DNA from: a virus
Length of the DNA stretch: 64,000 nucleotides
IMG/VR virus record: IMGVR_UViG_3300042378_000602
Strand: one strand, 5' to 3'
Shown: positions 1 to 64,000 of the stretch, one piece after another
Layout: every line of letters begins with the position of its first letter
How positions within the stretch are numbered: the first letter of the stretch is position 1
Position numbers and translations under genes: made by a program
The notes under the pieces: model-generated
The model's input: the letters and a program-made list of their open reading frames with translations, nothing else
Told to the model about the DNA's origin: nothing
Databases searched by the model: none

Positions 1-99
1 TTGATTATACACAGAGTAACTTAGGTCTTACTGACGAATACATTTTAGAAATTCTCAACCATGTTAAAAATCATTAAGTATTTAATTCCTTAATGAAAT

Positions 100-1509
100 T
101 TGGTACTATTTATTAGTATGATAGAAAACAAAAGTATAAACAACCATAACTATTTCCTTGGTCAATATATGACCCCTGTGGATTTAGCTACTGAGCTTTT
201 ATCAGAACTTGAGATATCTGACAATATCGTTTATGTAGAACCATCTTTCGGTACTGGTAATTTTATACAAGCTCTTCTAAAAAGGGGTGTTGACATTAAT
301 AAAGTTGTTGGATGTGAATTGGATTCGACCCTTTTTGAGTTTGCGTCTGAACTTAGTTTTGAAAAATATCTAATAAATTTTTACGATTGGAAGTTCAAAA
401 CAAACAAAAAAATAATTTTTGTTGGAAATCCACCATTCAGAACCCCAGCTTACTCATTACGTTCACATCCCGATTTTGTAAAGAAATTGTGTAAAAAGTA
501 TGATGTAAAAGGTATACGTGAAGAATCGGTATTTTTTCTCCTTAGATGTTTAGAAATCATAGAGGAAAATGGTAATGGGGGTGAAATAAGATTCATAATG
601 CCTGAAACACTTTTTACGAACAACTCTAAGTTTTTCGTCAGGTTCCAAAATTTAATTCATGAAAAATTTGACATTGAATATGTGAAAGAAATACCCAACG
701 GACTCTTTGAATCAGCATCACTTAAAATGATTTTTATAGTTTTGAAATACGTCCAAAAAGAAAAGTCTGATAAAATAAACAATAATGAAGATTATTGGAA
801 TTACAATCAGATATTCAAAAGAACTTATTTAGGGTCGGTCCCCTGTGAAAGCATATTTCTGTCTTGCAGGAATGAAAATAGGGAGGAGTTCATCGATAGA
901 ATGATTAGATTATACAATTCTGATTTGAAGGATTTAGATTCCAATCTCAGGTTCCAAGGACTTGCACATTTGAAAGTATTGAACAGTCAAAATGAGGAAC
1001 TCAAATCAAAAAAACTTGAGGTGATTTGGAAATATTTGGAGGAGATAAAGACTAAACTTTCAGATAGATTTTTGTCGGAGCTTGAGAATGTAGACAATTA
1101 TAAAAAGATAAATCACAGAAACGAAATCAGATACTATTTTAGAAATCCCATTTTAAAAAAGATGAGTTTTGTGTATGAAATAAATCCCAACCCAACAAAA
1201 TCATTTTATTTTACTGGTAACCCCTCTAAATCATCCACCGATTATTTTGGTTACTGTGATTATGACATCACAAGAAATAGCAGTCCAGGTGCATGTAGAA
1301 CTATACCAGTTGAGGATGTTGAAAATAATCTTACTGATGAATTCAAGACATGGTGGAACGAAAATAATTTAGGAGATTATGAAAAAATTTTTGATTTGTT
1401 TATTACAACCTCAAAATCAGTTTGGTATAAAAATATGAAAAAAAAATATAACCGATTTTACTTCGGAATACCAAAAAAATTGAATCAAAACCTAATTTAT
1501 AATAAATAA
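100..1509 (+). CDS. N6-adenine DNA methyltransferase, gamma-class (TaqI/Eco57I-like)
   Basis: AdoMet motif I EPSFGTGNF followed by catalytic motif IV GNPPF (order I then IV = gamma class); 469 aa, no nuclease domain. Confidence 0.7.
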   Translation: MVLFISMIENKSINNHNYFLGQYMTPVDLATELLSELEISDNIVYVEPSFGTGNFIQALLKRGVDINKVVGCELDSTLFEFASELSFEKYLINFYDWKFKTNKKIIFVGNPPFRTPAYSLRSHPDFVKKLCKKYDVKGIREESVFFLLRCLEIIEENGNGGEIRFIMPETLFTNNSKFFVRFQNLIHEKFDIEYVKEIPNGLFESASLKMIFIVLKYVQKEKSDKINNNEDYWNYNQIFKRTYLGSVPCESIFLSCRNENREEFIDRMIRLYNSDLKDLDSNLRFQGLAHLKVLNSQNEELKSKKLEVIWKYLEEIKTKLSDRFLSELENVDNYKKINHRNEIRYYFRNPILKKMSFVYEINPNPTKSFYFTGNPSKSSTDYFGYCDYDITRNSSPGACRTIPVEDVENNLTDEFKTWWNENNLGDYEKIFDLFITTSKSVWYKNMKKKYNRFYFGIPKKLNQNLIYNK

Positions 1510-1513
1510 ACCT

Positions 1514-1521
1514 TACATTTG
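1514..1521 (+). promoter_or_regulatory. Bacteroidetes-type -7 promoter element TACATTTG
   Basis: matches TAnnTTTG 7 nt upstream of the ATG at 1528; no well-spaced -33 TTG. Confidence 0.3.
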
Positions 1522-1527
1522 TAGCTC

Positions 1528-2022
1528 ATGAAAAATTACTTTTTAATCCTTTTAGGAAATTTTGAAAATGAATCCGAGACTAAAGATATTGTAGTATCTC
1601 TCAGTCCTATTGTTGATTCACCAACTTTGAAATTCAATCAAACAACCGGCTCATTAGTATTTCATTTCGCATCTGAAGTAAGTCAAGAAGAGATGTTTGA
1701 CTACATCATAGTCACAGTTGGTGAGAAGTGTACGTCTTTTTTTCTGACAGAAAATACTGACAAGGTGTCAGTTTTCCTTCCTTCATCTGTCAGCGAACAC
1801 TTATTGGACTTAGACAAAGAAACGATGGATTTAAAATGGAAACCCTCAAAAAATTTTGACGAAGAATTAGATGAAGAAATCGTGGCATTACTTTTGGAGG
1901 GTATCAAGAAATCAAGAAAGAAACCAACCTTAGACGAAATATTAGAAAAAATTTTATCGGGTGGGGTAAACTCCCTTAGCTTGTACGAAAAAGAAATCTT
2001 AGAAAATTATAGTAAAAACTAA
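1528..2022 (+). CDS. hypothetical protein
   Basis: ORF tightly following upstream gene; acidic C-terminal half. Confidence 0.5.
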   Translation: MKNYFLILLGNFENESETKDIVVSLSPIVDSPTLKFNQTTGSLVFHFASEVSQEEMFDYIIVTVGEKCTSFFLTENTDKVSVFLPSSVSEHLLDLDKETMDLKWKPSKNFDEELDEEIVALLLEGIKKSRKKPTLDEILEKILSGGVNSLSLYEKEILENYSKN

Positions 2023-2026
2023 TATC

Positions 2027-2824
2027 ATGAAAGAAAAATCAGTTATTCCAATCAATCAAGAAGAAATTGCGGTTTATCTCAAAGACATTCGTAAAATATC
2101 AGTTATGACCCCTGAAAGAGAAAGGGAGTTGGCTGAAAGAATGTTATCAAATAACATTTCGGAACGAGAAAAGGAAGATATCAAAAAAGAACTTGTTGAA
2201 GGCAATTTAAGGTTTGTTATCACAGTTAGTAAACAATATCAAAATCAGGGTTTAGATTTTCCTGACTTGATTGCTGAAGGGAATTATGGTCTAATGAAAG
2301 CTATTGATAATTTTGATTGGTCGAAAAAACTAAGATTTATATCATACGCTGTTTGGTGGATTAGACAGTCGATTCTACAATCATTGAATGAAAATGCAAG
2401 AACTATTCGCCTTCCCGTAAATGTTGTCCAAGAACTTCAGAAAGCTAAAAAGGAACTTGAAAATGCCGGTGTAGAGTTACCTGAAAAGTTCGTGAATTTA
2501 CCATACACTGTAAATCTAGATAGTCCTTTGAATGAGGATGGAGACACTCTAATGGATGTATTAGTAAACCCAAACGCCGAATCTGCAGACTCCAATCTTT
2601 CTACGGAGCAAACTCTAAAAGACAAATTACTTGGTATGTTGGATGTACTTGACGAACGCGAAAGGGTTATAGTTGAGGATTATTTTGGGTTATCGGGTTC
2701 AACACGAACCTTGGAAGATATTGGTAATGATTTTGATTTGACTAAAGAAAGGGTAAGACAAATAAAAGAGAAGGCTTTACGAAAACTTCGAAATGAAACA
2801 GGTAGTCTGTTCGACTACATGTAA
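2027..2824 (+). CDS. RNA polymerase sigma factor, sigma-70 family
   Basis: region 2 DLIAEGNYGLMKAIDNFD...FISYAVWWIRQSI and region 4 HTH TLEDIGNDFDLTKERVRQIKEKALRKLR. Confidence 0.85.
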   Translation: MKEKSVIPINQEEIAVYLKDIRKISVMTPERERELAERMLSNNISEREKEDIKKELVEGNLRFVITVSKQYQNQGLDFPDLIAEGNYGLMKAIDNFDWSKKLRFISYAVWWIRQSILQSLNENARTIRLPVNVVQELQKAKKELENAGVELPEKFVNLPYTVNLDSPLNEDGDTLMDVLVNPNAESADSNLSTEQTLKDKLLGMLDVLDERERVIVEDYFGLSGSTRTLEDIGNDFDLTKERVRQIKEKALRKLRNETGSLFDYM

Positions 2825-2830
2825 AAAGAT

Positions 2831-2865
2831 TATAAAGGGTGTATTTATTATATACACCCTTTATA
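2831..2865 (+). terminator. perfect 14-bp hairpin after sigma gene (terminator-like, weak U-tract)
   Basis: tataaagggtgtat / atacaccctttata with 7-nt loop, 7 nt after the stop at 2824. Confidence 0.4.
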
Positions 2866-2895
2866 ATTTAGGGGGTATATTAAAATTACAATTAT

Positions 2896-3174
2896 ATGAA
2901 AAAGTTTATCGAGACAAATTTTACTGTAATAGTTTTGGTCATAGCACTTCTGAGTTTTTTCAAAGGGTGTGGAGATAGCAGAGAACTTTCCAAAATGAGA
3001 AAAGAAGTACAGGCTATTAAAGACTCAACATTCACAAAAACTCAATTGGAAAAAAAATTAAAAATTTCTGGATTAGAGGCTGAAAAAAGAATGATTCAAG
3101 CAACTGATAGAAAACTTCTTGATGTAAGAAGACAAACAGAAATTGAAGATGAAATCAAAAGATTAAATAATTAA
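2896..3174 (+). CDS. small membrane-anchored protein (lysis-cassette candidate: holin/spanin-like)
   Basis: N-terminal TM segment TVIVLVIALLSFF then charged coiled-coil tail; upstream of multi-TM protein and amidase. Confidence 0.45.
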   Translation: MKKFIETNFTVIVLVIALLSFFKGCGDSRELSKMRKEVQAIKDSTFTKTQLEKKLKISGLEAEKRMIQATDRKLLDVRRQTEIEDEIKRLNN

Positions 3175-3177
3175 AAA

Positions 3178-3798
3178 ATGACTTGGATACAAAAAAATTT
3201 CAAAAGTATAATATATGCTGCTTTTTTGGTTCCAATTTTAACAGTAGCTTTCGTCTCAATATCACACGTCACAAAATGGTACGGTATATCAAACCCATTT
3301 AGCTGGGCTATTTACCTGTCGATTGGTATTGAAATTGCGGCACTTTCAGCTTTAGCTGCGATAAGTGCGAGAATGGGTAAAAAGGTATATTTCCCATTTG
3401 GTATCGTTACTTTAATTCAATTTTTGGGAAACATTTACTTTGCATATTCTTATATAGATGTTGGTTCACAAGCATTTAAAGATTGGGTTGATTTAGTCGA
3501 CCCTATTGTTTCTTTCATGGGTGTTGATTCAGGTGACCCTATAGGTCACAAAAGATTTTTGGCAATATTTGCAGGCGGAATGTTACCTATAATTTCTTTA
3601 TCCTTTTTACACATGTTGGTCAAATTTGAGCAGGATGAAAGACAAAAACAAATAGAAATTAAAGTTGAGGAAATTATTAAAGCCCAACCAACTGAGATTA
3701 CTAAAGAAGTAAAACCTGAGGAGGTTCCCAATCAAGAAAAGGAAGATAAACCCGAATATAAAGTTTTGAGTTATACTAAAAATGTCAACTCTCAATAA
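3178..3798 (+). CDS. multi-pass membrane protein (holin-like candidate)
   Basis: four hydrophobic helices in first 150 aa, charged C-tail; immediately upstream of amidase gene. Confidence 0.5.
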   Translation: MTWIQKNFKSIIYAAFLVPILTVAFVSISHVTKWYGISNPFSWAIYLSIGIEIAALSALAAISARMGKKVYFPFGIVTLIQFLGNIYFAYSYIDVGSQAFKDWVDLVDPIVSFMGVDSGDPIGHKRFLAIFAGGMLPIISLSFLHMLVKFEQDERQKQIEIKVEEIIKAQPTEITKEVKPEEVPNQEKEDKPEYKVLSYTKNVNSQ

Positions 3799-4390
3799 AT
3801 ACGGAAATTTCAAAGCGTTAGGTAAATACAGAAATAAAAAACAAATCATTTTATGTCATACGTCAAGGGAGGTAGATAAATATCTAACCTCCCTTCGATT
3901 TAGATATAACCAAAGGTTTGATAGAATACCTAATTTTGTGATAACCAAAAAAGGAGAAGTGATTCAACTTTTGGATGAGTCGTCTCACTCAAGATTTTTT
4001 TACAACGAAGAGGTAAATAAAAATTCTGTTATAGTTTGCTTAGAAAACTTAGGATGGTTGGAAAAGAAACCCCTATCTAACGAGTATATTAGTTGGGATG
4101 GGAGTATTTATAATGAGAAAGTTTACGAAAAAAAATGGAGAGATTTTTTCTTTTGGGAACCATATTCTGATGTTCAAATAACAGAAACATCTAAACTTTG
4201 TTCCAAATTGATTGAACTTTTCCAAATAAAAAAAAGTTGTGTCGGTCATAACACTAAGGTTGATGGAATAGAAAGATTCGAGGGAATTTCCACAAGAAGT
4301 AATTATGACCAACGGTTCACTGATTTGAACCCCTCTTTTAATTTTGAAAACTTTGTAAAATTTTTAGAAAATGAGCAATTTGCACAATGA
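3782..4390 (+). CDS. N-acetylmuramoyl-L-alanine amidase (amidase_2/PGRP, T7-lysozyme-like endolysin)
   Basis: QIILCHTS (His ligand), NFVITKKGEV, NSVIVCLENLGW, ITETSKLCSKLIE..CVGHNTKV align to the T7 lysozyme/PGRP motif series. Confidence 0.6.
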   Translation: MSTLNKYGNFKALGKYRNKKQIILCHTSREVDKYLTSLRFRYNQRFDRIPNFVITKKGEVIQLLDESSHSRFFYNEEVNKNSVIVCLENLGWLEKKPLSNEYISWDGSIYNEKVYEKKWRDFFFWEPYSDVQITETSKLCSKLIELFQIKKSCVGHNTKVDGIERFEGISTRSNYDQRFTDLNPSFNFENFVKFLENEQFAQ

Positions 4391-4943
4391 AAGATACGAT
4401 GAAATTAAATCACTTTTGAAGAAATCAAAAATGATTTTCGAACAAAAAAGTGACATGTCACAAATCAACGTAGCCAAAGATATCGAAACGAAAATATCTC
4501 AAGATGCAGATGAGTTCGATATGGATTATGAAGAGGGACCATCATCTCCCAAAGACAAAGTACAAAAGTATAGAGTGTCTGGTGGAATTTTAGCATTACA
4601 TGGTAAAAGTAAAACCGACTTAGACATAACAACAGATGATAAAATTGCATTCCAAGACTCCATGGAGGAGTTCGTGGATGAAGTGTCTGATTTGGTCGAT
4701 TTCAATACATTGAATGTCTATCCGAATAATGTAGAATGGTCTGGTAAAATTATTGGTGAAGATTTAGATTTTACCTTCACCATTGGTGAAGATAGTGGAA
4801 TCTACATAGAGGGAACCATGATTAAAGTAGATGATGAATTTTTGGAGTTGATAAATAAATTACAACAATATTATCAAAAATTCAAAAGTCGTTGGGCTAA
4901 AATTATAGCAGGTCGGAAAAAAACAAGAGAGACAAATGAATAA
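4371..4943 (+). CDS. hypothetical protein
   Basis: ORF, start overlaps upstream stop. Confidence 0.5.
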   Translation: MSNLHNERYDEIKSLLKKSKMIFEQKSDMSQINVAKDIETKISQDADEFDMDYEEGPSSPKDKVQKYRVSGGILALHGKSKTDLDITTDDKIAFQDSMEEFVDEVSDLVDFNTLNVYPNNVEWSGKIIGEDLDFTFTIGEDSGIYIEGTMIKVDDEFLELINKLQQYYQKFKSRWAKIIAGRKKTRETNE

Positions 4944-5295
4944 AGTAAAAAATTTTTTAGCTACGAATTACAAAACTATTTTTAAGATAGGTTTAGTTGT
5001 GTTTGCTTTATATTGGGTGGTTTTTGTATTGACCCCAAGAACATCAATTTCAGAACAACAAAAACAAGCTTTAGACTCCCTATCTGCACAAATAAAGATT
5101 TTACATGAGGACAATTTAAAACTTGAAGAAGAAATCACTTCTTTTAATGAAGAAATAAAACAAGTTGATTCAAAAATTGCTAAAATAAAAAATCAAAAAA
5201 CAATAGTAAAAGAAATATATCATGAAAAAATCAATAGCGTTGATAGGCTTACTGTTCGTGAGCTTGATAGCTTTTTCACAGACAGATACAAATAA
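4936..5295 (+). CDS. hypothetical membrane/coiled-coil protein
   Basis: N-terminal TM (IGLVVFALYWVVFVL) then coiled coil; 74-nt overlap with next gene lowers confidence. Confidence 0.4.
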   Translation: MNKVKNFLATNYKTIFKIGLVVFALYWVVFVLTPRTSISEQQKQALDSLSAQIKILHEDNLKLEEEITSFNEEIKQVDSKIAKIKNQKTIVKEIYHEKINSVDRLTVRELDSFFTDRYK

Positions 5296-5629
5296 TGTGA
5301 AATGCTTTCCGATTCCTGTAGTGAAACAAATCATGAAAGATGTTTTAAGTGGTGATTCAGCAAAGGCGCAACTCAAACTTGTTGAAAGTGAGGTGGGTGA
5401 ACTCGAAAAAAAAGTAAGTTTAAAAGATAGTGTTATAAACACTTTAAGACTTAAAGAGGAGAACTACCAAACAATAATCAAATCAGAAAAGGAAAAGTTC
5501 GGAATTGTGGAATCTTACTCGAAAAAATTAGAATGGGATTTAAAGAAAGAAAAAACAAAAAATAAATTCAAATCATTTGTTGGCACTGCAGTTATTGGGG
5601 TGCTTGCATTTTTTATAATTCAAAAATAA
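5222..5629 (+). CDS. secreted or lipoprotein-like hypothetical protein
   Basis: classic signal peptide MKKSIALIGLLFVSLIAFSQ; C-terminal TM. Confidence 0.5.
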   Translation: MKKSIALIGLLFVSLIAFSQTDTNNVKCFPIPVVKQIMKDVLSGDSAKAQLKLVESEVGELEKKVSLKDSVINTLRLKEENYQTIIKSEKEKFGIVESYSKKLEWDLKKEKTKNKFKSFVGTAVIGVLAFFIIQK

Positions 5630-5874
5630 TGGCACTCACTAATACAGAGATGAGAGAAATAGAGACAGTTATCCGAAAAGAAATAAAGAATTTCTTGGAG
5701 ACTAACACTATCAAACAGTTTGAAGATAAGTTATTGGATAGAGTACATAAAGAAATGAAACGTGGTAAACTTGAATCTGAAGTGAAAGATATTGCCGTAA
5801 AAATGTTTAGAGAATTCTATCAATTCATGTGGCAAAACAGAAGTTATTGGGAGCCAAGATTAAAAAATTCATAA
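5629..5874 (+). CDS. hypothetical protein
   Basis: ORF with start overlapping upstream stop. Confidence 0.4.
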   Translation: MALTNTEMREIETVIRKEIKNFLETNTIKQFEDKLLDRVHKEMKRGKLESEVKDIAVKMFREFYQFMWQNRSYWEPRLKNS

Positions 5875-5876
5875 TT

Positions 5877-6719
5877 ATGGAAAGCTCAGAAAAAGTATGG
5901 AAAGATTCTTTGAAAAAAAGTTACTCCAATGCATTGACAACAGCAACTCAAGGGAGCACAGGTGAAATGCTATCAGATATGAACAAGTATTCCAAAGAAA
6001 TGAGGGAAGAAAAGGATTCAGATAAACCTGTAGAAAATAAAATAACCAAGTCAGATGTGAGTAAGGTTACAGCCAAACAACAATTCGCTAGAGATTTACA
6101 GGATGACCCGGATTTTCAAGACTTCAAGAAAAACGCAAAATACGAGAAGGGTGGCTCAACGTTTACTTTCGGAGTCCCTAATGTGAGCACGGAAGACCCA
6201 TACATAAAAAAAAGAACAAAATACGGAAGACCTGGAAGAGGGAAAGAAGAGAATAAAGAAGCCACTACGTCTGGTTCATCAGGGGCGTTTAGTGCACCTT
6301 TGTTCGGAGGTGATGATGATTTTGTAAAAAAAAGTGACTCAGAGACACCAAGTCTAAAAGAGGGAATGTTTTCAGATGGGATGTACGGTGTTGATAAAAT
6401 CGAGGCAAAGGAGGCTACCACATCAGGTTCTGTCGGGGGGTACTCAAGTCCTTCAATGTGGGCGAAATCAACAAGTAAGAAAGATTGGGGACCCTCAAGA
6501 AAAACCCAATATAAAGGTGGTAGTTTTGTAAAAGTCAAAAAAAAATGTACAAGATTTCCATATTGTAATCAAGGAGATATAAATGCTCTTAAATTGACTA
6601 AAACAGAGTCTGTAAAGGAAGCTATTAAAAAAGTCTCACAGAAATTGAATATTAGTGAAGATATAATCGAGACTATTATTCAGAAAGAATACGTTAAAAC
6701 ATCAAAAAGGCACAAATAA
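5877..6719 (+). CDS. Lys-rich hypothetical protein with internal repeat
   Basis: start trimmed from 5829 to ATG 5877 to avoid overlap; repeat KEATTSGS(S/V)G(A/G)(F/Y)S(A/S)P occurs twice. Confidence 0.5.
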   Translation: MESSEKVWKDSLKKSYSNALTTATQGSTGEMLSDMNKYSKEMREEKDSDKPVENKITKSDVSKVTAKQQFARDLQDDPDFQDFKKNAKYEKGGSTFTFGVPNVSTEDPYIKKRTKYGRPGRGKEENKEATTSGSSGAFSAPLFGGDDDFVKKSDSETPSLKEGMFSDGMYGVDKIEAKEATTSGSVGGYSSPSMWAKSTSKKDWGPSRKTQYKGGSFVKVKKKCTRFPYCNQGDINALKLTKTESVKEAIKKVSQKLNISEDIIETIIQKEYVKTSKRHK

Positions 6720-6742
6720 AGATATTTATAAAAAAAAATCAA

Positions 6743-8212
6743 ATGGATAAAACACAACTTGATATTGATAGAATGATTTCAAATATCCTAAAGGAAGAAA
6801 TAGAAATCAAAAGTAAAAAGATTGCTGAGGAAGTAGGTGAGTGGACCGAAATAGAAATTGAAGAGAAACTTCATGGTAAGCAACACAAATTGGATAAGAA
6901 TAAAAATGGCAAAATTGATGCTGAAGATTTCAAGTTGCTCAGAAAAAAGGAAACTAAAGAGGACGATTTTGACTCATTGGTTGATGCCGATATTGATGAT
7001 GAAGAAGAAAGAGATTCTTTGGAGCAGGGAATGTATGAGGAAGATGGTGAGACCGAAGAAGGTAATGAATTTACAGGTGAGTTAGAGAAGGCTAGAAAAG
7101 AAGGTAAATCATCGTTCAAAGTCGGAGATAAAACTTTCAAGACCGAACCCAAAGAGAAAAGAGACAATTTTGACGGTAGAAAATCAGAAGTTATTGGGGT
7201 TTACTCAAATATTGATAAGCAGAGAGAAATGAAAGAGGAGAAAAAATGGATTCAAAAAACTGATATGAAAAAAGGAGCACTACATAAAAAACTTGGAGTT
7301 CCTGAAGACGAAACAATTCCTAAATCAAAGTTGAAAAGTTTGAAAAAAGAACTTATGAAAAAAGGTGAAGGTGATAAAAAATTATCTGCGGCCGACTCTA
7401 AAACTTTGAAACAAGTGAATTTGGCAATGACATTAAAGGGTCTTAAAGAGAACGATAATACTCTTAGATTGAGTGAAAGTGAACTAATTGACATGATTGA
7501 AAAAATTGTGTTAGAGGAGAAAAAAAATAAAGAGGTAAAAGACAAGGCAGAAAAACAAAATATCACTAAGAAAACACCGGAAGGTTTGAAGAAAACTGAA
7601 AAGGCACTTAAAGCTTCGAAAAAAGAAAACGAGGATTATGCTAAGGAGGTTGTCAAAAAGATGAAAGATTACATGAAAACAGGGTCTAAGGGTGAGTATA
7701 CTGAAAACCCTGTAGACTTTCCGAAAAGTAATTTTGCATTAGAAAAAGACCCTAAGGTAAAAAAATATACACCTTCACAAGCGGTGGAAGAATATATTGA
7801 ATATTTTTCATATCCGGGTCAAACAAATTTGGTATTTGACGAAATCAAACCCGATGTTAAAAAAATTGAAAAACATCTCAAAGGTGACAGAATAATGGGA
7901 AATGCTCAAGTCGATGAGGATGGAAATGCTTTGGGTAACGTTGTACCGAGCAAAGTTGGAGAAAGGTTCTTCAAAAATTTCCAAGATAATGTTTATGGTA
8001 ACGAACAAATGCAAGCATCCTACAAGAGATATCCAGCACCTGTTGAAGAAGAGGGTGAGGGACAAACATCAGGTTCGTTAAAAGACCTTAAAAAACTATC
8101 CAAAGGAAATAAAGTTTTAAATAAATTATCAGAGTCTCAGCAATCGAATAAGATTATTGGAGAAATGGAACAAATGAAAAAACTTATGTCCTACAATAAG
8201 AAAACACAGTAA
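6743..8212 (+). CDS. highly charged K/E-rich hypothetical protein (489 aa)
   Basis: long ORF, low-complexity KEK/EEE runs; ATATTTAT motif at 6721-6730 upstream. Confidence 0.55.
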   Translation: MDKTQLDIDRMISNILKEEIEIKSKKIAEEVGEWTEIEIEEKLHGKQHKLDKNKNGKIDAEDFKLLRKKETKEDDFDSLVDADIDDEEERDSLEQGMYEEDGETEEGNEFTGELEKARKEGKSSFKVGDKTFKTEPKEKRDNFDGRKSEVIGVYSNIDKQREMKEEKKWIQKTDMKKGALHKKLGVPEDETIPKSKLKSLKKELMKKGEGDKKLSAADSKTLKQVNLAMTLKGLKENDNTLRLSESELIDMIEKIVLEEKKNKEVKDKAEKQNITKKTPEGLKKTEKALKASKKENEDYAKEVVKKMKDYMKTGSKGEYTENPVDFPKSNFALEKDPKVKKYTPSQAVEEYIEYFSYPGQTNLVFDEIKPDVKKIEKHLKGDRIMGNAQVDEDGNALGNVVPSKVGERFFKNFQDNVYGNEQMQASYKRYPAPVEEEGEGQTSGSLKDLKKLSKGNKVLNKLSESQQSNKIIGEMEQMKKLMSYNKKTQ

Positions 8213-8240
8213 TTCACAAAACAAAATATTTTATTTATAA

Positions 8241-8273
8241 TTCTCCATAGCCATCACTATGGAGAATTTTTTT
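8241..8273 (+). terminator. intrinsic terminator (10-bp stem plus U-tract) overlapping next start codon
   Basis: ttctccatag / ctatggagaa stem, 6-nt loop, then ttttttt; the ATG at 8259 lies in the 3' arm. Confidence 0.5.
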
Positions 8274-8717
8274 AAATGGATAGGTAAAGAAATACCTGAC
8301 GAAGAAGTTATAATATGGTTCAATGTCCATAACATGAACTATGAAAAAATTGAACTTTACGGGGACATTTTCAAAACCTTGGCATATCTAATACAAGACA
8401 CCTATTTGGGTGAAGAAAATCATGAAACTAAAATTTCATTATCTGTTGAGGATAAAGAATTGCATTTTGAATGGTGTTGGGCTAAAATGATTGAAAATTT
8501 CGCAAAAGAAAAAATATTCATCGAATCTGACGGGGAACACAAAAAATATTTAAAAAATTTTTTTGGTGAAACCTTTTATAATCAACAAGATAAAAATATC
8601 AAAGACGAGGTCTTTGTTTTTGTGGACCAAGTTTTTGAGGTGAATAAAAAGTTTTCAAAGGCCGATTTAGATATCCTTACAGAAATTTATAAGTTCATGG
8701 AAAAAAATGTTAAATAA
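8259..8717 (+). CDS. hypothetical protein
   Basis: ORF; start codon embedded in upstream terminator hairpin. Confidence 0.4.
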   Translation: MENFFKWIGKEIPDEEVIIWFNVHNMNYEKIELYGDIFKTLAYLIQDTYLGEENHETKISLSVEDKELHFEWCWAKMIENFAKEKIFIESDGEHKKYLKNFFGETFYNQQDKNIKDEVFVFVDQVFEVNKKFSKADLDILTEIYKFMEKNVK

Positions 8718-8793
8718 AAAAACCTTTATTAGTTTACTTCCAGGGACAAAAAATTACATTTTTAACAAAATAAACTTTAATTATTAAATCAAA

Positions 8794-8976
8794 ATGGAAA
8801 CATTAGAACAAATTAAAGAATTGACTGAAGTTTTATCTGTTGATGCTACCAAGTTTTTTAAAGGTAACAAGAGTGCAGGTACAAGAGCTAGAAAGACAGC
8901 TCAAGAGTTGAAAGCTTTACTTCAAAAATTCAGAGGGGAAATTCTTGAACACAAGAAATCAGAAAAAGATGCATAA
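8794..8976 (+). CDS. small basic DNA-binding protein, Bacteroidetes histone-H1-like
   Basis: 60 aa; KSAGTRARKTAQELKALLQKFR resembles the small histone-H1-like proteins annotated in Bacteroidetes genomes. Confidence 0.4.
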   Translation: METLEQIKELTEVLSVDATKFFKGNKSAGTRARKTAQELKALLQKFRGEILEHKKSEKDA

Positions 8977-9153
8977 TATTGAATCAACATTTTTTTTTAT
9001 ATTTGTTTTTACAATATTGATTGTATTCAGAAACCTATTTAGGATTATAAGTACCCTGTTAGATAAAGAACCAAAAAAAATTGTTTATACTAACAGGGAA
9101 CTTATAATTTTAGGTCTATCATTGTCTTACATTATAACATTTATCAAATTCAC

Positions 9154-9570
9154 ATGAGTTTTTATAAAGAAATTGAACAATTTTCAGAGTATATTAAATC
9201 AATAAGGAAATTAAAAGACTATTTAAGTTTTGATTTATATTTTCCTTCAAAATGGGGATTACCTAAGGATGATACCCAAATAATTCCTTTTGAATCAGAT
9301 GTCGCCAATCACAAGGGTTTATCTTTCGTTACAGAAATGAAAGATAAAGAAGTAACAAATACAATCACTAAAATACTTAAAGTTATAAAAATAAATAAAG
9401 AGAGAGAATTGAAGGAAATGTTGTTTAAACAAACAGTTGAACAATTAAAAAAGACGTTTGAAAACAATGATTTAGACAAACTTCAGAACCTCTATTTTGA
9501 TTTTGAAAATCACGAATTAGATGAACCAGAAATCGGAGAAGAATCAGATAGCATTGAATTGGCTGAATAG
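9154..9570 (+). CDS. hypothetical protein
   Basis: ORF; CATTTATC motif at 9138-9145 upstream. Confidence 0.45.
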   Translation: MSFYKEIEQFSEYIKSIRKLKDYLSFDLYFPSKWGLPKDDTQIIPFESDVANHKGLSFVTEMKDKEVTNTITKILKVIKINKERELKEMLFKQTVEQLKKTFENNDLDKLQNLYFDFENHELDEPEIGEESDSIELAE

Positions 9571-9681
9571 TGAAAAAGGAAAGGATAAGAAAAGTTTAGA
9601 AATTGATAAGAAAAAATTCATCCAAGAAATAAAAAAGTATAAGAAAACAGATTTGATTCCAATTCCAAAAAAATTGACATT

Positions 9682-9912
9682 ATGGGAGAAAATAAAGATA
9701 ATGATTTTGGGACAATAAACAAGTTGGCTCTCGTAGCCGAATCTGTACAGACTCTTTTCGAGGGTAAAGCAACTGTGGTCTTTGAATTGACTAAAAAAGA
9801 ATATCAACCGGTAATAAACCAGTTCAGAGAGATTGACAGACATCACAAACAGTTCTCCATAGATATTTCAGGGACTGAGTTTCATTTTTTACTCATCGAG
9901 GATGAGTCGTAG
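9682..9912 (+). CDS. hypothetical protein
   Basis: small ORF. Confidence 0.3.
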   Translation: MGENKDNDFGTINKLALVAESVQTLFEGKATVVFELTKKEYQPVINQFREIDRHHKQFSIDISGTEFHFLLIEDES

Positions 9913-10531
9913 ATTGTCTATACAATATTTTTTTATCGAAGCCCGCATCTGATAGTAATTTTAAAAGGTATTTTCTTTGGGCTACCGACGAATCCTTTAT
10001 AAATAAACAATTTGTTTTCTTGTTGTCATAGTAAAATTTACTGACACAATCCAAAAACCTCTCAGCATCAGATTTATTTTTTACTGAAAATATTTTGAAT
10101 TCCAAATTCTCTTGTAAAACAATTTTATTATTCAACGAGTATAACATTTTCATTTCATTACCAACCATGTAAGTTTTAATGAATTTATCGAATGATATTT
10201 TGATTGATTTTTTTATGTCGTAAATTTCTTCCTCTTTTTTTATTTTTGAAATCTTTATAAATTTCAAATTTTCATCTTCTAATTTGACCTTTTTATTCCT
10301 TCCAAATTGGTCTGTCAAATAAGTTGGTGACATTTGACTTTTAGTTTTTTCTATGATTGCTAATTCAAATTCACATAGTTTACCACTCTCGAATACCTTC
10401 TCAAAAATAATTTTTTCAGATTTTGATATATTTGAATTGAAGAATTCCTGAGCCTTCGCTAAAGTTTTATATTCCTTTATTATTTTTTTCTTTTTTTTAT
10501 CCTTGAAAAGAACAATCATATATTGCGACAT
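9893..10531 (-). CDS. hypothetical protein
   Basis: minus-strand ORF; start trimmed to an internal Met (from 10615) to avoid overlapping the DnaJ start. Confidence 0.4.
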   Translation of the reverse strand: MSQYMIVLFKDKKKKKIIKEYKTLAKAQEFFNSNISKSEKIIFEKVFESGKLCEFELAIIEKTKSQMSPTYLTDQFGRNKKVKLEDENLKFIKISKIKKEEEIYDIKKSIKISFDKFIKTYMVGNEMKMLYSLNNKIVLQENLEFKIFSVKNKSDAERFLDCVSKFYYDNKKTNCLFIKDSSVAQRKYLLKLLSDAGFDKKILYRQSTTHPR

Positions 10532-10533
10532 AC

Positions 10534-11451
10534 ATGAAAAATTACTACAAATTATTAGAAGTTGAAGAGAATGCTTCAGAAGATGATATAAAAAAGAGTT
10601 ATAGAAACCTGTCAAAAAAATATCATCCAGACTTGAACCCTCAAGGGGCGGAGAAATTCAAGGAAATCAATGAAGCATATGAAGTCCTGAGTAACAAGGA
10701 AAAAAGAAAGAAATATGATTTTCAGAAATCTAATCCCTACAACGGAAGTGAATTTTCGGACTTTTTCGCATCTATGTTTTCGAACCAAAATTTCCAACCA
10801 CCAAGGAACCATCCAGCACCAGATAAGATTTTGAATCTTCAATTGACCCCTTTAGAATCATATTTAGGACAAGAAAAAAATATTCAATATTTCAGGGAAC
10901 TTCATTGCGATACTTGCGTAGGAACAGGAGGGGACAGGGCAATTTGTGGATTATGTGAAGGTACAGGTTTTATTGTGAAAACATTCGGTACAGGATTTTT
11001 AGTTCAACAGGTCCGGATGGCATGTCCAAATTGCGAGGGACGGGGATATAATCTCATAAATAAATGTTATAAGTGTTCAGGTAAAGGTACCTTAGGTAAT
11101 GCAAATGAAATAAAGATAAACATACCTAAAGGTATTGATAGTGGACAATTCGTGAGAATACGGGGTATGGGGGACTATAGAAATGGTAATTATGGTGACC
11201 TCTTGATTCAGATAGAATTGAAAAGTTCCGAAGGATTCGAAAAAATGGGTAGTGATTTAGTATATAACCTTTATCTCAATTATGAGGACCTATTGAAGGA
11301 TAAATATTCAATACCACACCCAGATGGAGAACTTATAGTTCCCGCTCCGAAAAATTTTGACACTTCGAAGCCTTTGAGGCTTAGGGGTAAGGGATACAGT
11401 TCAGGAGACATGTTCATCAAAATACATGTCAAATTTGATAGACCTACTTGA
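10534..11451 (+). CDS. dnaJ: DnaJ-like co-chaperone (J-domain plus four CxxCxGxG zinc fingers plus C-terminal domain)
   Basis: YYKLLEV...YRNLSKKYHPDLNP (HPD motif) at the N-terminus; CDTCVGTGG, CGLCEGTGF, CPNCEGRGY, CYKCSGKGT. Confidence 0.85.
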   Translation: MKNYYKLLEVEENASEDDIKKSYRNLSKKYHPDLNPQGAEKFKEINEAYEVLSNKEKRKKYDFQKSNPYNGSEFSDFFASMFSNQNFQPPRNHPAPDKILNLQLTPLESYLGQEKNIQYFRELHCDTCVGTGGDRAICGLCEGTGFIVKTFGTGFLVQQVRMACPNCEGRGYNLINKCYKCSGKGTLGNANEIKINIPKGIDSGQFVRIRGMGDYRNGNYGDLLIQIELKSSEGFEKMGSDLVYNLYLNYEDLLKDKYSIPHPDGELIVPAPKNFDTSKPLRLRGKGYSSGDMFIKIHVKFDRPT

Positions 11452-11603
11452 AAAAATTTATCAATAGTTTAATAAGAACGTAGTTACCGTAAATTGCTGA
11501 AGCTAATATGTAAAAACCGAAAAATAACATCGGAGTTACAGTCTTGAATAAAGATTTTTTTTTACATTTACTACAACCTTGAGATTCTTCCATATTTATA
11601 AGT

Positions 11604-11780
11604 ATGATTTTAGAGCAAATTATTAGGAGGGTCTTGCATCAATTTTTAGATGAAAAGGACCAAAATAAATTTAAGAAACCACGTAAATATAGTCAATCGT
11701 ATTGTAAATCTACACCTTGCTCCAAAATGGGTTTCACTCAGAAAGCTTCTTGTAGACCCTACAAAAATTGTTATAAGTAA
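11604..11780 (+). CDS. small Cys-rich hypothetical protein (58 aa, below ORF-track cutoff)
   Basis: uninterrupted ATG-to-TAA reading frame in the 11452-11817 gap; CATATTTATA motif at 11591-11600 just upstream. Confidence 0.3.
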   Translation: MILEQIIRRVLHQFLDEKDQNKFKKPRKYSQSYCKSTPCSKMGFTQKASCRPYKNCYK

Positions 11781-11805
11781 AATTTGCCTTTTTCTTTTTT
11801 TTTCA

Positions 11806-11813
11806 TATATTTG
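11806..11813 (+). promoter_or_regulatory. Bacteroidetes-type promoter (-7 TATATTTG, -33 TTG at 11784-11786)
   Basis: TAnnTTTG with TTG 19 nt upstream; ATG 11818 follows 4 nt later (short/leaderless transcript). Confidence 0.45.
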
Positions 11814-11817
11814 ACTT

Positions 11818-12657
11818 ATGCTAAGTTATATAGGTGGAAAATCAAAAATTGGTAAATGGATTATTGAGTACTATCTCGAAGACATGGAGACATATGTGGA
11901 AACATTCGGGGGAATGTTTTGGTGTTTTTTCAATATGGATTTAGAAAAATTTCCAAATCTCAAAAGAGTGGTTTACAATGACTTCAATCCTTTGAATTAT
12001 AATTTGTTCAAATGTGTACAAAATCCCGCTGAATTACAGAGGGCTTTGGATAACATCCCTGTACAAGAATACGGAACATCACTAACTGATATTAGCTTCA
12101 AAGATAGATTCAGAGAATTTCAAACTGAAATATTTTCTTCAGGTTTTACGATAAATTATCCTGATTATGAAGTTGCAGCAAAATATGTTTATGTTGTAAC
12201 ACAAGTTTTCAGTGGTTCAAAACCCGAAACATCGAGTTTTATAGATTTAAAGGGAAAGTACAGGTCTAAATATTTAGCTTTCAGAGATAAGTTGTCAAAC
12301 CCAAAGTGGGTAGAACATTTCTTGAAGATTACAAATGTAGAAAACTTAGATTTTCAAGAAGTAATAGAAAAGTATGATTCCCCCTCGACCTACATCTATT
12401 TAGACCCACCCTATTGGAAAACTGAAAACTATTATTCGAATCATGACTTCGACCGACAGGACCATGAAAGACTCTCTGTAATTTTGAATCAAGTTCAAAG
12501 TAAATTTAGTTTATCATACTACGATTTCGATTTATTACATCAGTGGTATCCTGAATCTACCTTCCGATGGGAAAGAAAAAAATTCGCAAAGGCTGCCGCT
12601 GCAAAAAAGGGTACAAAACAAAATTTGGGTGAAGAGCTTTTGATTATGAATTATTAG
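11818..12657 (+). CDS. dam: DNA adenine methyltransferase, Dam/D12 class
   Basis: YIGGKSK N-terminus, ETFGGMFWCFFN (motif I), YLDPPYW (DPPY motif IV). Confidence 0.85.
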   Translation: MLSYIGGKSKIGKWIIEYYLEDMETYVETFGGMFWCFFNMDLEKFPNLKRVVYNDFNPLNYNLFKCVQNPAELQRALDNIPVQEYGTSLTDISFKDRFREFQTEIFSSGFTINYPDYEVAAKYVYVVTQVFSGSKPETSSFIDLKGKYRSKYLAFRDKLSNPKWVEHFLKITNVENLDFQEVIEKYDSPSTYIYLDPPYWKTENYYSNHDFDRQDHERLSVILNQVQSKFSLSYYDFDLLHQWYPESTFRWERKKFAKAAAAKKGTKQNLGEELLIMNY

Positions 12658-12699
12658 TTATTTTTACACTTTGATTGTATTTATATTAAAGTTTACTAA

Positions 12700-14052
12700 A
12701 TGAGATTCACCAATTTATTGAAGTCCATCATTTTGGAGGCACAAGAAAAAATTGATTTTTTGATTGATACTTATGCTAAATCAAAAAAGAAGAAAGATGG
12801 TTCAATCAAAAAAGCAAAACTTACACCTAAAGAGTTGTCTATCTTAGTTGCGGCTGACCCCGAAACAAATCTTCATAATGTTGAAATTCCAACCTCAGAC
12901 GTGAAGGAATTGGCTAAAGTTAAAGCAGGACCATACTCTCCGTGGATTATCAAAAGATATTTGGAATTGAATCAGAATACTGAAATTCCTTATGGTGAAT
13001 CAGGATATGAAAGAGAATTGAAGACGCTCAAGGATAGATTCATGGAGGATTTGTACAAAATTACCGAGGATTTAAAAAAGTTCGATAGATTTAAATCAAG
13101 AATTCCTCAAGAACTAAGAGATATCAATAAGTTGACTCCTGAAAAATTATATGATATCGTAAAAGATTTCGATATAACAATCGCCACTACAACCAAAGCA
13201 GAAAGAAAATCTGCACCTGTACATCCTGGTGGGAAATTGGTTTTTGATTCACCTAATTTGAGAGTGGTTGAAATAACAGACAAAGGAAATTTGGGTAAAG
13301 AGGCGGCTTGTTTTTATGGTGGAAATCAACAAGAAACAAGATGGTGTACATCAGCACCCGGTCTATCCCATTTTGATTATTATATCGGGAAAGGACCTCT
13401 ATATGTAGTTTTTGACCCTTCAGACCCGAATGTTTCACCAACAACAGGATTACCTGTTGAAAGATTCCAATTATCTTTCGAAACTGACCAATTCATGGAC
13501 AGACATGACCATTCAATTGATATAATTGAAAAGTTGAATGGTCCTTGGAAGGAGCTCAAACAAGTGTTCAAACCTAAATTTGCAAGGGGTCTCACAACTG
13601 GCGGTACGAAACTTACTATTGATAATTTCAAACATGGTAATGTTGGTAAATTTGTGGCACTTTATGGTTTGGAGGAACTATTTGAAAGTTTACCTGATAC
13701 CCTTGATGAAATTGCTATCTCACAAAAATCAGATAAGGGACAAAACATTGACATCAAGATTCCTGCTTCCATAAAAAGATTTAAAAATATGGAGGTAATA
13801 TTGTTAGATAATTGTATTAGTTCTTTACCTGATGAAATTTGTGAACTGAAAGAATTGAAGTTTCTAAGCTTACTCAATAACCCCAACTTAAAAGAACTAC
13901 CTGACTGTTTGAACAATCTCAAAAATTTGGCCTTCATCGCTCTTACAGGTAGTCCCAATGTTCGTATTCCTGAGTGGTTAAAGAAGAGAGGTAAAACCAT
14001 GAGAAAAGACGATAGTAATGGTAATCTTTGGGATTTGGAATATGATAAATAA
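12700..14052 (+). CDS. hypothetical protein with C-terminal leucine-rich repeats
   Basis: LxxLxxLxLxxN-type repeats LLDNCISSLPDEICELKELKFLSLLNNPNLKELPDCLNNLKNLAFIAL. Confidence 0.5.
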   Translation: MRFTNLLKSIILEAQEKIDFLIDTYAKSKKKKDGSIKKAKLTPKELSILVAADPETNLHNVEIPTSDVKELAKVKAGPYSPWIIKRYLELNQNTEIPYGESGYERELKTLKDRFMEDLYKITEDLKKFDRFKSRIPQELRDINKLTPEKLYDIVKDFDITIATTTKAERKSAPVHPGGKLVFDSPNLRVVEITDKGNLGKEAACFYGGNQQETRWCTSAPGLSHFDYYIGKGPLYVVFDPSDPNVSPTTGLPVERFQLSFETDQFMDRHDHSIDIIEKLNGPWKELKQVFKPKFARGLTTGGTKLTIDNFKHGNVGKFVALYGLEELFESLPDTLDEIAISQKSDKGQNIDIKIPASIKRFKNMEVILLDNCISSLPDEICELKELKFLSLLNNPNLKELPDCLNNLKNLAFIALTGSPNVRIPEWLKKRGKTMRKDDSNGNLWDLEYDK

Positions 14053-14069
14053 TTACTAAATTTGTTTTT

Positions 14070-14354
14070 ATGAGTGTTGATGTAGAAATCTACATGAATA
14101 ACATAATCAAATTTTTCAGAAATAATCCTAAGGATTTACAAAATCTTGTGCCTCTTCACAAGGAAGATGAGTTTTATAAAAAAATTCGAGAGGTTGCAAC
14201 TAAAAATTCGTCAGAAGGGAAGGAGATTAGTTTAACTCAAAAACAATTATTGGACATTTGCGTTGTAATAAACGGAAAAGAACCCAAACCCGATGAAATT
14301 TTGGATGAAAGAGTTTTCATCCCTTCTCCATTTGGTTTTATTTGTTTGAATTAA
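14070..14354 (+). CDS. hypothetical protein
   Basis: ORF. Confidence 0.4.
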   Translation: MSVDVEIYMNNIIKFFRNNPKDLQNLVPLHKEDEFYKKIREVATKNSSEGKEISLTQKQLLDICVVINGKEPKPDEILDERVFIPSPFGFICLN

Positions 14355-16009
14355 AATTTTTCTTATTTTTGTGTCCTATGAATGACACAGTTATCTACAA
14401 AAAAGTTTTTCAAAGACATGTTTCGAGAGAAGCCCAAAACTATTCCCTCATAGATAGTAACAAAAAAGAATATTACGACGGAGTCCACCCTTTTTTTGAT
14501 TTTATATCAACATACAGAGACGAAGACACATTTAAGACTAATCTTAAAAATCTTTTATTTACAATTATTCAAGACACTGTAACAATTTTGATTGAACAGA
14601 AAGAAGAAAAAATTTCTTTAAAAATTTTCCAAAAATCTTTTTCAAGAAAGGTTGGACTTCAATATTTTAAATTATATAAAAATATAAGGTATGTTACCGT
14701 CAACATGAAGTACGGTAATATATATTTTGGTGAAATGAACAATTATCAGAATAAGAAAAAAGTCCATAAGAAAGTTCGTTCAAATTTCATCATAAATGAT
14801 TCTTTCAAAACTTTCAGAACATCACTCAAGAACATAATCAACGAATTCAGTGCGGACCAAAACACAGATGTTATAAACGAAGTATCTAGAATTTTTTTGG
14901 ATAAAATAGACGGAGGCGTTAAAGGATTATCATTTGGAGATAGACTTTTCAAGTATTATTTAGATAAGAAACAAATAAAATACCCAAATAATTTTCCCTT
15001 ATATTCAAACTTTCTTATTGGTAATTTCAGAAAAAAATTAAAAAAATTAGATAATAGATTGGTTGATACCTTCATGTTGATGAATGACATAAACGGAAAA
15101 AAATTAAAGAAAGTTCTCCATACTGCTAATCATCTAAATGTATCAAACTATAAAGTCGGACTTAAACTATTCGGTTCCGATTGGATAAATCAAGATGAAA
15201 AATTATTGAAGGATATATTCAATAATCAAGTTAGTTTGGATTTGAGTGATAAACAAATATCACAATTTAATTTGCTGATTTGTCCTAAAGAAAAAAAGAG
15301 GGTTTTCCTTTTGTTTAAAACATTCAATTCGAATAATGAAATTGATGAATGGACACTCAAAGACCACTTCCTTTTCTATATTCAATTGAAAAGTTTTGGG
15401 GAAACTGATATTGAGTGGAAATCTACAGATAACTCTGATTTTTTCAGAGAAGAGCATTTAGATTGGGTCAATAAGTTAGAACATTATAAGAATGGTACTT
15501 ACAATAGAATTTATCCAAAAATTTATTATGAGGTAATTCAAAATTTTCTAATAGGTGATATTCAGTTCTATCCTAAACTTCTCACTAATTCTTCGGAGTA
15601 TAATAGTGAGAGTTCGATTCAAAGTAACTGTGTCAAAGGTTATATTGGTAGAGTGAGTTCTATAATCATTTCACTAAGAAAGAATGATATAGATTCTAAT
15701 GAAAGACTCACTATCGAATATAGAATTCATTATTTAAAAAATTCAGATAAAAGTCATATAGACCGTGTTCAATGTTTGGGGAAATACAATAGCTTACCTG
15801 ATAGTTCTTGGGATGAGCCTTTGAGAGTCTTGGATTCTCAGGTGAAAAAATTATTGAACGATTCTAATTTCCCTTTTTACAAACTAACTAAAGAATGTAG
15901 TAATGGGGTAAAATTCGAGTCAGATACAATGTTCAATCAGGATGGTTATCTTGAATGGACTTACAAAGCTATTGATAATTCAGGTATGTCGGATTATTTT
16001 CTGTTTTGA
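14342..16009 (+). CDS. hypothetical protein (555 aa)
   Basis: long ORF, no recognised motifs. Confidence 0.5.
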   Translation: MFELKFFLFLCPMNDTVIYKKVFQRHVSREAQNYSLIDSNKKEYYDGVHPFFDFISTYRDEDTFKTNLKNLLFTIIQDTVTILIEQKEEKISLKIFQKSFSRKVGLQYFKLYKNIRYVTVNMKYGNIYFGEMNNYQNKKKVHKKVRSNFIINDSFKTFRTSLKNIINEFSADQNTDVINEVSRIFLDKIDGGVKGLSFGDRLFKYYLDKKQIKYPNNFPLYSNFLIGNFRKKLKKLDNRLVDTFMLMNDINGKKLKKVLHTANHLNVSNYKVGLKLFGSDWINQDEKLLKDIFNNQVSLDLSDKQISQFNLLICPKEKKRVFLLFKTFNSNNEIDEWTLKDHFLFYIQLKSFGETDIEWKSTDNSDFFREEHLDWVNKLEHYKNGTYNRIYPKIYYEVIQNFLIGDIQFYPKLLTNSSEYNSESSIQSNCVKGYIGRVSSIIISLRKNDIDSNERLTIEYRIHYLKNSDKSHIDRVQCLGKYNSLPDSSWDEPLRVLDSQVKKLLNDSNFPFYKLTKECSNGVKFESDTMFNQDGYLEWTYKAIDNSGMSDYFLF

Positions 16010-16344
16010 TGGATAGACACCAATATATTGTGAATTTAGAGAGAGATGGTAAATTTTTTTCTAATCTAAAATTTACCATACCTGATTTAACCATTCCTAA
16101 AAATTTGAAGGATAAAAGATATTTTCCGGTTTATTCGGAAAGAATTCTTGGTCCCAATAATAAAACAACCCTCAAAAACTACATATTAAAATCGGCACAA
16201 GGATTTTATTTGTGTTTCGATAAGTTGGAAAATGATTCATCTGAGGTGACTATTTATTTTGAAGAGAGTCAAGATATCGAATTACAATTTTTCGTAAATA
16301 ATTTTTTAAAAACTTTCAAAAATGCAACAACTAACAACAAATGA
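16006..16344 (+). CDS. hypothetical protein
   Basis: ORF, start overlaps upstream stop. Confidence 0.4.
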   Translation: MMDRHQYIVNLERDGKFFSNLKFTIPDLTIPKNLKDKRYFPVYSERILGPNNKTTLKNYILKSAQGFYLCFDKLENDSSEVTIYFEESQDIELQFFVNNFLKTFKNATTNNK

Positions 16345-16648
16345 ACTAAAAGAAAAAATCAATAACAGAGAAAACTTCATATTAGATTTATATGCTACGT
16401 GGTGCGGACCCTGTAAAATGATGTTGTTTAATTTAGATAAATTAGAGGAGCATTTATCTAAAGAATCTGGAAATACTCCAAAATACGGAATTTATAAATT
16501 TGACATTGACTCAGATAGAGAATTCATAATGAGTGAGATGGGTATCAGAAGCGTACCAACAATCAAAATATTCAAAGAAGGAAAAGAAGTTTTTTCAAAA
16601 GCGGGAGTTATGTCTACTCTTGAAGTTCTAAATTTATTACAAAATTAA
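16322..16648 (+). CDS. trxA: thioredoxin
   Basis: WCGPC active site in a 108-aa thioredoxin-fold protein. Confidence 0.8.
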   Translation: MQQLTTNELKEKINNRENFILDLYATWCGPCKMMLFNLDKLEEHLSKESGNTPKYGIYKFDIDSDREFIMSEMGIRSVPTIKIFKEGKEVFSKAGVMSTLEVLNLLQN

Positions 16649-16651
16649 AAT

Positions 16652-16951
16652 ATGTCAAAATTATCTGTTATAGTTTATACAATGAAGGGATGTCCTCATT
16701 GCAAAGACTTCAAAGAGTTATTAGTTAAAGAAGGAATCGAATTTCACGATAGAGATATTGATGAATACGAGGAAGAGTATGATATATTTTCCAAAGTAAC
16801 AGACAACGATATGATACCTGCTTTACTTGTCATAGAGGGAGACCTTAAAAAACATGAATCTTTTTTATATGTTCCCGAAAAAAATTACAACGAGCTTACG
16901 GAAGCCGTAGATATTATAAGAGGACATCAAAAAAAATTAGGGATTATCTAA
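16652..16951 (+). CDS. glutaredoxin-like protein
   Basis: N-terminal CPHC motif (MKGCPHCKDFKELL) in a 99-aa protein. Confidence 0.65.
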   Translation: MSKLSVIVYTMKGCPHCKDFKELLVKEGIEFHDRDIDEYEEEYDIFSKVTDNDMIPALLVIEGDLKKHESFLYVPEKNYNELTEAVDIIRGHQKKLGII

Positions 16952-17637
16952 ATTGAAATAATTCCTTTTATTTTCTTTTTTAAAAAATCTAAGTCTTTCT
17001 CATAAAAATTTAGTTCTTCGTTCCAATTAGATTCGATGACCTCCTTTTTGAATTTCTGAGCATTGGTATCTACACAATCTAAAAAAAGAGAGTTCAGAGT
17101 TTCTGAGACGGTGCCATCTTCCTCTTGAAATAAGATTTCTATTTGACCTTTATCTTTTTTTATCGTTAGAAGTAATTTCTCAAAAACTAAATTAGGTGGT
17201 ATATTGTATACTAGTCTTTTTGCAAAGAAATAAAGAAGTCGTCCCATTTCCAAAGAATAACCGAATGGAAACTTAGAACTAATGACAAGTTCGTCCGCCA
17301 TTTCTAAAATTTCTTTTTTGATACTACAATTCTCTGAGTTATAAAAAAAGCCTGAAAATTTTTTCACCTCTGATAGTTTACACCCATAGTCAATCAAATC
17401 TATGGTATTTAGAAGTTTCTTCTCATTTTTCAAGTCTGGATTTTTGGTATAAAATTCGTCTTTGACTTTGTTCAAATCTAATATTTCTTTAGAGGTGGTC
17501 TTCCCCTTTACAACGTAAAAATTTTCACAATCAACAACCTGAATTATAGAATTTTCTTTGAATTGTATTTTAGATAAAATAAACTCTGAGAGAGAATTTA
17601 CAAAAAATTCACGAGATGTTCTAGATAATATTTTCAT
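16948..17637 (-). CDS. hypothetical protein
   Basis: minus-strand ORF, divergent from fibre genes. Confidence 0.5.
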   Translation of the reverse strand: MKILSRTSREFFVNSLSEFILSKIQFKENSIIQVVDCENFYVVKGKTTSKEILDLNKVKDEFYTKNPDLKNEKKLLNTIDLIDYGCKLSEVKKFSGFFYNSENCSIKKEILEMADELVISSKFPFGYSLEMGRLLYFFAKRLVYNIPPNLVFEKLLLTIKKDKGQIEILFQEEDGTVSETLNSLFLDCVDTNAQKFKKEVIESNWNEELNFYEKDLDFLKKKIKGIISI

Positions 17638-17750
17638 CTTATATTTATTACTTCTTCAATCATAATTAATTTTTGAAAAATAATGAAGACTAACTAATAT
17701 TTCCAAAACATTTAGTGTATTTGGATATTTATCATTAGTATTTAAAAAGG

Positions 17751-20700
17751 ATGGGAAAAAATATTTTAATTGTTCCGAGTAATTTCACTGAGAGGACTGC
17801 TAACCGTACTCCATTTATAAGTTATGAGGGTACCACGGGTCAGGTTATTCTGACGGTTACACCTTCAGGTAAAATTAAATTCAGCGGTAATACTGTTGGT
17901 GATACAAATTTGATGACAGTAGACCCTGCAAATTCTACAGTTTCAGTAAACACTATTTTTGTAGGAAATTACCTTGCAATAGGAGGGGTTCAGGTAATAA
18001 ATGCCACAAACAATTGGATTGGACCCACAACAGGTATAGCTGGTTCTCAGGGTGCAAAAGGATTCAACGGAAATACAGGTCCTACGGGTGCAATAGGTAA
18101 CACAGGAGCACAAGGTGCTATTGGTGCTGCAGGCGCCACAGGACCTCAAGGTGCTCAAGGTACATTTGGGCCTAAGGGTGCTCAAGGAACTGCCGGAGCA
18201 CAAGGAAATACGGGTGCTCAAGGTAACAATGGACCCAAGGGTGCCACAGGAGCACAAGGGTCAGCAGGTGCGCCAGGTAATACAGGTAACCCTGGACCTA
18301 CAGGACAAAGTGGACACCCTGGTCCACAAGGACCAACGGGAGCCGTTGGTAATACAGGAGCACAGGGTGCGATTGGGGTTACAGGACCCACAGGTAATAC
18401 AGGTGCTCAAGGACCTGTAGGACCAACAGGTGGACAAGGTGCTCAAGGACCACAAGGAGCTCAAGGTCCAAAAGGATTTTCAGGTGCACAAGGTGCAACA
18501 GGAAACACAGGTGGAACAGGACCCACAGGAAATACAGGACATCCTGGCGCTCAGGGTGCTACAGGAAATCCTGGACCTACGGGTGTCACAGGGTCTCAAG
18601 GAGCCGTTGGACCCACCGGTGCTATAGGAGCTCAAGGACCCAAAGGAGCACAAGGGAATACTGGAAACACAGGGGCACAAGGAGCCACAGGAAATCCTGG
18701 TCCACAAGGTTTCACAGGTAATGTTGGTGCGGTAGGGCCCACAGGTGCGATTGGTCCAAAGGGACCACAAGGACCTACAGGAAATACAGGTAATGTGGGA
18801 CCACAAGGTGCCACAGGTACCACAGGCCCAACAGGTGATACAGGAGCTACAGGACCTGCAGGACCACAAGGTGCTGTGGGACCAAAAGGAGACACAGGTA
18901 ATACGGGGGCTCAGGGTGCTGTGGGGCCACAAGGAGCAACTGGTCCGACAGGACTTTCAGGTGCTCAAGGTGCCCAAGGTGGGGTAGGACCGACAGGGGC
19001 TACAGGACCACAAGGAGCTCAAGGACCTGCGGGTAATACGGGTCATTCTGGTGCACAAGGTGCTACAGGACCAACAGGGCCTGGAGGTAACACAGGTGCT
19101 CAAGGGGCGGTTGGACCGAAAGGGGCTACAGGACCTCAGGGAGCTCAAGGACCCGCAGGTGGTACAGGTAACACAGGGGCTCAGGGTGCCACAGGACCAC
19201 AAGGTTCGCAAGGGGCGGGTGGTGGAACAGGTCATCCAGGTGCCCAAGGTCCCCAAGGAGCGATAGGACCACAAGGTTCACAAGGAGCCACAGGACACAC
19301 TGGTGCTCAAGGCCCACAAGGTGCCACAGGACCACAAGGCTCACAAGGGGCTACAGGACATCCTGGTGCCCAAGGTAGTCAGGGTGCGGCCGGACCAAAA
19401 GGACCTAATGGATTCACAGGTCATCCTGGAGCGCAAGGACCGCAAGGTTCAGCGGGAGCAACGGGTGCTCAAGGTCAGACAGGTCATCCGGGGGCACAAG
19501 GTGCAGGTGGACCTACTGGGTCTCAAGGACAAGGGGGTGGTACAGGACATCCTGGAGCTCAAGGTGCCATAGGACCCAAAGGACCTCAAGGACCTACAGG
19601 TGCTACTGGCCATCCTGGTGCTCAAGGTGCTGGTGGAGGTACTGGTAACGAGGGGGCACCAGGTTTCACAGGACATCCAGGTGCACAAGGTGCTACAGGA
19701 CCAGGAGGTAGTCCGGGTGCTCAGGGTTCACAAGGTTCCCAAGGACCTCAAGGAGCTCAAGGAAATACCGGTCCGACCGGCGTACCGGGAGCTACGGGGC
19801 ATCCTGGTGCTCAAGGAGCGGTCGGTCCAACTGGCCCACAAGGTCCGTCAGGTAATACAGGACATCCTGGTGCACAGGGAGCAACGGGTCCTACAGGACC
19901 TCAAGGAAATACAGGTGCCACGGGTGCTATTGGACCCCAAGGTGCGGGAGGTGCCACAGGCTCACAAGGGGCTGTAGGACCTCAAGGAGCAACTGGAGCC
20001 ACAGGAGCCCAAGGTCCACAAGGTCCAGGTGGTCCTACAGGACCTGGCGGGGCACAAGGTGCTCAAGGAGGAGGAGGTGCCACAGGACCTCAAGGACCAC
20101 AAGGTCCAAAGGGACCTCAGGGTGCTACAGGTCCTACAGGGGGTCCTGGTCCAACTGGACCACAAGGTCCTCAGGGACCAACAGGAGCACCTGGACCTAC
20201 AGGTGCCACAGGACCACAAGGTCCTACAGGTGGTCAAGGTACACAAGGCTCATTAGGTGCAACAGGAGGGCAGGGTGCTCAAGGTTCCCAAGGAGCTGTT
20301 GGACCTGGAGGTGTAACATGTCAACTGAATAGTATTATTGCTCTTACAGGAAGTAGAAACCCATGTGTAGGTGTTTGTAATATCACTGTACCCAACGTTT
20401 ATCCATACACTCAAACTGCTTACACAGCCACACAAAACAAATATTTCGATGCTACGAATTGTTCAAATGGTACTTGTGATTGGAATACTTATAACTGGGA
20501 ACAATGGAATAGTGCATGTTATTCATTAAACGCCACTTGTGGTAATGGTACCTATCAGCAGGCTTGTGCTTATTCTGACGTGAAACTTAAAACAGGTATT
20601 GAAACCTTGAAAGATTCTCTTATAAAAATATTGGAAATAGAAACTGTTGAGTATGATTGGAACGAAAAAAATTGGGGTACCAAAGAAGAGTATGAATATT

Positions 20701-20912
20701 TTGCTCAGATGGGAAGATTACATCAGATAGGTCTAATTGCACAAAACGTAAGAATTCATTTCCCTGAAGCTGTTGGAATCGGTCCTGATGGATATTATTA
20801 CATTGACTACAAGAAATTAAATTCTGTTGTAGTTGAAGGTATAAAAGAACAACAAGTATTTATTGAAGAGATAACTAAACAAGTAGACGAATTAGAAATT
20901 AAATTGAGATAA
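17751..20912 (+). CDS. collagen-like (Gly-X-Y) tail fibre protein with C-terminal intramolecular chaperone (peptidase S74) domain
   Basis: about 850 aa of uninterrupted GXY triplets (many [12 protein letters not shown]); Cys-rich module; C-terminus [12 protein letters not shown]...[13 protein letters not shown]... of the S74 type. Confidence 0.8.
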
Positions 20913-23896
20913 TGCCATCTAATGTAATTATATATCCTACCGGTAGAACGTGGAACACTGACCCTCATTTTATTTTTGATGATGGAACTAATAAATTACA
21001 ATTCAACGTTTTAACTGACGCAATAAGTCTGTCTGCTGGGTCAATTTCAAATAATTTTGTAATTGGTACAAAAGGTTCAGACAATGGTGTCACAACCTCA
21101 GGGGCTTCCGCACAGTCACTATATTTCAACGCCTCACAATTCATAGGTTCTGGAGGTGTTTGGGTCGGACCAACTGCCGGTATCGCTGGTGCTCAGGGAG
21201 CTCAAGGTGCTCAGGGAGCCCAAGGTGGTCAGGGAGCTCAAGGAGCTCAAGGTGCAAATACAGGAGCTCAAGGTGCTACAGGTGCCCAAGGAGCAACAGG
21301 CGCACAAGGTGCGGCAAACACAACACAAGGTGCTCAAGGTACAATTGGGTCTCAAGGAGCTCAGGGTGCCACAGGAGCTCAGGGTGGAAATACGGGTGCT
21401 CAAGGAGCCACAGGAGCTCAAGGTAACCAAGGAGCTCAAGGTGCTCAAGGAGGAACAGTTGGAGCTCAGGGTGCTCAGGGTGGTCAGGGAGCTCAAGGTG
21501 CTCAAGGTGCTCAAGGTGCAAACACAGGTGCTCAGGGTGCGACAGGTCCCCAAGGAGCCCAAGGAGCGGTAGGTGCTACAGGAGGAGTTCAAGGTGCTCA
21601 AGGTGCCGTCGGTGCCACAGGTGATTTAGGTGCTCAGGGAGCTCAAGGAGCCAATACCGGAGCCCAAGGTGCTCAAGGTGCACAGGGAACTCAAGGTGCA
21701 CAAGGTGCTCAGGGAGGAAATACTGGTGCACAAGGTGCTCAGGGTACTCAGGGTACACAAGGTGCTACAGGTGCTCAAGGAGGAGTACAAGGTGCTCAAG
21801 GTGCTATAGGTACTACAGGACCACAAGGTGCTCAAGGGGCCCAAGGGGCAAACACAGGAGCTCAAGGTGCTCAAGGTGGTCAAGGTGCTCAAGGAGCTCA
21901 AGGTGCTCAAGGAGGAGTACAAGGTGCTCAAGGGGCTACAGGTCCTACGGGGGTACAAGGAGCACAAGGTGCACAAGGAGGAGTACAAGGAGCACAAGGT
22001 GCAACAGGACCTCAAGGAGCTCAAGGGGCTCAGGGATTACAAGGTGGACTTCAAGGTGCCCAAGGTGCAACAGGTGCTCAAGGTGCACAAGGTTCTACAG
22101 GTGCTCAAGGAGGTACCCAAGGAGCTCAAGGTGCCACAGGACCACAAGGTGCACAAGGAGCAATAGGAGCTCAAGGAGGAGTACAAGGTGCTCAGGGTGC
22201 AACAGGAGCAGCGGGAGCTCAAGGTGCTCAAGGAGCCCAAGGTGCAAATACAGGTGCTCAAGGCGCCACAGGACCTCAAGGTGCTCAGGGGGCGACAGGA
22301 GCCCAAGGGGGTGTACAAGGTGCTCAAGGCGCCACAGGTCCTCAAGGTGCTCAAGGTGCTCAGGGGGCTCAAGGTGCAAATACAGGAGCTCAGGGTGCTA
22401 CAGGTCCTCAAGGTGCTCAAGGTGCTCAGGGAGCCCAGGGTGCCAGTCCAGGTGCTCAGGGCGCTCAAGGTCCAAAAGGACCTCAAGGTGCTCAAGGAGC
22501 CCAAGGTGGAAGTGCAGGTGCCACGGGTGCGCAAGGTGCAACAGGTCCTCAAGGAGCTCAAGGTGCCCAAAGTGGTATAACAGGACAGGCAGGAGCTCAG
22601 GGTGCTACAGGTCCCCAAGGGGCACAAGGTGCTCAAGGTGGAAGTGCCGGTGCTACAGGAGCAGTCGGTGCACAAGGAGCTACAGGAGCACAAGGAGCCC
22701 AAGGTGCTAATCAAGGAGCACAAGGTGCTACGGGTGCTACAGGAGCTCAAGGTGCTCAAGGTGCTCAAGGTGCTAATCAAGGAGCCCAAGGTGCGACAGG
22801 TCCACAAGGTGCTCAGGGTTCACAGGGTGCACAAGGTGCTAATCAGGGAGCACAGGGGGCTCAAGGAGCTCAAGGTGCTCAAGGTTCTCAGGGAGCACAA
22901 GGAGCCAATCAGGGTGCACAAGGTGCTACAGGTCCACAAGGTGCACAAGGTGCAATTGGACCAAATAATACGACACAAGGTGCTCAAGGTGCTCAGGGAG
23001 GTCAAGGTACTCAGGGAAGTCAAGGAGCACAGGGTGCTAACCAAGGCGCTCAAGGGGCACCTGGAGTTCAAGGAGCTCAAGGAGCACAAGGTGCACAGGG
23101 TGCTAATCAAGGGGCTCAGGGAGCACCTGGAGTTCAAGGTGCTCAAGGTGCTCAAGGTTCTCAAAGTGCTACTTCGGGAGCACAAGGTTCTACAGGACCT
23201 CAAGGTGCTCAAGGTTCTACAGGACCCGGTCCTGGTCCGCAAGGAGCCCAAGGTCCACAAGGATTGACTGGAGGTGGAGGGAACACAGGTGCACAAGGGT
23301 CCCAAGGAGCTACAGGAGCCACGGGTCCTACAGGTGCTCCTGGTGGAACAGGAGCCACAGGTGCTCAAGGAGCCACAGGATTTGCTGGAAGTACTCAGGG
23401 TGCTCCAGGTGTACCAGGACCACAGGGGGCTCAAGGTCCGACAGGTGTTGGTGGTGCCACAGGCCCAACAGGCCCAACAGGTTTCAAGGGGAATACAGGC
23501 CCAACAGGCCCAACAGGTGCCACAGGTGCTCAGGGAGCACAAGGCGCTAAGTCAGATAAAAGATTAAAAGATAATATAGTTGAATTCAAAGAACCTCTCA
23601 CCCGTCTGAAACAAATCCAAGGTGTTAAATTTACTTGGGACCATGAACATCCTAAAATTAAATTTCATAAGCACCTGAATGCTAAAGAAGCGTTCACAGG
23701 TGATACTTATGGATTCATAGCTCAAGATGTAGAAAAAGTATTTCCTGAGATTGTTGACACTGACCCAACTGATGGATACAAATCTATGGATTATGGACTC
23801 TTGGTTAGTTTAGCCTTCGCATCAATTAAAGAGAATCAAAAAAGAATATTGTCAGTGAAAGATAGAATAAATAGATTAAAACAAGTAGTGAACTAA
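20912..23896 (+). CDS. collagen-like tail fibre protein with C-terminal S74 intramolecular chaperone domain
   Basis: GAQGAQGAT-type triplets across about 800 aa; C-terminus [12 protein letters not shown]...[16 protein letters not shown]; start overlaps upstream stop (TAATG). Confidence 0.8.
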
Positions 23897-26800
23897 TGGC
23901 ATCATACGTAGTATATTCAGGGACGAGTTATCTAAATGCGTGTAATTCTGTGGCATCACAGACTATTTATACACCGTGTCCATCACTAAGTGGAGGTTGT
24001 GTAGTCTATACAGATGCAGGTTATACTAATGTTATTACTTTCTCTCCATTATTACCTAATTTATATCTAAAGGATTCTGTTGATACAACGGTTTGGAAGA
24101 TAAATAGGACAGGAACTGTCACGGAGGTTAGAAAATGTACTGAATTTTCAGGTGATGAAAATATAATTGTTTATCCTGATGGAGCCAATTTTCAACTTAT
24201 AGATTCTGGAGGAACTGCCACTAACTGGTATATGGAGAATGGTGAGTTGAAATTTGGAACTTTAACTTCCACTTTAGCAAGAATAAGTACTTCCTATCCA
24301 AACCTCAGAGTCAGTGGGGGGTCAATAACACTTACTAACAAACTTGCAAATGCCTCGGGAGATTTAATAAATTCAACAGGATGGGTCGGAGCTAAATTAC
24401 CTCAAGGTCCAACGGGTGCTCAAGGTTCACAAGGTTCTACTGGTGCTCAAGGAGCTCAAGGGGGTCAAGGAGCACAGGGTACCCAAGGTTCAACAGGTGC
24501 CCAAGGTTCTCAGGGTGCTCAAGGGGGACAAGGTGCTCAAGGTGCTCAAGGGTCACAAGGACCTACAGGTGCACAAGGTTCACAAGGTGGTCAAGGTTCA
24601 CAAGGCTCACAAGGTTTTACAGGTGCTCAGGGTTCACAAGGAGCTCAAGGAGGACAAGGTGCTCAGGGTTCACAAGGAACTTTGGGACCCACAGGAGCTC
24701 AAGGTTCTCAAGGTGGTCAAGGAGCCCAAGGAGCCCAAGGTTCAACAGGTGCTCAAGGTTCGCAAGGAGCACAGGGTGGACAGGGCGCTCAAGGTTCACA
24801 AGGGGCTAAAGGTCTCACAGGTGCTCAAGGGGCACAAGGTGGACAAGGTGCCCAAGGTGCTCAAGGTTCCCAAGGTACAACAGGAGCCCAAGGTTCCCAA
24901 GGGGGACAAGGTGCTCAAGGTGCTCAAGGCGCAGTTGGTCCTACAGGTGCTCAAGGAGCTCAGGGTGGACAAGGGGCTCAAGGAGCTCAAGGGGCTGTCG
25001 GTCTCACAGGAGCTCAAGGAGCTCAAGGTGGGCAAGGTGCTCAAGGAGCACAAGGGGCTCTCGGTCCTACAGGAGCTCAAGGTTCCCAAGGTGGACAGGG
25101 TGCTCAAGGAGCACAAGGTTCACAAGGTTTAACAGGTGCGCAAGGGTCCCAAGGTGGTCAAGGAGCTCAAGGAGCTCAGGGAGGACAAGGTGCTCAAGGT
25201 GCCCAAGGTCCTAAAGGTCCACAAGGTGCTCAAGGAGCCCAAGGTGCTCAAGGTTCAACAGGAGCCCAAGGTTCCCAAGGTGGAACAGGAGCCCAAGGTG
25301 CTCAAGGTTCAACAGGAGCCCAAGGTTCACAAGGTTCACAAGGTGGAACAGGAGCTCAAGGAGCCCAAGGTTCAACAGGAGCCCAAGGTGCTCAAGGTTC
25401 CCAAGGAGGACAAGGTGCCCAAGGGGCTCAAGGTACAACAGGTGCCCAAGGAGCTCAAGGAGCTACAGGAGGTCAAGGTGCTCAGGGTTCTCAAGGACCC
25501 ACAGGAGCCCAAGGTTCTCAAGGTGCCGGAGGAGGACAAGGTGCACAAGGAGCTCAAGGTATAGTTGGAGCCCAAGGTGCTCAAGGTGGAGGTGGAGGAC
25601 AGGGTGCACAAGGAGCACAAGGAACGACAGGTCCCGTAGGTGCACAAGGTTCACAAGGTGGGCAAGGTGCTCAAGGTTCCCAAGGTGCACAAGGTGCCAC
25701 AGGAGCTCAAGGTTCTCAGGGCGTCGCCGGAGCTCAAGGTGCTCAAGGTGCTCAAGGAGCTGTTGGTAGTCAAGGTTCACAAGGAGGACAGGGTGCACAA
25801 GGAGCTCAAGGTTCACAAGGAGCTCAAGGTGCAACTGGTCCTGGTGGCGGACAAGGTGCTCAGGGAGCACAAGGAGCCACAGGTTCACAAGGTGCTCAAG
25901 GTGGAGGTGGTGGACAAGGTGCCCAAGGTGCTCAAGGGCCCGTCGGTTCACAAGGTTTTCAAGGAACAACTGGAGGTCAAGGTGCACAAGGTGCGCAAGG
26001 ACCTACTGGACCTACAGGTATCACAGGACCTAAAGGGGGTCAAGGTGCACAAGGTGCTCAGGGAGGACAAGGTGCACAGGGACCACAAGGTCATATCGGT
26101 GCAAACGGTGCAACTGGTGTTCCTGGTCCTATTGGTCCCAAAGGACCTACGGGTCCTACGGGAGGTCAAGGTGCTCAAGGAGCTCAAGGACCTGGTGGTG
26201 CTCAAGGGGCTCAAGGTCCTACGGGAGGTCAAGGTTCCCAAGGTGGAGGAGGAGCTCAAGGGGCTCAGGGTCCAACAGGACCTGGAGGTGCTCAAGGTGC
26301 TCAAGGAGCTCAAGGTCCCAAAGGTCCAATAGGTGGACAAGGTTCTCAAGGTCCCACAGGGGCTCAGGGTACCGCCGGAGGACAAGGTTCTCAAGGCGGT
26401 GGTGGTGCCCAAGGTGCTCAAGGTGCTCAAGGTCCGCAAGGAGGCCAAGGTGCTCAAGGCGGTGGTGGTGCCACAGGAGCTCAAGGACCTCAGGGGGGTC
26501 AAGGTGCCCAAGGACCACAAGGTGGTCAAGGTCCACAAGGTGCACAAGGTGCAACCGGTCCAAATGGTTTACAAGGTGCTCAAGGTGCACAAGGTACCAC
26601 TGGTTCTGACCTAAGATTAAAAAAGGACGTAAAAGAAATACAATCCCCACTAGAAAAAGTCCTGAAATTGAGAGGTGTTTCATTCTATTGGAATAAATTA
26701 AATGATGAAACATCCCAATCAGGTAAACATGATATTGGATTCATTGCCCAAGAAATAGGTCATATATTACCTGAATTGGTTTTCAAGAAAAACACCGAGA

Positions 26801-26940
26801 ACGCATATTTCATGGTAAAATATGCTGAAGTAATAGCTGTTTGTTTAGAAGCCATTAAAGAACAATCCTTGATTTTGGAATCTAAAGAAATAAAACTTGA
26901 TGAGTTAGAGACAATAGCCAAGGAAAGAGGACTTATTTAG
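23896..26940 (+). CDS. collagen-like tail fibre protein with C-terminal S74 intramolecular chaperone domain
   Basis: 165-aa unique N-terminus, then GAQGSQG triplets; C-terminus [12 protein letters not shown]...[16 protein letters not shown]; start overlaps upstream stop. Confidence 0.8.
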
Positions 26941-27809
26941 ATTTCGGTCTTTTGAATTAAATCTCTTATTTCGAAACCAGTTTGGTATAACATCGACAGA
27001 AATTTTTTCCAAATTTCTGGGTTATACTTTTTAATCAATTCAACATAATAAATGTAGTAAGGTTCTTCTCCTCCTCTCTCAGACATAAAATCTGCAAGTT
27101 GAGGATTATCGGTGGTTAAATTTTTGAAAACTCTGATAAGGTCATTTCCCAAATGTTCATCATTTATTCTAAATAAAATATCCTTCGAGAGTTTAGATAG
27201 TGGGTCACCCTTGGCAAAATAATTGATTATATTTTTTAATGATTTTTCTAAAAATTGTAGGTTTTCAATTTTTCTGTTTCTTTTAACTCTTCTTTCAAAT
27301 TCGAGAACCAAACCCTCCAAAAATTCATTTGAAATTGCAAAAAATTCTATTGGATGACCCCAATAATCTTTATCTGATTTCTCATTGTAAGTCACCATAT
27401 ATTTGGGACTAAACAAATGAGATTGTGTTGGGTCACTGGCATGTATCATTTCATGATATAGTGTAAGATAAAGTGTTTTTTTTGACTCGTAGTGTTTTGG
27501 ATTTACTTCGATTACAATATCTGCCGGGTCGACTGACTTTTGAGGTTTTGTACCCATCTGACCCATGTAGGGTAGTCTTGGGTTTACCACGACTCTAGCT
27601 AAACCCTCTACTCCATCGGCTAATTTAAAAGGAATGACATCAACTAGTTCTTTTCCTTTATAAGGTTTATTTCTATCAGACCATAATTTTTCTGTGACGG
27701 ATTTCATTCTATCTCTCACATCATCAGAAAATTTATATCTCTGTGCCTCCAATATTAGATTGGTGATTATATTTCTTATTTTATTCATTTTTGTAAATCT
27801 ACCCCCCAA
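26937..27809 (-). CDS. hypothetical protein with HExxH zinc-peptidase-like motif
   Basis: [11 protein letters not shown] (SprT-like HEMxH); convergent with fibre operon. Confidence 0.45.
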
Positions 27810-28567
27810 TTTATTGGAATCTCTTTGAGACTTATTTTACTTACGAATTTATCAAAAGAGTTCTTGAAGGTCACCTGAGCTTTCTTGATGTCTTTTATTC
27901 TTGCCATATCAGGTAAAATCCCTGTAGATAAATATGCTTGAATCTCATCATCAATTACATTTTCACCATAACCCATGTTTTTGATTTTTCTTGTCATGGA
28001 ATCTAATGTAGATGGATTTAGGTTATTGATATTATAAGATTGTAAGTTTTTATAGTTAGGTGAACTATACCACAACCCATGTGCTAATTCATGATAGATT
28101 AAACTCAAGTCCTCTCCATCTGTTTGGTCGATACCGATTAAATAAAAATTGTTGTTACCTGTTTTTTCTTTTATGGTATCAATAATTGAAAACATAATAA
28201 GGTCAAAATAATTTATGTCAGGAATTACTTTTATACACGATTCGATTGAATCACACGGTAAATTATAACCAGACCAATCTTCATGGTAAGTGAAAATGTC
28301 ATTCTTAGTTTTTTCCTTATAGAATTTGACAAAATCGACCCATTTAAAACCTTGTCCTCTGAATGTCTCTGAGTCTGACTCATAAAATTCTTGATAACGC
28401 ATGAAAACTCTTGCACGGAGTTTATCATCTTTAATTACAACGGCAAAAATCTTTGGGAATATCTCAAACAATCTAATCTTAGATAGAATGTTTTTAATAT
28501 TCTTCGGGGGGTTTTTAGGTGGACTTTGAACCCTCTCATGAATGGTATTTATACTTTTATTATTCAT
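27785..28567 (-). CDS. hypothetical protein with HExxH motif
   Basis: IYHELAHGLWY; overlaps neighbours at both ends. Confidence 0.45.
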   Translation of the reverse strand: MNNKSINTIHERVQSPPKNPPKNIKNILSKIRLFEIFPKIFAVVIKDDKLRARVFMRYQEFYESDSETFRGQGFKWVDFVKFYKEKTKNDIFTYHEDWSGYNLPCDSIESCIKVIPDINYFDLIMFSIIDTIKEKTGNNNFYLIGIDQTDGEDLSLIYHELAHGLWYSSPNYKNLQSYNINNLNPSTLDSMTRKIKNMGYGENVIDDEIQAYLSTGILPDMARIKDIKKAQVTFKNSFDKFVSKISLKEIPINWGVDLQK

Positions 28568-29550
28568 CAGAAAAAATCACTGAAATACATGTTTATATTT
28601 TTATCGACCTCTCTACTATCGGGGTAGTCAGAAATCCTTGGGTACAAACAATCATTGTTTTCGTCTAATATTCTAATAAAATACGCCTCATCTTCAATTG
28701 CGTTTGAATACTTGTTATGTAAGAAATCGTAAATTTGTCCTTCGAAATCCTTTATTTTCATTTTGTATTGATACTTCATAGTATCTTTTTTATAAGGATG
28801 TGGGGATGATATCCACTCACCCTCATAGAAATAATCACCCAATTCATTCATTATATTTTTATAAATTTGACTCTCATATGCTGAATTGTAAGCGTCGGAG
28901 TGTATTCTATACAAATCACCTTCAATATCCAAATATTTTTTCATCAATTCATTGAATGTATCTCTATCATCCACAATTCTGGCTATGTTTGATTCGTTTA
29001 CTTCAACGTAGTCTGGATGACCTTGTTCAGAGGCAATCAATTCTAGTTCCTCAGTCTCTGTTTCTACCCGTTCATTTTTTAAATCATCTATAATCTTCTT
29101 GTATAAAGTTTTCAAATTTTCTTGATTTAATTCCTCAACCACGTCTCTATGAACATCATCAGTTGTTTCTGAATAATATTCAAACCAATCATTATCCTCA
29201 CCCAAGATATTCTCAATGGTGTCTCGTGAAAAATCTCTACTACTATCACAAAAAAGTGTTGCTAATTCTTTTCTGTCGTCCAAAATCAAATAAGCATCAC
29301 CTTTTTCATCAATTTGAACATCTCCTAAAATGCGATTCATGTATTTGTAAAACTCTTGTTTATCATTCTCCATGGTCCAAATGAAATATTGGTTTTGCCA
29401 TTCTCTACTGTCATTGGCTAATGGGTCTAATAAATGAAAAAGTTTTTTCGATTTAAGCACCGCAAAAAAATCATCATAATCATTGTTGAAGTATTTCAAC
29501 GCCCATGTGTCACCATCATTAAAATCACTTATAATTTCTTGCCAATTCAT
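28567..29550 (-). CDS. acidic hypothetical protein
   Basis: 327-aa minus-strand ORF. Confidence 0.5.
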   Translation of the reverse strand: MNWQEIISDFNDGDTWALKYFNNDYDDFFAVLKSKKLFHLLDPLANDSREWQNQYFIWTMENDKQEFYKYMNRILGDVQIDEKGDAYLILDDRKELATLFCDSSRDFSRDTIENILGEDNDWFEYYSETTDDVHRDVVEELNQENLKTLYKKIIDDLKNERVETETEELELIASEQGHPDYVEVNESNIARIVDDRDTFNELMKKYLDIEGDLYRIHSDAYNSAYESQIYKNIMNELGDYFYEGEWISSPHPYKKDTMKYQYKMKIKDFEGQIYDFLHNKYSNAIEDEAYFIRILDENNDCLYPRISDYPDSREVDKNINMYFSDFF

Positions 29551-29562
29551 ACATATAAATAC

Positions 29563-29592
29563 AAAAAAAGGGACAAATTTTGTCCCTTTTTA
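29563..29592. terminator. A-tract/hairpin/T-tract bidirectional terminator
   Basis: aaaaaaagggaca-aattt-tgtcccttttt; downstream (minus sense) of small ORF 29611-29781. Confidence 0.4.
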
Positions 29593-29610
29593 TAAAATAC
29601 CTTTTTCAGA

Positions 29611-29781
29611 TTATTTTCTGACCCAACCATTAGATTTTTGAGCCGTATAATATTTTTCAATTGTTTTTTTCACGGCATCTTTAACCTGTTCTTGTGGAGT
29701 TTTTTGAGCTTCCTGAAGTTGTTGGTTATTCACTTGAGGTTGAGGAGTTTGATTACCTTTGTTTTTACAACCGCATCCCAT
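29611..29781 (-). CDS. small Gln-rich hypothetical protein (56 aa, below track cutoff), MGCGCK N-terminus
   Basis: clean ATG-to-TAA frame on minus strand, followed by the 29563-29592 terminator. Confidence 0.4.
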   Translation of the reverse strand: MGCGCKNKGNQTPQPQVNNQQLQEAQKTPQEQVKDAVKKTIEKYYTAQKSNGWVRK

Positions 29782-29868
29782 AATTTTTGATTTGAAATAA
29801 GTTTATTGTTATAAATAGTGTCGAATCGAAATATAAGAATGAAAAGATATTTATTAAATAAAAATTAG

Positions 29869-30918
29869 ATGAAATTTTCCCAAATATTATCAGAAAAGGT
29901 TGATTACTCAGAGGAGTTGAAGGGTGATAGGAGAAGAGAGAACAAAGAGTGGGAACTTGATATCAATTGTCCACTTGAGGGTAGAAAGGCTTGGGCTTTG
30001 TTGTATTATTTAGAGTATGAGTCAGAGTTAGAGGTTCTCACACCCGAAGATTTGGAAAATAAAAAAAGAATTTCTGAAAAAATTGAGGAGTTGAACCAAA
30101 CTTACAATACAACAGATGACGAAGATGAAAAAGCTGAATTATTGGATGAAATTTCTGATTTGGAAGACGAAATAGATGAATTCGATAATAAAATTGATGT
30201 TTATGACATAATTCCAAACGGACAGTATTATGATATGACTCAATTTGAAATTCCCAAGGTAACGAGTAAAACATATGCAGTAGGTACAGAAACGGAGGTT
30301 CAAGAATCTGCGGAGGAATATGTAAGCCAGCTTATTGATGATATAGGTTACGAGGGATTTAGAAAAGGATTTATGGAAAATCACATCGATGAAGAAAAAG
30401 TTTTGAGTGAGTTTGAAAGTATTTTTGAAGACGATATCACGAATAATCCAGATGTGTATTTTGATGATGATGATAGAGAATTGTCTACTCAACAGAAGGA
30501 AAAAATAGAGATTTACAAAGAAAGAATATCTAAAGTTGAAGGACTCATTAGTTTGTTAGAAGAAAGACTTACAGGAGATGAAGATGTTGATGAATTGGTA
30601 CAAGATAAAATCGATGAGTTACAAGAAGAAGTTGATGAAATGGAACAAGAAATAAGTGAAATTGAATCAAATCCTGAAGGGGATATCCCTCAACATTTGA
30701 TTGATAGGGCTGTTGAGACAAAAATGACTGATATAAGTAGAAATCCCATCGAATATATGAATGATTATGGGATGGAAATCGATTATTATATTGACAGAGA
30801 AAGTTTTATAGATGGTGTAATCGACGAGGATGGATATGGGATGTTAGCCTCTTATGATGGTAACATGGACGAAAGAGAAGTTTTGGGACAATACTTTTGG
30901 GTATGTAGAATTGATTAA
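29869..30918 (+). CDS. very acidic coiled-coil hypothetical protein
   Basis: 349 aa, D/E-rich; GATATTTATT motif at 29846-29855 upstream. Confidence 0.55.
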   Translation: MKFSQILSEKVDYSEELKGDRRRENKEWELDINCPLEGRKAWALLYYLEYESELEVLTPEDLENKKRISEKIEELNQTYNTTDDEDEKAELLDEISDLEDEIDEFDNKIDVYDIIPNGQYYDMTQFEIPKVTSKTYAVGTETEVQESAEEYVSQLIDDIGYEGFRKGFMENHIDEEKVLSEFESIFEDDITNNPDVYFDDDDRELSTQQKEKIEIYKERISKVEGLISLLEERLTGDEDVDELVQDKIDELQEEVDEMEQEISEIESNPEGDIPQHLIDRAVETKMTDISRNPIEYMNDYGMEIDYYIDRESFIDGVIDEDGYGMLASYDGNMDEREVLGQYFWVCRID

Positions 30919-30943
30919 ATTTTTTGGTTTAGTATTTTTAATT

Positions 30944-31729
30944 ATGCCGAGAAAGAAAAACATAAAATTCAAGTTAGACCCTGAATGGATGTTCAAAGAA
31001 CCTTTGGATTTTGAATATAACAAATATACTGTCTTGGATTATATTCAAAAATGTGAGAAAAGATTTGACAAGCTTGAGATATATCCAGATTTTGTTGAGT
31101 TATCATTACACTTAGCAAATCTTCAATCCTTAGCCAAAGAAAATTTAATTCTTTTCACTACAAAAAAATTTGAATCTTGTGATGATGAAATTCTTCTAAA
31201 AGAATTATTACCAAAAAAACCAAGAGAACTTTCTCCTGAAGAAGAATCTGAACTTGATAAAACAATAAAATTCTCTGGTTCTAAACTTTTCGACACTTTT
31301 AATATTGGAAAATCTATTTGGAATTTAGCCTTCGACAACATTCATTTATCAATTAGAAAGAACAAGGAAAACATATCAACAGGTAGAGGATTTGTTTATT
31401 TTTATTTCAAAGAAATTGAAAAACTTTTTATATGGGAGTATGAAATCAAAAAGTTAGATAAAGGTGAACAACAAACTAAGTTATATTTAAAATTACTTTA
31501 CGAAGGACCCAAAACAGATATAGTAATAGGTAAACTTATTTTAGAAACCTCAACTTGGAAAGAAATATCTGGTTGTGAGTTATTACCTATATTCGAAGTA
31601 AAAACTTCCCAAAACTTCCCGATGGAACAAACTTTCATTCCAATGATGAAGAGAAAACTTATGACTTATGTTTATCAAATTGTCAACATGGAAATTCTAA
31701 AAAACTTTGACACTTCAATACAATTGTAA
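30944..31729 (+). CDS. hypothetical protein
   Basis: start trimmed from 30854 to ATG 30944 (MPRKKN) just after the upstream stop. Confidence 0.5.
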   Translation: MPRKKNIKFKLDPEWMFKEPLDFEYNKYTVLDYIQKCEKRFDKLEIYPDFVELSLHLANLQSLAKENLILFTTKKFESCDDEILLKELLPKKPRELSPEEESELDKTIKFSGSKLFDTFNIGKSIWNLAFDNIHLSIRKNKENISTGRGFVYFYFKEIEKLFIWEYEIKKLDKGEQQTKLYLKLLYEGPKTDIVIGKLILETSTWKEISGCELLPIFEVKTSQNFPMEQTFIPMMKRKLMTYVYQIVNMEILKNFDTSIQL

Positions 31730-31737
31730 TATATTTG
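31730..31737 (+). promoter_or_regulatory. Bacteroidetes-type promoter (-7 TATATTTG, -33 TTG at 31707-31709)
   Basis: TAnnTTTG with 20-nt spacer to TTG; ATG 31742. Confidence 0.45.
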
Positions 31738-31741
31738 TGTC

Positions 31742-31957
31742 ATGGGTTTCAATAAAAGATACGTGGATTCAAAAAATAGTATTTTCGCACTCGAATCTAA
31801 TAATCTTAAAGGTTATTATGGTAAAAGCGATGCATTGATTTTCGAAGATTCTTTAAGTTCGAAAATTTACGACCTATACAAAGAAGGTAAGTCTGACAAA
31901 GAAATTTTATCAATTATAAATCAAAACATGGAGGAAAAAACCAATGAAGTGTATTAA
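31742..31957 (+). CDS. hypothetical protein
   Basis: ORF. Confidence 0.4.
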   Translation: MGFNKRYVDSKNSIFALESNNLKGYYGKSDALIFEDSLSSKIYDLYKEGKSDKEILSIINQNMEEKTNEVY

Positions 31958-32189
31958 ATCAATCAAGGAAACCAAAGATGTTGCTCTCGGAACAATTAGG
32001 AGAGTCGAAGACAAAGTTGCAAACAACATGGTAGGTAACTATTGGGCTTACGTTTCTAAATCTGAGTGGAAAAAAGAAACAAGAAAATCCAAACCTACCG
32101 AACAGGAAACTGAACAAGTTACTGAACAAGTAGAAAAGAAACCGTATAAAAAAGGACAACGTTCCGAAAAACATAAAAACAAAAAATAA
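31944..32189 (+). CDS. hypothetical basic protein
   Basis: ORF. Confidence 0.4.
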   Translation: MKCIKSIKETKDVALGTIRRVEDKVANNMVGNYWAYVSKSEWKKETRKSKPTEQETEQVTEQVEKKPYKKGQRSEKHKNKK

Positions 32190-32404
32190 TGGCAGAAGTA
32201 AAAAAACATTTAATCAAAATGCTTGAGCTTGAAGCTGAAGCACAGAAAGCCAAAGCTCTTCTAACTTTGGAACTATTATCTAACCACGCGGCAGGAATAG
32301 GCGACCATTCAACAGGAGATTTCTACAAAAATGCAGAAGAAGCTCTACAAATGTTGGTTGACGCTGATGATAAACTTGAAGCGATAAAAAAATATTTTCT
32401 ATGA
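32189..32404 (+). CDS. hypothetical protein
   Basis: ORF, start overlaps upstream stop. Confidence 0.4.
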   Translation: MAEVKKHLIKMLELEAEAQKAKALLTLELLSNHAAGIGDHSTGDFYKNAEEALQMLVDADDKLEAIKKYFL

Positions 32405-32607
32405 AAAGATTTACTATAACAGGTGTGAGAACTATCGATGAATATGTTACTTATACTGTCGAAGCGGAAACTGAAGATGAAGCAATTGAGATGGTTGAGA
32501 ATGGTGAAGTTGATGATAACGATGACCATTGGCAACGTGAAACATCAGGAGGAGAAGATTATACCGTTACTAATGTTGAAGAATTAGAAGAAGATGAAGA
32601 AGAATAA
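32401..32607 (+). CDS. small acidic hypothetical protein
   Basis: ORF. Confidence 0.4.
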   Translation: MKRFTITGVRTIDEYVTYTVEAETEDEAIEMVENGEVDDNDDHWQRETSGGEDYTVTNVEELEEDEEE

Positions 32608-32621
32608 ATTTTTCAAAAAAC

Positions 32622-33323
32622 TTGAGTGGTATTTTGATTACTACGTTGCCTATTTTCTCTACAATGGAAACAAACAAGACAGATACGTGCAGTACATGCA
32701 AAAAAAGTGGGGAGATAGAAAATAATTATGGGCTGAATATTTCAGAGGAACACAAAACTTTTCTTTGGTTGTGGGCTAAAACCGGCACGTCCCATTTGAA
32801 ACAAAATATGAAATATTTTGGTTTCAATTTTTATATGTTCGATGGCGGTAAAAGAAGTTTTTTATCTAAAGGAATCACTCAGCAACACACTTGTCAATTA
32901 TTTGAAGGGCACCATGATTATAAGATGTTAGCTACGGCTAGAAATCCCTACTCAAGATATGTTTCTTTCTATATAATGGCAAAAAAGGATGAAGCAACAA
33001 TCGAAAATTTTGATGATTTTTTAGAAACACAAATATTTCATCATACAAATTTCGATTGTGTAACTTTTCACGATAGAATCCCTGATTATTTTGTTAGAGT
33101 TGAAAATTTGTTCGAGGACTATTCCAAAATTCCTTTCGTTGTTAAAAGTGATTATTATAAATCAGGACTTTTGGAAGAATTCTGTAATAAAAAAATAAAT
33201 AAATCAAAGTTTGAAGTTGATTGGAAAGATTATTATAATCAATCAATGGCTGATTTAGTTTTTTATAACACTCAAAATTATTTTGAAATCTTAGGTTACG
33301 ATAAAAATTCTTGGAAAAAATAA
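32622..33323 (+). CDS. PAPS-dependent sulfotransferase
   Basis: 5'-PSB-like WLWAKTGTSHL (compare PKSGTTW) and 3'-PB-like ATARNPYSRYVS (R-x-P-x-x-R-x-x-S). Confidence 0.7.
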   Translation: MSGILITTLPIFSTMETNKTDTCSTCKKSGEIENNYGLNISEEHKTFLWLWAKTGTSHLKQNMKYFGFNFYMFDGGKRSFLSKGITQQHTCQLFEGHHDYKMLATARNPYSRYVSFYIMAKKDEATIENFDDFLETQIFHHTNFDCVTFHDRIPDYFVRVENLFEDYSKIPFVVKSDYYKSGLLEEFCNKKINKSKFEVDWKDYYNQSMADLVFYNTQNYFEILGYDKNSWKK

Positions 33324-33329
33324 AAATAT

Positions 33330-33554
33330 ATGAATACTGAAATGGTCAATGGACCGATTCACTACGGTGGTGCGGATAATCCCTATGAGGTGATAAAAGT
33401 TTGTGAAGCGTGGGGTTTAGATAAGGACGCATATTTGTTCAATGTTGTAAAATATATTGCTCGTGCCGGTATCAAAGACCCCTCTAAAGAACTAGAAGAC
33501 CTTAAAAAGGCTCAATTTTATTTAGATAGAAGAATTAAAAATTTGGAAAAATGA
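33330..33554 (+). CDS. small phage-type hypothetical protein (DUF3310-like)
   Basis: PIHYGG...NVVKYIARAGIK...DLKKAQFYLD pattern common in phage genomes. Confidence 0.4.
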   Translation: MNTEMVNGPIHYGGADNPYEVIKVCEAWGLDKDAYLFNVVKYIARAGIKDPSKELEDLKKAQFYLDRRIKNLEK

Positions 33555-33991
33555 TTATTTGGCTAACAGGTCAACCTGGTTCGGGTAAAACAACTATCTG
33601 TGAACAGATTATGTCTATTCACACAGAGTTTTTCCATGTTGATGGGGATGACCTAAGAGATTTATTTGACAATAAAGATTACTCTAAAACAGGTAGAAGA
33701 AAGAATATTGAACTTGCTCAACAAATATCTCAATATCTTCACAACCAGGGAGTTGATGTTTTAGTATCTTTAGTTTCCCCATATAAAGACCAAAGGGATA
33801 GGTTCAAGGAAAAGATGGGGGATGATTTGAGAGAAGTCTACGTTCATACATCAGAAAAAAGAGGTAGAGAACAATTCTTTGTTAAAGAATACAATGAACC
33901 AACAGAAAACTATCTTGAGATTGATACAACCAATGAAAGTATAGTTGAGTCAGCAAAAAAAGTTTTAGATTATGCGAAAAATTCACGTTGA
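33551..33991 (+). CDS. cysC: adenylylsulfate (APS) kinase
   Basis: P-loop IWLTGQPGSGKTT, HVDGDDLRD (compare LDGDNVR), VSLVSPYKDQRDRFKE (compare ISPYRADRD). Confidence 0.8.
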   Translation: MIIWLTGQPGSGKTTICEQIMSIHTEFFHVDGDDLRDLFDNKDYSKTGRRKNIELAQQISQYLHNQGVDVLVSLVSPYKDQRDRFKEKMGDDLREVYVHTSEKRGREQFFVKEYNEPTENYLEIDTTNESIVESAKKVLDYAKNSR

Positions 33992-34373
33992 GGGTGACCC
34001 GAAATTAAAAAATACTGGAGGTAAGCAATATTCTATGTTTGTGGGACGGTTCCAACCATTTCACGGGGGACATCGATGGATTGTGGATGAATGTCTGAAC
34101 GAAGGAAAAAATGTTTTAATTTGTATAAGAGATATTCAACCTGATGATAAAAATCCTTTTAGTGCTCAAGAAGTTGAATCCAATATCAAAAAAGAGTTGT
34201 GGAAATATTTGACCGACGAGAAAGTAAAAGTTATGATTATACCTGATATCGAATCTGTCAATTTTGGTAGAGGTGTTGGTTATGATATAATCGAACACAT
34301 ACCACCTCAAGAGGTTGGGGAGATATCTGCAACAAAAATTAGAGAAGAATTAAAAAAAGAAGGAAAATTATAA
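33972..34373 (+). CDS. cytidylyltransferase-superfamily nucleotidyltransferase (NadM/NMNAT-type HxGH motif)
   Basis: GRFQPFHGGH near the N-terminus, C-terminal ISATKIR; 133 aa. Confidence 0.55.
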   Translation: MRKIHVEGDPKLKNTGGKQYSMFVGRFQPFHGGHRWIVDECLNEGKNVLICIRDIQPDDKNPFSAQEVESNIKKELWKYLTDEKVKVMIIPDIESVNFGRGVGYDIIEHIPPQEVGEISATKIREELKKEGKL

Positions 34374-35227
34374 TGCAAACTAATAAGATATATCAAGGTG
34401 ATTGTATTGAGGTTATGAAAACATTTCCCGAAAATTCAATTGACCTCATAGTAACATCTCCACCCTATGGTGTAGGAATCGATTATGACACTTTTGAAGA
34501 CGACATCCCTTTTGAAGATTATAAATTGTTTTCAACAAACTGGATGACAGAAGCTTTCAGAGTGTTGAAGGAAGATGGGAGAATTGCTTTGAACATTCCA
34601 TATGAAATAAATCGTCAGAGTCAGGGTGGAAGAATTTTCATGGCGTCTGAACTTTGGCGGATAATGCAGATAATTGGATTCAAGTTTTTCGGGATTGTTG
34701 ACCTAAAAGAAAATTCTCCTCATAGGAGTAAAACCACCGCATGGGGTTCTTGGATGTCACCATCCGCACCGTACATTTACAACCCCAAGGAGTGTGTTAT
34801 TTTGGCGTACAAGAAAAACCACATAAAGAAAGTAAAAGGTCAACCAGAGTGGGTAGGAATCCCTGAGGAGGTCACCAACGAAGAGGGAAAGACCCGAACT
34901 AAAATGATGTATACTGAAGAACAGAAAAGAGAGTTCATGGATTTAGTTTACGGGGAGTGGGATTATTTTGCCGACACGAAACAATTGACAAAGGCAACAT
35001 TTTCATTAGATATTCCTTTAAAGGCAATAAAAATTTTAACTTATAAAAATGATTTGGTTCTTGACCCTTTTGCTGGTAGTGGAACAAGTTTGGTTGCTGC
35101 AGTTATTTCCGACCGTAATTGGATTGGTATCGAGCTTAGTGAAAACTACTGTGGAGTCGCTCAAAAACGAGTACAACATTTCATAGATAAAAAAAACCAA
35201 CCTGAACTTGATTTTGAAAAGGGGTAA
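34373..35227 (+). CDS. DNA methyltransferase, beta-class (N6A/N4C)
   Basis: DLIVTSPPYG (motif IV) N-terminal and DPFAGSGTS (motif I) C-terminal. Confidence 0.85.
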   Translation: MQTNKIYQGDCIEVMKTFPENSIDLIVTSPPYGVGIDYDTFEDDIPFEDYKLFSTNWMTEAFRVLKEDGRIALNIPYEINRQSQGGRIFMASELWRIMQIIGFKFFGIVDLKENSPHRSKTTAWGSWMSPSAPYIYNPKECVILAYKKNHIKKVKGQPEWVGIPEEVTNEEGKTRTKMMYTEEQKREFMDLVYGEWDYFADTKQLTKATFSLDIPLKAIKILTYKNDLVLDPFAGSGTSLVAAVISDRNWIGIELSENYCGVAQKRVQHFIDKKNQPELDFEKG

Positions 35228-35241
35228 TACCCCTTTTTTTC
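35219..35241 (+). terminator. intrinsic terminator
   Basis: aagggg-taata-cccctt plus ttttttt immediately after the MTase stop. Confidence 0.6.
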
Positions 35242-35272
35242 TTTTCAGTATATTTATAATTAAATTATTTTG

Positions 35273-35644
35273 ATGACTGAAGAATTGATAAAGAAACTCG
35301 TTCAGATGCAACTTCAATGGAAGTTTTTACATTGGCAAACTTTTGGGGATGCTAAACACAGAGTTTATGGAGAAATTTACGATGGTTTAGGTGACCTGAT
35401 TGATGAGTTTACTGAAACCATGATGGGAAAGTATGGTAGACCTAAGTTTGATGATGAGTTTGCTTTGATGTTTCAAGATATATCAAGTCTCAGTATTCAG
35501 AACTTTGTCGATGGAATAGTTGAATTTTTGGTTTCTATGTCTGAAGAATTGGACCCAAAATACGATACTGACTTGTTGAATATCAGAGATGAGATGCTCG
35601 GATTGATAAATAAATCAAAATTCCTTTTAACACTTAAATACTAA
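35273..35644 (+). CDS. hypothetical protein
   Basis: ATG at 35273 (track used TTG at 35270); TATATTTATA at 35249-35258 upstream. Confidence 0.45.
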   Translation: MTEELIKKLVQMQLQWKFLHWQTFGDAKHRVYGEIYDGLGDLIDEFTETMMGKYGRPKFDDEFALMFQDISSLSIQNFVDGIVEFLVSMSEELDPKYDTDLLNIRDEMLGLINKSKFLLTLKY

Positions 35645-36009
35645 TGAAGAAAATTGTCAGACTTACCGAAACAGATTTGGAAAGAATCGTAACAAGGGTT
35701 ATAAATGAACAAAATGAAACAAGAAGTTTCATTAGAGCAATACAAAGATTTTTAATTGATAAAAAAATTACCGGAGACAATAAAAAACCTCTAACCGTTG
35801 ACGGTAGAACTGATAATAATTTGACCTCTCAAACGGCACAGGCAATATCAAAATACCAATCTATGATAGGAGTTTATCCTGCGGATGGAGTTTGGGAAAT
35901 AAATACTTGGGAGAAAATGCCGAAGGAAGACCAAAAAAAGTTAAAAAAACTGATGGCTGAAGAAGGTGACATTTTCGATAAATTCTTACATTGGATGGGT
36001 TGGGATTGA
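35644..36009 (+). CDS. putative peptidoglycan-binding domain protein
   Basis: LTVDGRTDNNLTSQTAQAISKYQSMIGVYPADGV resembles PG_binding_1 (L..DG.FG..T..AV..FQ...GL..DG). Confidence 0.4.
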   Translation: MKKIVRLTETDLERIVTRVINEQNETRSFIRAIQRFLIDKKITGDNKKPLTVDGRTDNNLTSQTAQAISKYQSMIGVYPADGVWEINTWEKMPKEDQKKLKKLMAEEGDIFDKFLHWMGWD

Positions 36010-37403
36010 TGAAAAAAATTTTAAAAGAAACAGGTATAAGAGACATTTCGGCTTTGAGGAAGAGATATCCCAAAGCCGAAATTTATTTTCACCAAGACTT
36101 AGACGGTGTCACTACCGCTATAGCGATGAAAAAATATCTTGAGGACAATGGGATTGAAGTTGTTGGTGCACATATAATTCAATATGGTGACAAAGAGTTT
36201 GCTGTAAAAAAAAATGATGCCGAAGGTGACACGATGCCTGTGCTAGTCGATTTTGCTCACGGGAAGCCGATGTTTAAAATTCACACGGACCACCACGATA
36301 AACAAGTTGGTGCTGAAAAAGAAACATCCAAATCATTTAGACAAGCTCGTTCTAACGTTGAAACAATATCTCAAATTGTTTCACCTAAAGATTTATTTCC
36401 ATCTTCAGACATACGTCTGATAAGCACTGTTGATTCTGCAGATTTCGCTAGAAATGAAATTACTCCCGAGGATGTAATAAATTACATTTTTAGATTTGAT
36501 AAAGAGAAACCTCTACAAAAGAACAAAATGCTTTTGGGATTGGTTATAAATAAACTTATTTTAGCCTTCAAGAACAGACGTGGGTTTATGGAAAATCTTG
36601 TAATGGATTCTGAGCCATCTCTGCTTTCGATTCTCACGAACATAAGAAAGTGGATGAAAGAAACAGGGGCTGAACAACCCGAAAAATTACAATCCCATTC
36701 TCAAGATTATTCACAAAGAATGAAATCTTATCATGGTTTGGAAGTAGATGGGAGTATTTTAACTCAGTACGGTGGTGGGGATATGAGGAAAGCAGGTTCC
36801 TATGACAGATACACCCCTTTCAAGAACAATCCTGATGCGGATTTTTTGATTATGATTTGGCCTATGGGATTGTTACAAGTTTCGTGTAATCCATTCAAAA
36901 AAGATAGAGAACTCAAAGGTGTGAATCTCGGTGAAATTGCACAAGAGGTTTTATCAAAATGGAAAGATAAATTACAATCAAGGGTAATACCCTTATCAAC
37001 AATCAAATGGATTAGTGAAACTTCGGTGAACCCTGAAAGTGTAGGTTTCACATTTAAAGATTTTGATGCTCTTTATGGTGGTAAAATTCAATATATGCAA
37101 GGTGGTAAAGAAATTTTGTCACAAATAAAGGAAATGATGAACAAACCTTTTGTTAAACTTACGGATGAAGAAAAAAATATTTTAGACAAATTAGGAATCA
37201 ATGCTTGGGAACTACTTCAGTCCATGTCAGGTGGACATAAATGTATTACAAACATAAGTGGTTTAAATTATTTAGGTAGAAGTAAGAGACCGCCTCAAGG
37301 GAACTATAGATGGGACCCTGAAAAGGAAGATGCTCCATACATTAAATTTCTTAAAATGTTAGCATCAGAATTCAAAAAAACATTGAAATCCAAAATTCAC
37401 TAA
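35991..37403 (+). CDS. DHH-family phosphoesterase (NrnA / pAp-phosphatase-like)
   Basis: motif I HQDLDGVTTA, motif II PVLVDFAHG, motif III KIHTDHHD. Confidence 0.6.
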   Translation: MDGLGLMKKILKETGIRDISALRKRYPKAEIYFHQDLDGVTTAIAMKKYLEDNGIEVVGAHIIQYGDKEFAVKKNDAEGDTMPVLVDFAHGKPMFKIHTDHHDKQVGAEKETSKSFRQARSNVETISQIVSPKDLFPSSDIRLISTVDSADFARNEITPEDVINYIFRFDKEKPLQKNKMLLGLVINKLILAFKNRRGFMENLVMDSEPSLLSILTNIRKWMKETGAEQPEKLQSHSQDYSQRMKSYHGLEVDGSILTQYGGGDMRKAGSYDRYTPFKNNPDADFLIMIWPMGLLQVSCNPFKKDRELKGVNLGEIAQEVLSKWKDKLQSRVIPLSTIKWISETSVNPESVGFTFKDFDALYGGKIQYMQGGKEILSQIKEMMNKPFVKLTDEEKNILDKLGINAWELLQSMSGGHKCITNISGLNYLGRSKRPPQGNYRWDPEKEDAPYIKFLKMLASEFKKTLKSKIH

Positions 37404-37438
37404 AATGGTTAGAATTTCTGACTAAAATCTTCAAAAGA

Positions 37439-37789
37439 TTATCTTATTACATAATCCACCCTATCACCTTCATTGATATCTAAATCCCAACAGGTCCCAC
37501 CCTGAACCTCGAACACAACATTTCCAGGACCACAATAAGACATACAATCATCCTCTTCACAAGGAGGACAATCGTGATGAATTTTTGTTATAATATTATC
37601 TTTGATTATTATAATATCCAAATCAATAATACAATTTTTCATCCAAAAACATTGTTCCTTTCCACCCATAAGAAATAACAATCCCTGAAAATCATCATCA
37701 AATACTTTTCCCATCATCCCTTTCATTTGAGATTTTTTATCCAACAAAACCTTTGATTTAAATTCGTTATTTTTTATCTTTACAATCAT
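37439..37789 (-). CDS. hypothetical Cys-rich protein
   Basis: minus-strand ORF with CPPCEEDDC and HHDC motifs. Confidence 0.4.
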   Translation of the reverse strand: MIVKIKNNEFKSKVLLDKKSQMKGMMGKVFDDDFQGLLFLMGGKEQCFWMKNCIIDLDIIIIKDNIITKIHHDCPPCEEDDCMSYCGPGNVVFEVQGGTCWDLDINEGDRVDYVIR

Positions 37790-37803
37790 ATTTAATAAAT
37801 ACT

Positions 37804-38214
37804 ATGAAAAAAAGTTATGCGGGTGTAGTGGTAAAACACAAAAAGAAAATTTTATTTTGTAAAAGAAGTTCTAAAGTAGATTATCCAGGTGTTTGGTCAA
37901 TTCCTGGAGGTACAATGGAGGAAGGCGAGTCTCCCATCCAAACAGCACGTAGAGAGTTTTTTGAAGAAATGGCTGTTGACATAGATAGTGAAACATTGAA
38001 CAAAGTTGGTGTAATTCCAAGATATTCGAGAGACGGTAAGAAGTTGAAGGGTCAGATGCATGTCTTTGAGACAGAACCAATTGAAAAACTCATTCCTGAT
38101 TTATCAATTGCGATTGACGGTGAAGAACATACTGAATGTGGTTATTATACTCTCGAAGAAATGCCACCTTCCAAAATTGGAGAGAACCTATACAATCTTT
38201 TAAAAAATATGTGA
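37804..38214 (+). CDS. Nudix hydrolase
   Basis: Nudix box GGTMEEGESPIQTARREFFEEMAV (GG-x5-E-x7-REuxEExGu). Confidence 0.85.
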   Translation: MKKSYAGVVVKHKKKILFCKRSSKVDYPGVWSIPGGTMEEGESPIQTARREFFEEMAVDIDSETLNKVGVIPRYSRDGKKLKGQMHVFETEPIEKLIPDLSIAIDGEEHTECGYYTLEEMPPSKIGENLYNLLKNM

Positions 38215-38488
38215 TATGATTTGGTATATGATTGTTGGTTTAGTTTTCACAGGTATTGTAATTTGGTTTGAGTTACGTGAAGAAAAAGAAAAAAATCTTT
38301 GAAAAAATATTTTCACCAAAGGTTACTTTTTTCACTTTTCGGTATATTTATATGTTCTTACCCGAAAGGGTGAACATCCCCACAGATTCAAGTTTTCAAC
38401 CGAGAGGTTGGTAAAAAAACCTGAATCATACGAGACAGAAAAAGTCTCAAAAAAAGTCCCACAAGTTTGGTGTTTCAAAAAAATGTCT

Positions 38489-38496
38489 TATCTTTG
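38489..38496 (+). promoter_or_regulatory. Bacteroidetes-type promoter (-7 TATCTTTG, -33 TTG at 38467-38469)
   Basis: TAnnTTTG with about 20-nt spacer; roughly 100 nt upstream of the tRNA-like element; 3' arm of the 10-bp inverted repeat 38455-38464/38494-38503 overlaps it. Confidence 0.5.
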
Positions 38497-38599
38497 TGGG
38501 ACTTTATTATCAAAAGAAGTTCTTTAACATATTTCTACTCAAGGTTCAACCAGAGCATGACTTGGATGGTGACACGGGGACTTGAGTAGTTTTATTATA

Positions 38600-38672
38600 G
38601 GGCGAGCGGGAGGTAAGGTATCTCATTGGTCTCATAAGCCAATTGAACTTGGTTCAATTCCAAGGCGTCGCA
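38600..38672 (+). tRNA. tRNA-Met(CAU)-like element with imperfect acceptor stem (possible pseudo-tRNA or tRNA-like domain)
   Basis: T-arm cttgg-ttcaatt-ccaag; anticodon arm ttggt-cTCATaa-gccaa (U33, CAT, A37); 5-nt variable loop; G18G19 in D-loop; acceptor pairs only 4-6 bp (gcga(g)cg vs gcgtcgc). Confidence 0.4.
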
Positions 38673-38679
38673 ACAATAC

Positions 38680-39820
38680 AGGTGAAGACTGTGGTGGAAC
38701 CCCACGGTATATGAATCCCAAAGACGCCGTCTTGATTCGCGGTATCAGAGCGGGGAGGGTATAGTTACTATAAGTCAGGAGTAATTAACCAACGACGAAA
38801 ATGTAACCACCAATGTAGGAATATGTTGGTCATGATGTACAAAAGGGTACAAAAAGCCTGTAAATTTTTTATAAAAAACTCTTATAAAATTTGACAGTCT
38901 GAAAATGACTTCTTATCTTTGTAAGACAATTGAGGGAAATCGTTTCCGAATGTTCGGAGTAAAGATATTTCGGTTTCCTTCAATCTTTGATAGTTCTTTG
39001 ATTCAAGATATTGGCCGCCTATGGTCGTTAAATAAACTACGAAAGTAGTATAAAGTAGGAACCCCTGGTTTGGTGGTTCCCGCGGTTTCCAAAAGGGAGC
39101 TCGAGTAGGCAAGCAGGATATCACAACACCTTTAGTACCGAGGGTAACACTGTAGGGAACGTGGTGTGGTGACCAAGCGATTCGGGTCGTTTGGTTGAGG
39201 TCGGAAGACCAACAAGAATCACCTGTAGAATCGATGTAAGAAGTGGTAGTATCCACTGTCACAATTGCGTCATTCAATATCAAAGTTGACTTAAAAACCG
39301 AAAGGTAAGTTTTATTACAGGTGGTGCTGATAGAACCTTAGCAAATGCTCTACCAAGAGGTCTGTTATGAAGTTGACTCGAAGTATGGAGGTGGGGACAC
39401 TTCAGAGGGTAGTTTAGTATCGGGTCGTTCAAAAGATGACTTGGCTTCAGACGGGCCACTACCTTCATAATCCGTAAACCAACTTTGGTCTATGCAATGT
39501 CCAAAACATTAATTAAATCAAGGAAAAGTGCTCGTCAGTTGTGTGTGACAGGTCACTACATAGTAATGAGATGTTCATTGCCGTGAAGGGTCCCAAGCCC
39601 GACACGATTTTCACGAAAGTTCTCTAATCCCGCAAGGATGAATTGGCTCGGCAGGGTCGAAGAGTGATGAGTAATGGGAGAGTTGCAGACAACTTCAGGA
39701 TTGGTTAATCTAATTGACCGTGACTGAGAGTTACTTCTCAAAAGGAAGTGGAAACAGAGGGAACCAAATAATCCTCCTAAAGACTCTTGTCAAGACTTGT
39801 ATTCTCAGAGTTTTCGCCTA
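38680..39820 (+). ncRNA. large GC-enriched structured non-coding region (candidate ornate large ncRNA, GOLLD/ROOL-like, or unknown ribozyme/intron-like RNA)
   Basis: about 1.1 kb with no credible ORF; GC clearly above the window average; many local hairpins with GNRA-like loops (for example ggtcGGAAgacc); internal promoter at 38914; strong terminator at 39821-39852; next to the tRNA-like element. Confidence 0.4.
38914..38921 (+). promoter_or_regulatory. Bacteroidetes-type promoter (-7 TATCTTTG, -33 TTGACA at 38891-38896) inside the non-coding region
   Basis: TAnnTTTG with 20-nt spacer to TTGACA. Confidence 0.45.
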
Positions 39821-39852
39821 ACCCTGACCGTCTCTACGGTTGGGGTTTTTTA
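39821..39852 (+). terminator. intrinsic terminator (10-bp stem with G-U pairs plus U-tract)
   Basis: accctgaccg-tctcta-cggttggggt plus tttttt; ends the non-coding transcript, abuts the stop of minus-strand gene 39854-41062. Confidence 0.6.
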
Positions 39853-39853
39853 T

Positions 39854-41062
39854 TTAACAAGGGTATGGTCCTGAAACAACCGTAACAGCACCAATAGTAA
39901 CTGTATATCCACTTCCATCCGTACATATGGTGAGCTGTCCACTAAATGTTTGTGTAAAATAACTACCACCACAATCGAACCATTCTATTGATGCACTTCC
40001 ACCACCAGCATCCAATACATAACCAACACACGTAGAAGGTGTTATTGATGGAGTTGGAGTTACTGTCGGTGTTTCGGCTGGAGTACCTGTATTTGTTGGA
40101 GTGACGGGTGGAGTCGTTGGCGGAGTAGCGGTATTTGTAGGTGTCGTAGTATTTGTTGGGGTCACTGTGGGAGTTGTAGTATTAGTGGGAGTTACCGAAG
40201 GTGTAGGTCCAATCGTTGGGGTAACAGAAGGAGTTTGAGTTTGTGTTGCGGTGACTGACGGGGTTGGTGTAGATGTTCTAGTCGGGGTTGGAGTTGCGGT
40301 TGCTTGGCTTGTAGGAGTTGGTGTCGGAATGTTTGCATTTGTAAGTTCACAAAGACTAATTCTTACACCGCCATATTGTATACTTGGTGGAGATGAAAAT
40401 GTTATTTCTGTGAAAGGGGAAGTTGATTGAACTAAAAATCTTGCTAATCCATCAGTATTTACCGCTGTGATTGTACCGTTGTTGATATTGAAATTACAAC
40501 CTGTACATTGAGTTATTATTGGAGTTTGAGAATTGTTTAAAGTTATGGTAACTCTATCTCCATTCGGGAAAGCATCACCATTCCAAACACCTGAATTGAA
40601 CATCAATGATGAGATGGCTTGACTAAATCTAAAAGTAACAGTTGCACCTGACCCGAAAGACACGACACCAGTTCCTGGTCCAGGTTTTATTGTAATTGGG
40701 ATTTCTTGACAAGAGTAGTTGTTTGGACCATAGGTAAATGTATTAGTTGAACATACTGAGTTAAAAGTATAACCAGTTATTTGTATACCATTACTTGTTA
40801 CCACTTGACCATTACAAGGGGTATTTATTACATTACATGTAGGACAATTATTCAAATCCCTTTGAAACCATTCTTCACTAATTACTAAAGAATTTTCGTA
40901 GAAATTACTTAAAGAGAAGGTATCGTAAATTGCCCAAACATTTTTTGTTTGATTTGGTAAGAGTGGGACTTGGTTTTCAAATTCGCTTGAATCACATTTT
41001 CTATAACTAAATGTTACAAGAGTGTTACCCGTGTTGGTTAGAGTATATTTTTTACAATTCAC
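39854..41062 (-). CDS. hypothetical protein with Thr/Pro-rich linker (probable surface/structural or host-interaction protein)
   Basis: central 90 aa TPTPTSQATATPTPTRTSTPTPSVTATQTQTPSVTPT... linker between two Cys-containing globular parts. Confidence 0.55.
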   Translation of the reverse strand: MNCKKYTLTNTGNTLVTFSYRKCDSSEFENQVPLLPNQTKNVWAIYDTFSLSNFYENSLVISEEWFQRDLNNCPTCNVINTPCNGQVVTSNGIQITGYTFNSVCSTNTFTYGPNNYSCQEIPITIKPGPGTGVVSFGSGATVTFRFSQAISSLMFNSGVWNGDAFPNGDRVTITLNNSQTPIITQCTGCNFNINNGTITAVNTDGLARFLVQSTSPFTEITFSSPPSIQYGGVRISLCELTNANIPTPTPTSQATATPTPTRTSTPTPSVTATQTQTPSVTPTIGPTPSVTPTNTTTPTVTPTNTTTPTNTATPPTTPPVTPTNTGTPAETPTVTPTPSITPSTCVGYVLDAGGGSASIEWFDCGGSYFTQTFSGQLTICTDGSGYTVTIGAVTVVSGPYPC

Positions 41063-41159
41063 AATAATGTAGTTTCAAATAAATACTTCGTTAAACAAGA
41101 ATTTAAAATCTACTTGAATAGAGGGTTTAAAAAACTATTTGTGAAAATATTTGTAAATT

Positions 41160-41456
41160 TTAATCAGATTCTTTCTGACCAAAAAACTTGGAGAAGGAGG
41201 GAGAACTCTTGATAGTTTGCTCAAGTTCGGTTTCATATTCACCATCATTTTTCATTTGCTTAAAATAGTCTGCAATCTTAGTTGCAGTTGCTCTACCTAA
41301 ATCATAAACGAAAGTGACAAAAAGAAACGGAGGAGTCATTTCGTCCAGCTCAGAATCTTCCAATCTAACAAGTGCTTTTTCGATGAGAATATTTCTATAT
41401 TCATCGGAATAATGCATGTCTTTTAAAATTTGATTTAATATTTCTGCGTCATTCAT
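41160..41456 (-). CDS. hypothetical protein
   Basis: minus-strand ORF. Confidence 0.45.
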   Translation of the reverse strand: MNDAEILNQILKDMHYSDEYRNILIEKALVRLEDSELDEMTPPFLFVTFVYDLGRATATKIADYFKQMKNDGEYETELEQTIKSSPSFSKFFGQKESD

Positions 41457-41510
41457 ACACTCTTAAATATATTGAAAAAACAATTTTTTGTTTAGTTCGT
41501 TAAAATTTTT

Positions 41511-41518
41511 TATCTTTG
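41511..41518 (+). promoter_or_regulatory. Bacteroidetes-type promoter (-7 TATCTTTG, -33 TTG at 41488-41490)
   Basis: TAnnTTTG, 20-nt spacer; ATG 41535. Confidence 0.5.
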
Positions 41519-41534
41519 TGGATAAAATTGTTTT

Positions 41535-42077
41535 ATGTTCGATAAACTAATAGATTTAATTGTAACTTTTATTCACGACGTACTTCCTTTCAAAATAGTG
41601 AATCAATGGGAAGAAGGTGTACATCTTCGTAATGGCAAGTTCTTGAAGGTTGTTGGACCTGGACTTGTCTATAAAAGACCCTTTTTTGATAAAATTTGGG
41701 TTACCCCTGTAATTACGCAAACGGTAAATCTTTCACCCCAAACCGTTACCTCCTTGGATGAAAGAAGTGTTGTTCTATCTTCCATAGTTCGTTATCACAT
41801 TTATGACGTAGAGAAGTTTTTACTTGGAGTTATGCATGCTAATGACGTTTTGGTTGATACCACACAAGGAATCATACGGGATATTGTTGAAGATACAACA
41901 TGGGAGGACCTCGTAGATTTAACAAATCGTGTAACTCCCGCGGTGAATAAACAAGTTAAAAAGTGGGGTATCACTGTTCAATTGGTAAGTTTTCCTGATT
42001 TAGGGGAAATTACCACTTATCGAATCATTGGAGATACACAAAAAAATTCACATAATATTTTACCAGTAAATGTTTAA
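41535..42077 (+). CDS. SPFH/band-7 (stomatin/HflC-like) domain protein
   Basis: VVGPGLVYKRPFFDKIWVTPV...SLDERSVVLSSIVRYHIYDVEKF matches SPFH core (PGLHF.IPFID...VD.VVYYRV.DP). Confidence 0.6.
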   Translation: MFDKLIDLIVTFIHDVLPFKIVNQWEEGVHLRNGKFLKVVGPGLVYKRPFFDKIWVTPVITQTVNLSPQTVTSLDERSVVLSSIVRYHIYDVEKFLLGVMHANDVLVDTTQGIIRDIVEDTTWEDLVDLTNRVTPAVNKQVKKWGITVQLVSFPDLGEITTYRIIGDTQKNSHNILPVNV

Positions 42078-42286
42078 TTCATATTTTTGAAAAAAAATCA
42101 GTTATGACCAACGAAGAAATTATCCAAGAGATTCTGTATGAAGCAAGTAAGTACGGTTTGTTATCAGAAGTAATTGACACCGCCAAATCCATTTTAGATA
42201 AAGAACCCAATATGGATAGGGTTTTGGCTTACGACATGGCATTTAAGGAGTGGGTGAAATAATTTTGTGAGTTCAATTTTTTCCTG

Positions 42287-42294
42287 TACCTTTG
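42287..42294 (+). promoter_or_regulatory. Bacteroidetes-type promoter (-7 TACCTTTG, -33 TTG at 42265-42267)
   Basis: TAnnTTTG with 19-nt spacer; ATG 42302. Confidence 0.4.
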
Positions 42295-42301
42295 TAAAAC
42301 T

Positions 42302-42562
42302 ATGAACACATCAATTAAAATTCAACACAAGACATTCGGAGTAATTTGTGACGAGACTTTCGTAGATGCAACTCAATTCAAGATTTTCCTTCAATCTGTT
42401 CACGGTTGTTTGAAGTCTAAGTCGGATTTGGATTTTTTCAACGGACAAAACTTTTTGTTACATATCCCTCATGAAGTGCTCAAAGAAAGTGTTGTAAATA
42501 CCAAAATGGAATTTTCGACCTTGACCGAAAAATTCATCAAGGGTTCGTCTTTAGAAAAATGA
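42302..42562 (+). CDS. hypothetical protein
   Basis: ORF. Confidence 0.4.
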   Translation: MNTSIKIQHKTFGVICDETFVDATQFKIFLQSVHGCLKSKSDLDFFNGQNFLLHIPHEVLKESVVNTKMEFSTLTEKFIKGSSLEK

Positions 42563-42849
42563 TTATAACTAAAGAAAATATTATGGAGTGGTCCAAACCT
42601 CATCACGGTGGTGGTCGACAGACGGTAATAAAAACACCCAAAGTCATTATCTCCATCGTGGGTGGTGGAAGAGGACTTTATGGTGACTTCGAAAAAACGT
42701 TTGAGTTAGCCATCATGACCCATAGTGGTTCATTTATTACAAGAATTTTTTGTCCTGGATTGAGTGATGATGTTTGTGGATATATGGAAGAAAATGAACT
42801 TATTGAAGTTATAAACTCACTTACAACAAGAGGTTTCCAAATTTCATAA
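42559..42849 (+). CDS. hypothetical protein
   Basis: ORF, start overlaps upstream stop. Confidence 0.4.
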   Translation: MIITKENIMEWSKPHHGGGRQTVIKTPKVIISIVGGGRGLYGDFEKTFELAIMTHSGSFITRIFCPGLSDDVCGYMEENELIEVINSLTTRGFQIS

Positions 42850-42883
42850 AATTTGGTGGTGGAGGCGACCGAAAGGTCCTCGA

Positions 42884-42908
42884 AGGGGAACTATGTTCCC
42901 CTTTTTTT
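42884..42908. terminator. intrinsic terminator between convergent genes
   Basis: ggggaac-tat-gttcccc plus ttttttt; a second upstream hairpin gaggcgacc-gaaa-ggtcctc. Confidence 0.55.
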
Positions 42909-43377
42909 ATTGAATTTCTGTTTGAAAACCTGTGTCTTCAAAAATTATACCCTCAATATCTCTCAGGATACTATCAATAAAATCTTCTACATTAGACCAT
43001 TCAGACATATCGGCATCATCAAGTAAATCATCAATAGTTCTCGGATTTCCTTTTTCATCGAGAATTTTTGTTGGACCCCAAACAACTGTAAGATAAATTA
43101 TATTGTTCTCGAAATCAATCTTCATTTTTTTGATTTCAACACAAACGTTACCTCCTGAGGGGTATTCAGTCAAATCGTAACACAACATATTGTTCCTAAG
43201 AATCTTTGAAAAGGTTTTGTTCACGAATTCCTTTGCCTTCTCTTCACCAAACTCAGAATGTAAATCTTTTAAAAAATTGCCGATTTCATAACCACAAATC
43301 TTCGCAACACTCAACGTCTTATCTGAAGGATAAGTTGTTTTGGCTAAACAGTTCAAAAAAATTTCGAGTTCTGACAT
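42907..43377 (-). CDS. hypothetical protein
   Basis: minus-strand ORF. Confidence 0.5.
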   Translation of the reverse strand: MSELEIFLNCLAKTTYPSDKTLSVAKICGYEIGNFLKDLHSEFGEEKAKEFVNKTFSKILRNNMLCYDLTEYPSGGNVCVEIKKMKIDFENNIIYLTVVWGPTKILDEKGNPRTIDDLLDDADMSEWSNVEDFIDSILRDIEGIIFEDTGFQTEIQ

Positions 43378-43409
43378 TTGTGGTATTTATATTAAATATT
43401 TGTTCAGTA

Positions 43410-43658
43410 ATGAATTATTTAATTTCCGAATCACAATTAGAATCATTAGTATCGGCACAACAACCTGTACCTGTAATGTCATTCAGGTCTGCACTGAAAA
43501 AGATTGTAGATGTCTTGAAAAAAGATGATTATGAACCAGAACAAATAATGGATTTTATCCTTGGACTAAGATATAAAGATGAGTTTGTTATCAGAAAGGT
43601 TCAAAAGTACAAGGACGACCCTGAGTTTCTCACTGCGGTTTCCAAAATTATTGGATAA
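43410..43658 (+). CDS. hypothetical protein
   Basis: start trimmed from 43206 to ATG 43410 (MNYLISES) to remove the 170-nt antisense overlap with 42907-43377. Confidence 0.4.
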   Translation: MNYLISESQLESLVSAQQPVPVMSFRSALKKIVDVLKKDDYEPEQIMDFILGLRYKDEFVIRKVQKYKDDPEFLTAVSKIIG

Positions 43659-44523
43659 ACTCATCTATATTTTTAGGTGAACTATCGAAACCGTAATATC
43701 TGATTTCGAACTGAGGACTGAGTAAAATTTGTTTTTCCTCATCGAATTCATTACAGTAAACAACGCCTTCTTCTATCTCTTCTAAAAATTCTATATCTAA
43801 ATCACCCCATTCTCTATAATTGAGAGTTATTATATTCGGGTTGTTTTCGATGTTTTCCCTTGCTCCGACAGGTTCGGGTCTCCCGACATTTAATTCACAA
43901 AGATTCTTTAGATTTTTATCCCAAGAACAAATGAATATAAGCTCGATAGATGAATCCGTACCTTCTAACTCGCCATCGGCATTACAGTTATGACAATCAA
44001 GTCGGGATTCACCGTCACAACGACTACAATTGACTGTACCTCCGCCATCACATTCCTCGCAATCAACTTCTCCACTTCCGTCACACATGTCACAAGAAAC
44101 CTTTTCACCTGCGTCACCTTCTATTTTACCTTCCCCATCACAATCACTACAAATTACTTGACCACTACCATCACACTCCGAACACGACTCGTTACCACTT
44201 CCGTCACATTCTGAGCATTCAAATCTTCCTTCACCATAACAATCACCACACTCCTCAACATATTGTGAACCTGTTTTCCAAAAGAGAGATGCGAAGAAAA
44301 GATTTTCCAAAGCGAAATCGGCGAATTCGAAATTTCCCTTTTTTTTCAAGGACAAGATATAAAAATAAAATTTCAAAAACTCCTGAGGAGTAAAACTAGA
44401 AAAATATATTGCTTGTTTTTTTGCGACCTTTTTCAACACATTAAAAATGTCATTGTTATGTTCAACGTTACGGAACATTCCGATAAGTTGCTGTGCCAAC
44501 CTTTTCAACCTTTCATCTGTCAT
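43648..44523 (-). CDS. protein with at least eight tandem CxxCxGxG (DnaJ-type) zinc-finger units, no J-domain
   Basis: CSECDGSG, CSECDGSG, CSDCDGEG, CDMCDGSG, CEECDGGG, CSRCDGES, CHNCNADG repeated through the middle of the protein. Confidence 0.55.
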   Translation of the reverse strand: MTDERLKRLAQQLIGMFRNVEHNNDIFNVLKKVAKKQAIYFSSFTPQEFLKFYFYILSLKKKGNFEFADFALENLFFASLFWKTGSQYVEECGDCYGEGRFECSECDGSGNESCSECDGSGQVICSDCDGEGKIEGDAGEKVSCDMCDGSGEVDCEECDGGGTVNCSRCDGESRLDCHNCNADGELEGTDSSIELIFICSWDKNLKNLCELNVGRPEPVGARENIENNPNIITLNYREWGDLDIEFLEEIEEGVVYCNEFDEEKQILLSPQFEIRYYGFDSSPKNIDEFIQ

Positions 44524-44555
44524 GGGAAAAGTTTTTTTTATAAATAGGTTTTTTT

Positions 44556-45017
44556 TTGAAAATAAATCAACTATTTTTTTTTTATAAAACTTTTTATATG
44601 GGTATTACGGTCACACTTACAGAAAATGAAATCTTGGGTAATCCCAATGATTTTGATTTGGGCGAATTGGCTCGAAACAAATATTGGCAAGAAAGAAGAA
44701 ATCAGGAAGGTCCACCTGTGGATGATGAACATTTTTTCTTGAATATCGGAGATGATGGTTTGGTTAAATCTATCGGAAGACCATGGACTTGCTCAATTTG
44801 TGGAGAAAAAACTGATAAAGTGGATTATGATTATCTTGTTGGTTGGGACCATTTGAGTTGCAGATTGAAGTCTGAAATGAGTGATGAGAAAGATAAATGT
44901 GTAATCTGTGGAAAAGAATCACCCTATACTAAAAGTACTCATATCGATATGAGAATCGGTTATGTTGAAGGAGGTGGACAAGGTTGTTTTCAACCAAATC
45001 AATGCGATAAAGTATGA
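44556..45017 (+). CDS. hypothetical zinc-ribbon protein
   Basis: paired Cys motifs CSICGEK...C and CVICGKE. Confidence 0.4.
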   Translation: MKINQLFFFYKTFYMGITVTLTENEILGNPNDFDLGELARNKYWQERRNQEGPPVDDEHFFLNIGDDGLVKSIGRPWTCSICGEKTDKVDYDYLVGWDHLSCRLKSEMSDEKDKCVICGKESPYTKSTHIDMRIGYVEGGGQGCFQPNQCDKV

Positions 45018-45146
45018 TTGAAACCTTTGACCATGAATTGATTTCTTTGAGTGGTTCCACAACTTTATCTTATACGGAGTGGCATATAAACAGGGACAAC
45101 ATGGCTAGAGACCAAAGAAATCTCGAAGTTCATAATATTAAAAAAG

Positions 45147-45671
45147 ATGATTGAGGTTTTTGATGAGTTTCTCACCCCTGAGGAAATAACTGAGTTGTTC
45201 AAAACTCTAAGGGAGAGTTCTTGGATTTTGGAAGAAAAGGTCCCTTATCTTTCCGAAGTTCAATTAGAGGGAGGTGCTGATATTGGTTATATAAAAGAGA
45301 TACCTGAGAACACCATATATTGGAAGATTTTGGGTCGATTACATTCTTTACCAATAATATCAGGAAAATACAAATTCTTTTCAGCATTCCGAAATGCATA
45401 CAAGAGAGGAGATGTTACAGCTCTCCATACAGATGAGTCAGATATCACAGCACTTTTATATGGTAATCCCAAATGGAACATAAATTGGGGTTCGGAAACC
45501 ATTTTTACTGAAAGTTTATCACCTGATACAGAGATAATTGCGAGCATAATACCCAAACCTGGTAGGTTGGTAATTTTCGATTCTTCTATCCCACATTCAG
45601 GTAGACCACCAAGTTCAAGTTTTGCAAACCACAGATATTCAGTGGCTTATAACTTCAAAAAAATAATTTAA
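45147..45671 (+). CDS. 2OG-Fe(II) oxygenase, prolyl-4-hydroxylase-like
   Basis: ALHTDES (HxD), ITALLYGNPKWN..WGSETIF, GRLVIFDSSIPHSG (distal His), HRYSVAYNF (RxS). Confidence 0.6.
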   Translation: MIEVFDEFLTPEEITELFKTLRESSWILEEKVPYLSEVQLEGGADIGYIKEIPENTIYWKILGRLHSLPIISGKYKFFSAFRNAYKRGDVTALHTDESDITALLYGNPKWNINWGSETIFTESLSPDTEIIASIIPKPGRLVIFDSSIPHSGRPPSSSFANHRYSVAYNFKKII

Positions 45672-45700
45672 AAAAAATTTGTTGGTTTGATGGAATAGTC

Positions 45701-45708
45701 TATCTTTG
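45701..45708 (+). promoter_or_regulatory. Bacteroidetes-type promoter (-7 TATCTTTG, -33 TTG near 45679-45684)
   Basis: TAnnTTTG; ATG 45729. Confidence 0.55.
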
Positions 45709-45728
45709 TGTAACAAAACACAAACATC

Positions 45729-46199
45729 ATGACAAACACCACAACCATCCCCGTAGTTAAAGTATCTAACGATTCAATGGCAGGAGACGTATTCTACGGT
45801 TCCTTCAACACCACTGTAAAAGGTAAACGTATCACAGTCGGAGTTTCCAATCACATCAAAGACGTAAACAAAACCTATAAGTTCCGTTCAGCTGCTAAAT
45901 GTAAAGCTGGTTTCGTGAACATCAGCGATTTCGAAGACACCCCTCAAGGTGCTATCTGTTCTTGGGTAAAAAACGCACTTGTCAACCTTCAAGTTTTGGT
46001 TGAGTTCGATGGTGGTGTAACACAATGGCACAACGTCTATACCACGAAGGGTGGCGTATGGTACCACATCGACCGTGGACTTCTTGAAGTGTTGACCGTT
46101 GGAGCGATGCGTGAGTCATTCCCCAATATGTGTGACATGAGCCTTTGGGAAATGGTTGGAGCTAAGACTTGGGCAGACAAAGCATTCACTAATCAATAA
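45729..46199 (+). CDS. hypothetical protein, GC-rich codon usage, poly-Thr N-terminus (MTNTTTIPV)
   Basis: ORF between host-type promoter and hairpin terminator; codon usage and GC differ from neighbours. Confidence 0.55.
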   Translation: MTNTTTIPVVKVSNDSMAGDVFYGSFNTTVKGKRITVGVSNHIKDVNKTYKFRSAAKCKAGFVNISDFEDTPQGAICSWVKNALVNLQVLVEFDGGVTQWHNVYTTKGGVWYHIDRGLLEVLTVGAMRESFPNMCDMSLWEMVGAKTWADKAFTNQ

Positions 46200-46207
46200 T
46201 AGCTGAC

Positions 46208-46230
46208 GGAAGGGGGTTATTCCCCCTTCC
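46208..46230 (+). terminator. hairpin terminator (weak U-tract)
   Basis: ggaaggggg-ttatt-cccccttcc directly after the stop. Confidence 0.4.
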
Positions 46231-46249
46231 ACTATGCGAAACAAATCTC

Positions 46250-46435
46250 ATGCGAAACAAAAAAAATAAAACCAGCACTTTGAGTCCGAAACACAAGATG
46301 TTCCTCGAGCTATTGGAGAACCGTATCAAAGAGATTCACGGGGAAAAAAAGGTTGAGGATGTTCGAAAGGAGGTGGGGTACCCTAAGTGTGATGAGGGGG
46401 ATTATTATTTTGCTCTTCTAAAATTTTTGAAATAA
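46250..46435 (+). CDS. small hypothetical protein
   Basis: ORF; tandem atgcgaaacaaa duplication at its start. Confidence 0.3.
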   Translation: MRNKKNKTSTLSPKHKMFLELLENRIKEIHGEKKVEDVRKEVGYPKCDEGDYYFALLKFLK

Positions 46436-46461
46436 TTTTTTGTTGGTAACAAATATATCCC

Positions 46462-46469
46462 TATCTTTG
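46462..46469 (+). promoter_or_regulatory. Bacteroidetes-type promoter (-7 TATCTTTG, -33 TTG near 46440-46445)
   Basis: TAnnTTTG; lies inside the track ORF 46440, so the true start is ATG 46491. Confidence 0.55.
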
Positions 46470-46490
46470 TATTCGCAAAACACAACACAT

Positions 46491-47243
46491 ATGACAACCA
46501 CTACCACAATCTCCGTCCAAGACAAAGTTCGTAACTACCAAGGTCAAAACCGTTTTATTCTGAACATGAAAGACGCCCTCAACAAGTGGGGAGGACTTAC
46601 CCCAAAACAACGCGAAGCCGCTGAAAAGGCTTTGAACTCTGAGGTGAAGGTTATCGATAAGGAAAACCTTCCTGAAAACATTAAACGTATTGTCGAGTAC
46701 AAGGGTGATAACACCTTTGTTAAAGACATCGCTTCCAAGTTCGAGAAATACGGTACTCTCACTTCTAAGCAAATCTCTGCGGCTGTTACGCAGATTCAAA
46801 AAGAGGAAGATAAAGATAACACCATTCGCATGAATTGGGGTACCCCTGGTGAAACCATAGTTGTGGGTCGTAAAATCGGTCAGCAGTTGAAAGAAAAATA
46901 TGGTTTGGAATTCAATCCAACTTTAATTGATATAACCGCTCTTAGAGCTGTATCACCCAAAGCTGTACTGTTCGAAGGAAAAATGACTGTCAAACGTGGT
47001 AAAGTTTGTATGTGTTGTAACAAAACTTTGACAGACGAGTTTTCGATGTTGACAAACATGGGTAAAACCTGTGCTGGTCACATGAAAGTCGAATATATCA
47101 CTGACGCTTCACAAGCAGAGGCTTTCCGTGAAAGATATCTGAAAAGAGTGGAAGAGATAGGAGTCATGCAATTTTGGGTCCCCAAATCCCAAATCAAAAA
47201 ATGGGATGGTAAAACAGGAAGGGTTGTTGCCACATCCTTCTAA
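46491..47243 (+). CDS. hypothetical protein, GC-rich codon usage, poly-Thr N-terminus (MTTTTTISV), Cys cluster CMCCNK..C
   Basis: start trimmed from 46440 to 46491; same leader and N-terminus as 45729 gene; strong terminator follows. Confidence 0.55.
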   Translation: MTTTTTISVQDKVRNYQGQNRFILNMKDALNKWGGLTPKQREAAEKALNSEVKVIDKENLPENIKRIVEYKGDNTFVKDIASKFEKYGTLTSKQISAAVTQIQKEEDKDNTIRMNWGTPGETIVVGRKIGQQLKEKYGLEFNPTLIDITALRAVSPKAVLFEGKMTVKRGKVCMCCNKTLTDEFSMLTNMGKTCAGHMKVEYITDASQAEAFRERYLKRVEEIGVMQFWVPKSQIKKWDGKTGRVVATSF

Positions 47244-47249
47244 GGGTTT

Positions 47250-47276
47250 AACCCACCGAAAGGTGGGTTTTTTTTA
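47250..47276 (+). terminator. intrinsic terminator
   Basis: aacccacc-gaaa-ggtgggtt plus ttttttt. Confidence 0.65.
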
Positions 47277-47287
47277 TTCTTGTTTTT

Positions 47288-47644
47288 TTGTATACTTGTA
47301 AAATGAGTAGGAGATACAAAAACCCCGAGGAGGCTGAAAATGCCATGATTGAAAATATCCTCGACAATTTTGATTTTTATAAATGTTGGACCGTGATGAA
47401 GCTTTTGGAGTGGAGTTGGGGTATGAATGCAGAGATTCCGAATATTGATAGATTAAAAACTGCGGCAGCTAACAGATTAAAAGATGCGATAGAATTAGCA
47501 AAGAAAGGTGAGTCTCCCCATTTAACCTACTTTGTTTCAAGTGGTGGTCTGAAAGCTACCGCTTGGAGGAATAGATATCGTCAAATTGAAGCAATAAATT
47601 TGGAATTTGTTCTCACAGACTGGCAATCTGACGGAGATTGTTGA
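47288..47644 (+). CDS. hypothetical protein
   Basis: ORF; TATACTTG (near TAnnTTTG) at 47269-47276 upstream. Confidence 0.45.
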   Translation: MYTCKMSRRYKNPEEAENAMIENILDNFDFYKCWTVMKLLEWSWGMNAEIPNIDRLKTAAANRLKDAIELAKKGESPHLTYFVSSGGLKATAWRNRYRQIEAINLEFVLTDWQSDGDC

Positions 47645-47674
47645 CAATTTCAGACATGAACGTAAACTTTTATC

Positions 47675-48922
47675 ATGAAGACAAAAAAACCGAGTGCGAT
47701 AGTTTATAATTGGTACAAACAGGGTGAGGAATTATTACAAACTTCAATTTATTCTGAAGAAGGGCTTTGGGAAGAAATCATGGTTTATTCTTTACCTTAC
47801 ACAGATAATGTGGCCGAAGATTATTCCAAGTATAGACCTGATATTATTGTTTCGATTGGGACTCACGTGAATGTACCTCATTATCAATTACAACAAATTT
47901 ATGTTTTCATAGAAAATCCTTTGGGTGATTATGATTTGGCTAACACGATATGTAAGGAAGCTATTTACAAAAACCTTACATACCATAGACCACGATTTTC
48001 GGTCTTCACACCAGCATATAAGACTTATGAAAGAATTAAAAGAACTTATGAGAGTCTGAGGTCTCAAGTTTGGACTAATTGGGAATGGGTCGTAGTAGAC
48101 GATTCGCCTGACGAAATAACATGGAACCTATTGAAAGAAATTTCTTCGAAAGACTACAGGGTTAAAATTCATCGTATTTACCCGTTATCGGGTGGTAATG
48201 TAGGTTTGGCCAAACATAGAGCAGCTATGTTATGTGATGGTGATTGGTTGGTCGAGTTGGACCATGATGATACTTTGACCACAGAGTGTTTATCCACTTG
48301 TAATGATGCCATCATCAAATATCCTGATGCAGGATTTTTATATACGGATGTTTGTGAATTATATGAGGATGGTGAGATGAAATCTTATGACCATGATTGG
48401 ACAGGTGGTTGGTATGCAAGACATGATAATTTTTTTGATTTTGGTTATGCTGGTCACACTTGGGTTGAAGTAGATGGTAGAAAAATTTTGGCACACTGGT
48501 ACCCTGATATAAATCCATTATCAATAAGGTTCAATATATCCATGCCCGACCACGTGAGAATGTGGGAAAGAAACCTATATCACAAAATAGGTGGACACAA
48601 TAAACTTACTCCTGTTGCGGATGATTTGGAGATTATAATAAGAAGTTTTTTACATACACGGTTTATTCACGTAAAACGTGTCCTATATTTGCAATGGAAT
48701 AATCGTAACAGTACGGTTGATAATAATGCTCAAGATATAAATCGAAGAGCAAGAATTATTAGAGACTTTTATGATAAAGCAATCCACGAAAGAATTTTAT
48801 CCTTGGGATTCAAAGATTGGAATTGGGATGAAGAAAAACAAGAATCACAAAGATTCCAAAATCACGTGGCAATAAAAAAATATTTCGAAGAAGAAGAAGT
48901 AATGAATTACATTTATGAATAA
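47675..48922 (+). CDS. glycosyltransferase family 2
   Basis: GT-A N-terminal signature SVFTPAYKTYERIKRTYESLRSQ..WEWVVVDDSPDE and DxD (LDHDDT). Confidence 0.75.
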   Translation: MKTKKPSAIVYNWYKQGEELLQTSIYSEEGLWEEIMVYSLPYTDNVAEDYSKYRPDIIVSIGTHVNVPHYQLQQIYVFIENPLGDYDLANTICKEAIYKNLTYHRPRFSVFTPAYKTYERIKRTYESLRSQVWTNWEWVVVDDSPDEITWNLLKEISSKDYRVKIHRIYPLSGGNVGLAKHRAAMLCDGDWLVELDHDDTLTTECLSTCNDAIIKYPDAGFLYTDVCELYEDGEMKSYDHDWTGGWYARHDNFFDFGYAGHTWVEVDGRKILAHWYPDINPLSIRFNISMPDHVRMWERNLYHKIGGHNKLTPVADDLEIIIRSFLHTRFIHVKRVLYLQWNNRNSTVDNNAQDINRRARIIRDFYDKAIHERILSLGFKDWNWDEEKQESQRFQNHVAIKKYFEEEEVMNYIYE

Positions 48923-50078
48923 CAAACCAAAAATCTGTATGAACGCGATGGTAGGCAATGAAGCCAAAACCATCACAAGAATGTTAGAATCTGTTGCTCC
49001 ACACATTTCTTATTGGGTAATCCAATGTAATGGAAAAGAGGATAACACGAAAGAAATCATCGAGAAATTTTTTAATGAAAGAGGTATTCCTGGATTCACA
49101 TATGAGATAGATTGGAACTATCCAGGTTGGAATAGAAACCATACACTCCAAAGAGCCCTTCAAGCAAATCATGGTTGTGATTGGATTTTGAGAATGGATG
49201 CGGACGAAAGATTACAAATTGATGAAGATTTCGATTGGAATATTCTTTCTGACACCACTATTGATAGCTTCAATGTACCCGCATCTGCTGCAGATATAAA
49301 GTATTTCAGAACTTGGTTATGGAATGCTAAGTTACCATGGTTTTTTGCGGATGATAAACGTCACGAAACAATACATTTACCTGAAATCGGAGAAAGTTTT
49401 GTAAGAATAAATCTACCTTTCAGTTTTCGTCATTTAGTTTCCCAAGATGGAGAAACATGGCATGTTCCTCGTAAATTTCTGAGAGACGCTTTAGAATTGG
49501 AAATTGATAAAGTTGTTGGTAATAAAGTTAAAGATGACCCATATCATTTATGGTATATAGCTAAAAGTTATGCAGATTGTTATGGTAATCCTGATGAACT
49601 TCCATTTGGAAGACTTCACTCCGAAGAGTATGCTCGAAGAAGTATTTGGTATTACAATAGGTTTTTAGAACAAGTTCACGATTGGCATAATCAAAAAACC
49701 GCCACTCGTTTTGATGAAATGGCATACTTCGCATTCATCATGATGGGACAAGCCCTTCAATTTTTGGGTCAATTAGAAGATGCAATTCAACACTATTATT
49801 GGGCTGGACAATTTGCTCCAATGAGAAACGAACATTATATATATTTGAATTTCCTACTTCAAAGTTTGAATCGTAATGAAGAATTACTGAGAAATTTGGA
49901 TTATATGTTGTCTTCAGACAGAGTAAATCCTTGGCCAGGTTCTTCATTTTTGATTGAAACCAGAGCTTATTACGATACAAGTGATTTCTTGGTAAATTGG
50001 AAAAACGAAATAACCCAAAAATTGTCCGCTCCAACCGTATCAAATGATAGTTTTAGATTCGACCCGTCTCAATTTTGA
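48915..50078 (+). CDS. GT-A-fold glycosyltransferase-like protein with C-terminal helical repeat region
   Basis: ILRMDADERL (DxD) after an N-terminal Rossmann-like segment; start overlaps upstream stop. Confidence 0.5.
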   Translation: MNNKPKICMNAMVGNEAKTITRMLESVAPHISYWVIQCNGKEDNTKEIIEKFFNERGIPGFTYEIDWNYPGWNRNHTLQRALQANHGCDWILRMDADERLQIDEDFDWNILSDTTIDSFNVPASAADIKYFRTWLWNAKLPWFFADDKRHETIHLPEIGESFVRINLPFSFRHLVSQDGETWHVPRKFLRDALELEIDKVVGNKVKDDPYHLWYIAKSYADCYGNPDELPFGRLHSEEYARRSIWYYNRFLEQVHDWHNQKTATRFDEMAYFAFIMMGQALQFLGQLEDAIQHYYWAGQFAPMRNEHYIYLNFLLQSLNRNEELLRNLDYMLSSDRVNPWPGSSFLIETRAYYDTSDFLVNWKNEITQKLSAPTVSNDSFRFDPSQF

Positions 50079-51162
50079 TTATATAATTGTCGGTGCAGGA
50101 CCTTTCGGATGTGTTTGTGCTCACGAACTTACTCAGAAAGGAAAAAAGTGTCTCGTTGTCGACAAGAGATGGACCGTAGGTGGTAATTGTTATACTGAAA
50201 ATGACGGTGGTATTCACGTTCACAAATACGGTGCCCATATTTTCCATACAAACGACAAAAAGTTATGGGACTACGTGAACAAATTTGCTGAGTTTCGTCA
50301 ATACACTCATAATGTAATTGCCGACTTCAAAGGAGAAAGGTATACACTCCCATTCAACATGTGGACCTTTAACCAACTTTGGAAAATCAATGACCCTGAG
50401 TTGGCTAAGGCTAAGTTGGAACAAACAAAGTACAATGGTATGATTTCTAACCTTGAAGAGCAGGCGGTTTCGATGGTTGGGAACGAAATTTATCAAAAAC
50501 TTATAAAAGGGTATACAGAAAAACAGTGGAACAGAGATTGTAAAGATTTACCTCCTTCTATTATCAAAAGAATACCTGTAAGGTTCAGTTGGGATAGTAA
50601 TTACTTTGATGACAAATATACAGGTATGCCTATCGGCGGATATACACAAATATTCGAAAAAATGTTAGAGGGCGTAGAGGTTAGGTTAGGTATAGATTTT
50701 TTTGATTATCAACACAATTTAGAAAAACAAACACAGAAAATAATTTATACTGGACCAATAGATAGATTCTTTGATTACAAATTCGGAAAACTTGAATATA
50801 GAAGTTTGAAGTGGAGTACAACACGATTGGATATAAATAATTTTCAAGGTATACCTGTTGTGAACTATACAGATAGAGAAACTCCATACACTAGAATTCT
50901 TGAACATAAGTGGTTTGACCCACAAAATCAAAAGGGAACAATTATAAGTTATGAGTTTCCCACTGATTATGATGGGGACAACGAACCTTACTATCCAATC
51001 AGGGATGAAAAAAATACCTCAATTTTCGAGAAATATAATAACTTGGCCAAGTTGGAGAATAAGTATATATTTGGTGGTCGATTAGCATCCTATGTTTATT
51101 ATGACATGCATCAAGTAATTGCTCAAGCTCTAAAACTAACAAATGAACTCTCAAATTCTTGA
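50044..51162 (+). CDS. glf: UDP-galactopyranose mutase
   Basis: DYIIVGAGPFGCVCAHEL..KKCLVVDKRWTVGGNCYTE..GIHVHKYGAHIFHTND matches the Glf N-terminus. Confidence 0.9.
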   Translation: MIVLDSTRLNFDYIIVGAGPFGCVCAHELTQKGKKCLVVDKRWTVGGNCYTENDGGIHVHKYGAHIFHTNDKKLWDYVNKFAEFRQYTHNVIADFKGERYTLPFNMWTFNQLWKINDPELAKAKLEQTKYNGMISNLEEQAVSMVGNEIYQKLIKGYTEKQWNRDCKDLPPSIIKRIPVRFSWDSNYFDDKYTGMPIGGYTQIFEKMLEGVEVRLGIDFFDYQHNLEKQTQKIIYTGPIDRFFDYKFGKLEYRSLKWSTTRLDINNFQGIPVVNYTDRETPYTRILEHKWFDPQNQKGTIISYEFPTDYDGDNEPYYPIRDEKNTSIFEKYNNLAKLENKYIFGGRLASYVYYDMHQVIAQALKLTNELSNS

Positions 51163-51346
51163 AAATTTCAAAAAGGGTTTATACCATTATTACCCGAGTA
51201 TGGAAAAACTTTATCAATTAGATTTTGTTTATGTAGACAACCTCAAAGGTAACCCAATTTTCAAAATAACCTCGGACAATTTACCCAACGGACTTACAAA
51301 TGTTATTCAAAAGTTTGCTAAATTGTATCAGATTGAAATAGTTTGA
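51143..51346 (+). CDS. hypothetical protein
   Basis: small ORF. Confidence 0.3.
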   Translation: MNSQILENFKKGLYHYYPSMEKLYQLDFVYVDNLKGNPIFKITSDNLPNGLTNVIQKFAKLYQIEIV

Positions 51347-51359
51347 ATATTTATTATCG

Positions 51360-51758
51360 GTGAAAGTTAAACTCAAAAATACAGATAATCTCGTTCCAAG
51401 TAATGATTTGGAAACAATTAAAATTTTTCTGAAGTTTCTACAGTCTGAAATGGCATTGGAAAAACCTATAACAATAGTTTTATCTAATCAAAGAAAAGGT
51501 GAAATGACCACAGGGGTCAGAAAGAACGATGAAATAATAGTCTTAGCATCAAACAGACTTCTGATAGATATTCTAAGAACAATTTCACATGAATGGATAC
51601 ATGAGTATCAATTCCAAAAAATGGGATTATCAGAAAAAGATGTTATTAAAGATATAGGTGGACCCGAAGAGAACATGGCAAACACAATTGCAGGTGTTCA
51701 TATAAAGAAATTCGCTAAGAAATTTCCGAGTCTTAAACCTAGTATGTACGGGGAATAA
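51360..51758 (+). CDS. hypothetical protein with HExxH motif (GTG start)
   Basis: ISHEWIHEYQF; ATATTTATT at 51347-51355 upstream. Confidence 0.4.
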   Translation: MKVKLKNTDNLVPSNDLETIKIFLKFLQSEMALEKPITIVLSNQRKGEMTTGVRKNDEIIVLASNRLLIDILRTISHEWIHEYQFQKMGLSEKDVIKDIGGPEENMANTIAGVHIKKFAKKFPSLKPSMYGE

Positions 51759-52127
51759 TCAGCAGTTTATTTCTGCTTCAACATCCAACAAAGTCATTCC
51801 GAAGAAAGGTTTGTTACTATCAATAGAAACAGGAGACCTTTTTTCCCAAGGTTCAAAACCTGTACCCTTATGGGGAACTCCGCAACAATCTACATAGAAA
51901 AAGTCTTGAGGGGCTGGTTGAAATTGTGCTAATTGACAATTTATAGGTAGAGGTTTTTCAGGCATTTCACCAGGGATATCAATTTCAATTGGTAGTTCTT
52001 GTTCAATCGGTTCATTGATTATAGGTTCCTGAATTTCACTTTTTTTATTTTTGTTTTTCAGACTAAAAATAACCACCCAAAGAATTACTGAGGCGAAGGC
52101 GACGATAAGTGTAGTTTGTAGTATCAT
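51759..52127 (-). CDS. membrane-anchored hypothetical protein
   Basis: N-terminal TM then Pro/Cys-rich ectodomain. Confidence 0.45.
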   Translation of the reverse strand: MILQTTLIVAFASVILWVVIFSLKNKNKKSEIQEPIINEPIEQELPIEIDIPGEMPEKPLPINCQLAQFQPAPQDFFYVDCCGVPHKGTGFEPWEKRSPVSIDSNKPFFGMTLLDVEAEINC

Positions 52128-52196
52128 AACTTATAATTTGATAATAAATAGTATCATTACCTCAGATAATTACTGAAACCATTAGTATTTATAGTT

Positions 52197-52991
52197 ATGA
52201 ATTTAGTTTTAGAACAAGAATTACTGAAAATCAGAGAGATAATGCTCTCAGAGGAAAATGTTCGTAAACACGGGTTGGAAAAACTCGATGAGACCATTAA
52301 AGCCTTACAAAAAAAAGAAAAAGTTTTATTACTTAGTTGTTCAAACAGATACAATTGGGACGAGAACAAAATTGACATTCCCAAATCAAGGATATTGGCA
52401 GAGTATATTGCCAAAGAATTAGGTGACAAAGCTAAATTCATAGATGTAACTGAACTGAAAATTCACCCTTGTGAGGGTAATGTTTCAAGAAAAGAGGGTA
52501 ATTCTTGTGGGATAGCCAAGGCAGAACTAAAAGACAAGAAAAAAAATCCAACGGGTAACCATAGATGTTGGGCTTCTATAAATTTTAAGTATGATGAGCT
52601 TTGGAAAATATCTAAAGAACTATTTGAATCCGATTGTGTTATATTTTTCTCCTCAGTGAGATGGGGTTCTGCAAATATGTTTTATCAAAATTTAATTGAA
52701 AGACTCACTTGGATTCAGAACAGACACACAACTTTGGGGGAGAAAAATGTTGTGAAGGGTATTGAAAGCGGAATGATTTCCGTGGGACAAAATTTCAACG
52801 GTGAAGGAGTAATAGAACTACAAAAAGAGATACATAGATTTTATGGTTTTGATATAAACAATAAACTCTATTGGAACTGGCAATATACAGAAAGTGTCAA
52901 TGATGAGAGTCAAAAGTCCTACAAAGATGCTTTTGGTGCTTTTGTAAAAGATTTTGATATCAAAGATTTCACAGATGAAATTGAATCCTGA
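52197..52991 (+). CDS. hypothetical protein
   Basis: ORF; GTATTTATA at 52185-52193. Confidence 0.5.
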   Translation: MNLVLEQELLKIREIMLSEENVRKHGLEKLDETIKALQKKEKVLLLSCSNRYNWDENKIDIPKSRILAEYIAKELGDKAKFIDVTELKIHPCEGNVSRKEGNSCGIAKAELKDKKKNPTGNHRCWASINFKYDELWKISKELFESDCVIFFSSVRWGSANMFYQNLIERLTWIQNRHTTLGEKNVVKGIESGMISVGQNFNGEGVIELQKEIHRFYGFDINNKLYWNWQYTESVNDESQKSYKDAFGAFVKDFDIKDFTDEIES

Positions 52992-53547
52992 TTTTATTCC
53001 TCACGAAGATTTTCACAAAGGATTATGGTTAAAAACCAAAAAATGTCCTTGGTTCTTTTTTTATGAAACACCAAGGGAGTTTACAATTCCGAACAACGAA
53101 TCATTTTACAATACCGTAGACGATGATTTGAAACTTTTGGTTGAATTTTTACACCGAAATAATATACCTACTACGCCATCTTGTTCGGGTCACATTCATG
53201 ATGACAATCACAACTCTCAATTGTTCGAGTCTATAAAGAATATTTCCAAAGATTTGGAAACAGGTTTAACTTTCAACGACCCTGAAAACAAACGAAAGTT
53301 TTTTTATAAAAATAAAAGTTTCAAATTACCTTGGGAGAAAAATCAATTCATAGATAATATAACTGAATACCAAGGTAAAGGGGTTTTAGGTTTCATCGAT
53401 AAGAATAACAAATTAAAAAAAGTTTCAAAAATGTTACCTATACAAAAAAAGGGTAATGTTAGTCTGATTATGACAGATAATGATTCTCAAAAAGCAATCA
53501 CAAAAAATTGGAAAGAAATTACTGAGATAATAAAAAATAGTTTATAA
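52954..53547 (+). CDS. hypothetical protein
   Basis: ORF. Confidence 0.45.
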   Translation: MISKISQMKLNPDFIPHEDFHKGLWLKTKKCPWFFFYETPREFTIPNNESFYNTVDDDLKLLVEFLHRNNIPTTPSCSGHIHDDNHNSQLFESIKNISKDLETGLTFNDPENKRKFFYKNKSFKLPWEKNQFIDNITEYQGKGVLGFIDKNNKLKKVSKMLPIQKKGNVSLIMTDNDSQKAITKNWKEITEIIKNSL

Positions 53548-53556
53548 TTTTTTTAC

Positions 53557-53564
53557 TATCTTTG
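53557..53564 (+). promoter_or_regulatory. Bacteroidetes-type -7 element TATCTTTG
   Basis: 5 nt upstream of ATG 53570 (leaderless-type arrangement); no clear -33. Confidence 0.4.
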
Positions 53565-53569
53565 TAGAT

Positions 53570-53887
53570 ATGTCAACTCTACGTTCAGAACTATCCATTA
53601 GCTCAAGAACCACAGGATTTGCATCTCCTGCGGAATCTTATGTAGACAAACGTCTTGACCTGAATGACCTAATCATTCAGGACGTGCACACAACCTTTTA
53701 TTTTCAATATAAAGGTCCAAACACACTTGGAGTAAGGACAGGAAATATCCTCGTTATTGACCGTTCTATTGAGCCACACGAAGGAGATTTAGTTATTATC
53801 ACCGAGAAGGAATGTTTTAAGATTAGAAAATACGAAGGACAATCAAATGTTTGGGGAAGAGTAAATTGGATTTTAAATAAACTATAA
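53570..53887 (+). CDS. umuD: UmuD'-like SOS mutagenesis accessory protein, lacking catalytic Ser
   Basis: GFASPAESYVDKRLDLNDLIIQ...GNILVIDRSIEPHEGDLVII aligns to E. coli UmuD GFPSPAADYVEQRIDLNQLLIQ...[20 protein letters not shown]; GDSM serine replaced (GPNT). Confidence 0.6.
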   Translation: MSTLRSELSISSRTTGFASPAESYVDKRLDLNDLIIQDVHTTFYFQYKGPNTLGVRTGNILVIDRSIEPHEGDLVIITEKECFKIRKYEGQSNVWGRVNWILNKL

Positions 53888-53890
53888 TTT

Positions 53891-54109
53891 ATGATTGAAA
53901 TTTTGGGATGGGTTGCCACCTCAGCTGTGTTACTATCTTTTTTCTTTAAAGACATGTTAAAATTGAGAATTGCTAACTCAACGGGTGCAATTTTATGGTT
54001 GATTTATGCGTTACTCAAATCTGACTATCCTTTAATTGCGGTGAATACTGCAGTTCTTTTTGTCCATGGGTATTGGTTCATCTCAAACTATAAAACATGG
54101 AAGAATTAG
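53891..54109 (+). CDS. small membrane protein
   Basis: two TM helices. Confidence 0.35.
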   Translation: MIEILGWVATSAVLLSFFFKDMLKLRIANSTGAILWLIYALLKSDYPLIAVNTAVLFVHGYWFISNYKTWKN

Positions 54110-54309
54110 ATTTACATGGACTACTTCACATAGATGTACCACTCGAAGTTTTGAATTTTTTATACCTTCATCATGAAAGTTTTCCTGTGAAAATCATCAC
54201 AGGTAGGTCAACAAAGATGAATGAAATCGTCGTAGACATTTTAAAAAAAAACGGTTATCATTATGATGTTCCTGCGCACAATCCTGGTGAAATAATTGTA
54301 TTGTATTAA
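54097..54309 (+). CDS. hypothetical protein
   Basis: small ORF between the umuD-like and umuC genes. Confidence 0.35.
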   Translation: MEELDLHGLLHIDVPLEVLNFLYLHHESFPVKIITGRSTKMNEIVVDILKKNGYHYDVPAHNPGEIIVLY

Positions 54310-55515
54310 ATGGAAAAGAAGAAGATAGGGATAGTCGATTGTAACAACTTCTATGTTAGTTGTGAAAGAGTTTTTAATCCCATTTCAATCGGACGACCAA
54401 CAGTTGTGTTATCAAACAACGATGGTTGTGTTATCGCTCGTTCTCAAGAAGCGAAAGACCTTGGAATTAAAATGGGTGAACCATTCTTCCTAAAAAAAGA
54501 TTTCATGGAAGAGCACAGGTTTTGTGTATACTCCTCCAACTATAATCTTTACGGTGATATGTCTGACAGAGTCATGACAATAATAAAAAAGTATGCTACC
54601 GAAGTTGAAGTATATTCTATTGATGAATGTTTTGTTGACTTCTCAAACATACCTGATGATGAATTGATGGATAGACTTTTACTTATTAAAAACGAAGTGA
54701 AAAGATTGGTTGGAATTCCTGTTTCAATCGGTGTTGGTCCAAATAAAACATTGGCAAAACTAACTTCATACATTGCCAAAAAACAAGACTCATATAACGG
54801 AGTATGTTCTTATTGGACTTTACAAAATGTAAGGAATTTACTTTACACAATATCAGCTGATGAGGTTTGGGGAATCGGGAGAAAATGGTATAAGAAGTTG
54901 AAAATGATTGGTGTGGATAGTGTTGGACAATTCGTAATGTTGAACGATGGTCTTGTGAGAAAGATGATGACAGTAAATGGGTTGAAAACAAAAATGGAAT
55001 TACTTGGAATGTATTGCCATCCCGTTCAACCTGTTCCAAAATTGAAAAGAAACGTGGCGTCAACAAGGTCATTTGGAAAAGATATTGATACGTTTGACCA
55101 AATAGCCGAGGCTATGTATTCATACGTAAAAAGTGGTGTTAAAAAGTTGCACGAGAATGGAATATCTCCAAACAGAGCAACCATATTCATTGCGGGTAAT
55201 AAACATAAAGATGAAAAACACTACACCAGTAAACAAATACTATTCCAAAAACAGACAAGAGATGAAAATGAGATATGGTCTCAAATCTATCCACATTTGA
55301 AGAAGATGTTCAAAACAGGAAAAAAATATAAAAAGTGTGGAATCATATTCAATGACCTAATGCCTGAATCAATAGAACAGGGGACACTCTTTTCAAGTTC
55401 GATACAAATAGTTCAACCACCAGCAAACGTAGAAAAAGAATGGGAAATGAGACAAGAGTTCATGTCTCAAAAGTTCACAACCTCTTGGAAAGAAATTCCA
55501 TCAGTATTTGTATAA
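54310..55515 (+). CDS. umuC: Y-family translesion DNA polymerase, UmuC/ImpB-like
   Basis: IGIVDCNNFYVSCERVFNP..RPTVVLSNNDGCVIARSQEAKDLGIKMGEPFF closely matches the UmuC N-terminus. Confidence 0.9.
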   Translation: MEKKKIGIVDCNNFYVSCERVFNPISIGRPTVVLSNNDGCVIARSQEAKDLGIKMGEPFFLKKDFMEEHRFCVYSSNYNLYGDMSDRVMTIIKKYATEVEVYSIDECFVDFSNIPDDELMDRLLLIKNEVKRLVGIPVSIGVGPNKTLAKLTSYIAKKQDSYNGVCSYWTLQNVRNLLYTISADEVWGIGRKWYKKLKMIGVDSVGQFVMLNDGLVRKMMTVNGLKTKMELLGMYCHPVQPVPKLKRNVASTRSFGKDIDTFDQIAEAMYSYVKSGVKKLHENGISPNRATIFIAGNKHKDEKHYTSKQILFQKQTRDENEIWSQIYPHLKKMFKTGKKYKKCGIIFNDLMPESIEQGTLFSSSIQIVQPPANVEKEWEMRQEFMSQKFTTSWKEIPSVFV

Positions 55516-55521
55516 AATCAT

Positions 55522-55529
55522 TATCTTTG
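55522..55529 (+). promoter_or_regulatory. Bacteroidetes-type -7 element TATCTTTG
   Basis: 5 nt upstream of ATG 55534. Confidence 0.4.
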
Positions 55530-55533
55530 TGGT

Positions 55534-55851
55534 ATGCTAAAATATTTGAGATACTACTACTTGAACAAGATTGTGAAAGACCCATATCTTGCTGCAAAAA
55601 TCTACGAGATGATTTACCACAAGGTGAAATTCGATGTAATTCCACCGATTGTGAACAACACCATCAACATGGCTCCCGTTTTGTACGAACAAAATACGTC
55701 CAAAGTTGTCCCTAATAAGATTGACCCAAAAAACCTACAAAAAGGTGAACTTGAAAAAACTTTACTTTACTTAAAGGCTAAAACCCTTAAAACCAAAGAA
55801 GAAAAAGATTCTATCGGTATAATCGAAGCTGTTCTTAAAAATGAAAGATAG
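55534..55851 (+). CDS. hypothetical protein
   Basis: ORF. Confidence 0.4.
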   Translation: MLKYLRYYYLNKIVKDPYLAAKIYEMIYHKVKFDVIPPIVNNTINMAPVLYEQNTSKVVPNKIDPKNLQKGELEKTLLYLKAKTLKTKEEKDSIGIIEAVLKNER

Positions 55852-56026
55852 AGATTTAAGAAATGGTATATTCATTCCTCTGAATGTTGGGGATGTAATT
55901 TACACAGGAAAGTTCAGGAACAAAAAAACCACCGTCAAAACTATTGGTGTAGATGAATATGGTATGCCTACGGTAAACGGTAAAAGGGTTGTAAATTTCA
56001 GGAAAACTCCACCAAAAACAAAGTAG
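55841..56026 (+). CDS. hypothetical protein
   Basis: small ORF. Confidence 0.35.
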   Translation: MKDRDLRNGIFIPLNVGDVIYTGKFRNKKTTVKTIGVDEYGMPTVNGKRVVNFRKTPPKTK

Positions 56027-56044
56027 ACAAGATATTTATTCATA

Positions 56045-56338
56045 ATGAATAAAATACAACAGTCTATTCAAAGAAATTTATTTCTGATACTTGAAGAATC
56101 TGAGAACCTTCAGGGGTGGGGAAATTCTAAAAAACAACTTTCCAAAACCTTCACGTTTGATGATTTTAAAGATTCGATGAAATTTGTGAACAGTGTTGCG
56201 AGAATTGCTGAAAAACAAAATCATCATCCAGATATCACTGTAAATTACAATAAAGTTAAACTTACCATTTCCGACCATGAAAAAGGTAGAGTTTCTGAGA
56301 AATGTATCAAATTTGTAAAGGAAGTTGATAAGTTATGA
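56045..56338 (+). CDS. pterin-4-alpha-carbinolamine dehydratase (PCD/DCoH)
   Basis: NHHPDITVNYNKVKLTISDHE matches the PCD signature [EDKH]-H-H-P-x5-[YW]-x9-H-[DE]. Confidence 0.8.
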   Translation: MNKIQQSIQRNLFLILEESENLQGWGNSKKQLSKTFTFDDFKDSMKFVNSVARIAEKQNHHPDITVNYNKVKLTISDHEKGRVSEKCIKFVKEVDKL

Positions 56339-57600
56339 GATTGTCAGAAAACATAAAAAGAATTCGGGAAGTGATGGGTTTGATTTCTGAACAAGAAACA
56401 TATACTTTCACGAACAAATTAGAATATGAGAAGGCCTTAAAAATTTATAACAAAGCCAAAAGACTGTCCGACGAATCAATAAGAAAATCTAATGAATTTA
56501 AAAATTCAAAGTTTTATTTTTATGTGGGAGGTGAGGTTTATAAAGACAATTGGGTTGCAAGACTTCATCAACAATACGACAAGTTAGTTAAAGATAAAAA
56601 ACTATTGGATGACGACTATTTGATTTCGCAATCTGAAAAACCCGACGCGATAATTAAACCTGTAAGAAAATGGTGTGTAGCTTGGGTTACAAAAATACCA
56701 ACAGATGGAAGTAGTTCTATCCCTAAAAAAGATACAGAATTCATTTCCTTGATAACTTTTTCCAAATACCCACAAAATCCGAGCGAACGTCAATATCATG
56801 ACTATGACCATAAAAAATATAGTTGGTGGGGGAACATTTGTGGTACAATTTATGAACCAACAATGCCAAAACCGATTCTACAAACAAAACACCAAATACA
56901 ACCGAATTTTCAATCTCCACCAATAAAAATATCCACAACTCCATCAGGGGTATTGCCCATCATGCAACAACCTTTCGAACCTAACACACCCGAAAAAACT
57001 AAATTCATGATTTCTTGGACGCTCGATAATGAATGTGAGATGATAAAATATTACGAGACCTATGACGATATGCAAAAAGAGATAAGAGATTTTGATTTAC
57101 CCCTTTTGAGTTCTCACACTGAAGGTAAACCACCACGCTATGCCGAATATCGAACAGAGAAAAGACAAGGTAAAAATTTTCCTGAGGGACCTTGGTTCAA
57201 TTCTTGTACTCAAAAATGGGATGAAAATCTGAATGAAAGTATGAAAGTCGATGATTTCGGGAGACTTCATGATGATGATTCCAAGATAGTTTATCCATAT
57301 GCCAGAATTGCAAAGTTTGTTACTTGGTTTGACAAAGAGTTTGGTGACTATGCCGCAAAACAAGGTTGGTTTATTGTCTCCTCTGACAGTGACATACCCA
57401 AAATAAGATACAAACCTGAAGATGGTAATAAATTTAATCTATTCTTCCAAGTACAAAGGATAGACGACCCTATGGAAGGTGAGGCGTTATTTGGTAAATT
57501 GAAAAACGACCATGAAGCTGATGAACTTGCGAAAAAATTAGGTTTAGTTTTAGATGAGCATGGAGTTGTTATTGGTTGGGACAATGAAATATTTATTTAA
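56335..57600 (+). CDS. hypothetical protein (421 aa)
   Basis: ORF, start overlaps upstream stop. Confidence 0.5.
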   Translation: MRLSENIKRIREVMGLISEQETYTFTNKLEYEKALKIYNKAKRLSDESIRKSNEFKNSKFYFYVGGEVYKDNWVARLHQQYDKLVKDKKLLDDDYLISQSEKPDAIIKPVRKWCVAWVTKIPTDGSSSIPKKDTEFISLITFSKYPQNPSERQYHDYDHKKYSWWGNICGTIYEPTMPKPILQTKHQIQPNFQSPPIKISTTPSGVLPIMQQPFEPNTPEKTKFMISWTLDNECEMIKYYETYDDMQKEIRDFDLPLLSSHTEGKPPRYAEYRTEKRQGKNFPEGPWFNSCTQKWDENLNESMKVDDFGRLHDDDSKIVYPYARIAKFVTWFDKEFGDYAAKQGWFIVSSDSDIPKIRYKPEDGNKFNLFFQVQRIDDPMEGEALFGKLKNDHEADELAKKLGLVLDEHGVVIGWDNEIFI

Positions 57601-57602
57601 TT

Positions 57603-58304
57603 ATGAAAGTCAGACTAACGGAACAAGAACTTATTGAACTTATAAAACAAGTTATCAAAGAGGAGGAAGCTCCAAATTTGCTTGACGTACCTCATTACCT
57701 TCAATCTGATGACAGTACATGTGGTCCCGCATCCCTCAGAATGGTTATGGGTTTTTATGGTTTAGATATTTCGGAAAAAGATTTGGCAGCAGCTTGTGGT
57801 CACTCTTATGAGTTGGGATGTCGTAGTGAAGATATGGCTTGTGCTGCTGAGAATTTGGGATTCGATGTAATTCTTAAAAATAATTCTACAATATCAGAAT
57901 TATCAAATATAGTAAATTCAGGTGTTCCTGTTATTGTAGATTGGTTTTGTGGTGACCCACCCGAGGGACATTCCTCAGTTGTGATAGGTGTTGATGAAAA
58001 AAATATATATATTCTTGACCCATATTTGGAAGAAATGAGAACAGTGACAAAAGAGGATTTTAGAAGATGTTGGTTTGATTTTTATGAAACTCCTATAACT
58101 CCCGATAATCTTTACGTGGGACAAATCATGGTTTTAAAACCCAATCAGAATTTCCGTACCACTTTGAAAAGTAAAATGGAACCAATCGAAAAATTTGAAA
58201 CCAATGAGTCTGAGTTAAATGAAAGATGCTGGAAGGGTTATACTCAGAAAGGGATGAAAACCATGTTCGGTAAAAGATATCCCAATTGTGTAAAGAAAAA
58301 ATAA
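57603..58304 (+). CDS. peptidase C39-like cysteine protease (papain fold)
   Basis: VPHYLQSDDSTCGPASLRMVMGFYG (Gln/Cys) and downstream PEGHSSVVIGVD (His). Confidence 0.6.
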   Translation: MKVRLTEQELIELIKQVIKEEEAPNLLDVPHYLQSDDSTCGPASLRMVMGFYGLDISEKDLAAACGHSYELGCRSEDMACAAENLGFDVILKNNSTISELSNIVNSGVPVIVDWFCGDPPEGHSSVVIGVDEKNIYILDPYLEEMRTVTKEDFRRCWFDFYETPITPDNLYVGQIMVLKPNQNFRTTLKSKMEPIEKFETNESELNERCWKGYTQKGMKTMFGKRYPNCVKKK

Positions 58305-58328
58305 TTTGATAAATTGGTTTTATTTTAA

Positions 58329-58336
58329 TATCTTTG
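58329..58336 (+). promoter_or_regulatory. Bacteroidetes-type -7 element TATCTTTG
   Basis: 17 nt upstream of ATG 58353. Confidence 0.45.
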
Positions 58337-58352
58337 TACCAAACAAGGATAT

Positions 58353-58526
58353 ATGAATAATTTTTATAATTTTTGGGCTAAACGCCTAATCAAAGATGCA
58401 CTGAGATATATTAAACTTATTCTCGGAATTGGACTTTCAGTTTCTTTTTACGTAACATTGAATTTCCCGATTGCCTTTCTGTTCATGGCTTGGGTATTAG
58501 TTGACACACTTAAAGACAAAGAATAA
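58353..58526 (+). CDS. small membrane protein (57 aa, below track cutoff)
   Basis: clean ATG-to-TAA frame with hydrophobic helix; stop overlaps next ATG (TAATG). Confidence 0.4.
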   Translation: MNNFYNFWAKRLIKDALRYIKLILGIGLSVSFYVTLNFPIAFLFMAWVLVDTLKDKE

Positions 58527-58735
58527 TGACAACAAGAATTATCAAAATCGAAAAAGGACTAACCGTTTGGTATGAAGTCCAAGTCTTGATATTGGGTTTA
58601 TTTTGGATTCCTGGCGATGTTTTTAGACAGGGATTCCCAAGTTATTTTCTATCGTTGGACAATGCGATGGAATCGCTTGATAAATTAAAAAAAACCAAGA
58701 CCAAAAAAACAATCATCACCAAAGTAAAAATTTAA
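58526..58735 (+). CDS. hypothetical protein
   Basis: small ORF. Confidence 0.35.
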   Translation: MTTRIIKIEKGLTVWYEVQVLILGLFWIPGDVFRQGFPSYFLSLDNAMESLDKLKKTKTKKTIITKVKI

Positions 58736-58913
58736 TCTATGAATAAGTTCTCGATTTCCGAATTAGGAATCCTTTTTGTGTGTATCATCTGTATTTTTTT
58801 ATCAGAATACATTTATCTCTCACATGGTGACCCCCTGAAGGCTATTTTTCTCGGACTATGGCCTCCAACAATTCTCTCACTTATGAACTATATCAACAAC
58901 AAACGAAAGTAAA

Positions 58914-59288
58914 ATGGAAAATTTAGACATCATTATATTATCCAGTATTGTTTCAACTTTGTTTCTCGTTTTCATGGGAACTGTTATCAAAGAATTCATA
59001 AAGATGGATAAAAATCCTGAAATTGGTCCTGATAATAGTCCAAGGACAAACATGATAAAATATATTGGTAAATTATTCGATACTCCCGTAAAAAATGATG
59101 ACGAAGCCAACATGAGAATCAATCAATACTCTGCACTTCAGAACCTTATTGCTGACATGGAATCTAACGGAGTATATTTCCCTGAAGATGTAAAAAAAGA
59201 ACTACAAAAGAAACGGGAAGACCTCACGTGTGAATATAGTGGTTTACCTTCACCCACAGCTTATGATGAAAGTTTAAATAGACTTTAA
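58914..59288 (+). CDS. hypothetical protein with N-terminal TM
   Basis: ORF. Confidence 0.45.
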   Translation: MENLDIIILSSIVSTLFLVFMGTVIKEFIKMDKNPEIGPDNSPRTNMIKYIGKLFDTPVKNDDEANMRINQYSALQNLIADMESNGVYFPEDVKKELQKKREDLTCEYSGLPSPTAYDESLNRL

Positions 59289-59293
59289 AATTT

Positions 59294-59320
59294 AACCCTC
59301 ACCAAACGGTGGGGGTTTTA
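59294..59320 (+). terminator. intrinsic terminator, copy 1 of a repeated terminator sequence
   Basis: ccctcacc-aaac-ggtggggg plus tttt; same 24-nt core as at 63732. Confidence 0.6.
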
Positions 59321-59325
59321 TATTT

Positions 59326-59712
59326 ATGATAAAAACTATGTGGCAAGCAAACATCACAATTCAAAACAACACTGATTACAACCTTACGGTTGATGGTGTA
59401 GGTCCTGGTAATACAACCATCGGACCGAACTCTGAGACACAATGGTCCTCAACAGAAGTTCATAATACAAAGTCCTTATTGTTTTGGGTAACACCAAACG
59501 TATGGTACATGCAAGGTAATCTTTCCTTTGGCCCTGAAGCGGGAGTTTATGTGGACAGAGGATGGATGGCAGAAAATGACCAAACAATTAAAATGACAGC
59601 ATCAGCGAACGGCACAACGTGGATTCAAACCGCGAACGGTGGAGAGACACTATTAGCGTGGAATCAATTCGAAGATGGTGGAGACATCATTCTAACCTTT
59701 AATAAACAATAA
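59326..59712 (+). CDS. hypothetical protein
   Basis: ORF. Confidence 0.45.
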   Translation: MIKTMWQANITIQNNTDYNLTVDGVGPGNTTIGPNSETQWSSTEVHNTKSLLFWVTPNVWYMQGNLSFGPEAGVYVDRGWMAENDQTIKMTASANGTTWIQTANGGETLLAWNQFEDGGDIILTFNKQ

Positions 59713-59724
59713 AAAAAAACAAAT

Positions 59725-60045
59725 ATGAAAAAAATTATCCTTTTTTTACTTGGTGCTCTGATTGGATTTACAATCGCAGCTCAACCACCAATGAGACCAC
59801 AAGGTCAAAGACCTCTTCCTAATCAATTTAGAGACTTTGTAGACCATCAACAAAGATGGGAGATGGAAAGACCTCAGATTGAAAAGAAAGACGGTAAAGT
59901 CATTATAACCATGTCTGAAGAGCAATTCAAAAGAATGCAACAAATGAGAGCGGCTCAAAGATTTAGAATGGCTAATTATAAACCTCAACCTGCGTGTTCC
60001 AAGTGTCAAAGACATCATGGAAAACCACACAGAAGAAAAATATAA
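59725..60045 (+). CDS. secreted basic hypothetical protein
   Basis: signal peptide MKKIILFLLGALIGFTIAAQ. Confidence 0.5.
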   Translation: MKKIILFLLGALIGFTIAAQPPMRPQGQRPLPNQFRDFVDHQQRWEMERPQIEKKDGKVIITMSEEQFKRMQQMRAAQRFRMANYKPQPACSKCQRHHGKPHRRKI

Positions 60046-60051
60046 CAAATT

Positions 60052-60192
60052 ATGAAAGAATTTTTCAAAGACTTAGAAACATTTGTTGAAAAACAATGGA
60101 AACCTCTTTTAGTTATTTTAATAGTTGGATTCTTACTCACGAACTATTCTGATATTAAAAGTGGTATTGTAGATGCTTGGTTAAATAAATAA
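60052..60192 (+). CDS. small membrane protein (46 aa, below track cutoff)
   Basis: clean ATG-to-TAA frame with one TM helix. Confidence 0.3.
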   Translation: MKEFFKDLETFVEKQWKPLLVILIVGFLLTNYSDIKSGIVDAWLNK

Positions 60193-60277
60193 AACAATAT
60201 ATGAAACAAATCTGTAATTTCATCTCGAAAATAACTTTTGGTAAAGTATGTTTCGGATGGTGTAAAAAGTAAAAAGA

Positions 60278-60307
60278 AACCCTCACAGAAATGTGGGGGT
60301 TTTTTTA
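60278..60307. terminator. intrinsic terminator, sequence variant of the repeated terminator
   Basis: ccctcaca-gaaa-tgtggggg plus tttttttt; abuts the stop of minus gene 60305-60589. Confidence 0.55.
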
Positions 60308-60589
60308 TTTCAGGCTTCTCCAAAAAACGGAATACATCACCCAAGCTTCTTTACCGTATATGGGAAGACCCATGGCTTTAGCCAATGCATAAACATCTCC
60401 TATTGCATCGTTCTGTTCGTCCAAAAATTCACTATTAGGTTCCACCACGAGTATACAATTTACATAGTTTACTCCATCTTCTTTTTGTTTATCCAATTTA
60501 ATATCTTTTATCCACGGATATTTCGGTAATAAAATGGAGCGGAATACTTTATCTAATGAGTCTAACATGATAATCAATAAATATAACAA
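60305..60589 (-). CDS. small protein, member of a three-copy family
   Basis: shares LPKYPWIKDIKL and LAKAMGLP motifs with 62217-62480 and 62489-62758. Confidence 0.45.
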   Translation of the reverse strand: MLYLLIIMLDSLDKVFRSILLPKYPWIKDIKLDKQKEDGVNYVNCILVVEPNSEFLDEQNDAIGDVYALAKAMGLPIYGKEAWVMYSVFWRSLK

Positions 60590-60610
60590 TCTAAGTTCAT
60601 ATTTATCATT

Positions 60611-60952
60611 ATGAATCTTTCTGAAGATATCTCCCGCATCAAAACTCTCATGAACATAAATGAGAATATGTTCCTAAGAAGAAGAGTCACCAATGATGAA
60701 TTAGAGCACGCATTTCAAGAAGCGTTAGAATATGCGACGGTAATGTACAAAAGAAAAAACAGAAAAGCACCTATTACTTTCGACAATTTCGGAGAGTCGG
60801 TAATATCTTTAACTATGGATGAAATTCATCCCAAACTTATAGAAGACTCGGAAGTTTTTCCATACAGAGATATATTCATATTTCTTGTGGACCTTTTTTA
60901 TGATAGAATTTTGCAACACTATGAATCTGAGTTCGGGGAAGTTGTCGACTAA
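60611..60952 (+). CDS. hypothetical protein
   Basis: ORF; CATATTTATC at 60598-60607, 4 nt upstream. Confidence 0.45.
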   Translation: MNLSEDISRIKTLMNINENMFLRRRVTNDELEHAFQEALEYATVMYKRKNRKAPITFDNFGESVISLTMDEIHPKLIEDSEVFPYRDIFIFLVDLFYDRILQHYESEFGEVVD

Positions 60953-61272
60953 CTCGTGTGCATTACATATACTGAAATAGGATGTTTTTCCTCAGGTGAG
61001 AAAAACTCAGGTGGTTGTAATCCCGATGTTTTGATTCCCAAATATCTCTCAATATAAGTCCTTATCTCTCTATTCAGCATGTTTTCCTTATGAGTTTTAA
61101 TACTACGACTGTCAGGATTTCTAATATACCTGTCATCGATATCATCAAAATAGAATATGATAACGCAACCCTCGGGGTCCTCAACAGGTCTAAGCTCAAC
61201 ATCAGCGGGGTTAAATAACTTACTCACAAATTTAACAATAGAATCAACCTCATTTTTTAATTCCGTGGTCAT
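60949..61272 (-). CDS. hypothetical protein
   Basis: minus-strand ORF. Confidence 0.45.
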   Translation of the reverse strand: MTTELKNEVDSIVKFVSKLFNPADVELRPVEDPEGCVIIFYFDDIDDRYIRNPDSRSIKTHKENMLNREIRTYIERYLGIKTSGLQPPEFFSPEEKHPISVYVMHTS

Positions 61273-61451
61273 ATCAATAAATACAATCTCTCACTAATAA
61301 CTTGCAAATAAATCTCTGAATAACTCCGACCATTTCACAAATGTCCAAATAATAAAAATCAAAATTATTATACCAAAAAGTTTTTTCATGTCCTGTCTCT
61401 ATAACATACATAAATACCCATCTTGTTCTTATATTTATTAAAATAACTTTT

Positions 61452-62108
61452 ATGTTTCAAAACGATAATCCTCACACCAATGGAGAATCTTGGTTTATAA
61501 GTTTCATTCAAAATGAAATAGATGTTATATTCGACGTGGGGTGTAGAAGTGACAGTTTATTTTTAAACTATCCAAAGGAAGTACATTATTTTGACCCAAA
61601 CGTAGAGTTTTTACATATTTTAAAAAATCAACCTCATTCAAATACCAAAGCTTTCTACAATGAATTTGGTTTAGGTGACAAGAAAGATACTTTAAAATAT
61701 TACAAGTATTTTCAATCTTTTATAGATAGAAGGCAAACATGCCGTGTCGACAATAATACAATTTTCTTTAATGTAGACAAAGGGGTAAATTATCTCACAG
61801 AAAATAATTTAACCAACATAGATTTTTTAAAGATAGATACGGAAGGTTTTGAGTTTGCGGTAATCAAAGGGTTCGAACAAAGACTAACAGATATAAAGAT
61901 TATACAATTCGAATATGGAAAAACATATATAGATTCAGGTGTCAAACTTGTCGAAGTTGCAAACTACCTCAGAGAGCACGGGTTCCAAAGTTTTTATTAT
62001 TTAAATTCATCCCATTTGGTCCCCATAACAGATTTCCAAGACCATTACAAATATTGTAACATTATTTGTTTCAATGATAGATTTCCCGAACTGAATAAAT
62101 GGAACTAA
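61452..62108 (+). CDS. FkbM-family methyltransferase
   Basis: IFDVGCRSDS (glycine-rich AdoMet loop), FNEFGLGDKKDTLKYY, IDFLKIDTEGFEFAVIKGF. Confidence 0.7.
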   Translation: MFQNDNPHTNGESWFISFIQNEIDVIFDVGCRSDSLFLNYPKEVHYFDPNVEFLHILKNQPHSNTKAFYNEFGLGDKKDTLKYYKYFQSFIDRRQTCRVDNNTIFFNVDKGVNYLTENNLTNIDFLKIDTEGFEFAVIKGFEQRLTDIKIIQFEYGKTYIDSGVKLVEVANYLREHGFQSFYYLNSSHLVPITDFQDHYKYCNIICFNDRFPELNKWN

Positions 62109-62216
62109 TTACCCTAAGATTATCCAACTGATTCGTTCAGTTCATATCGGACACAAATACACCCTCACTATCGTTCGGGAGTGTCCTCATTCACTTCACT
62201 CATCAATTGTATAATC

Positions 62217-62480
62217 TTACTGAACAATAACGGTATGGAACTGCTCGTTCTCAGGTAATCCCAACATCTTAAATAAAGAATTCATCTCTTTATATACATC
62301 CATTCTCATCGTATTCATAATAGCATCAGGGACATTTAAATCCGATGCGGGAATCACTTTCAAACTCCAATAGTTCTTATTAGAATCACGACTATAATTC
62401 TTATACCATTTAAAATCTTCTATCCACGGAAATTTAGGAAGTATAATCCTACTTACAATATTATTTAGTATTTCTTCCAT
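62217..62480 (-). CDS. small protein, member of a three-copy family
   Basis: LPKFPWIEDFKW and LFKMLGLPENE motifs. Confidence 0.45.
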   Translation of the reverse strand: MEEILNNIVSRIILPKFPWIEDFKWYKNYSRDSNKNYWSLKVIPASDLNVPDAIMNTMRMDVYKEMNSLFKMLGLPENEQFHTVIVQ

Positions 62481-62488
62481 ATATAATT

Positions 62489-62758
62489 TTATTCTTCAAT
62501 GGAACGATATTCTATAATAACGTGACTATCCTCTTTTAGTCCCATCATTTTATATAATGAACGAGTCTCTTTTTCAATAATGGTTCCATCACGATAATCA
62601 ATCCTATCATTTATATAGTAAGTAACAATATAATCATCAAATGAGTTTTGCATCCTCCTAACTTTCACACCAACTAATCTATCGTTCACAGGTAGAACCA
62701 ATTTTTCCAAAACCCTCTGTATTACTTCTTCCATTACAATAAATATATAACTCTCCAA
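62489..62758 (-). CDS. small protein, divergent member of a three-copy family
   Basis: LYKMMGLKEDS C-terminal motif and similar length and charge pattern. Confidence 0.4.
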   Translation of the reverse strand: MESYIFIVMEEVIQRVLEKLVLPVNDRLVGVKVRRMQNSFDDYIVTYYINDRIDYRDGTIIEKETRSLYKMMGLKEDSHVIIEYRSIEE

Positions 62759-62870
62759 ATCTACCTTTTTTTATGAGTTTTGGAAAAATATAATCCATCT
62801 ATATTTCTCCAAATTTTTTTTGCCAGTAAAATAAACCCTATTATTTTTGTGTTCTAAAAAAAAATAAACT

Positions 62871-63725
62871 ATGTCAAATTTAACGCGTTCATTCGTAAGA
62901 GGATTCGGTTCTGCTTTAGGTTTTATGGCGGCTAAAGCCACCGTTACAGCAATTACTCGTCCAAGAGTTAGTCAAGTTCAAATGGTCCAAACTACTTCTG
63001 AGGAAATTCCTTCAGAAGTGAAATTAAATTGGATTCAGAAGATACTGACTTTTATGATTTGGGTTTCCGTAATTTATCTTTACAGTTCCTACGTAAATTC
63101 CCATCAATTCACAGACAATGCTAAATTGTTTTTTATTCTACTAAACATTATGTGGATTCTTGGTGGATGGGCAATTATTGTTGCCATCTTTGCTTCATAT
63201 AACAAATCAAAGTACCTTCCCATCATCAATGAAAAATTAAACCAACAAAGAGAACAAATTATCGGTGAGATTGAACCTCTTGTTCAAAAAATATCCCAAA
63301 GTCCTTTTCCTGGATGGGCTGCACCAATGAATCAAAATGACAATTTCGAAGGACCTTGGGATGAAGTAAAATACAAATTTCCCATATCTCAACTGAATGT
63401 AATCAAAGAAACATTCAAAAGAAGAATAAGTTTTATGGACAAATACCTCAATGAGTTTGGGGTCGAAAAGTTCAAAGAAGTTGTAAATCTTGACGAACCT
63501 CAAATAGGAATGACAGAGAAAGAGTTCCTATTATGGAAAACTAATCAAGATTCCTTATTAGAGTCATTCCAAAATAATTTGAAAATGGAATCTTACCCAA
63601 CTAATGTAGAAGAATCCATTTCGGGTACCACTGAAAACAGAACTTTGATTTATGGAACAAAAAAGTCGGGGAGTTACTATAAGTTCAAAAACGGTCAGTT
63701 AGTCTCATACACGCAAAGAGATTGA
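62871..63725 (+). CDS. membrane protein (two or three TM helices) with a cytoplasmic C-terminal domain
   Basis: hydrophobic helices at about aa 55-75 and 85-110. Confidence 0.5.
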   Translation: MSNLTRSFVRGFGSALGFMAAKATVTAITRPRVSQVQMVQTTSEEIPSEVKLNWIQKILTFMIWVSVIYLYSSYVNSHQFTDNAKLFFILLNIMWILGGWAIIVAIFASYNKSKYLPIINEKLNQQREQIIGEIEPLVQKISQSPFPGWAAPMNQNDNFEGPWDEVKYKFPISQLNVIKETFKRRISFMDKYLNEFGVEKFKEVVNLDEPQIGMTEKEFLLWKTNQDSLLESFQNNLKMESYPTNVEESISGTTENRTLIYGTKKSGSYYKFKNGQLVSYTQRD

Positions 63726-63731
63726 TTTACT

Positions 63732-63760
63732 AACCCTCACCAAACGGTGGGGGTTTTTTC
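63732..63760 (+). terminator. intrinsic terminator, copy 2 of the repeated terminator sequence
   Basis: taaccctcaccaaacggtgggggtttttt, same as 59291-59319. Confidence 0.6.
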
Positions 63761-64000
63761 TTTTATCATATATTTTATTATAATTGAAACATGTCCTTGT
63801 ATGAAAGTTATCAGAATTCCAAATTGGGGGATACCTCAACTAAAATAAATGTATTAGTACAAATTATCGAACAATATCCCAAGATAATTGACTATATCTA
63901 TAATCGAGTAGATACATGTTTCGGTCCCCATATCGTATATCTCATACATGTACAAATAGGGGAAATCCCAATGTTAAAAATAGGATATACAAAGAATTCT

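Follow-up and report, generated by a model that had tools for sequence, protein, structure and literature searches.

A PHD/P4H-like 2OG-Fe(II) oxygenase in a large phage with collagen-like tail fibres, and what it may hydroxylate

Introduction

Viral enzymes that modify collagen include vCPH of the chlorovirus PBCV-1 and the lysyl hydroxylase L230 of mimivirus. A large phage, represented here by a 64-kb stretch of DNA (the window, at its full length), raises the question of whether a bacteriophage could do likewise: it encodes a small 2OG-Fe(II) oxygenase and, in the same genome, three collagen-like tail fibres. The original prediction for this locus was that the oxygenase hydroxylates the fibres and thereby stabilises their triple helices. 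If this were true, bacteriophages would join eukaryotes and giant viruses as users of collagen-type post-translational chemistry, and the phage would offer a compact P4H for making hydroxylated recombinant collagens by bacterial expression. Other genes recognised in the window include those for a sigma factor, DNA methyltransferases, a Y-family polymerase and an endolysin-like protein. Comparison of the 12 kb around the oxygenase with phage genomes by megablast gave no match, and no close sequenced relative was found.

The Oxygenase and Its Active Site

The oxygenase was recognised by an HxD...H iron triad and an RxS anchor for 2-oxoglutarate (2OG). All four motifs quoted for it, ALHTDES, LLYGNPKWNINWGSETIF, GRLVIFDSSIPHSG and HRYSVAYNF, are present in the 174-residue product of the gene (Table 1). 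This protein matches the Pfam family PF13640 (2OG-FeII_Oxy_3) with 35.0 bits against a gathering cutoff of 27 (E=2.8e-8, profile positions 5-97 of 98). In an alignment of the query with 17 database homologs (18 sequences, 28-98% identity), H94, D96 and R163 do not vary, and conservation reaches at least 90% at H150; N83, T101, E117-T118, F120 and the stretch PKPGR-L-V-x-F-D are conserved as well. The AF2 model built on this alignment (pLDDT 90.1, pTM 0.87) is a double-stranded beta-helix (DSBH) with two helices ahead of it. A possible lid, residues ~25-55, is formed by low-confidence hairpins (pLDDT 59-83) in the least conserved part of the alignment, and the protein carries no extra substrate-recognition domain. 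Because the Pfam score, the residue conservation and the model agree, the description of an HxD...H...RxS enzyme is correct far beyond chance. The gene is real, and the Fe(II)/2OG enzyme that it encodes is probably active.

By analogy with the superfamily, Fe(II) would be held by H94, D96 and H150, and 2OG would be bound via R163, with Y85, T101 and Y105 lining the site. We take the role of R163 from the R383-type arrangement of PHD2. Oxidative decarboxylation of 2OG would then give an Fe(IV)=O species, by which a C-H bond of the primary substrate would be hydroxylated.

Table 1. Coordinates in the window of the oxygenase gene, its active-site codons and the features discussed with it.
Feature	Position	Strand	Remarks
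Three tandem collagen-like tail-fibre genes (1053, 994 and 1014 aa)	17751-20912, 20912-23896, 23896-26940	+	Context only; link to the oxygenase not supported
Putative transcription unit: Cys-rich 153-aa ORF, oxygenase, 156-aa ORF, 61-aa ORF, 267-aa DUF6011-like ORF	44556..47243	+	Same strand, short gaps
2OG-Fe(II) oxygenase gene, 174 aa	45147..45671	+	PHD/P4H-like clade, phrog_274 member
H94-T95-D96 codons, HxD part of the iron-binding facial triad	45426..45434	+	H94 and D96 invariant (n=18 sequences); aligned to PHD2 H313/D315
H150 codon, distal iron-binding His	45594..45596	+	Nearly invariant; aligned to PHD2 H374
R163-Y164-S165 codons, presumed 2OG C5-carboxylate anchor in the last beta-strand	45633..45641	+	R163 invariant; predicted strand 163-172
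Terminator-like hairpin	47250..47269	+	8 bp stem, 5 GC pairs, T-run; lies at the end of the oxygenase block and parts it from the glycosyltransferase block
Promoter-like TTGACA-16-TAAACT	47641-47668		Just ahead of the GT2 gene

Relatives by Sequence and Structure

The best curated full-length match is phrog_274 (E=5e-20, 73 bits, residues 1-172 on profile positions 8-179 of 192). This family, along with RefSeq proteins, bears the label 'DNA endonuclease V', which we rejected as a propagated misnomer: six phage proteins carrying or sharing the label all score as 2OG-FeII_Oxy_3, and neither these six nor the oxygenase gave a Pfam match to T4 endonuclease V (DenV). When the profile of the oxygenase alignment was searched against PDB sequences, it matched PolD (E=1.4e-8), OGFOD1 (5e-6), PasI (1.2e-4) and a Phytophthora P4H (2.7e-3), and the match to PHD2 in the same search was not significant (E ~0.2). 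Among solved structures, PolD is the best match both by sequence and by Foldseek. The sequence similarity to PolD and PasI is mainly confined to core residues 83-146. A lead towards flagellin glycans came from the NCBIfam family FlmC (NF052475), which the protein resembles only remotely along its full length (64.1 bits, cutoff 240); the sole paper on Caulobacter FlmC calls it cytidylyltransferase-like, and the lead was dropped as uninformative. Literature searches for PolD (9BLQ) or 'FlmC oxygenase' found nothing relevant.

Structural comparison ranks Dictyostelium PhyA (score 18.1) and Pseudomonas PPHD (17.7) at the top, followed by PHD2 (16.9), chlorovirus vCPH (16.7), Trichoplax PHD (16.5), PolD (16.0), OGFOD1 (15.9), HygX and PiuC (15.7 each), Tpa1 (15.4) and CrP4H (15.2), and then by AlkB-type enzymes (13.6-14.1), human collagen P4H (13.5) and Bacillus P4H (12.7). 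This gradient is too shallow for the substrate to be read from the fold alone. A profile alignment with the PHD2 catalytic domain pairs Y85 with Y303, H94 with H313, D96 with D315, T101 with T325, Y105 with Y329, H150 with H374, and PKPGRLVIF with PKFDRLLFF. The oxygenase carries the core active-site motif set of PHD, PPHD and OGFOD1 (Tyr, HxD, Thr, Tyr, His, Arg), and enzymes of this kind are its nearest fold neighbours. Sequence and structure comparison alike bear out the proposed placement in the P4H/2OG-FeII_Oxy_3 group, AlkB-like enzymes being clearly more distant; the match to the AlkB-type family PF13532 (2OG-FeII_Oxy_2) is not significant (E=0.24). Within the P4H group, the oxygenase looks more PHD/OGFOD1/PolD-like than collagen-P4H-like.

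Distribution of the Family

An exhaustive profile search found 3,134 representative clusters at E<=1e-3 and 1,442 at E<=1e-10. The carriers in the phage genome collection are only 89 records, all of them cyanophages or marine viruses with 24-35% identity, and none is an Escherichia, Klebsiella or Salmonella phage. By structure, the viral proteins closest to the oxygenase come from cyanomyoviruses (TM 0.78-0.84). Outside the phage clade, most members are gammaproteobacterial proteins of ~185 aa (Lysobacter, Alteromonas, Nitrococcus). The long members of the family, surveyed for clues to the substrate, have only oxygenase domains in tandem or, in a few cases, HD/DUF6817 fusions, and no collagen- or peptide-binding modules were seen fused to them. 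Such enzymes are no rarity in phages: many phage entries already carry names with 'prolyl 4-hydroxylase alpha subunit domain', and P4H-domain oxygenases have been catalogued in many cyanophages. Since several such 2OG oxygenases were found in 14 of 16 cyanomyoviruses, their function being unassigned there, a phage P4H-domain oxygenase is not unusual in itself (Sullivan et al., 2010, PMC3037559).

Genomic Context

The company that the gene keeps was surveyed at 69 homolog loci, which amount to 33 lineages at 80% identity. Recurrent families were counted within 4 kb, and the search for collagen-like genes was extended to 10 kb on either side of each homolog. The neighbour that recurs most is a 2OG-FeII_Oxy_5 oxygenase (13/33 lineages), followed by another 2OG-FeII_Oxy_3 paralog (7/33). 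All four bacterial contexts examined contain genes of the TonB system, namely a TonB-dependent receptor in three and ExbB/ExbD/TonB in two, together with a 2OG-FeII_Oxy_5 gene; TPR-sulfotransferases are present in three of the four and Asp/Arg beta-hydroxylases in two. Cyanomyovirus contexts vary, with the homolog placed between terminase genes in ACG-2014d, in the replication module in P-SSM2, after tail-fibre genes in S-RSM4, and beside halogenases and a cupin in P-TIM40. The gene of one divergent phage homolog (47% identity) and a cyclophilin gene overlap at the stop codon of the latter. This overlap hints at peptidyl-proline chemistry, and it is found in one lineage only and does not recur.

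In the window, the oxygenase belongs to a block of small genes whose order is kept in metagenomic relatives with 76% and 55% oxygenase identity. The ORFs of this block gave nothing informative against Pfam and PHROG except a weak DUF6011 match. No second oxygenase occurs in the 64 kb. The enzymes that accompany homologs in bacteria and cyanophages (Oxy_5, Asp/Arg hydroxylase, sulfotransferase, cupin, cyclophilin) were also looked for in the window, with no significant match. About 2 kb downstream lies a block encoding GT2, GT2/TPR-like and UDP-galactopyranose mutase (Glf) proteins. The pairing with this block, at a conserved spacing, was found in 3 of the 33 lineages, all of them sub-lineages of the window phage itself. 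Functional coupling between the two blocks was considered, but the terminator-like and promoter-like elements that separate them and the lack of the pairing in the other 30 lineages make it less likely.

The oxygenase evolves faster than its flanks, with 76% as against 92-97% identity to the closest contig-borne relative. Because of this difference, and because the gene takes variable positions among paralogs in the cyanomyoviruses (cf. PMC3037559), it has an accessory character. On the reading that we favour below, it is an accessory or host-interaction gene and no dedicated modifier of collagen fibres.

The Collagen-Like Fibres

The three fibres have 254, 250 and 245 GXY triplets, respectively. 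All of them end in a Peptidase_S74 intramolecular-chaperone domain (E 4e-10 to 1.7e-14), and the C-terminus of fibre 1, the only one scanned against PHROGs, matches tail-fibre families. A scan of IMG/VR with the N-terminal domain of fibre 3 found no relatives, the lineage of the window being absent from that collection. For fibre 1, proline had been described as abundant in both the X and Y positions. This is so for X in fibre 1 only (75/254, against 26/250 in fibre 2 and 31/245 in fibre 3), and it fails for Y, where proline occupies 20/254, 5/250 and 1/245 triplets. The Y position is instead mostly Gln or Thr, and a Y position dominated by these residues is typical of prokaryotic collagens (PMC8968730). 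Canonical X-Pro-Gly sites amount to 26 of 749 triplets, compared with about a third of the triplets in animal collagen (PMC8968730). Two proteins exceed all others of the window in proline density: fibre 1, whose GXY region has 95 Pro, and a Pro/Thr-linker protein encoded at 39854-41062 on the minus strand.

Could the oxygenase nevertheless be a collagen-type prolyl (or lysyl) hydroxylase that stabilises the triple helices of the three fibres? The proline content of fibre 1 speaks for it, as does the presence of oxygenase and fibres in one genome and on the same strand, and homologs adjoin tail-fibre or structural genes in S-RSM4 and in the L019/L024/L025 cyanophages. The fibre genes do exist, yet to call the oxygenase encoded alongside them overstates their proximity: it sits among small non-structural genes, 18-27 kb and ~35 ORFs away. 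Across the homologs, none of the 33 lineages has a proline-bearing collagen gene within 10 kb, and collagen-like ORFs of any kind occur within this distance in only four locus groups. The collagen-like fibres that adjoin homologs there have 0 Y-Pro, 0 Y-Lys and 2-4 X-Pro in 124-130 triplets. They are therefore not substrates of a prolyl or lysyl hydroxylase, and the family is no collagen P4H at those loci. The bacterial homologs lie in unrelated clusters with no collagen context. Conversely, S74-type fibre termini are found in 1,018 phage records, mostly from enterobacterial phages and thus mostly from groups that lack the oxygenase, as against the 89 records that carry it. The active site may point the same way: collagen-type P4Hs use Lys as the 2OG anchor and PHDs use Arg, and the presumed anchor of the phage enzyme is Arg. 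In experiments, prophage collagen-like tail-fibre proteins are stable with no hydroxylation at all and melt at 42 degrees C (PMC3368898). With the genes unlinked, X-Pro-Gly sites rare and no association with collagen-like genes in genomes or in evolution, the comparative data remove every line of comparative support for fibre hydroxylation. The proposed fibre-hydroxylation system finds no positive support, and we consider it improbable.

Discussion

If not collagen, what does the oxygenase act on? The substrate class, which we infer, is most likely a protein side chain, probably that of a peptidyl proline in a protein of the host or of the phage. Several of the structural relatives are protein prolyl hydroxylases. 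The target of PPHD is EF-Tu and that of PhyA is Skp1, while OGFOD1 and Tpa1 are prolyl hydroxylases of the ribosomal protein uS12. To our knowledge, the PHD-type targets HIF and Skp1 are absent from bacteria, where EF-Tu is present. We put at about an even chance the reading that the oxygenase is a catalytically competent, stand-alone PHD/P4H-clade hydroxylase, with a protein as its most likely substrate, possibly prolyl and not specifically collagen. Several observations count against it. The best solved-structure match and another significant one, PolD and PasI, are both nucleoside-sugar oxygenases; the protein has no extra recognition domain and its variable lid is modelled with low confidence; and the cyclophilin adjacency is confined to one lineage. 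The TonB-dependent receptors beside the bacterial homologs could equally speak for a small-molecule substrate.

In this alternative, the oxygenase would modify a small molecule, such as a nucleoside, a nucleotide-sugar or a glycan precursor. It might feed the GT2-GT2-Glf block, or its substrate might be a metabolite connected with TonB-dependent uptake. PolD and PasI are oxygenases of aminohexuronic-acid nucleoside antibiotic biosynthesis that act on octosyl-acid nucleosides, and PiuC, like the bacterial homologs, adjoins TonB-dependent receptors. The constant position of the oxygenase upstream of the GT2, GT2 and Glf genes in all three sub-lineages of the window phage, and the HD/DUF6817 fusions of some family members, would fit here as well. 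On the other side stand the terminator-like hairpin and promoter-like site between the two blocks and the restriction of the pairing to 3/33 lineages. No biosynthetic partners for high-carbon (polyoxin-type) nucleosides were found among the scanned window ORFs, and the top structural neighbours are protein hydroxylases. A small-molecule substrate is rather unlikely in our view.

A nucleic acid as the substrate, whether in AlkB-like repair or in TET/JBP-like base modification, would suit a window with several DNA methyltransferases and a Y-family polymerase, and a part in DNA repair has been suggested for the 2OG oxygenases of cyanophages (Weigele, 2007, as cited in PMC3037559). The insignificant AlkB match, the lack of a nucleotide-recognition lid or extra domain in the oxygenase, and the 2OG-FeII_Oxy_3 scores of the proteins misnamed as endonuclease make this reading very unlikely. 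Just as hard to credit is a role as a metabolic modulator, in which 2OG would be consumed, coupled or uncoupled, to shift the 2OG/succinate balance of the host during infection with no specific macromolecular target. The minimal size of the enzyme would agree with it, and such a role, tied to NtcA/2OG signalling, has been proposed for the multi-copy cyanophage oxygenases (PMC3037559). Conservation is, however, strong beyond the cofactor site (PKPGR, N83, E117-T118, F120), and homologs repeatedly occur next to a second oxygenase of another family, which argues for defined substrates. Moreover, uncoupled 2OG turnover is normally slow and inactivates the enzyme.

A more elaborate scheme may also be envisaged, in which the lone oxygenase was recruited for Pro hydroxylation of phage structural proteins (fibre 1 and/or the Pro/Thr-linker protein), and galactofuranose-containing glycans would then possibly be added by the GT2, GT2/TPR and UDP-galactopyranose mutase block. 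We regard this as a doubtful speculation with little chance of being right. Were it true, bacteriophages would have their first virion modification system based on hydroxyproline. Such hydroxylation followed by galactofuranosylation would resemble the PhyA-Skp1 pathway of Dictyostelium and the glycosylation of Hyp in plants.

Comparison with Known Systems

Set beside characterised enzymes, the oxygenase is small. To the PHD-type hydroxylases (human PHD2/EGLN1, PPHD, PhyA) it is 18-24% identical and ~30-50 residues shorter, and no counterpart of the substrate-gripping finger loop of the PHDs was established in it. OGFOD1 and Tpa1 have ~540-640 aa and two DSBH domains, in contrast to the single domain of the phage enzyme. 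The gammaproteobacterial 2OG-FeII_Oxy_3 proteins are of the same size and belong to the same family by profile (E 1e-34 to 1e-55, 28-47% identity). Unlike the phage gene, their genes are chromosomal, and the window has no counterpart of the conserved multi-enzyme cluster in which they lie.

The closest parallel among phages is provided by the phrog_274 proteins of cyanomyoviruses (P-SSM2 PSSM2_170, S-RSM4 SRSM4_206, ACG-2014d gp093, P-TIM40 gp054), which are like the oxygenase in size and Pfam family and share 27-35% identity with it over 96-99% of the length. The enzyme is in this sense one more member of a large set of 2OG oxygenases known from gammaproteobacteria and from marine and freshwater phages, T4-like cyanophages above all. 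Cyanophage homologs are usually found among several paralogous oxygenases (Oxy_5, Oxy_3, cupin, halogenase), whereas the oxygenase studied here stands alone in 64 kb. This makes the window phage a clean test case for the family: with a single copy, the phenotype of a knockout or the outcome of a recombinant assay would be unambiguous.

Tail Fibres, Glycosylation and Other Proteins of the Window

Three tandem collagen-like fibres with Peptidase_S74 (S74) domains, of ~1000 aa each, are an unusually large investment. The collagen region of fibre 2 (21200-23215) consists of ~30 copies of a 66-nt (22-aa) unit containing seven GXY triplets and one extra residue, and because each unit carries this additional residue, the triple-helix register is broken with strict regularity. 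In fibre 3, a clean 63-nt period of seven triplets recurs ~24 times.

The phage also encodes a glycosylation block, in which the first GT2 has 415 aa and the second, of 387 aa, weakly matches the Listeria flagellin O-GlcNAc transferase GmaR in the PDB (E=0.0056), while the UDP-galactopyranose mutase is a match to Pfam GLF (E=1.4e-78). This block could serve in galactofuranosylation of a phage or host protein, or of a polysaccharide. The fibres, at their Thr-rich Y positions, are a conceivable target, and so is the Pro/Thr-linker protein, in which two Cys-containing domains are joined by a ~100-aa Pro/Thr-rich (TPTPT...) linker. The latter protein has no Pfam or PHROG matches and is kept in the 76%-identity relatives (L001, 4704-6011), where the linker reads (TPTNT)n. 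The CxxC-rich protein, with ~ten CxxC pairs in CxxCxGxG-type repeats, resembles the DnaJ/BSD2 cysteine-rich domain (Pfam BSD2_CRD, E=5.4e-6); its position is conserved in the relatives at an identity of only 35-50%.

No tRNAs are found in the 64-kb window. Most of its large ORFs lack a PHROG match and the phage therefore belongs to a poorly sampled lineage, with relatives seen only in recent metagenomes from JGI and Logan.

Features of the window and of one related locus
Feature	Position	Remarks
Fibre 2	20912-23896	
Fibre 3	23896-26940	
Glycosylation block	47675-51162	phage-encoded; GT2, GT2 with TPR-like C-terminus, UDP-galactopyranose mutase
Pro/Thr-linker protein	39854-41062 (-)	402 aa
CxxC-rich protein	43648-44523 (-)	291 aa
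Y-family (IMS/UmuC-like) DNA polymerase, phage sigma factor, at least two DNA methyltransferases	54310-55515, 2027-2824, 11818-12657, 34373-35227	
Cyclophilin and oxygenase homolog	L008 8194-9203	JGI 3300017917 contig; 4-nt overlap

Oxygenases in Other Loci

Tailoring-type enzymes are recurrent inside cyanophage fibre modules. In three IMG/VR contigs of 89-201 kb (L024, 3788-11896; L025; L019), a collagen-like S74 fibre with GIQ/GTQ-type triplets and without proline precedes a series of ~330-aa paralogs, after which come three consecutive oxygenase genes. These encode a 2OG-FeII_Oxy_5 protein, a 2OG-FeII_Oxy_3 protein and a protein of 452 aa in which the 2OG-FeII_Oxy_3 domain is C-terminal. 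In S-SRM01, a tryptophan halogenase sits between the tail-fibre genes.

A recurrent chromosomal cluster in four gammaproteobacterial contigs (L007, L068, L069, L070) has both 2OG-FeII_Oxy_5 and 2OG-FeII_Oxy_3 in all four loci, along with a TonB-dependent receptor (3/4), ExbB/ExbD/TonB (2/4), TPR-sulfotransferases (3/4) and Asp/Arg beta-hydroxylases (2/4). Cyanophages appear to have sampled several oxygenases of this TonB-system cluster. In contig L008, the gene of a cyclophilin-type prolyl isomerase overlaps the start of the oxygenase homolog (47% identical), which suggests translational coupling; Fe-S assembly genes, NifU and HesB-like, lie in the vicinity.

Annotation and Domain Layouts of the Oxygenase Family

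RefSeq cyanophage proteins labelled 'DNA endonuclease V' (L010, L065, L066, L067; PHROG 274), among them 'denV' of P-SSM2 (PSSM2_163), all match Pfam 2OG-FeII_Oxy_3 and none scores as a pyrimidine-dimer glycosylase. The label has apparently spread from record to record as a misannotation.

Several members of the oxygenase family (P0124-P0130, P0217, P0174) have multi-domain layouts. Some are fusions to HD/DUF6817 domains, and some strong members, of 600-670 aa, carry two or three 2OG-FeII_Oxy_3 domains in tandem, a layout resembling that of OGFOD1/Tpa1.

What the first reader, a model, noticed from the sequence alone, without database searches (positions are those of the whole stretch)
47675..51162. 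Glycan-synthesis block: two GT-A glycosyltransferases plus UDP-galactopyranose mutase; FkbM methyltransferase at 61452-62108
UGM (a textbook Glf N-terminus) makes UDP-galactofuranose. Two adjacent GT-A enzymes, each with a DxD motif, and a nearby FkbM-type methyltransferase (typical of methylated sugars) complete a minimal pathway for a galactofuranose-containing, possibly O-methylated glycan. In a phage this could decorate virion proteins. The collagen fibres are the obvious candidate, by analogy with glycosylated collagen of giant viruses. Alternatively it could remodel host surface polysaccharide. The three genes overlap at starts and stops (48915/48922; 50044/50078).
Basis: partly seen in the sequence, partly recalled or inferred. 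Interest (0 to 1): 0.55.

Follow-up and report, generated by a model that had tools for sequence, protein, structure and literature searches.

The report
Phage sugar-coating genes for collagen fibres
A large aquatic phage carries a tightly linked three-gene set (two sugar-adding enzymes plus the enzyme that makes the unusual sugar galactofuranose); in related phages the two sugar-adding enzymes, and in a few cases all three genes, sit right next to collagen-like tail-fibre genes, so the set most likely sugar-coats the phage's own fibres, though nobody has tested this.

Summary
ORFs 47675-48922, 48915-50078 and 50044-51162 are a GT2-family glycosyltransferase (GT1), a GT-A + TPR glycosyltransferase (GT2) and a genuine UDP-galactopyranose mutase, with real 8-nt and 35-nt overlaps. 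ORF 61452-62108 is an FkbM-family methyltransferase.

The trio is a conserved module of about 320-kb aquatic jumbo phages. GT1 and GT2 are almost always adjacent.

The best-supported role is glycosylation of collagen-like virion fibres:
- GT2's full-length fold matches the peptide glycosyltransferases SunS/ThuS.
- In several diverged lineages the module lies directly downstream, on the same strand, of collagen-like, Ser/Thr-rich, S74-chaperone fibre genes. This holds for 13/80 GT2-probed and 14/73 GT1-probed loci, against 1/51 controls.
- The cultured phage Tunturi 5 shows the same proximity.
- Relatives fuse the GT to prolyl-hydroxylase-type oxygenases, DUF6445 or sugar O-methyltransferases.
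- Locus L203 holds fibre, oxygenase, DUF6445, GT1, an oxygenase-GT fusion, Glf and FkbM together.

No ThyA, TET/JBP or C5-methyltransferase partner was found, which weakens the DNA-glycosylation rival. Host-surface remodelling is not excluded. The window's own FkbM is not syntenic with the module, so its link is only at family level. Nothing here is experimental. I rate it a new variant of known virus-encoded protein glycosylation.

The parts
47250..47269 (+). Terminator-like hairpin (8-bp stem, 5 G-C pairs, T-run) that closes the upstream unit. The glycan genes start a new co-directional block after it.
47288..47644 (+). 118-aa ORF of unknown function, the first gene after the terminator. It is a possible operon member.
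   Evidence: No Pfam or PHROG hit. A homologue is present in 17 of 80 GT2 loci.
47675..48922 (+). GT1: a conserved N-terminal domain of about 100 aa, then a GT2-family GT-A catalytic domain (residues about 104-240), then a C-terminal region of about 170 aa. It is soluble and acidic.
   Evidence: Pfam PF00535, E 2e-16. PDB profile hits to K4 chondroitin polymerase, heparosan synthase, TarS, GalT1 and TarP. Invariant DDS and DHDD motifs. No TM segment, net charge -16. The model is poor at pLDDT 54, so the fold hits are only generic GT2.
48915..50078 (+). GT2: a GT-A catalytic domain (residues about 1-130, with NE and DxD motifs) plus a C-terminal TPR-like helical repeat domain (about 232-335). 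It is the candidate protein-directed glycosyltransferase.
   Evidence: Pfam. TPR profile hits and GmaR, E 3e-4. Model pLDDT 70.5. Foldseek full-length best hits are the SunS/ThuS S-glycosyltransferases at E about 1e-10, with GlfT2 at E 2e-4. BFVD viral GT-A+TPR proteins match at E down to 8e-19. No TM segment, net charge -15.
50044..51162 (+). Glf: UDP-galactopyranose mutase, the supplier of UDP-galactofuranose.
   Evidence: TIGR00031 scores 425.7 against 303.75. PF03275, E 1.4e-78. 1I8T, E 5e-140.
51143..51346 (+). 67-aa ORF that overlaps the end of Glf by 20 nt. Function unknown.
   Evidence: Only a sub-threshold Pfam hit.
51360..51758 (+). 132-aa ORF of unknown function, the last co-directional gene of the block.
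   Evidence: A homologue is present in 17 of 80 loci.
45147..45671 (+). Prolyl-hydroxylase-type 2OG-Fe(II) oxygenase 2 kb upstream. It is a candidate accessory hydroxylase, conserved only in the window's closest relatives.
   Evidence: PF13640, E 2.8e-8. Present in L003 and L004. Not found near class A modules in IMG/VR. The same family is adjacent to or fused with the GT in other lineages.
17751..20912 (+). Collagen-like fibre 1 (1053 aa), a candidate acceptor. It has 240 in-register G-X-Y triplets, with Thr at 34% and Ser+Thr at 36% of Y positions. It ends in a Peptidase_S74 chaperone domain.
20912..23896 (+). Collagen-like fibre 2 (994 aa), a candidate acceptor. It carries 50 G-X-Thr triplets and an S74 chaperone domain.
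23896..26940 (+). Collagen-like fibre 3 (1014 aa), a candidate acceptor. It carries 35 G-X-Thr triplets, has Ser/Thr at 24% of X positions, and ends in an S74 chaperone domain.
61452..62108 (+). FkbM-family methyltransferase. It is a possible glycan O-methyltransferase, but no link to the module is shown in this genome.
   Evidence: PF05050 and TIGR01444 both above cutoff. No synteny with the module. FkbM-type genes do sit beside the module in L203 and 11 other loci, but the window's copy is only 25% identical to L203's.

Best explanation
The three overlapping genes are a phage-encoded, cytoplasmic protein-glycosylation module. Its most likely substrates are the phage's own collagen-like, Thr/Ser-rich tail fibres (17751-26940).

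Proposed mechanism, step by step:
1. Glf converts the host's UDP-galactopyranose into UDP-galactofuranose. The enzyme identity is shown; the activity is inferred.
2. GT2, the GT-A + TPR enzyme, uses its helical repeat domain to hold the unfolded or trimerising fibre chain. It attaches sugar to side-chain hydroxyls, either Thr/Ser of G-X-T/S triplets or Pro/Lys first hydroxylated by the P4H-type oxygenase. This step is inferred from architecture, gene fusions and neighbourhood.
3. GT1, an inverting GT2-family enzyme, extends the glycan. This is inferred.
4. A methyltransferase may cap the glycan. This is inferred at family level only.

The glycosylated fibres are then assembled onto the virion. 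A glycan coat could stabilise them, keep them hydrated, protect them from proteases, or tune adhesion.
For: 1. Unit character. The genes overlap. The GT1-GT2-Glf order is conserved in 42 of 80 loci. GT1 and GT2 are adjacent in 58 of 70 loci found with GT1 as the probe.

2. GT2 architecture. The best full-length solved matches are the peptide S-glycosyltransferases SunS and ThuS, E about 1e-10. There is a profile hit to GmaR. TPR repeats are present.

3. Neighbourhood. Collagen-like genes lie directly upstream on the same strand in 13 of 80 GT2 loci, which is 7 of 34 clusters at 90% identity, against 1 of 51 control loci (Fisher p = 0.007). The same is true for 14 of 73 GT1 loci. Those fibres are (G-T-S)n or (G-S-S)n with the same S74 chaperone domain as the window's fibres. 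L140 and the cultured phage Tunturi 5 (GT2 homologue 31% identical) repeat the association. Two class A contigs carry both fibres and triad, as the window does.

4. Structural-module context. In class C the order is fibre, DUF6445, GT1, GT2, GT4-like, GT9-like, neck protein, terminase.

5. Fusions. The GT-A-TPR unit is fused to DUF6445 (6 of 10 proteins scanned), to TylF/Methyltransf_24 O-methyltransferases (4 clear and 1 weak of 10), and to a P4H-type oxygenase (8 loci). This parallels mimivirus L230, a hydroxylase + GT acting on viral collagen (PMC9614988).

6. L203 holds fibre, lectin-domain protein, oxygenase, DUF6445, GT1, oxygenase-GT fusion, Glf and FkbM on one strand.

7. The window's fibres offer 166 G-X-Thr sites.

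8. The GTs are soluble and acidic.
Against: - There are no experimental data of any kind.
- In the window itself the fibres lie 21 kb from the module, and class A loci have no fibre within 10 kb.
- In 22 loci (class B) GT2-Glf sits between nrdA and DNA polymerase, which is a replication context rather than a structural one.
- TPR domains also occur in enzymes and scaffolds that handle polysaccharides.
- The TM-scores to SunS/ThuS are low (0.36-0.38), because the linker (residues 140-205) is poorly modelled.
- GT2 is far below the SunS family cutoff, 15 bits against 350.
- GT1's nearest solved relatives act on teichoic acids or polyprenyl phosphates.
- The collagen association rests on 7 independent clusters in the GT2-probed set plus several more lineages from the GT1 probe, not on hundreds.
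Confidence: 0.58

Rival explanations
1. Host-envelope remodelling. The GTs and Glf add Galf-containing units to host O-antigen, capsule or another surface glycan during infection. This would block superinfection or alter receptor display. It is the usual reading of GTs found among tail-fibre genes in marine T4-like phages.
For: GT1's closest named families are WcaA, TuaG and EPS-type GTs, and its fold hits include GtrB and TarS/TarP. PHROG labels for GT2 relatives are 'moron/AMG'. The pelagimyophage authors interpret GTs inside the tail-fibre hypervariable region as O-chain modification (PMC7029224). Galf is a common bacterial surface sugar (own knowledge).
Against: No flippase, polymerase, priming transferase, or GtrA/GtrC-type membrane protein was found in the window. 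Neither GT has a TM segment. The TPR domain, the SunS/ThuS-like fold, and the fusions to P4H-type oxygenases all point to a protein substrate. The module's position between a fibre gene and the neck and terminase genes is hard to explain by host remodelling. The family is almost absent from 185,579 species genomes, with only 2 loci, both likely viral contigs. That scan is limited to two conserved peptide patterns.
Confidence: 0.15
2. Glycosylation of another virion component, or a virion-attached polysaccharide coat, rather than the collagen-like fibres. Candidates include capsid, tail or neck proteins, as in mycobacteriophages, or a polysaccharide as on mimivirus fibrils.
For: In class C the module also abuts the neck and head-closure genes and terminase. 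DUF6445 belongs to a PHROG labelled 'minor coat protein'. Mycobacteriophage glycans sit on capsid and tail-tube subunits (Freeman 2023, as summarised in PMC12619734). Giant viruses with GT-A+TPR homologues have glycosylated fibrils (PMC9614988).
Against: The recurrent immediate neighbour is specifically the collagen-like fibre gene, always upstream and on the same strand. Those fibres are extraordinarily rich in Ser/Thr.
Confidence: 0.12
3. DNA hypermodification. Glf and the GTs attach Galf or hexoses to a hydroxylated pyrimidine in phage DNA to evade restriction, as proposed for Rhizobium phage RL38J1 and other phages with GT-A or GT-B DNA glycosyltransferases.
For: Phage UGM is placed in a DNA-glycosylation pathway in Pootjesviridae (PMC13326640). 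GT-A-fold DNA GTs exist, and they cluster with dioxygenases and replication genes (bioRxiv 10.1101/2023.12.21.572611). Class B loci place GT2-Glf-oxygenase between nrdA and DNA polymerase.
Against: There is no Tet_JBP or C5-cytosine methyltransferase hit in the window or next to the module. The associated oxygenases are P4H type, with best solved relatives PHD2 and P3H1. The GTs are acidic. GT2 carries a TPR domain. In class C and the L203 lineage the module is embedded in the fibre, neck and terminase block. The window carries several adenine- or N4-type DNA methyltransferases instead.
Confidence: 0.07

Closest known systems
Mimivirus L230 (bifunctional lysyl hydroxylase + glucosyltransferase acting on viral collagen-like proteins), and animal LH3/GLT25D1 collagen glycosylation
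   Same: A virus encodes both collagen-like proteins and enzymes to modify them. A 2OG-Fe(II) hydroxylase is coupled, even fused, to a GT-A glycosyltransferase: the L203-type 617-aa fusion here and L230 there (PMC9614988).
   Different: The GT here is a GT2-family GT-A with a TPR tail, not GLT25D1-like. The oxygenase is P4H/PHD-type (PF13640) or DUF6445, not PLOD-type. The domain order is reversed. The sugar supply includes Galf, which the giant-virus glycan review never mentions. The fibres have few G-X-Lys sites (19) but many G-X-Thr sites (166). The host is a bacterium.
Spore exosporium collagen-like glycoproteins (BclA of Bacillus; BclA3 with glycosyltransferase SgtA in C. difficile)
   Same: Collagen-like G-X-Thr repeat proteins are O-glycosylated by a dedicated GT (PMC7157674). 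BclA glycans carry O-methylated sugars (own knowledge). Both form filamentous surface naps.
   Different: These are cellular, not viral. I did not test sequence relatedness to SgtA. No Galf is reported there (own knowledge).
SunS/ThuS glycocin S-glycosyltransferases and GmaR (Listeria flagellin O-GlcNAc transferase)
   Same: They share the two-domain layout of an N-terminal GT-A plus a C-terminal TPR-like domain that binds a polypeptide. They are the best full-length structural matches and give a profile hit.
   Different: GT2 is not a family member: TIGR04195 scores 15 bits against a cutoff of 350. No glycocin precursor or export genes are adjacent. Identity is 13-15%.
Mycobacteriophage virion glycosylation (Che8/Corndog-type; Freeman et al. 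2023)
   Same: Tailed phages encode GTs that glycosylate their own virion proteins in the host cytoplasm. In some, methyltransferases are also involved (own knowledge).
   Different: The targets there are C-termini of capsid and tail-tube subunits (as summarised in PMC12619734). There is no collagen-like acceptor, UGM, TPR-GT or hydroxylase.
Pootjesviridae (Rhizobium phage RL38J1) UGM-containing DNA glycosylation cluster
   Same: A phage-encoded UGM sits next to glycosyltransferases (PMC13326640).
   Different: There the partners are a ThyA-homologue 5-hydroxy-dCMP synthase, nucleotide kinases and GT-B-like DNA GTs. None of these was found here.

Membership tests
UDP-galactopyranose mutase (Glf; TIGR00031 / PF03275) | Equivalog HMM above the curated cutoff over the full length | tested here: met
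   425.7 bits against 303.75, covering residues 11-368 of 372. PF03275, E 1.4e-78.
UDP-galactopyranose mutase (Glf; TIGR00031 / PF03275) | N-terminal FAD-binding Rossmann motif GxGxxG, and end-to-end alignment with solved UGMs | tested here: met
   The sequence IVGAGPFG is at residues 14-21. 355 residues align to E. coli UGM 1I8T, E 5e-140.
UDP-galactopyranose mutase (Glf; TIGR00031 / PF03275) | Catalyses UDP-Galp to UDP-Galf interconversion | not testable with these tools
   This needs an enzyme assay.
CAZy GT2-type GT-A glycosyltransferase | Pfam Glycos_transf_2 above the gathering score | tested here: met
   GT1 scores 60.8 against 23.3. GT2 scores 24.8 against 23.3, which is marginal.
CAZy GT2-type GT-A glycosyltransferase | Conserved DxD metal and nucleotide-sugar binding motif | tested here: met
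   GT1 has invariant D196-H-D198-D199 and D142-D143-S144 across 30 homologues. GT2 has invariant D95-A-D97-E98 across 27 homologues.
CAZy GT2-type GT-A glycosyltransferase | GT-A fold | tested here: inconclusive
   GT2's N-terminal domain is modelled with block-mean pLDDT of 76-96 over residues 1-60, and it matches GT-A structures. GT1's catalytic domain is modelled poorly (pLDDT about 45-70), and its fold hits are weak at E >= 3.5e-4.
SunS-family peptide S-glycosyltransferase (TIGR04195) | Family HMM above cutoff | tested here: not met
   15.4 bits against 350. GT2 shares the architecture but is not a member.
SunS-family peptide S-glycosyltransferase (TIGR04195) | GT-A + C-terminal TPR-like domain architecture | tested here: met
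   Foldseek full-length hits 7msn, 7msk and 7msp at E 1e-10 to 2e-9. TPR profile hits at residues 266-383.
SunS-family peptide S-glycosyltransferase (TIGR04195) | Adjacent glycocin precursor peptide and export/processing genes | tested here: not met
   Nothing of this kind lies next to the module. A stand-alone Peptidase_C39-like gene lies 6.4 kb downstream, but it is present in only 7 of 80 loci.
Phage DNA-glycosylation (hypermodification) pathway | A base-hydroxylating enzyme clustered with the GT: either a ThyA-family hydroxymethylase or 5-hydroxy-dCMP synthase, or a TET/JBP 5mYOX with a C5-methyltransferase | tested here: not met
   No Thymidylat_synt, Tet_JBP or C5 DNA_methylase hit came up in the Pfam scans of the window ORFs I scanned. 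tblastn with E. coli ThyA found no hit in 2.4 Mb. The oxygenases present are PF13640 or DUF6445. Only 64 kb of a genome of about 320 kb was seen.
Phage DNA-glycosylation (hypermodification) pathway | Modified bases in virion DNA | not testable with these tools
   This needs nucleoside LC-MS.
Gtr-type serotype-conversion / O-antigen modification cassette | Membrane components (GtrA flippase, membrane-anchored GtrB, GtrC), or Wzx/Wzy with a priming transferase | tested here: not met
   No such Pfam families were found in the window ORFs I scanned. GT1 and GT2 have a maximum 19-residue hydropathy of 0.68 and 1.20, so no TM segment.
FkbM-family methyltransferase | Family HMMs above cutoff | tested here: met
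   PF05050 scores 47.9 against 22.7. TIGR01444 scores 43.1 against 37.7.
FkbM-family methyltransferase | Functional link to this glycan module (synteny or fusion) | tested here: inconclusive
   The window copy is 10.3 kb away. Its relatives lie on unrelated contigs. FkbM-type genes do flank the module in 12 other loci, and a GT-A+FkbM fusion exists in BFVD.
L230 / LH3-type collagen hydroxylase-glycosyltransferase | PLOD-type lysyl hydroxylase domain and a GLT25D1-like (GT25) domain | tested here: not met
   Pfam gives PF13640 and PF00535 instead. The system is analogous, not homologous, at the level tested.
Trimeric phage fibre with intramolecular chaperone (Peptidase_S74) | C-terminal Peptidase_S74 domain on the collagen-like proteins | tested here: met
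   PF13884 at E 4e-10, 1.7e-14 and 1e-15 for the three window fibres, and 4e-16 for L064.

The most novel reading that the evidence does not exclude
A widespread, virus-borne toolkit post-translationally hydroxylates collagen-like virion fibres of phages, and possibly giant viruses, and decorates them with Galf-containing, O-methylated glycans. Its parts are a GT-A-TPR glycosyltransferase, a second GT2 enzyme, a P4H-type oxygenase or DUF6445 (a new 2OG-oxygenase-like family), a sugar O-methyltransferase, and optionally UGM. On this reading it is an independently evolved prokaryotic-virus counterpart of animal and mimiviral collagen glycosylation, and DUF6445 is a new protein hydroxylase.
Probability: 0.3. 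Interest if true: 0.75.

Novelty: new variant of a known kind. Interest (0 to 1): 0.6.

Why it matters
Virus-encoded protein glycosylation has been shown experimentally for chloroviruses, mimiviruses and a few mycobacteriophages. I found no paper that links phage collagen-like fibres to a dedicated glycosylation module. Published work on related aquatic phages treats such GTs as host-LPS modifiers or leaves them unassigned (PMC7029224, PMC12619734, PMC11924767).

If the module does glycosylate fibres, several things follow:
- It would explain why these phages carry Ser/Thr-saturated collagen repeats.
- It would add Galf to the repertoire of virion glycans.
- It would give DUF6445 a function.
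- It would change how 'auxiliary metabolic' GTs in environmental phage genomes are interpreted.
- It would affect receptor-binding and host-range predictions.

A cultured carrier, Tunturi 5, makes the question directly testable.

Tried and rejected
- Megablast of 44-64 kb against GenBank phages found no match. The lineage has no close isolate.
- GT1 structure prediction was poor (pLDDT 54). Its fold search gave only generic GT2 hits and nothing for the well-modelled N-terminal 100 residues.
- DUF6445 had no PDB hit with single sequences or profiles. hhalign against the P4H-type oxygenases gave only 3% and then 39% probability. I therefore call its oxygenase nature inconclusive, despite the invariant H-x-D...H...R pattern.
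- The afdb50 fold library was unavailable.
- The probe with the fibre-flanking gene 28567-29550 recovered only two contigs that overlap the GT set. Both had fibres. The other 13 were too distant to be informative.
- FkbM as a syntenic partner of the window's module is rejected.
- 'GT2 is the invariant core' was circular, because GT2 was the probe. I corrected this with the reciprocal GT1 probe.
- A SunS-like bacteriocin system is rejected. The HMM score is far below cutoff and no precursor or export genes are adjacent.
- I could not test whole-genome co-occurrence of fibres and module for class B phages, because only +-10 kb of each contig is retrievable.

Full report
**1. The observation**

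Family searches confirm the assignments.
- The first ORF (GT1) matches Pfam Glycos_transf_2 at 60.8 bits. The second (GT2) matches at 24.8 bits, only just above the 23.3-bit cutoff, and also shows hints of TPR and of the SunS family.
- The third ORF passes the NCBIfam UDP-galactopyranose mutase equivalog with room to spare, 425.7 bits against 303.75. It aligns over 355 residues with E. coli UGM 1I8T, E 5e-140.
- The fourth ORF passes both FkbM models.
- The DxD motifs are invariant across 27-30 homologues: GT1 E-L-D-H-D-D and D-D-S, GT2 R-M-D-A-D-E.

The overlaps are real. ATG 48915 lies 8 nt inside GT1, and the conserved N-terminus of the family supports that start. ATG 50044 is the only start codon upstream of the GxGxxG motif.

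A strong terminator-like hairpin at 47250-47269 precedes a co-directional block: the 47288 ORF, GT1, GT2, Glf and two small ORFs. The promoter scan was not above chance.

**2. What genome this is**

The window is AT-rich (31-35% GC), except for three collagen-coding genes at 50-58% GC. It encodes a sigma-70 factor, DnaJ, several DNA methyltransferases and UmuD/UmuC-like proteins.

It has no close relative among GenBank phages. Both GTs do have hundreds of metagenomic homologues at 63-100% identity. The trio occurs on IMG/VR contigs of 317-321 kb, so this is an abundant clade of uncultured jumbo phages.

Across 185,579 species genomes, GT2 relatives were found on only two contigs, both binned into Bacteroidota MAGs. 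That scan finds only matches to two conserved peptide patterns. It gives a weak hint about the host, and it suggests the family is essentially virus-borne.

**3. Conservation and partners of the module**

I fetched 80 IMG/VR loci with GT2 as the probe (GT2 identity 49-67%). Among those with room in the flanks:
- 42 have GT1-GT2-Glf (class A, the window's type).
- 22 have GT2-Glf without GT1 (class B).
- 12 have GT1-GT2 without Glf (class C).

Because GT2 was the probe, I repeated the test with GT1. Of 70 loci with downstream room, 58 have GT2 immediately adjacent, 10 have a diverged GT2-like gene within about 3 kb, and 2 have none. GT1 and the GT-A-TPR enzyme are therefore a tight pair, while Glf is a frequent but dispensable third member.

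In class B, GT2 is the only GT next to Glf. That makes it the better candidate for the galactofuranosyltransferase, but this is inference only. Its structural similarity to GlfT2 is weak, E 2e-4.

**4. What GT2 looks like**

The AlphaFold model has mean pLDDT 70.5. It is confident for the GT-A core and for the helical repeat domain at residues 232-335, and poor for 140-205.

Its best full-length matches among solved structures are the glycocin peptide S-glycosyltransferases SunS and ThuS, E 1e-10 to 2e-9 over 347-397 alignment columns. The TM-scores are low (0.36-0.38) because the linker is poorly modelled. A sequence profile also detects TPR repeats and the N-terminal GT domain of GmaR. From my own knowledge, GmaR is the Listeria flagellin O-GlcNAc transferase.

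Among predicted viral structures, the same two-domain layout is common in marine phages, Synechococcus phage S-SRM01, Dickeya phage JA29 and many giant viruses, E 8e-19 to 1e-11.

The exhaustive representative search finds about 1,850 clusters at E <= 1e-10 but only 53 at E <= 1e-30.

GT1 is a generic inverting GT2-family enzyme. Its model was too poor to say more. Both GTs lack membrane segments and are acidic, with net charges of -16 and -15.

**5. The link to collagen-like fibres**

The window encodes three fibres of about 1,000 aa each (17751-26940). Each has 195-240 in-register G-X-Y triplets and a C-terminal Peptidase_S74 chaperone domain. Thr dominates the Ser/Thr content of their Y positions, which is 36%, 22% and 18%, giving 166 G-X-Thr triplets in all.

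In the window the fibres lie 21 kb upstream of the module. Two class A contigs that could be checked show the same layout.

The decisive observation comes from diverged lineages.
- All 12 class C loci, plus L047, have collagen-like coding runs directly upstream of the module on the same strand.
- The GT1 probe adds 11 more such loci.
- Control loci fetched with unrelated probes have collagen runs in 1 of 51 cases, against 13 of 80 for GT2 loci. That is 7 of 34 clusters at 90% identity, Fisher p = 0.007.
- The neighbouring fibres are nearly pure (G-T-S)n or (G-S-S)n and end in the same S74 domain. In L203, Ser/Thr fill 68% of all X and Y positions over 787 triplets.
- The Saprospirales-binned contig L140 repeats the order collagen, GT1, GT2.
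- In the cultured 309-kb myovirus Tunturi 5, the GT2 homologue gp35 is only 31% identical. It lies 3.7 kb from the 'tail fiber protein' gp29, which contains collagen-like runs matching the window's fibres. The Tunturi paper mentions neither collagen nor virion glycosylation.
- In class C the order is fibre, DUF6445, GT1, GT2, a 91-aa ORF, a GT4-like GT, a GT9-like GT, the neck/head-closure protein, a 257-aa ORF and the large terminase. This places the module inside the late structural block.

**6. Accessory enzymes and fusions**

A 2OG-oxygenase-type partner often accompanies the module.
- A P4H-type enzyme (PF13640) follows Glf in 13 of 24 class B loci.
- DUF6445 precedes GT1 in 11 of 13 class C loci.
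- Neither is found near class A modules. The window's own subclade is the exception, with a PF13640 gene 2 kb upstream at 45147-45671.
- The best solved relatives of the class B enzyme are PHD2/EGLN1, with collagen P3H1 matching weakly. They are not TET/JBP or AlkB.

Close GT2 homologues are fused to DUF6445 in 6 of the 10 proteins scanned. They are fused to Methyltransf_24/TylF-type sugar O-methyltransferases clearly in 4 of 10 and weakly in a fifth. One carries a second GT2-family domain. Eight loci encode a 617-aa protein that fuses a PF13640 oxygenase to the GT-A unit.

Whether DUF6445 itself is a 2OG oxygenase remains inconclusive. The residues H-x-D...H...R are invariant, and hhalign gives E 3e-4 at 39% probability on the strand carrying the distal His. 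There is no PDB hit.

L203 brings everything together on one strand:

| L203 coordinates | Gene |
|---|---|
| 2-7582 | collagen-like fibre |
| 7585-8484 | ConA-like lectin-domain protein |
| 8828-9412 | PF13640 oxygenase |
| 9417-9998 | DUF6445 |
| 9998-11248 | GT1 |
| 11254-13107 | oxygenase-GT fusion |
| 14315-15418 | Glf |
| 17310-18263 | FkbM methyltransferase |

**7. FkbM**

The window's FkbM is 10.3 kb downstream of Glf, behind about 25 unrelated genes. Its nearest IMG/VR relatives (about 50% identity) sit on other large contigs that share no other window gene and carry no GT or Glf.

At family level, FkbM-type genes lie within 10 kb of the module in 12 loci, all from the collagen-adjacent lineages. 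The window's copy is only 25% identical to L203's. A GT-A+FkbM fusion exists in BFVD.

The idea of a methylated glycan is therefore reasonable for the family. It is not demonstrated for this gene.

**8. Rivals**

DNA glycosylation must be taken seriously. Phage UGM is placed in a DNA hypermodification pathway in Pootjesviridae (PMC13326640). GT-A-fold DNA GTs cluster with dioxygenases and replication genes (bioRxiv 10.1101/2023.12.21.572611). Class B loci sit between nrdA and DNA polymerase.

Against this rival:
- I found no ThyA-family, Tet_JBP or C5-methyltransferase gene in the window ORFs I scanned or beside the module in any locus examined.
- The oxygenases are of the protein-hydroxylase type.
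- The GTs are acidic, and one carries a TPR domain.
- The module is embedded in fibre, neck and terminase blocks elsewhere.

Only 64 kb of a genome of about 320 kb was visible, so this rival keeps a small probability.

It is not excluded. It lacks any membrane or export component here, and it does not explain the hydroxylase fusions or the fibre adjacency.

A different virion target, such as capsid, tail or a polysaccharide coat, also remains possible.

**9. Comparison with known systems, and novelty**

The functional analogues are:
- mimivirus L230, a hydroxylase + GT acting on viral collagen (PMC9614988);
- spore BclA/BclA3-SgtA glycoproteins (PMC7157674);
- SunS/ThuS/GmaR, which share the architecture;
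- mycobacteriophage virion glycosylation (as summarised in PMC12619734).

The module is not a member of any of these families by the tests I ran. My literature searches found no description of a glycosylation module tied to collagen-like phage fibres. The 'moraphage' and Tunturi papers list such GTs without assigning a target.

I therefore rate it a new variant of a known kind, namely virus-encoded virion protein glycosylation. The whole case rests on comparative and structural inference.

**10. Verdict**

The best explanation is fibre glycosylation, at confidence 0.58. Interest is 0.6. The finding is abundant in nature and internally coherent, it is testable in a cultured phage, and it gives a plausible function to DUF6445 and to many environmental 'AMG' glycosyltransferases. 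It remains unproven.

Noticed in passing
window 39405-39811 (+), with 38602-38672 (+): A complete GOLLD RNA (Rfam RF02032) scores 314.7 bits against a gathering score of 150, E 3e-89, covering model positions 1-416 of 416. A tRNA-like element (RF00005, 33.1 bits) lies about 730 nt upstream, although ARAGORN calls no tRNA. Together they explain the GC bump at 38-40 kb and the dubious short ORFs there. This is a large ornate ncRNA in a jumbo phage and is worth its own follow-up.
   Followed up: partly
window 33551-33991 and 33972-34373 (+): An APS-kinase-like gene overlaps a cytidylyltransferase-like gene, directly upstream of an N6/N4 DNA methyltransferase at 34373-35227. This could be a nucleotide-activated sulfate or sugar pathway. 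I did not test any relation to the glycan module.
   Followed up: no
L203 11254-13107; also L182, L184, L185, L191, L193, L194, L201: A 617-aa single protein fuses a P4H-type 2OG-Fe(II) oxygenase to a GT-A plus helical-repeat glycosyltransferase. It is an L230-like 'hydroxylate and glycosylate' architecture in tailed phages.
   Followed up: partly
L064 2725-3300, L079 4270-4833 and 7000-7584, L084 4651-5226, L203 9417-9998: DUF6445 (PHROG 1644, labelled 'minor coat protein') is a recurrent neighbour or fusion partner of the GT. It has invariant H-x-D...H...R residues, which suggests a new 2OG-oxygenase-like family. No solved relative was found.
   Followed up: partly
L079 (IMGVR_UViG_3300042691_018363): A cyanomyovirus contig carrying psbA and speD also has a glycan island. 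It comprises an extra 250-aa ORF of unknown function, DUF6445, GT2, Glf, a second DUF6445, and a GT2-family domain fused to a SAM methyltransferase. S-CRM01 has a homologue of the last gene near its psbA.
   Followed up: partly
L047, L059, L061, L064, L065, L071-L073, L080, L081, L084, L140, L182-L203 (locus starts): Many contigs end inside the collagen repeat, which is a typical assembly break. Metagenomic surveys will therefore systematically under-count fibre-module adjacency.
   Followed up: no
L102-L115 (contigs labelled GVMAG, and a 307,866-bp contig): The nearest relatives of the window's FkbM sit on 200-307-kb contigs binned as giant-virus MAGs. One matches the maximum size quoted for 'moraphages' (PMC12619734). 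These may be jumbo phages rather than NCLDV.
   Followed up: no
window 57603-58304 (+): A stand-alone Peptidase_C39/C70-like cysteine peptidase, the bacteriocin-processing type, lies 6.4 kb downstream of a SunS-like GT. It is present in only 7 of 80 related loci, so the pairing is probably coincidental.
   Followed up: partly
window 52197, 56335, 60611 (N-termini): Three otherwise unrelated proteins share an N-terminal motif of the form ..[RK]-I-[KR]-E/T-[ILV]-M.. at residues 9-16 (RIREVM, RIKTLM, KIREIM). The shuffle expectation is 0.15 proteins. It could be a targeting or processing signal.
   Followed up: partly
window 53570-53887 and 54310-55515 (+); 2027-2824; 10534-11451; 43648-44523 (-): The window encodes a UmuD-like protein (my reading of the sequence, not tested) and a Y-family polymerase (IMS domains). 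It also encodes a sigma-70-type factor, a full DnaJ, and a second protein rich in CxxCxGxG zinc fingers.
   Followed up: no
window 60305-60589 (-), 62217-62480 (-), 62489-62758 (-): Three small paralogous ORFs flank the FkbM gene and share the motif ..ILPK(F/Y)PWI(E/K)D.K.. Their function is unknown.
   Followed up: no

Follow-up and report, generated by a model that had tools for sequence, protein, structure and literature searches.

Polymerase V is the textbook mutagenic polymerase, held under several layers of RecA and SOS control, and its activation by RecA is still debated. In E. coli polymerase V (the UmuD'2C-RecA-ATP mutasome), as in MucA'B and RumA'B, umuD precedes umuC, an order also found in the phage gene pair described here. 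The phage pair has in common with these enzymes the fold of the small subunit and the arm motif GF(P/A)SPA-x-Y, and its UmuC is alike in catalytic residues, steric gate, QxxLF clamp motif and C-terminal tail. It differs from E. coli polymerase V in having no Ser/Lys dyad, no Ala/Cys-Gly cleavage site, no D91/E93 patch for the RecA groove, no RecA-NT motif and no SOS box, in a shorter N-terminus and an internal deletion in the small subunit, and in its occurrence in very large phages.

Phages are known to carry UmuD homologues that expose the arm without self-cleavage, namely HumD of P1 and also gp26 of N15 and gp23 of phiKO2. P1 HumD begins exactly at the equivalent of Gly25 and retains both Ser60 and Lys97; its identity to UmuD over the full C-terminal domain is 41%. 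In the stretch examined humD has no annotated umuC as a neighbour, and HumD is presumably an orphan that relies on the host UmuC. The original prediction likened the small protein of our locus to HumD. The likeness is a loose one: both are phage UmuD homologues independent of self-cleavage, but the protein described here has an N-terminal extension, has lost the dyad, carries an internal deletion and comes with its own UmuC, and it reaches 50.5 bits on the HumD model (NCBIfam NF051876), whose cut-off is 120 bits.

Two other kinds of system are comparable in part. YolD-UvrX and YqjX-YqjW of B. subtilis and SPbeta, one of them in a prophage, likewise place a small non-proteolytic accessory protein beside a UmuC-like polymerase, and for YolD/YqjX the N-terminal arm is predicted to enter the polymerase (PMC12926913). 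However, YolD and YqjX belong to another sequence family (SH3-like, not S24), and their polymerases keep RecA-NT and are SOS-regulated. DinP, DinX and most polymerases of the DinB-type PolY core are likewise without a RecA-binding motif, and are presumably independent of RecA, but they have neither a UmuD partner nor a UmuD'-binding tail, whereas our polymerase groups with UmuC and keeps the tail. In surveys of Y-family polymerases, which cover bacterial genomes only, RecA-NT was wholly absent in just four small groups (DinP, DinX and two polymerase IV-like groups), and UmuC was not among them (PMC12926913).

The locus lies in a stretch of 64,000 nucleotides of viral DNA (IMG/VR record IMGVR_UViG_3300042378_000602), which we call the window. 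As predicted, four open reading frames follow one another on the plus strand, with two small ones between the umuD-like gene and umuC (Table 1). An intergenic gap of 22 nt precedes the first gene, whose product we call mini-UmuD. Searches by tblastn found no counterpart of the 72-aa or the 70-aa frame in any divergent relative searched. Both are variable cargo, and the 72-aa frame lies outside the polymerase module. No tRNA genes were found in the 64-kb window. Against known phages, megablast gave no match at the DNA level and blastn a single match of 169 bp, inside umuC. Elsewhere in the window, the gene at 45147-45671 carries the PHROG label "DNA endonuclease V" and was first taken as a UV-repair gene that would support UV tolerance; Pfam identifies it as a 2OG-Fe(II) oxygenase and we rejected it.

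Table 1. Genes and sequence features of the mini-UmuD/umuC locus, in window coordinates.
Feature	Position	Strand	Basis or remark
Mini-UmuD gene	53570..53887	+	105 aa plus stop; predicted accessory subunit of UmuD/S24 fold without catalytic dyad
Codons 1-15, N-terminal extension ahead of the Gly25 equivalent	53570..53614	+	Family consensus M-x4-K-E-L-x-I-K-S-R-T-T
Codons 16-25, GFASPAESYV arm motif (UmuD' GFPSPAADYV)	53615..53644	+	Family conservation
Codon 51 (Asn), position of UmuD Ser60 nucleophile	53720..53722	+	Alignments including BLASTP and profile-versus-PDB
Codon 86 (Arg), position of UmuD Lys97 general base	53825..53827	+	Family alignment and BLASTP
72-aa small membrane protein ORF	53891..54109	+	Weak YgjV/SemiSWEET-like match
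70-aa ORF	54097..54309	+	Weak Smr-like match (E 0.046, 14 bits, below cut-off)
UmuC-type Y-family polymerase gene	54310..55515	+	401 aa plus stop
QGTLF, residues 357-361, beta-clamp-binding motif (E. coli QLNLF)	55378..55392	+	Alignment
Residues 362-377, 16-aa linker at the site of the canonical 36-39-aa RecA-NT segment	55393..55440	+	Alignment and HMM
Residues 378-401, conserved C-terminal tail (W-E-M...TTSW..IPSVFV), equivalent of the UmuD'-binding tail	55441..55512	+	Alignment, DUF4113

Several independent comparisons agree with the original prediction that the 105-aa protein is a UmuD homologue. It matched PHROG 811 at 4e-19, and the NCBIfam models for the polymerase V autoproteolytic subunit and for HumD at 5e-18 and 2e-13, both under the curated cut-offs; Pfam Peptidase_S24 gave 20.3 bits, below its cut-off of 23.3 bits. 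BLASTP aligned it to E. coli UmuD at 35% identity (E 2e-17), placing Gly16 at Gly25, Asn51 at Ser60 and Arg86 at Lys97, and a profile-versus-PDB alignment, which matched UmuD' at 1.8e-12, gave the identical register. In the AF2 model pLDDT was about 90 over residues 30-105 and below 50 over residues 1-26. Foldseek with this model returned UmuD' first (1AY9, 1UMU), followed by UmuD on RecA (8GMT) and then the C-terminal domains of LexA and cI. The model thus predicts that mini-UmuD has the fold of the LexA/UmuD C-terminal domain.

Alignment to the S24 family, proposed earlier as a check, confirmed that Ser is missing at the nucleophile position, which is Asn51, and showed that the general base Lys97 has been replaced as well, by Arg86. 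With the Ser/Lys dyad absent, mini-UmuD cannot be a self-cleaving UmuD. This is a property of the family and not of one protein. The Ser60 position is occupied by D in 51 of 121 family sequences, N in 46, K in 9, E in 6, S in 5, A in 2 and T in 2, so that 112 of the 121 have D, N, K or E there; the Lys97 position is Arg in 119 and Lys in one. The scissile Cys-Gly is replaced by Thr-Gly in 117 of the 121 and by Ser-Gly in the other four, and in the sequences compared Thr at P1 was met only among homologues that lack the dyad.

The surface with which UmuD docks on the RecA filament, formed by F18, Y52, F94, D91 and E93 (PMC9926225), has changed in the same family. Aromatic residues are retained at positions 52 and 94, but the Asp91 position is Lys in 102 of 121 sequences, the Glu93 position is Cys, His or Tyr, and the Phe18 position is mostly polar, most commonly N, Q or K. 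F18, L21 and Q23, which hold the cleavage-site region on RecA, are not conserved. The acidic patch which docks on the RecA groove is gone from mini-UmuD. In the majority of canonical viral UmuDs examined, positions 60, 91, 93, 95 and 97 still read S-D-E-T-K.

The original prediction described the protein as a ready-truncated mimic of UmuD' that aligned with UmuD residue for residue. This is only partly right, and mini-UmuD is not a UmuD' mimic in the literal sense. The N-terminus is indeed shorter than that of UmuD, with 15 residues before the equivalent of Gly25 where E. coli UmuD has 24, and the protein could not cleave itself. However, these 15 residues mean that mini-UmuD has not been trimmed back to the cleavage site, and no start codon of the types ATG, GTG or TTG occurs in frame between codons 2 and 17. 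The extension is conserved, with Ile10 and Thr14 invariant and Leu8 and Thr15 at least 90% conserved, and unlike the UmuD arm it has no TFPLF motif resembling a clamp-binding site. The register does hold at Gly25, Ser60 and Lys97, but the earlier alignment passed over an internal deletion of 22 residues, in which UmuD 106-127 is missing.

The arm motif itself is conserved: eight of the ten residues of GFASPAESYV are invariant over 117 aligned sequences, and conservation is 90% or more at the other two, Ala18 and Ser23. According to the polymerase V model this is the part of UmuD' that inserts into UmuC near the active site (PMC11791011). Of the elements related to the dimer, the N-terminal helix with the LDLN motif (invariant Asn32, UmuD Asn41) and the C-terminal strand are kept, beside the 22-residue deletion. 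The deletion could nevertheless affect dimerisation, and the conserved extension could interfere or need removal by another protease.

The partner protein is a UmuC, as had been predicted. It contains the IMS (1.5e-33), IMS_C (3.7e-13) and DUF4113 domains of Pfam, the last as a UmuC-type tail. The NCBIfam UmuC model gives it 281 bits, whereas the best polymerase IV model reaches 143; both scores fall below the curated cut-offs. The possibility raised earlier that it would group with DinB can be set aside, no polymerase IV model scoring above 143 bits. The catalytic residues Asp10, Asp105 and Glu106 align with D6, D101 and E102 of E. coli UmuC, and the steric-gate pair Phe14/Tyr15 with F10/Y11. 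The clamp-binding motif is present, as is the tail whose counterpart binds UmuD' (PMC6511836, PMC11791011).

What lies between the clamp motif and the tail is different. Canonical UmuCs have the RecA-NT motif here, which is the N-terminal half of DUF4113. A RecA-NT HMM matched 70 of 70 canonical viral UmuCs at E <=1.4e-9 and none of 11 UmuCs of the family linked to mini-UmuD, where the linker is 16 aa, as against 36-39 aa in nearly all canonical UmuCs in which it could be measured. The DUF4113 profile is covered from 1 to 51 by E. coli UmuC but only from 26 to 51 by the window UmuC and three relatives. Run over all reading frames of the window, the same HMM gave no significant match (best E-value 0.14), so the motif is not supplied by a separate small ORF here. 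The partner UmuC has itself lost the RecA-binding motif, and this, the more telling point, the original prediction did not contain.

Nor did the surrounding DNA suggest SOS control. Searches near the mini-UmuD/umuC pair with eight published classes of LexA motif found no SOS box, and a scan for promoters and terminators gave background level only.

The pair is under purifying selection, with dN/dS of 0.03-0.22 in unsaturated pairs. In related loci with sufficient sequence, mini-UmuD was always encoded ahead of umuC and on its strand, except in one (L043), where it was not found within 2.5 kb upstream of umuC. Among more distant mini-UmuDs, UmuC adjoins in all six loci looked up, and both complete UmuCs from these are without RecA-NT and have a linker of the identical 16 aa. 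The family comprises more than 340 clusters at 90% identity and has 27 invariant positions, and 96 of the 120 listed are exactly 105 aa long.

From these sequence features, the fold, the synteny, the conservation and the distribution of the family, we infer that the two proteins form an active complex independent of RecA, and that the pair is probably a compact polymerase V, carried by phages and no longer tied to RecA and SOS. The catalytic subunit would be an intact UmuC and the accessory subunit a 105-aa protein of UmuD fold that acts at full length. The invariant arm of mini-UmuD would insert into UmuC, while the hydrophobic C-terminal tail of UmuC would dock on mini-UmuD, probably in the former active-site pocket, where Lys84 and Arg86 are near-invariant. 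UmuC would reach primer ends through its QGTLF motif. All of the layers of RecA and SOS control known in E. coli are absent: the dyad, the Ala/Cys-Gly bond, the acidic patch for the RecA groove, RecA-NT and the SOS operator. As every one of them is missing, the enzyme would be produced along with the phage genes around it and would not have to wait for RecA filaments. The earlier suggestion of a polymerase V that needs no RecA-mediated cleavage of UmuD is a reasonable reading. The likely job of the enzyme would be to copy phage DNA that has been damaged, by sunlight in surface fresh waters for instance, with a raised mutation rate as a side effect.

E. coli UmuD'2C has little polymerase activity without RecA (PMC12926913), and by the same token a UmuC without RecA-NT might be weak, or might use an unknown activator encoded elsewhere in a genome of about 320 kb. 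The complex may be a naturally always-on lesion-bypass polymerase. A bolder proposal, which we put forward only tentatively, is that it is a minimal polymerase V fully active without RecA, with neither RecA-stimulated cleavage nor a RecA subunit in the mutasome, that diverse and widespread large environmental phages use it to carry replication past damage to a timetable of their own, and that what was once the protease pocket of UmuD now serves solely as a dock for the C-terminus of UmuC.

The conserved extension allows another explanation, in which mini-UmuD is a precursor cut at Thr15-Gly16 by some other protease, either a host UmuD/LexA-type protein acting in trans or a phage enzyme. This would expose a GFASPA N-terminus and keep regulation without self-cleavage. 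In its favour, there is little or no variation at Thr14, Thr15 and Gly16, Leu8 and Ile10 are conserved too, cleavage of UmuD takes place between molecules (PMC9926225), the polymerase V model has a free UmuD' N-terminus beside the active site, and there are natural two-domain UmuD homologues that join a dead domain bearing the arm to an active domain without one. However, in the sequences compared Thr at P1 was seen only among homologues without the dyad, the residues that hold the cleavage region on RecA are not conserved, no second S24 gene was seen beside the pair in any locus, and no candidate protease was identified. We consider such processing unlikely.

Mini-UmuD might instead behave as an uncleavable UmuD, restraining the polymerase or interfering with host replication or SOS, as in the E. 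coli UmuD2C checkpoint. E. coli UmuD(S60A) is not known to support mutagenesis, and UmuD2C slows replication; mini-UmuD similarly keeps an N-terminal extension that it cannot remove by itself. But the extension has no TFPLF-like motif, and with the RecA-docking surface lost, competition for RecA filaments is unlikely. UmuC has retained its active site, its clamp motif and the tail for UmuD', and across the family the pair is conserved and syntenic, which argues for selection on a working polymerase complex. A restraining role therefore seems quite improbable to us.

An ordinary SOS-type umuDC operon, in which a UmuD precursor undergoes self-cleavage on RecA filaments before it activates UmuC, would fit the homology, the shared operon order and the retention of a Gly, preceded by further residues, at the place of Gly25, but the alignments already largely refute it: nucleophile and general base are missing across the family, Thr-Gly stands in place of Ala/Cys-Gly, the groove contacts and RecA-NT are lost and there is no SOS box, and we regard it as very improbable. 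Equally remote is the idea that mini-UmuD is a functionless, decaying remnant beside a UmuC that works alone as DinB does, for although the catalytic residues and about a quarter of the protein are lost and the Pfam score falls below the cut-off, this is contradicted by a low dN/dS while synonymous sites are saturated, by the number of clusters, constant length and invariant positions of the family, by strict synteny and by the UmuD'-binding tail retained in UmuC.

The preferred reading, a polymerase V uncoupled from RecA and SOS, bears on how the enzyme is built. No experimental structure exists for a multisubunit complex containing a bacterial Y-family polymerase (PMC12926913), and a small complex that is possibly constitutively active would be a candidate for structural and biochemical work. 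With a family that has no recognisable RecA inputs, but whose subunit-contact elements are still under strong selection, one could also test what in the contact between UmuD' and UmuC is indispensable.

The literature covered on HumD, on jumbo phages with UmuC, on UmuD-like phage proteins and on RecA-NT, subscription journals lying outside it, does not describe the mini-UmuD family. In cellular genomes, a scan of 185,579 species genomes with exact peptide patterns, which can miss relatives, gave as its best hit a partial match at 44% identity. Relatives do occur on IMG/VR viral contigs of up to 321 kb, with genomes of 317-321 kb such as IMGVR_UViG_3300031951_000003 among them, and the source element looks like a very large freshwater phage with a genome of roughly 320 kb. 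Nothing points to the lysogeny that had been suggested as a setting for the polymerase. The exact mini-UmuD protein is indexed in 336 blocks of an assembly collection, and the family as a whole is evidence that abundant large freshwater phages may bring with them machinery for lesion bypass and mutagenesis that does not depend on the damage response of the host.

The four ORFs of the original prediction were all recovered at their predicted positions in the window, which is AT-rich (G+C about 32%) and densely coding, with genes mainly on the plus strand. The 105-aa protein, mini-UmuD, matched PHROG 811 (E 4e-19) and the NCBIfam models for the polymerase V autoproteolytic subunit (5e-18) and HumD (2e-13), both far under their curated cut-offs, and scored slightly below the cut-off of Pfam Peptidase_S24. 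BLASTP against E. coli UmuD, with the MG1655 sequence as reference, gave 35% identity across 81 residues (E 2e-17) and placed Gly16 at Gly25, Asn51 at Ser60 and Arg86 at Lys97. Aligning a profile of 117 family members to UmuD' from the PDB confirmed this register. In the AlphaFold2 prediction from the family alignment, residues 1-26 form a disordered arm (pLDDT <50) and the globular domain is confident (pLDDT about 90); the model's top PDB matches were UmuD' (1AY9, 1UMU) and RecA-filament-bound UmuD (8GMT), followed by the C-terminal domains of LexA and lambda cI.

Features of the polymerase locus and of other parts of the window
Coordinates	Strand	Feature	Remarks
17751-26940		Three tandem ORFs of 1053, 994 and 1014 aa	Reported as collagen-repeat
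43648-44523	-	291-aa ORF	Faint DnaJ-type zinc-finger (BSD2_CRD) match only
45147-45671		2OG-Fe(II) oxygenase (Pfam)	PHROG 274 (5e-20), 'DNA endonuclease V'
53570-53887	+	105-aa ORF (mini-UmuD)	
53891-54109	+	72-aa ORF, membrane protein	Cargo between mini-UmuD gene and umuC
54097-54309	+	70-aa ORF	LDLHG...IITGRS pattern; Smr-domain match E 0.046, below cut-off
54310-55515	+	401-aa ORF (UmuC)	IMS, IMS_C and DUF4113 domains
56045-56338		Pterin-4a-carbinolamine dehydratase	Auxiliary gene around module
57603-58304		C39-family cysteine peptidase	Auxiliary gene around module

Searching a 5.8-billion-protein collection identified 347 clusters at 90% identity related to mini-UmuD, and among the matches listed 96 of 120 cluster members are exactly 105 aa long. 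We aligned these 120 listed members with mini-UmuD and E. coli UmuD; counts are out of the 121 family sequences. The Ser60 position is Asp in 51, Asn in 46, Lys in 9, Glu in 6, Ser in 5, Ala in 2 and Thr in 2, while Arg replaces Lys97 in 119 and Thr replaces Cys24 in 117. The prediction of a UmuD homologue without the serine nucleophile was thus correct, and BLASTP, profile and family alignment agree that the lysine of the dyad is gone too. UmuD residues 106-127 are missing from every aligned family member, and the best-conserved stretch is the arm motif, GFASPAESYV.

The protein is not, as had been proposed, truncated to the cleavage site. It keeps 15 conserved residues ahead of the Gly25 equivalent (24 in E. 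coli UmuD), with Ile10 and Thr14 invariant and Leu8 and Thr15 almost so in the family alignment, and no alternative in-frame start was found in codons 2-17 of the gene. HumD of the P1-type phage RCS47, in contrast, starts exactly at the Gly25 equivalent and, unlike mini-UmuD, keeps both Ser60 and Lys97 (41% identity to UmuD). RCS47 HumD is therefore pre-truncated yet dyad-bearing, so the analogy originally drawn with HumD is good only as a general idea. No umuC is annotated beside RCS47 humD in the stretch examined.

The polymerase partner has changed as well. On the UmuC model the window UmuC reaches 281 bits, and no polymerase IV model gives it more than 143 bits, which, with its domains, identifies it as UmuC rather than DinB, as predicted. 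It is 34% identical to E. coli UmuC, and alignment to that protein shows that the catalytic Asp10, Asp105 and Glu106, the steric-gate pair Phe14/Tyr15, the clamp motif QGTLF and the final 25 or so residues are all kept. The linker from clamp motif to tail, however, is 16 residues rather than the 38 of E. coli. Profile evidence identifies the missing segment as RecA-NT, a motif that forms the N-terminal half of Pfam DUF4113 and by which UmuC is proposed to contact the RecA subunit within the active mutasome (PMC6511836; PMC11791011). DUF4113 is covered from 1 to 51 in E. coli UmuC, but just from 26/27 to 51 in the window UmuC and three relatives. An HMM built from the motif of 70 canonical UmuCs on viral contigs matched 70/70 of these at E <=1.4e-9 and 0/11 UmuCs of the mini-UmuD family; it had no significant match in any other reading frame of the window (best E 0.14). 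A survey of bacterial Y-family polymerases found complete absence of RecA-NT only in four small groups, DinP, DinX and two polymerase IV-like groups, with UmuC not among them (PMC12926913).

Cryo-EM places F18, Y52, F94 and the acidic pair D91/E93 of UmuD in contact with RecA filaments, and charge reversal of D91/E93 impairs cleavage (PMC9926225). In the family Asp91 is replaced by Lys (102/121), Glu93 by Cys, His or Tyr, and Phe18 largely by polar residues, most commonly Asn, Gln or Lys. The majority of canonical UmuDs examined on viral contigs have S-D-E-T-K at positions 60, 91, 93, 95 and 97.

We moderately favour a compact form of polymerase V in which the accessory subunit would work without self-cleavage, RecA and SOS control having been dismantled on both subunits; judged from sequence, its use is probably lesion bypass in phage DNA. 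Less probably, the N-terminal extension of mini-UmuD could be removed in trans by another protease, or mini-UmuD could be inhibitory, as uncleavable UmuD. The data contradict a dead remnant: dN/dS of mini-UmuD is 0.03-0.22 where synonymous sites are unsaturated. A normal SOS operon is also contradicted, with none of eight published LexA-box classes, including two Bacteroidota motifs (PMC8565304), found near the gene pair. The gap upstream of the mini-UmuD gene is 22 nt.

The UmuD pocket may have been kept for docking of the UmuC tail once catalysis was lost. In a polymerase V model the arm of one UmuD' enters between the palm and little-finger domains of UmuC, whose C-terminal carboxylate touches UmuD' S36, T71 and K73 and whose C-terminal Lys side chain pairs with E69 (PMC11791011). 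We assumed UmuD' numbering from Gly25, with which the residue types agree; on this assumption these residues are UmuD S60, T95, K97 and E93, the former active site. The family has Asn/Asp, Lys (120/121), Arg (119/121) and Cys/His there, and the window UmuC ends in ...VFV rather than ...RVK.

The mini-UmuD/UmuC clade is strongly conserved and, on the pattern scan of cellular genomes given below, phage-restricted. The mini-UmuD gene lies ahead of umuC on the same strand in related loci with enough DNA, with one exception, L043, in which no mini-UmuD was found within 2.5 kb upstream of umuC. Between the genes lie 0 to about 950 nt, an insertion hot spot (window 53888-54309, L011 6320-7266, L020 6315-6695) with differing small genes, empty in L019 and L028; cargo in relatives includes a 189-aa ORF and/or a 126-aa ORF, by eye flavodoxin-like and thioesterase-like. 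As this cargo is variable and unrelated, the two small window ORFs lie outside the polymerase module. The 70-aa product is possibly a small Smr-like nuclease.

When 1.84 billion representative proteins were searched exhaustively with a profile, 2974 matched at E <=0.001, 194 of them at E <=1e-10. The internal deletion is common to 47 of the 133 best matches of <=200 residues, few of the 47 having the dyad. Six short, more distant proteins were looked up; each is encoded next to a UmuC gene, and both of their UmuCs with a complete C-terminus lack RecA-NT and have an identical 16-aa linker. The combination therefore marks a broad clade, not a single-phage oddity. Many temperate phages have annotated UmuD and UmuC genes, and the components are known; the literature that could be searched yielded no account of a clade in which the UmuD dyad, the RecA-docking patch and RecA-NT of UmuC have been lost together.

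The exact mini-UmuD protein is indexed in 336 assembly-collection blocks, on contigs of up to 90 kb, and relatives occur on viral contigs in IMG/VR that reach 317-321 kb. When one genome per species (185,579 species) was scanned with a pattern, no cellular relative came nearer than a partial match at 44% identity. We conclude that the window belongs to a very large freshwater phage; no observation in it bears on the lysogeny originally suggested. A Shine-Dalgarno-like tetramer lies within 20 nt upstream of 2/68 predicted genes, vs 21% in random 17-mers. Bacteroidota and their phages typically show this depletion, which hints at a host in this group.

The window also encodes a sigma factor, several DNA methyltransferases and an amidase domain, and one ORF has a DnaJ match (J domain plus C-terminal domain). 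The first of the three collagen-repeat ORFs, the one scanned, has collagen triple-helix repeats and a terminal Peptidase_S74 (tail-fibre chaperone) domain; the high G+C of this region (0.48-0.58, genome about 0.32) is presumably due to Gly/Pro codons. The endonuclease V label in the table looks misleading, and a prolyl-hydroxylase-type enzyme would make sense near collagen-like genes.

Other viral UmuD homologues have also lost the dyad (IMG/VR loci L082, L083, L092 and L095, a 142-aa type with Thr-Gly, and L115), and Thr-Gly at the cleavage position goes along with dyad loss. L089, L097 and L104 are HumD-like and pre-truncated (125 aa, N-terminus M-A-F). The UmuCs adjoining both sets all retain RecA-NT. 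The representative search also yielded natural two-domain homologues of 246-285 aa (P0248, P0250, P0262, P0278). By eye, domain 1 has an AGFPSPA arm and has lost the Ser, with apparently Arg at the Lys97 position in at least P0248 and P0250, while domain 2, which is armless, retains both a G-x-S-M/L Ser motif and, in the matching strand, a Lys. These proteins look like single-chain 'substrate plus enzyme' heterodimers, echoing intermolecular UmuD cleavage.
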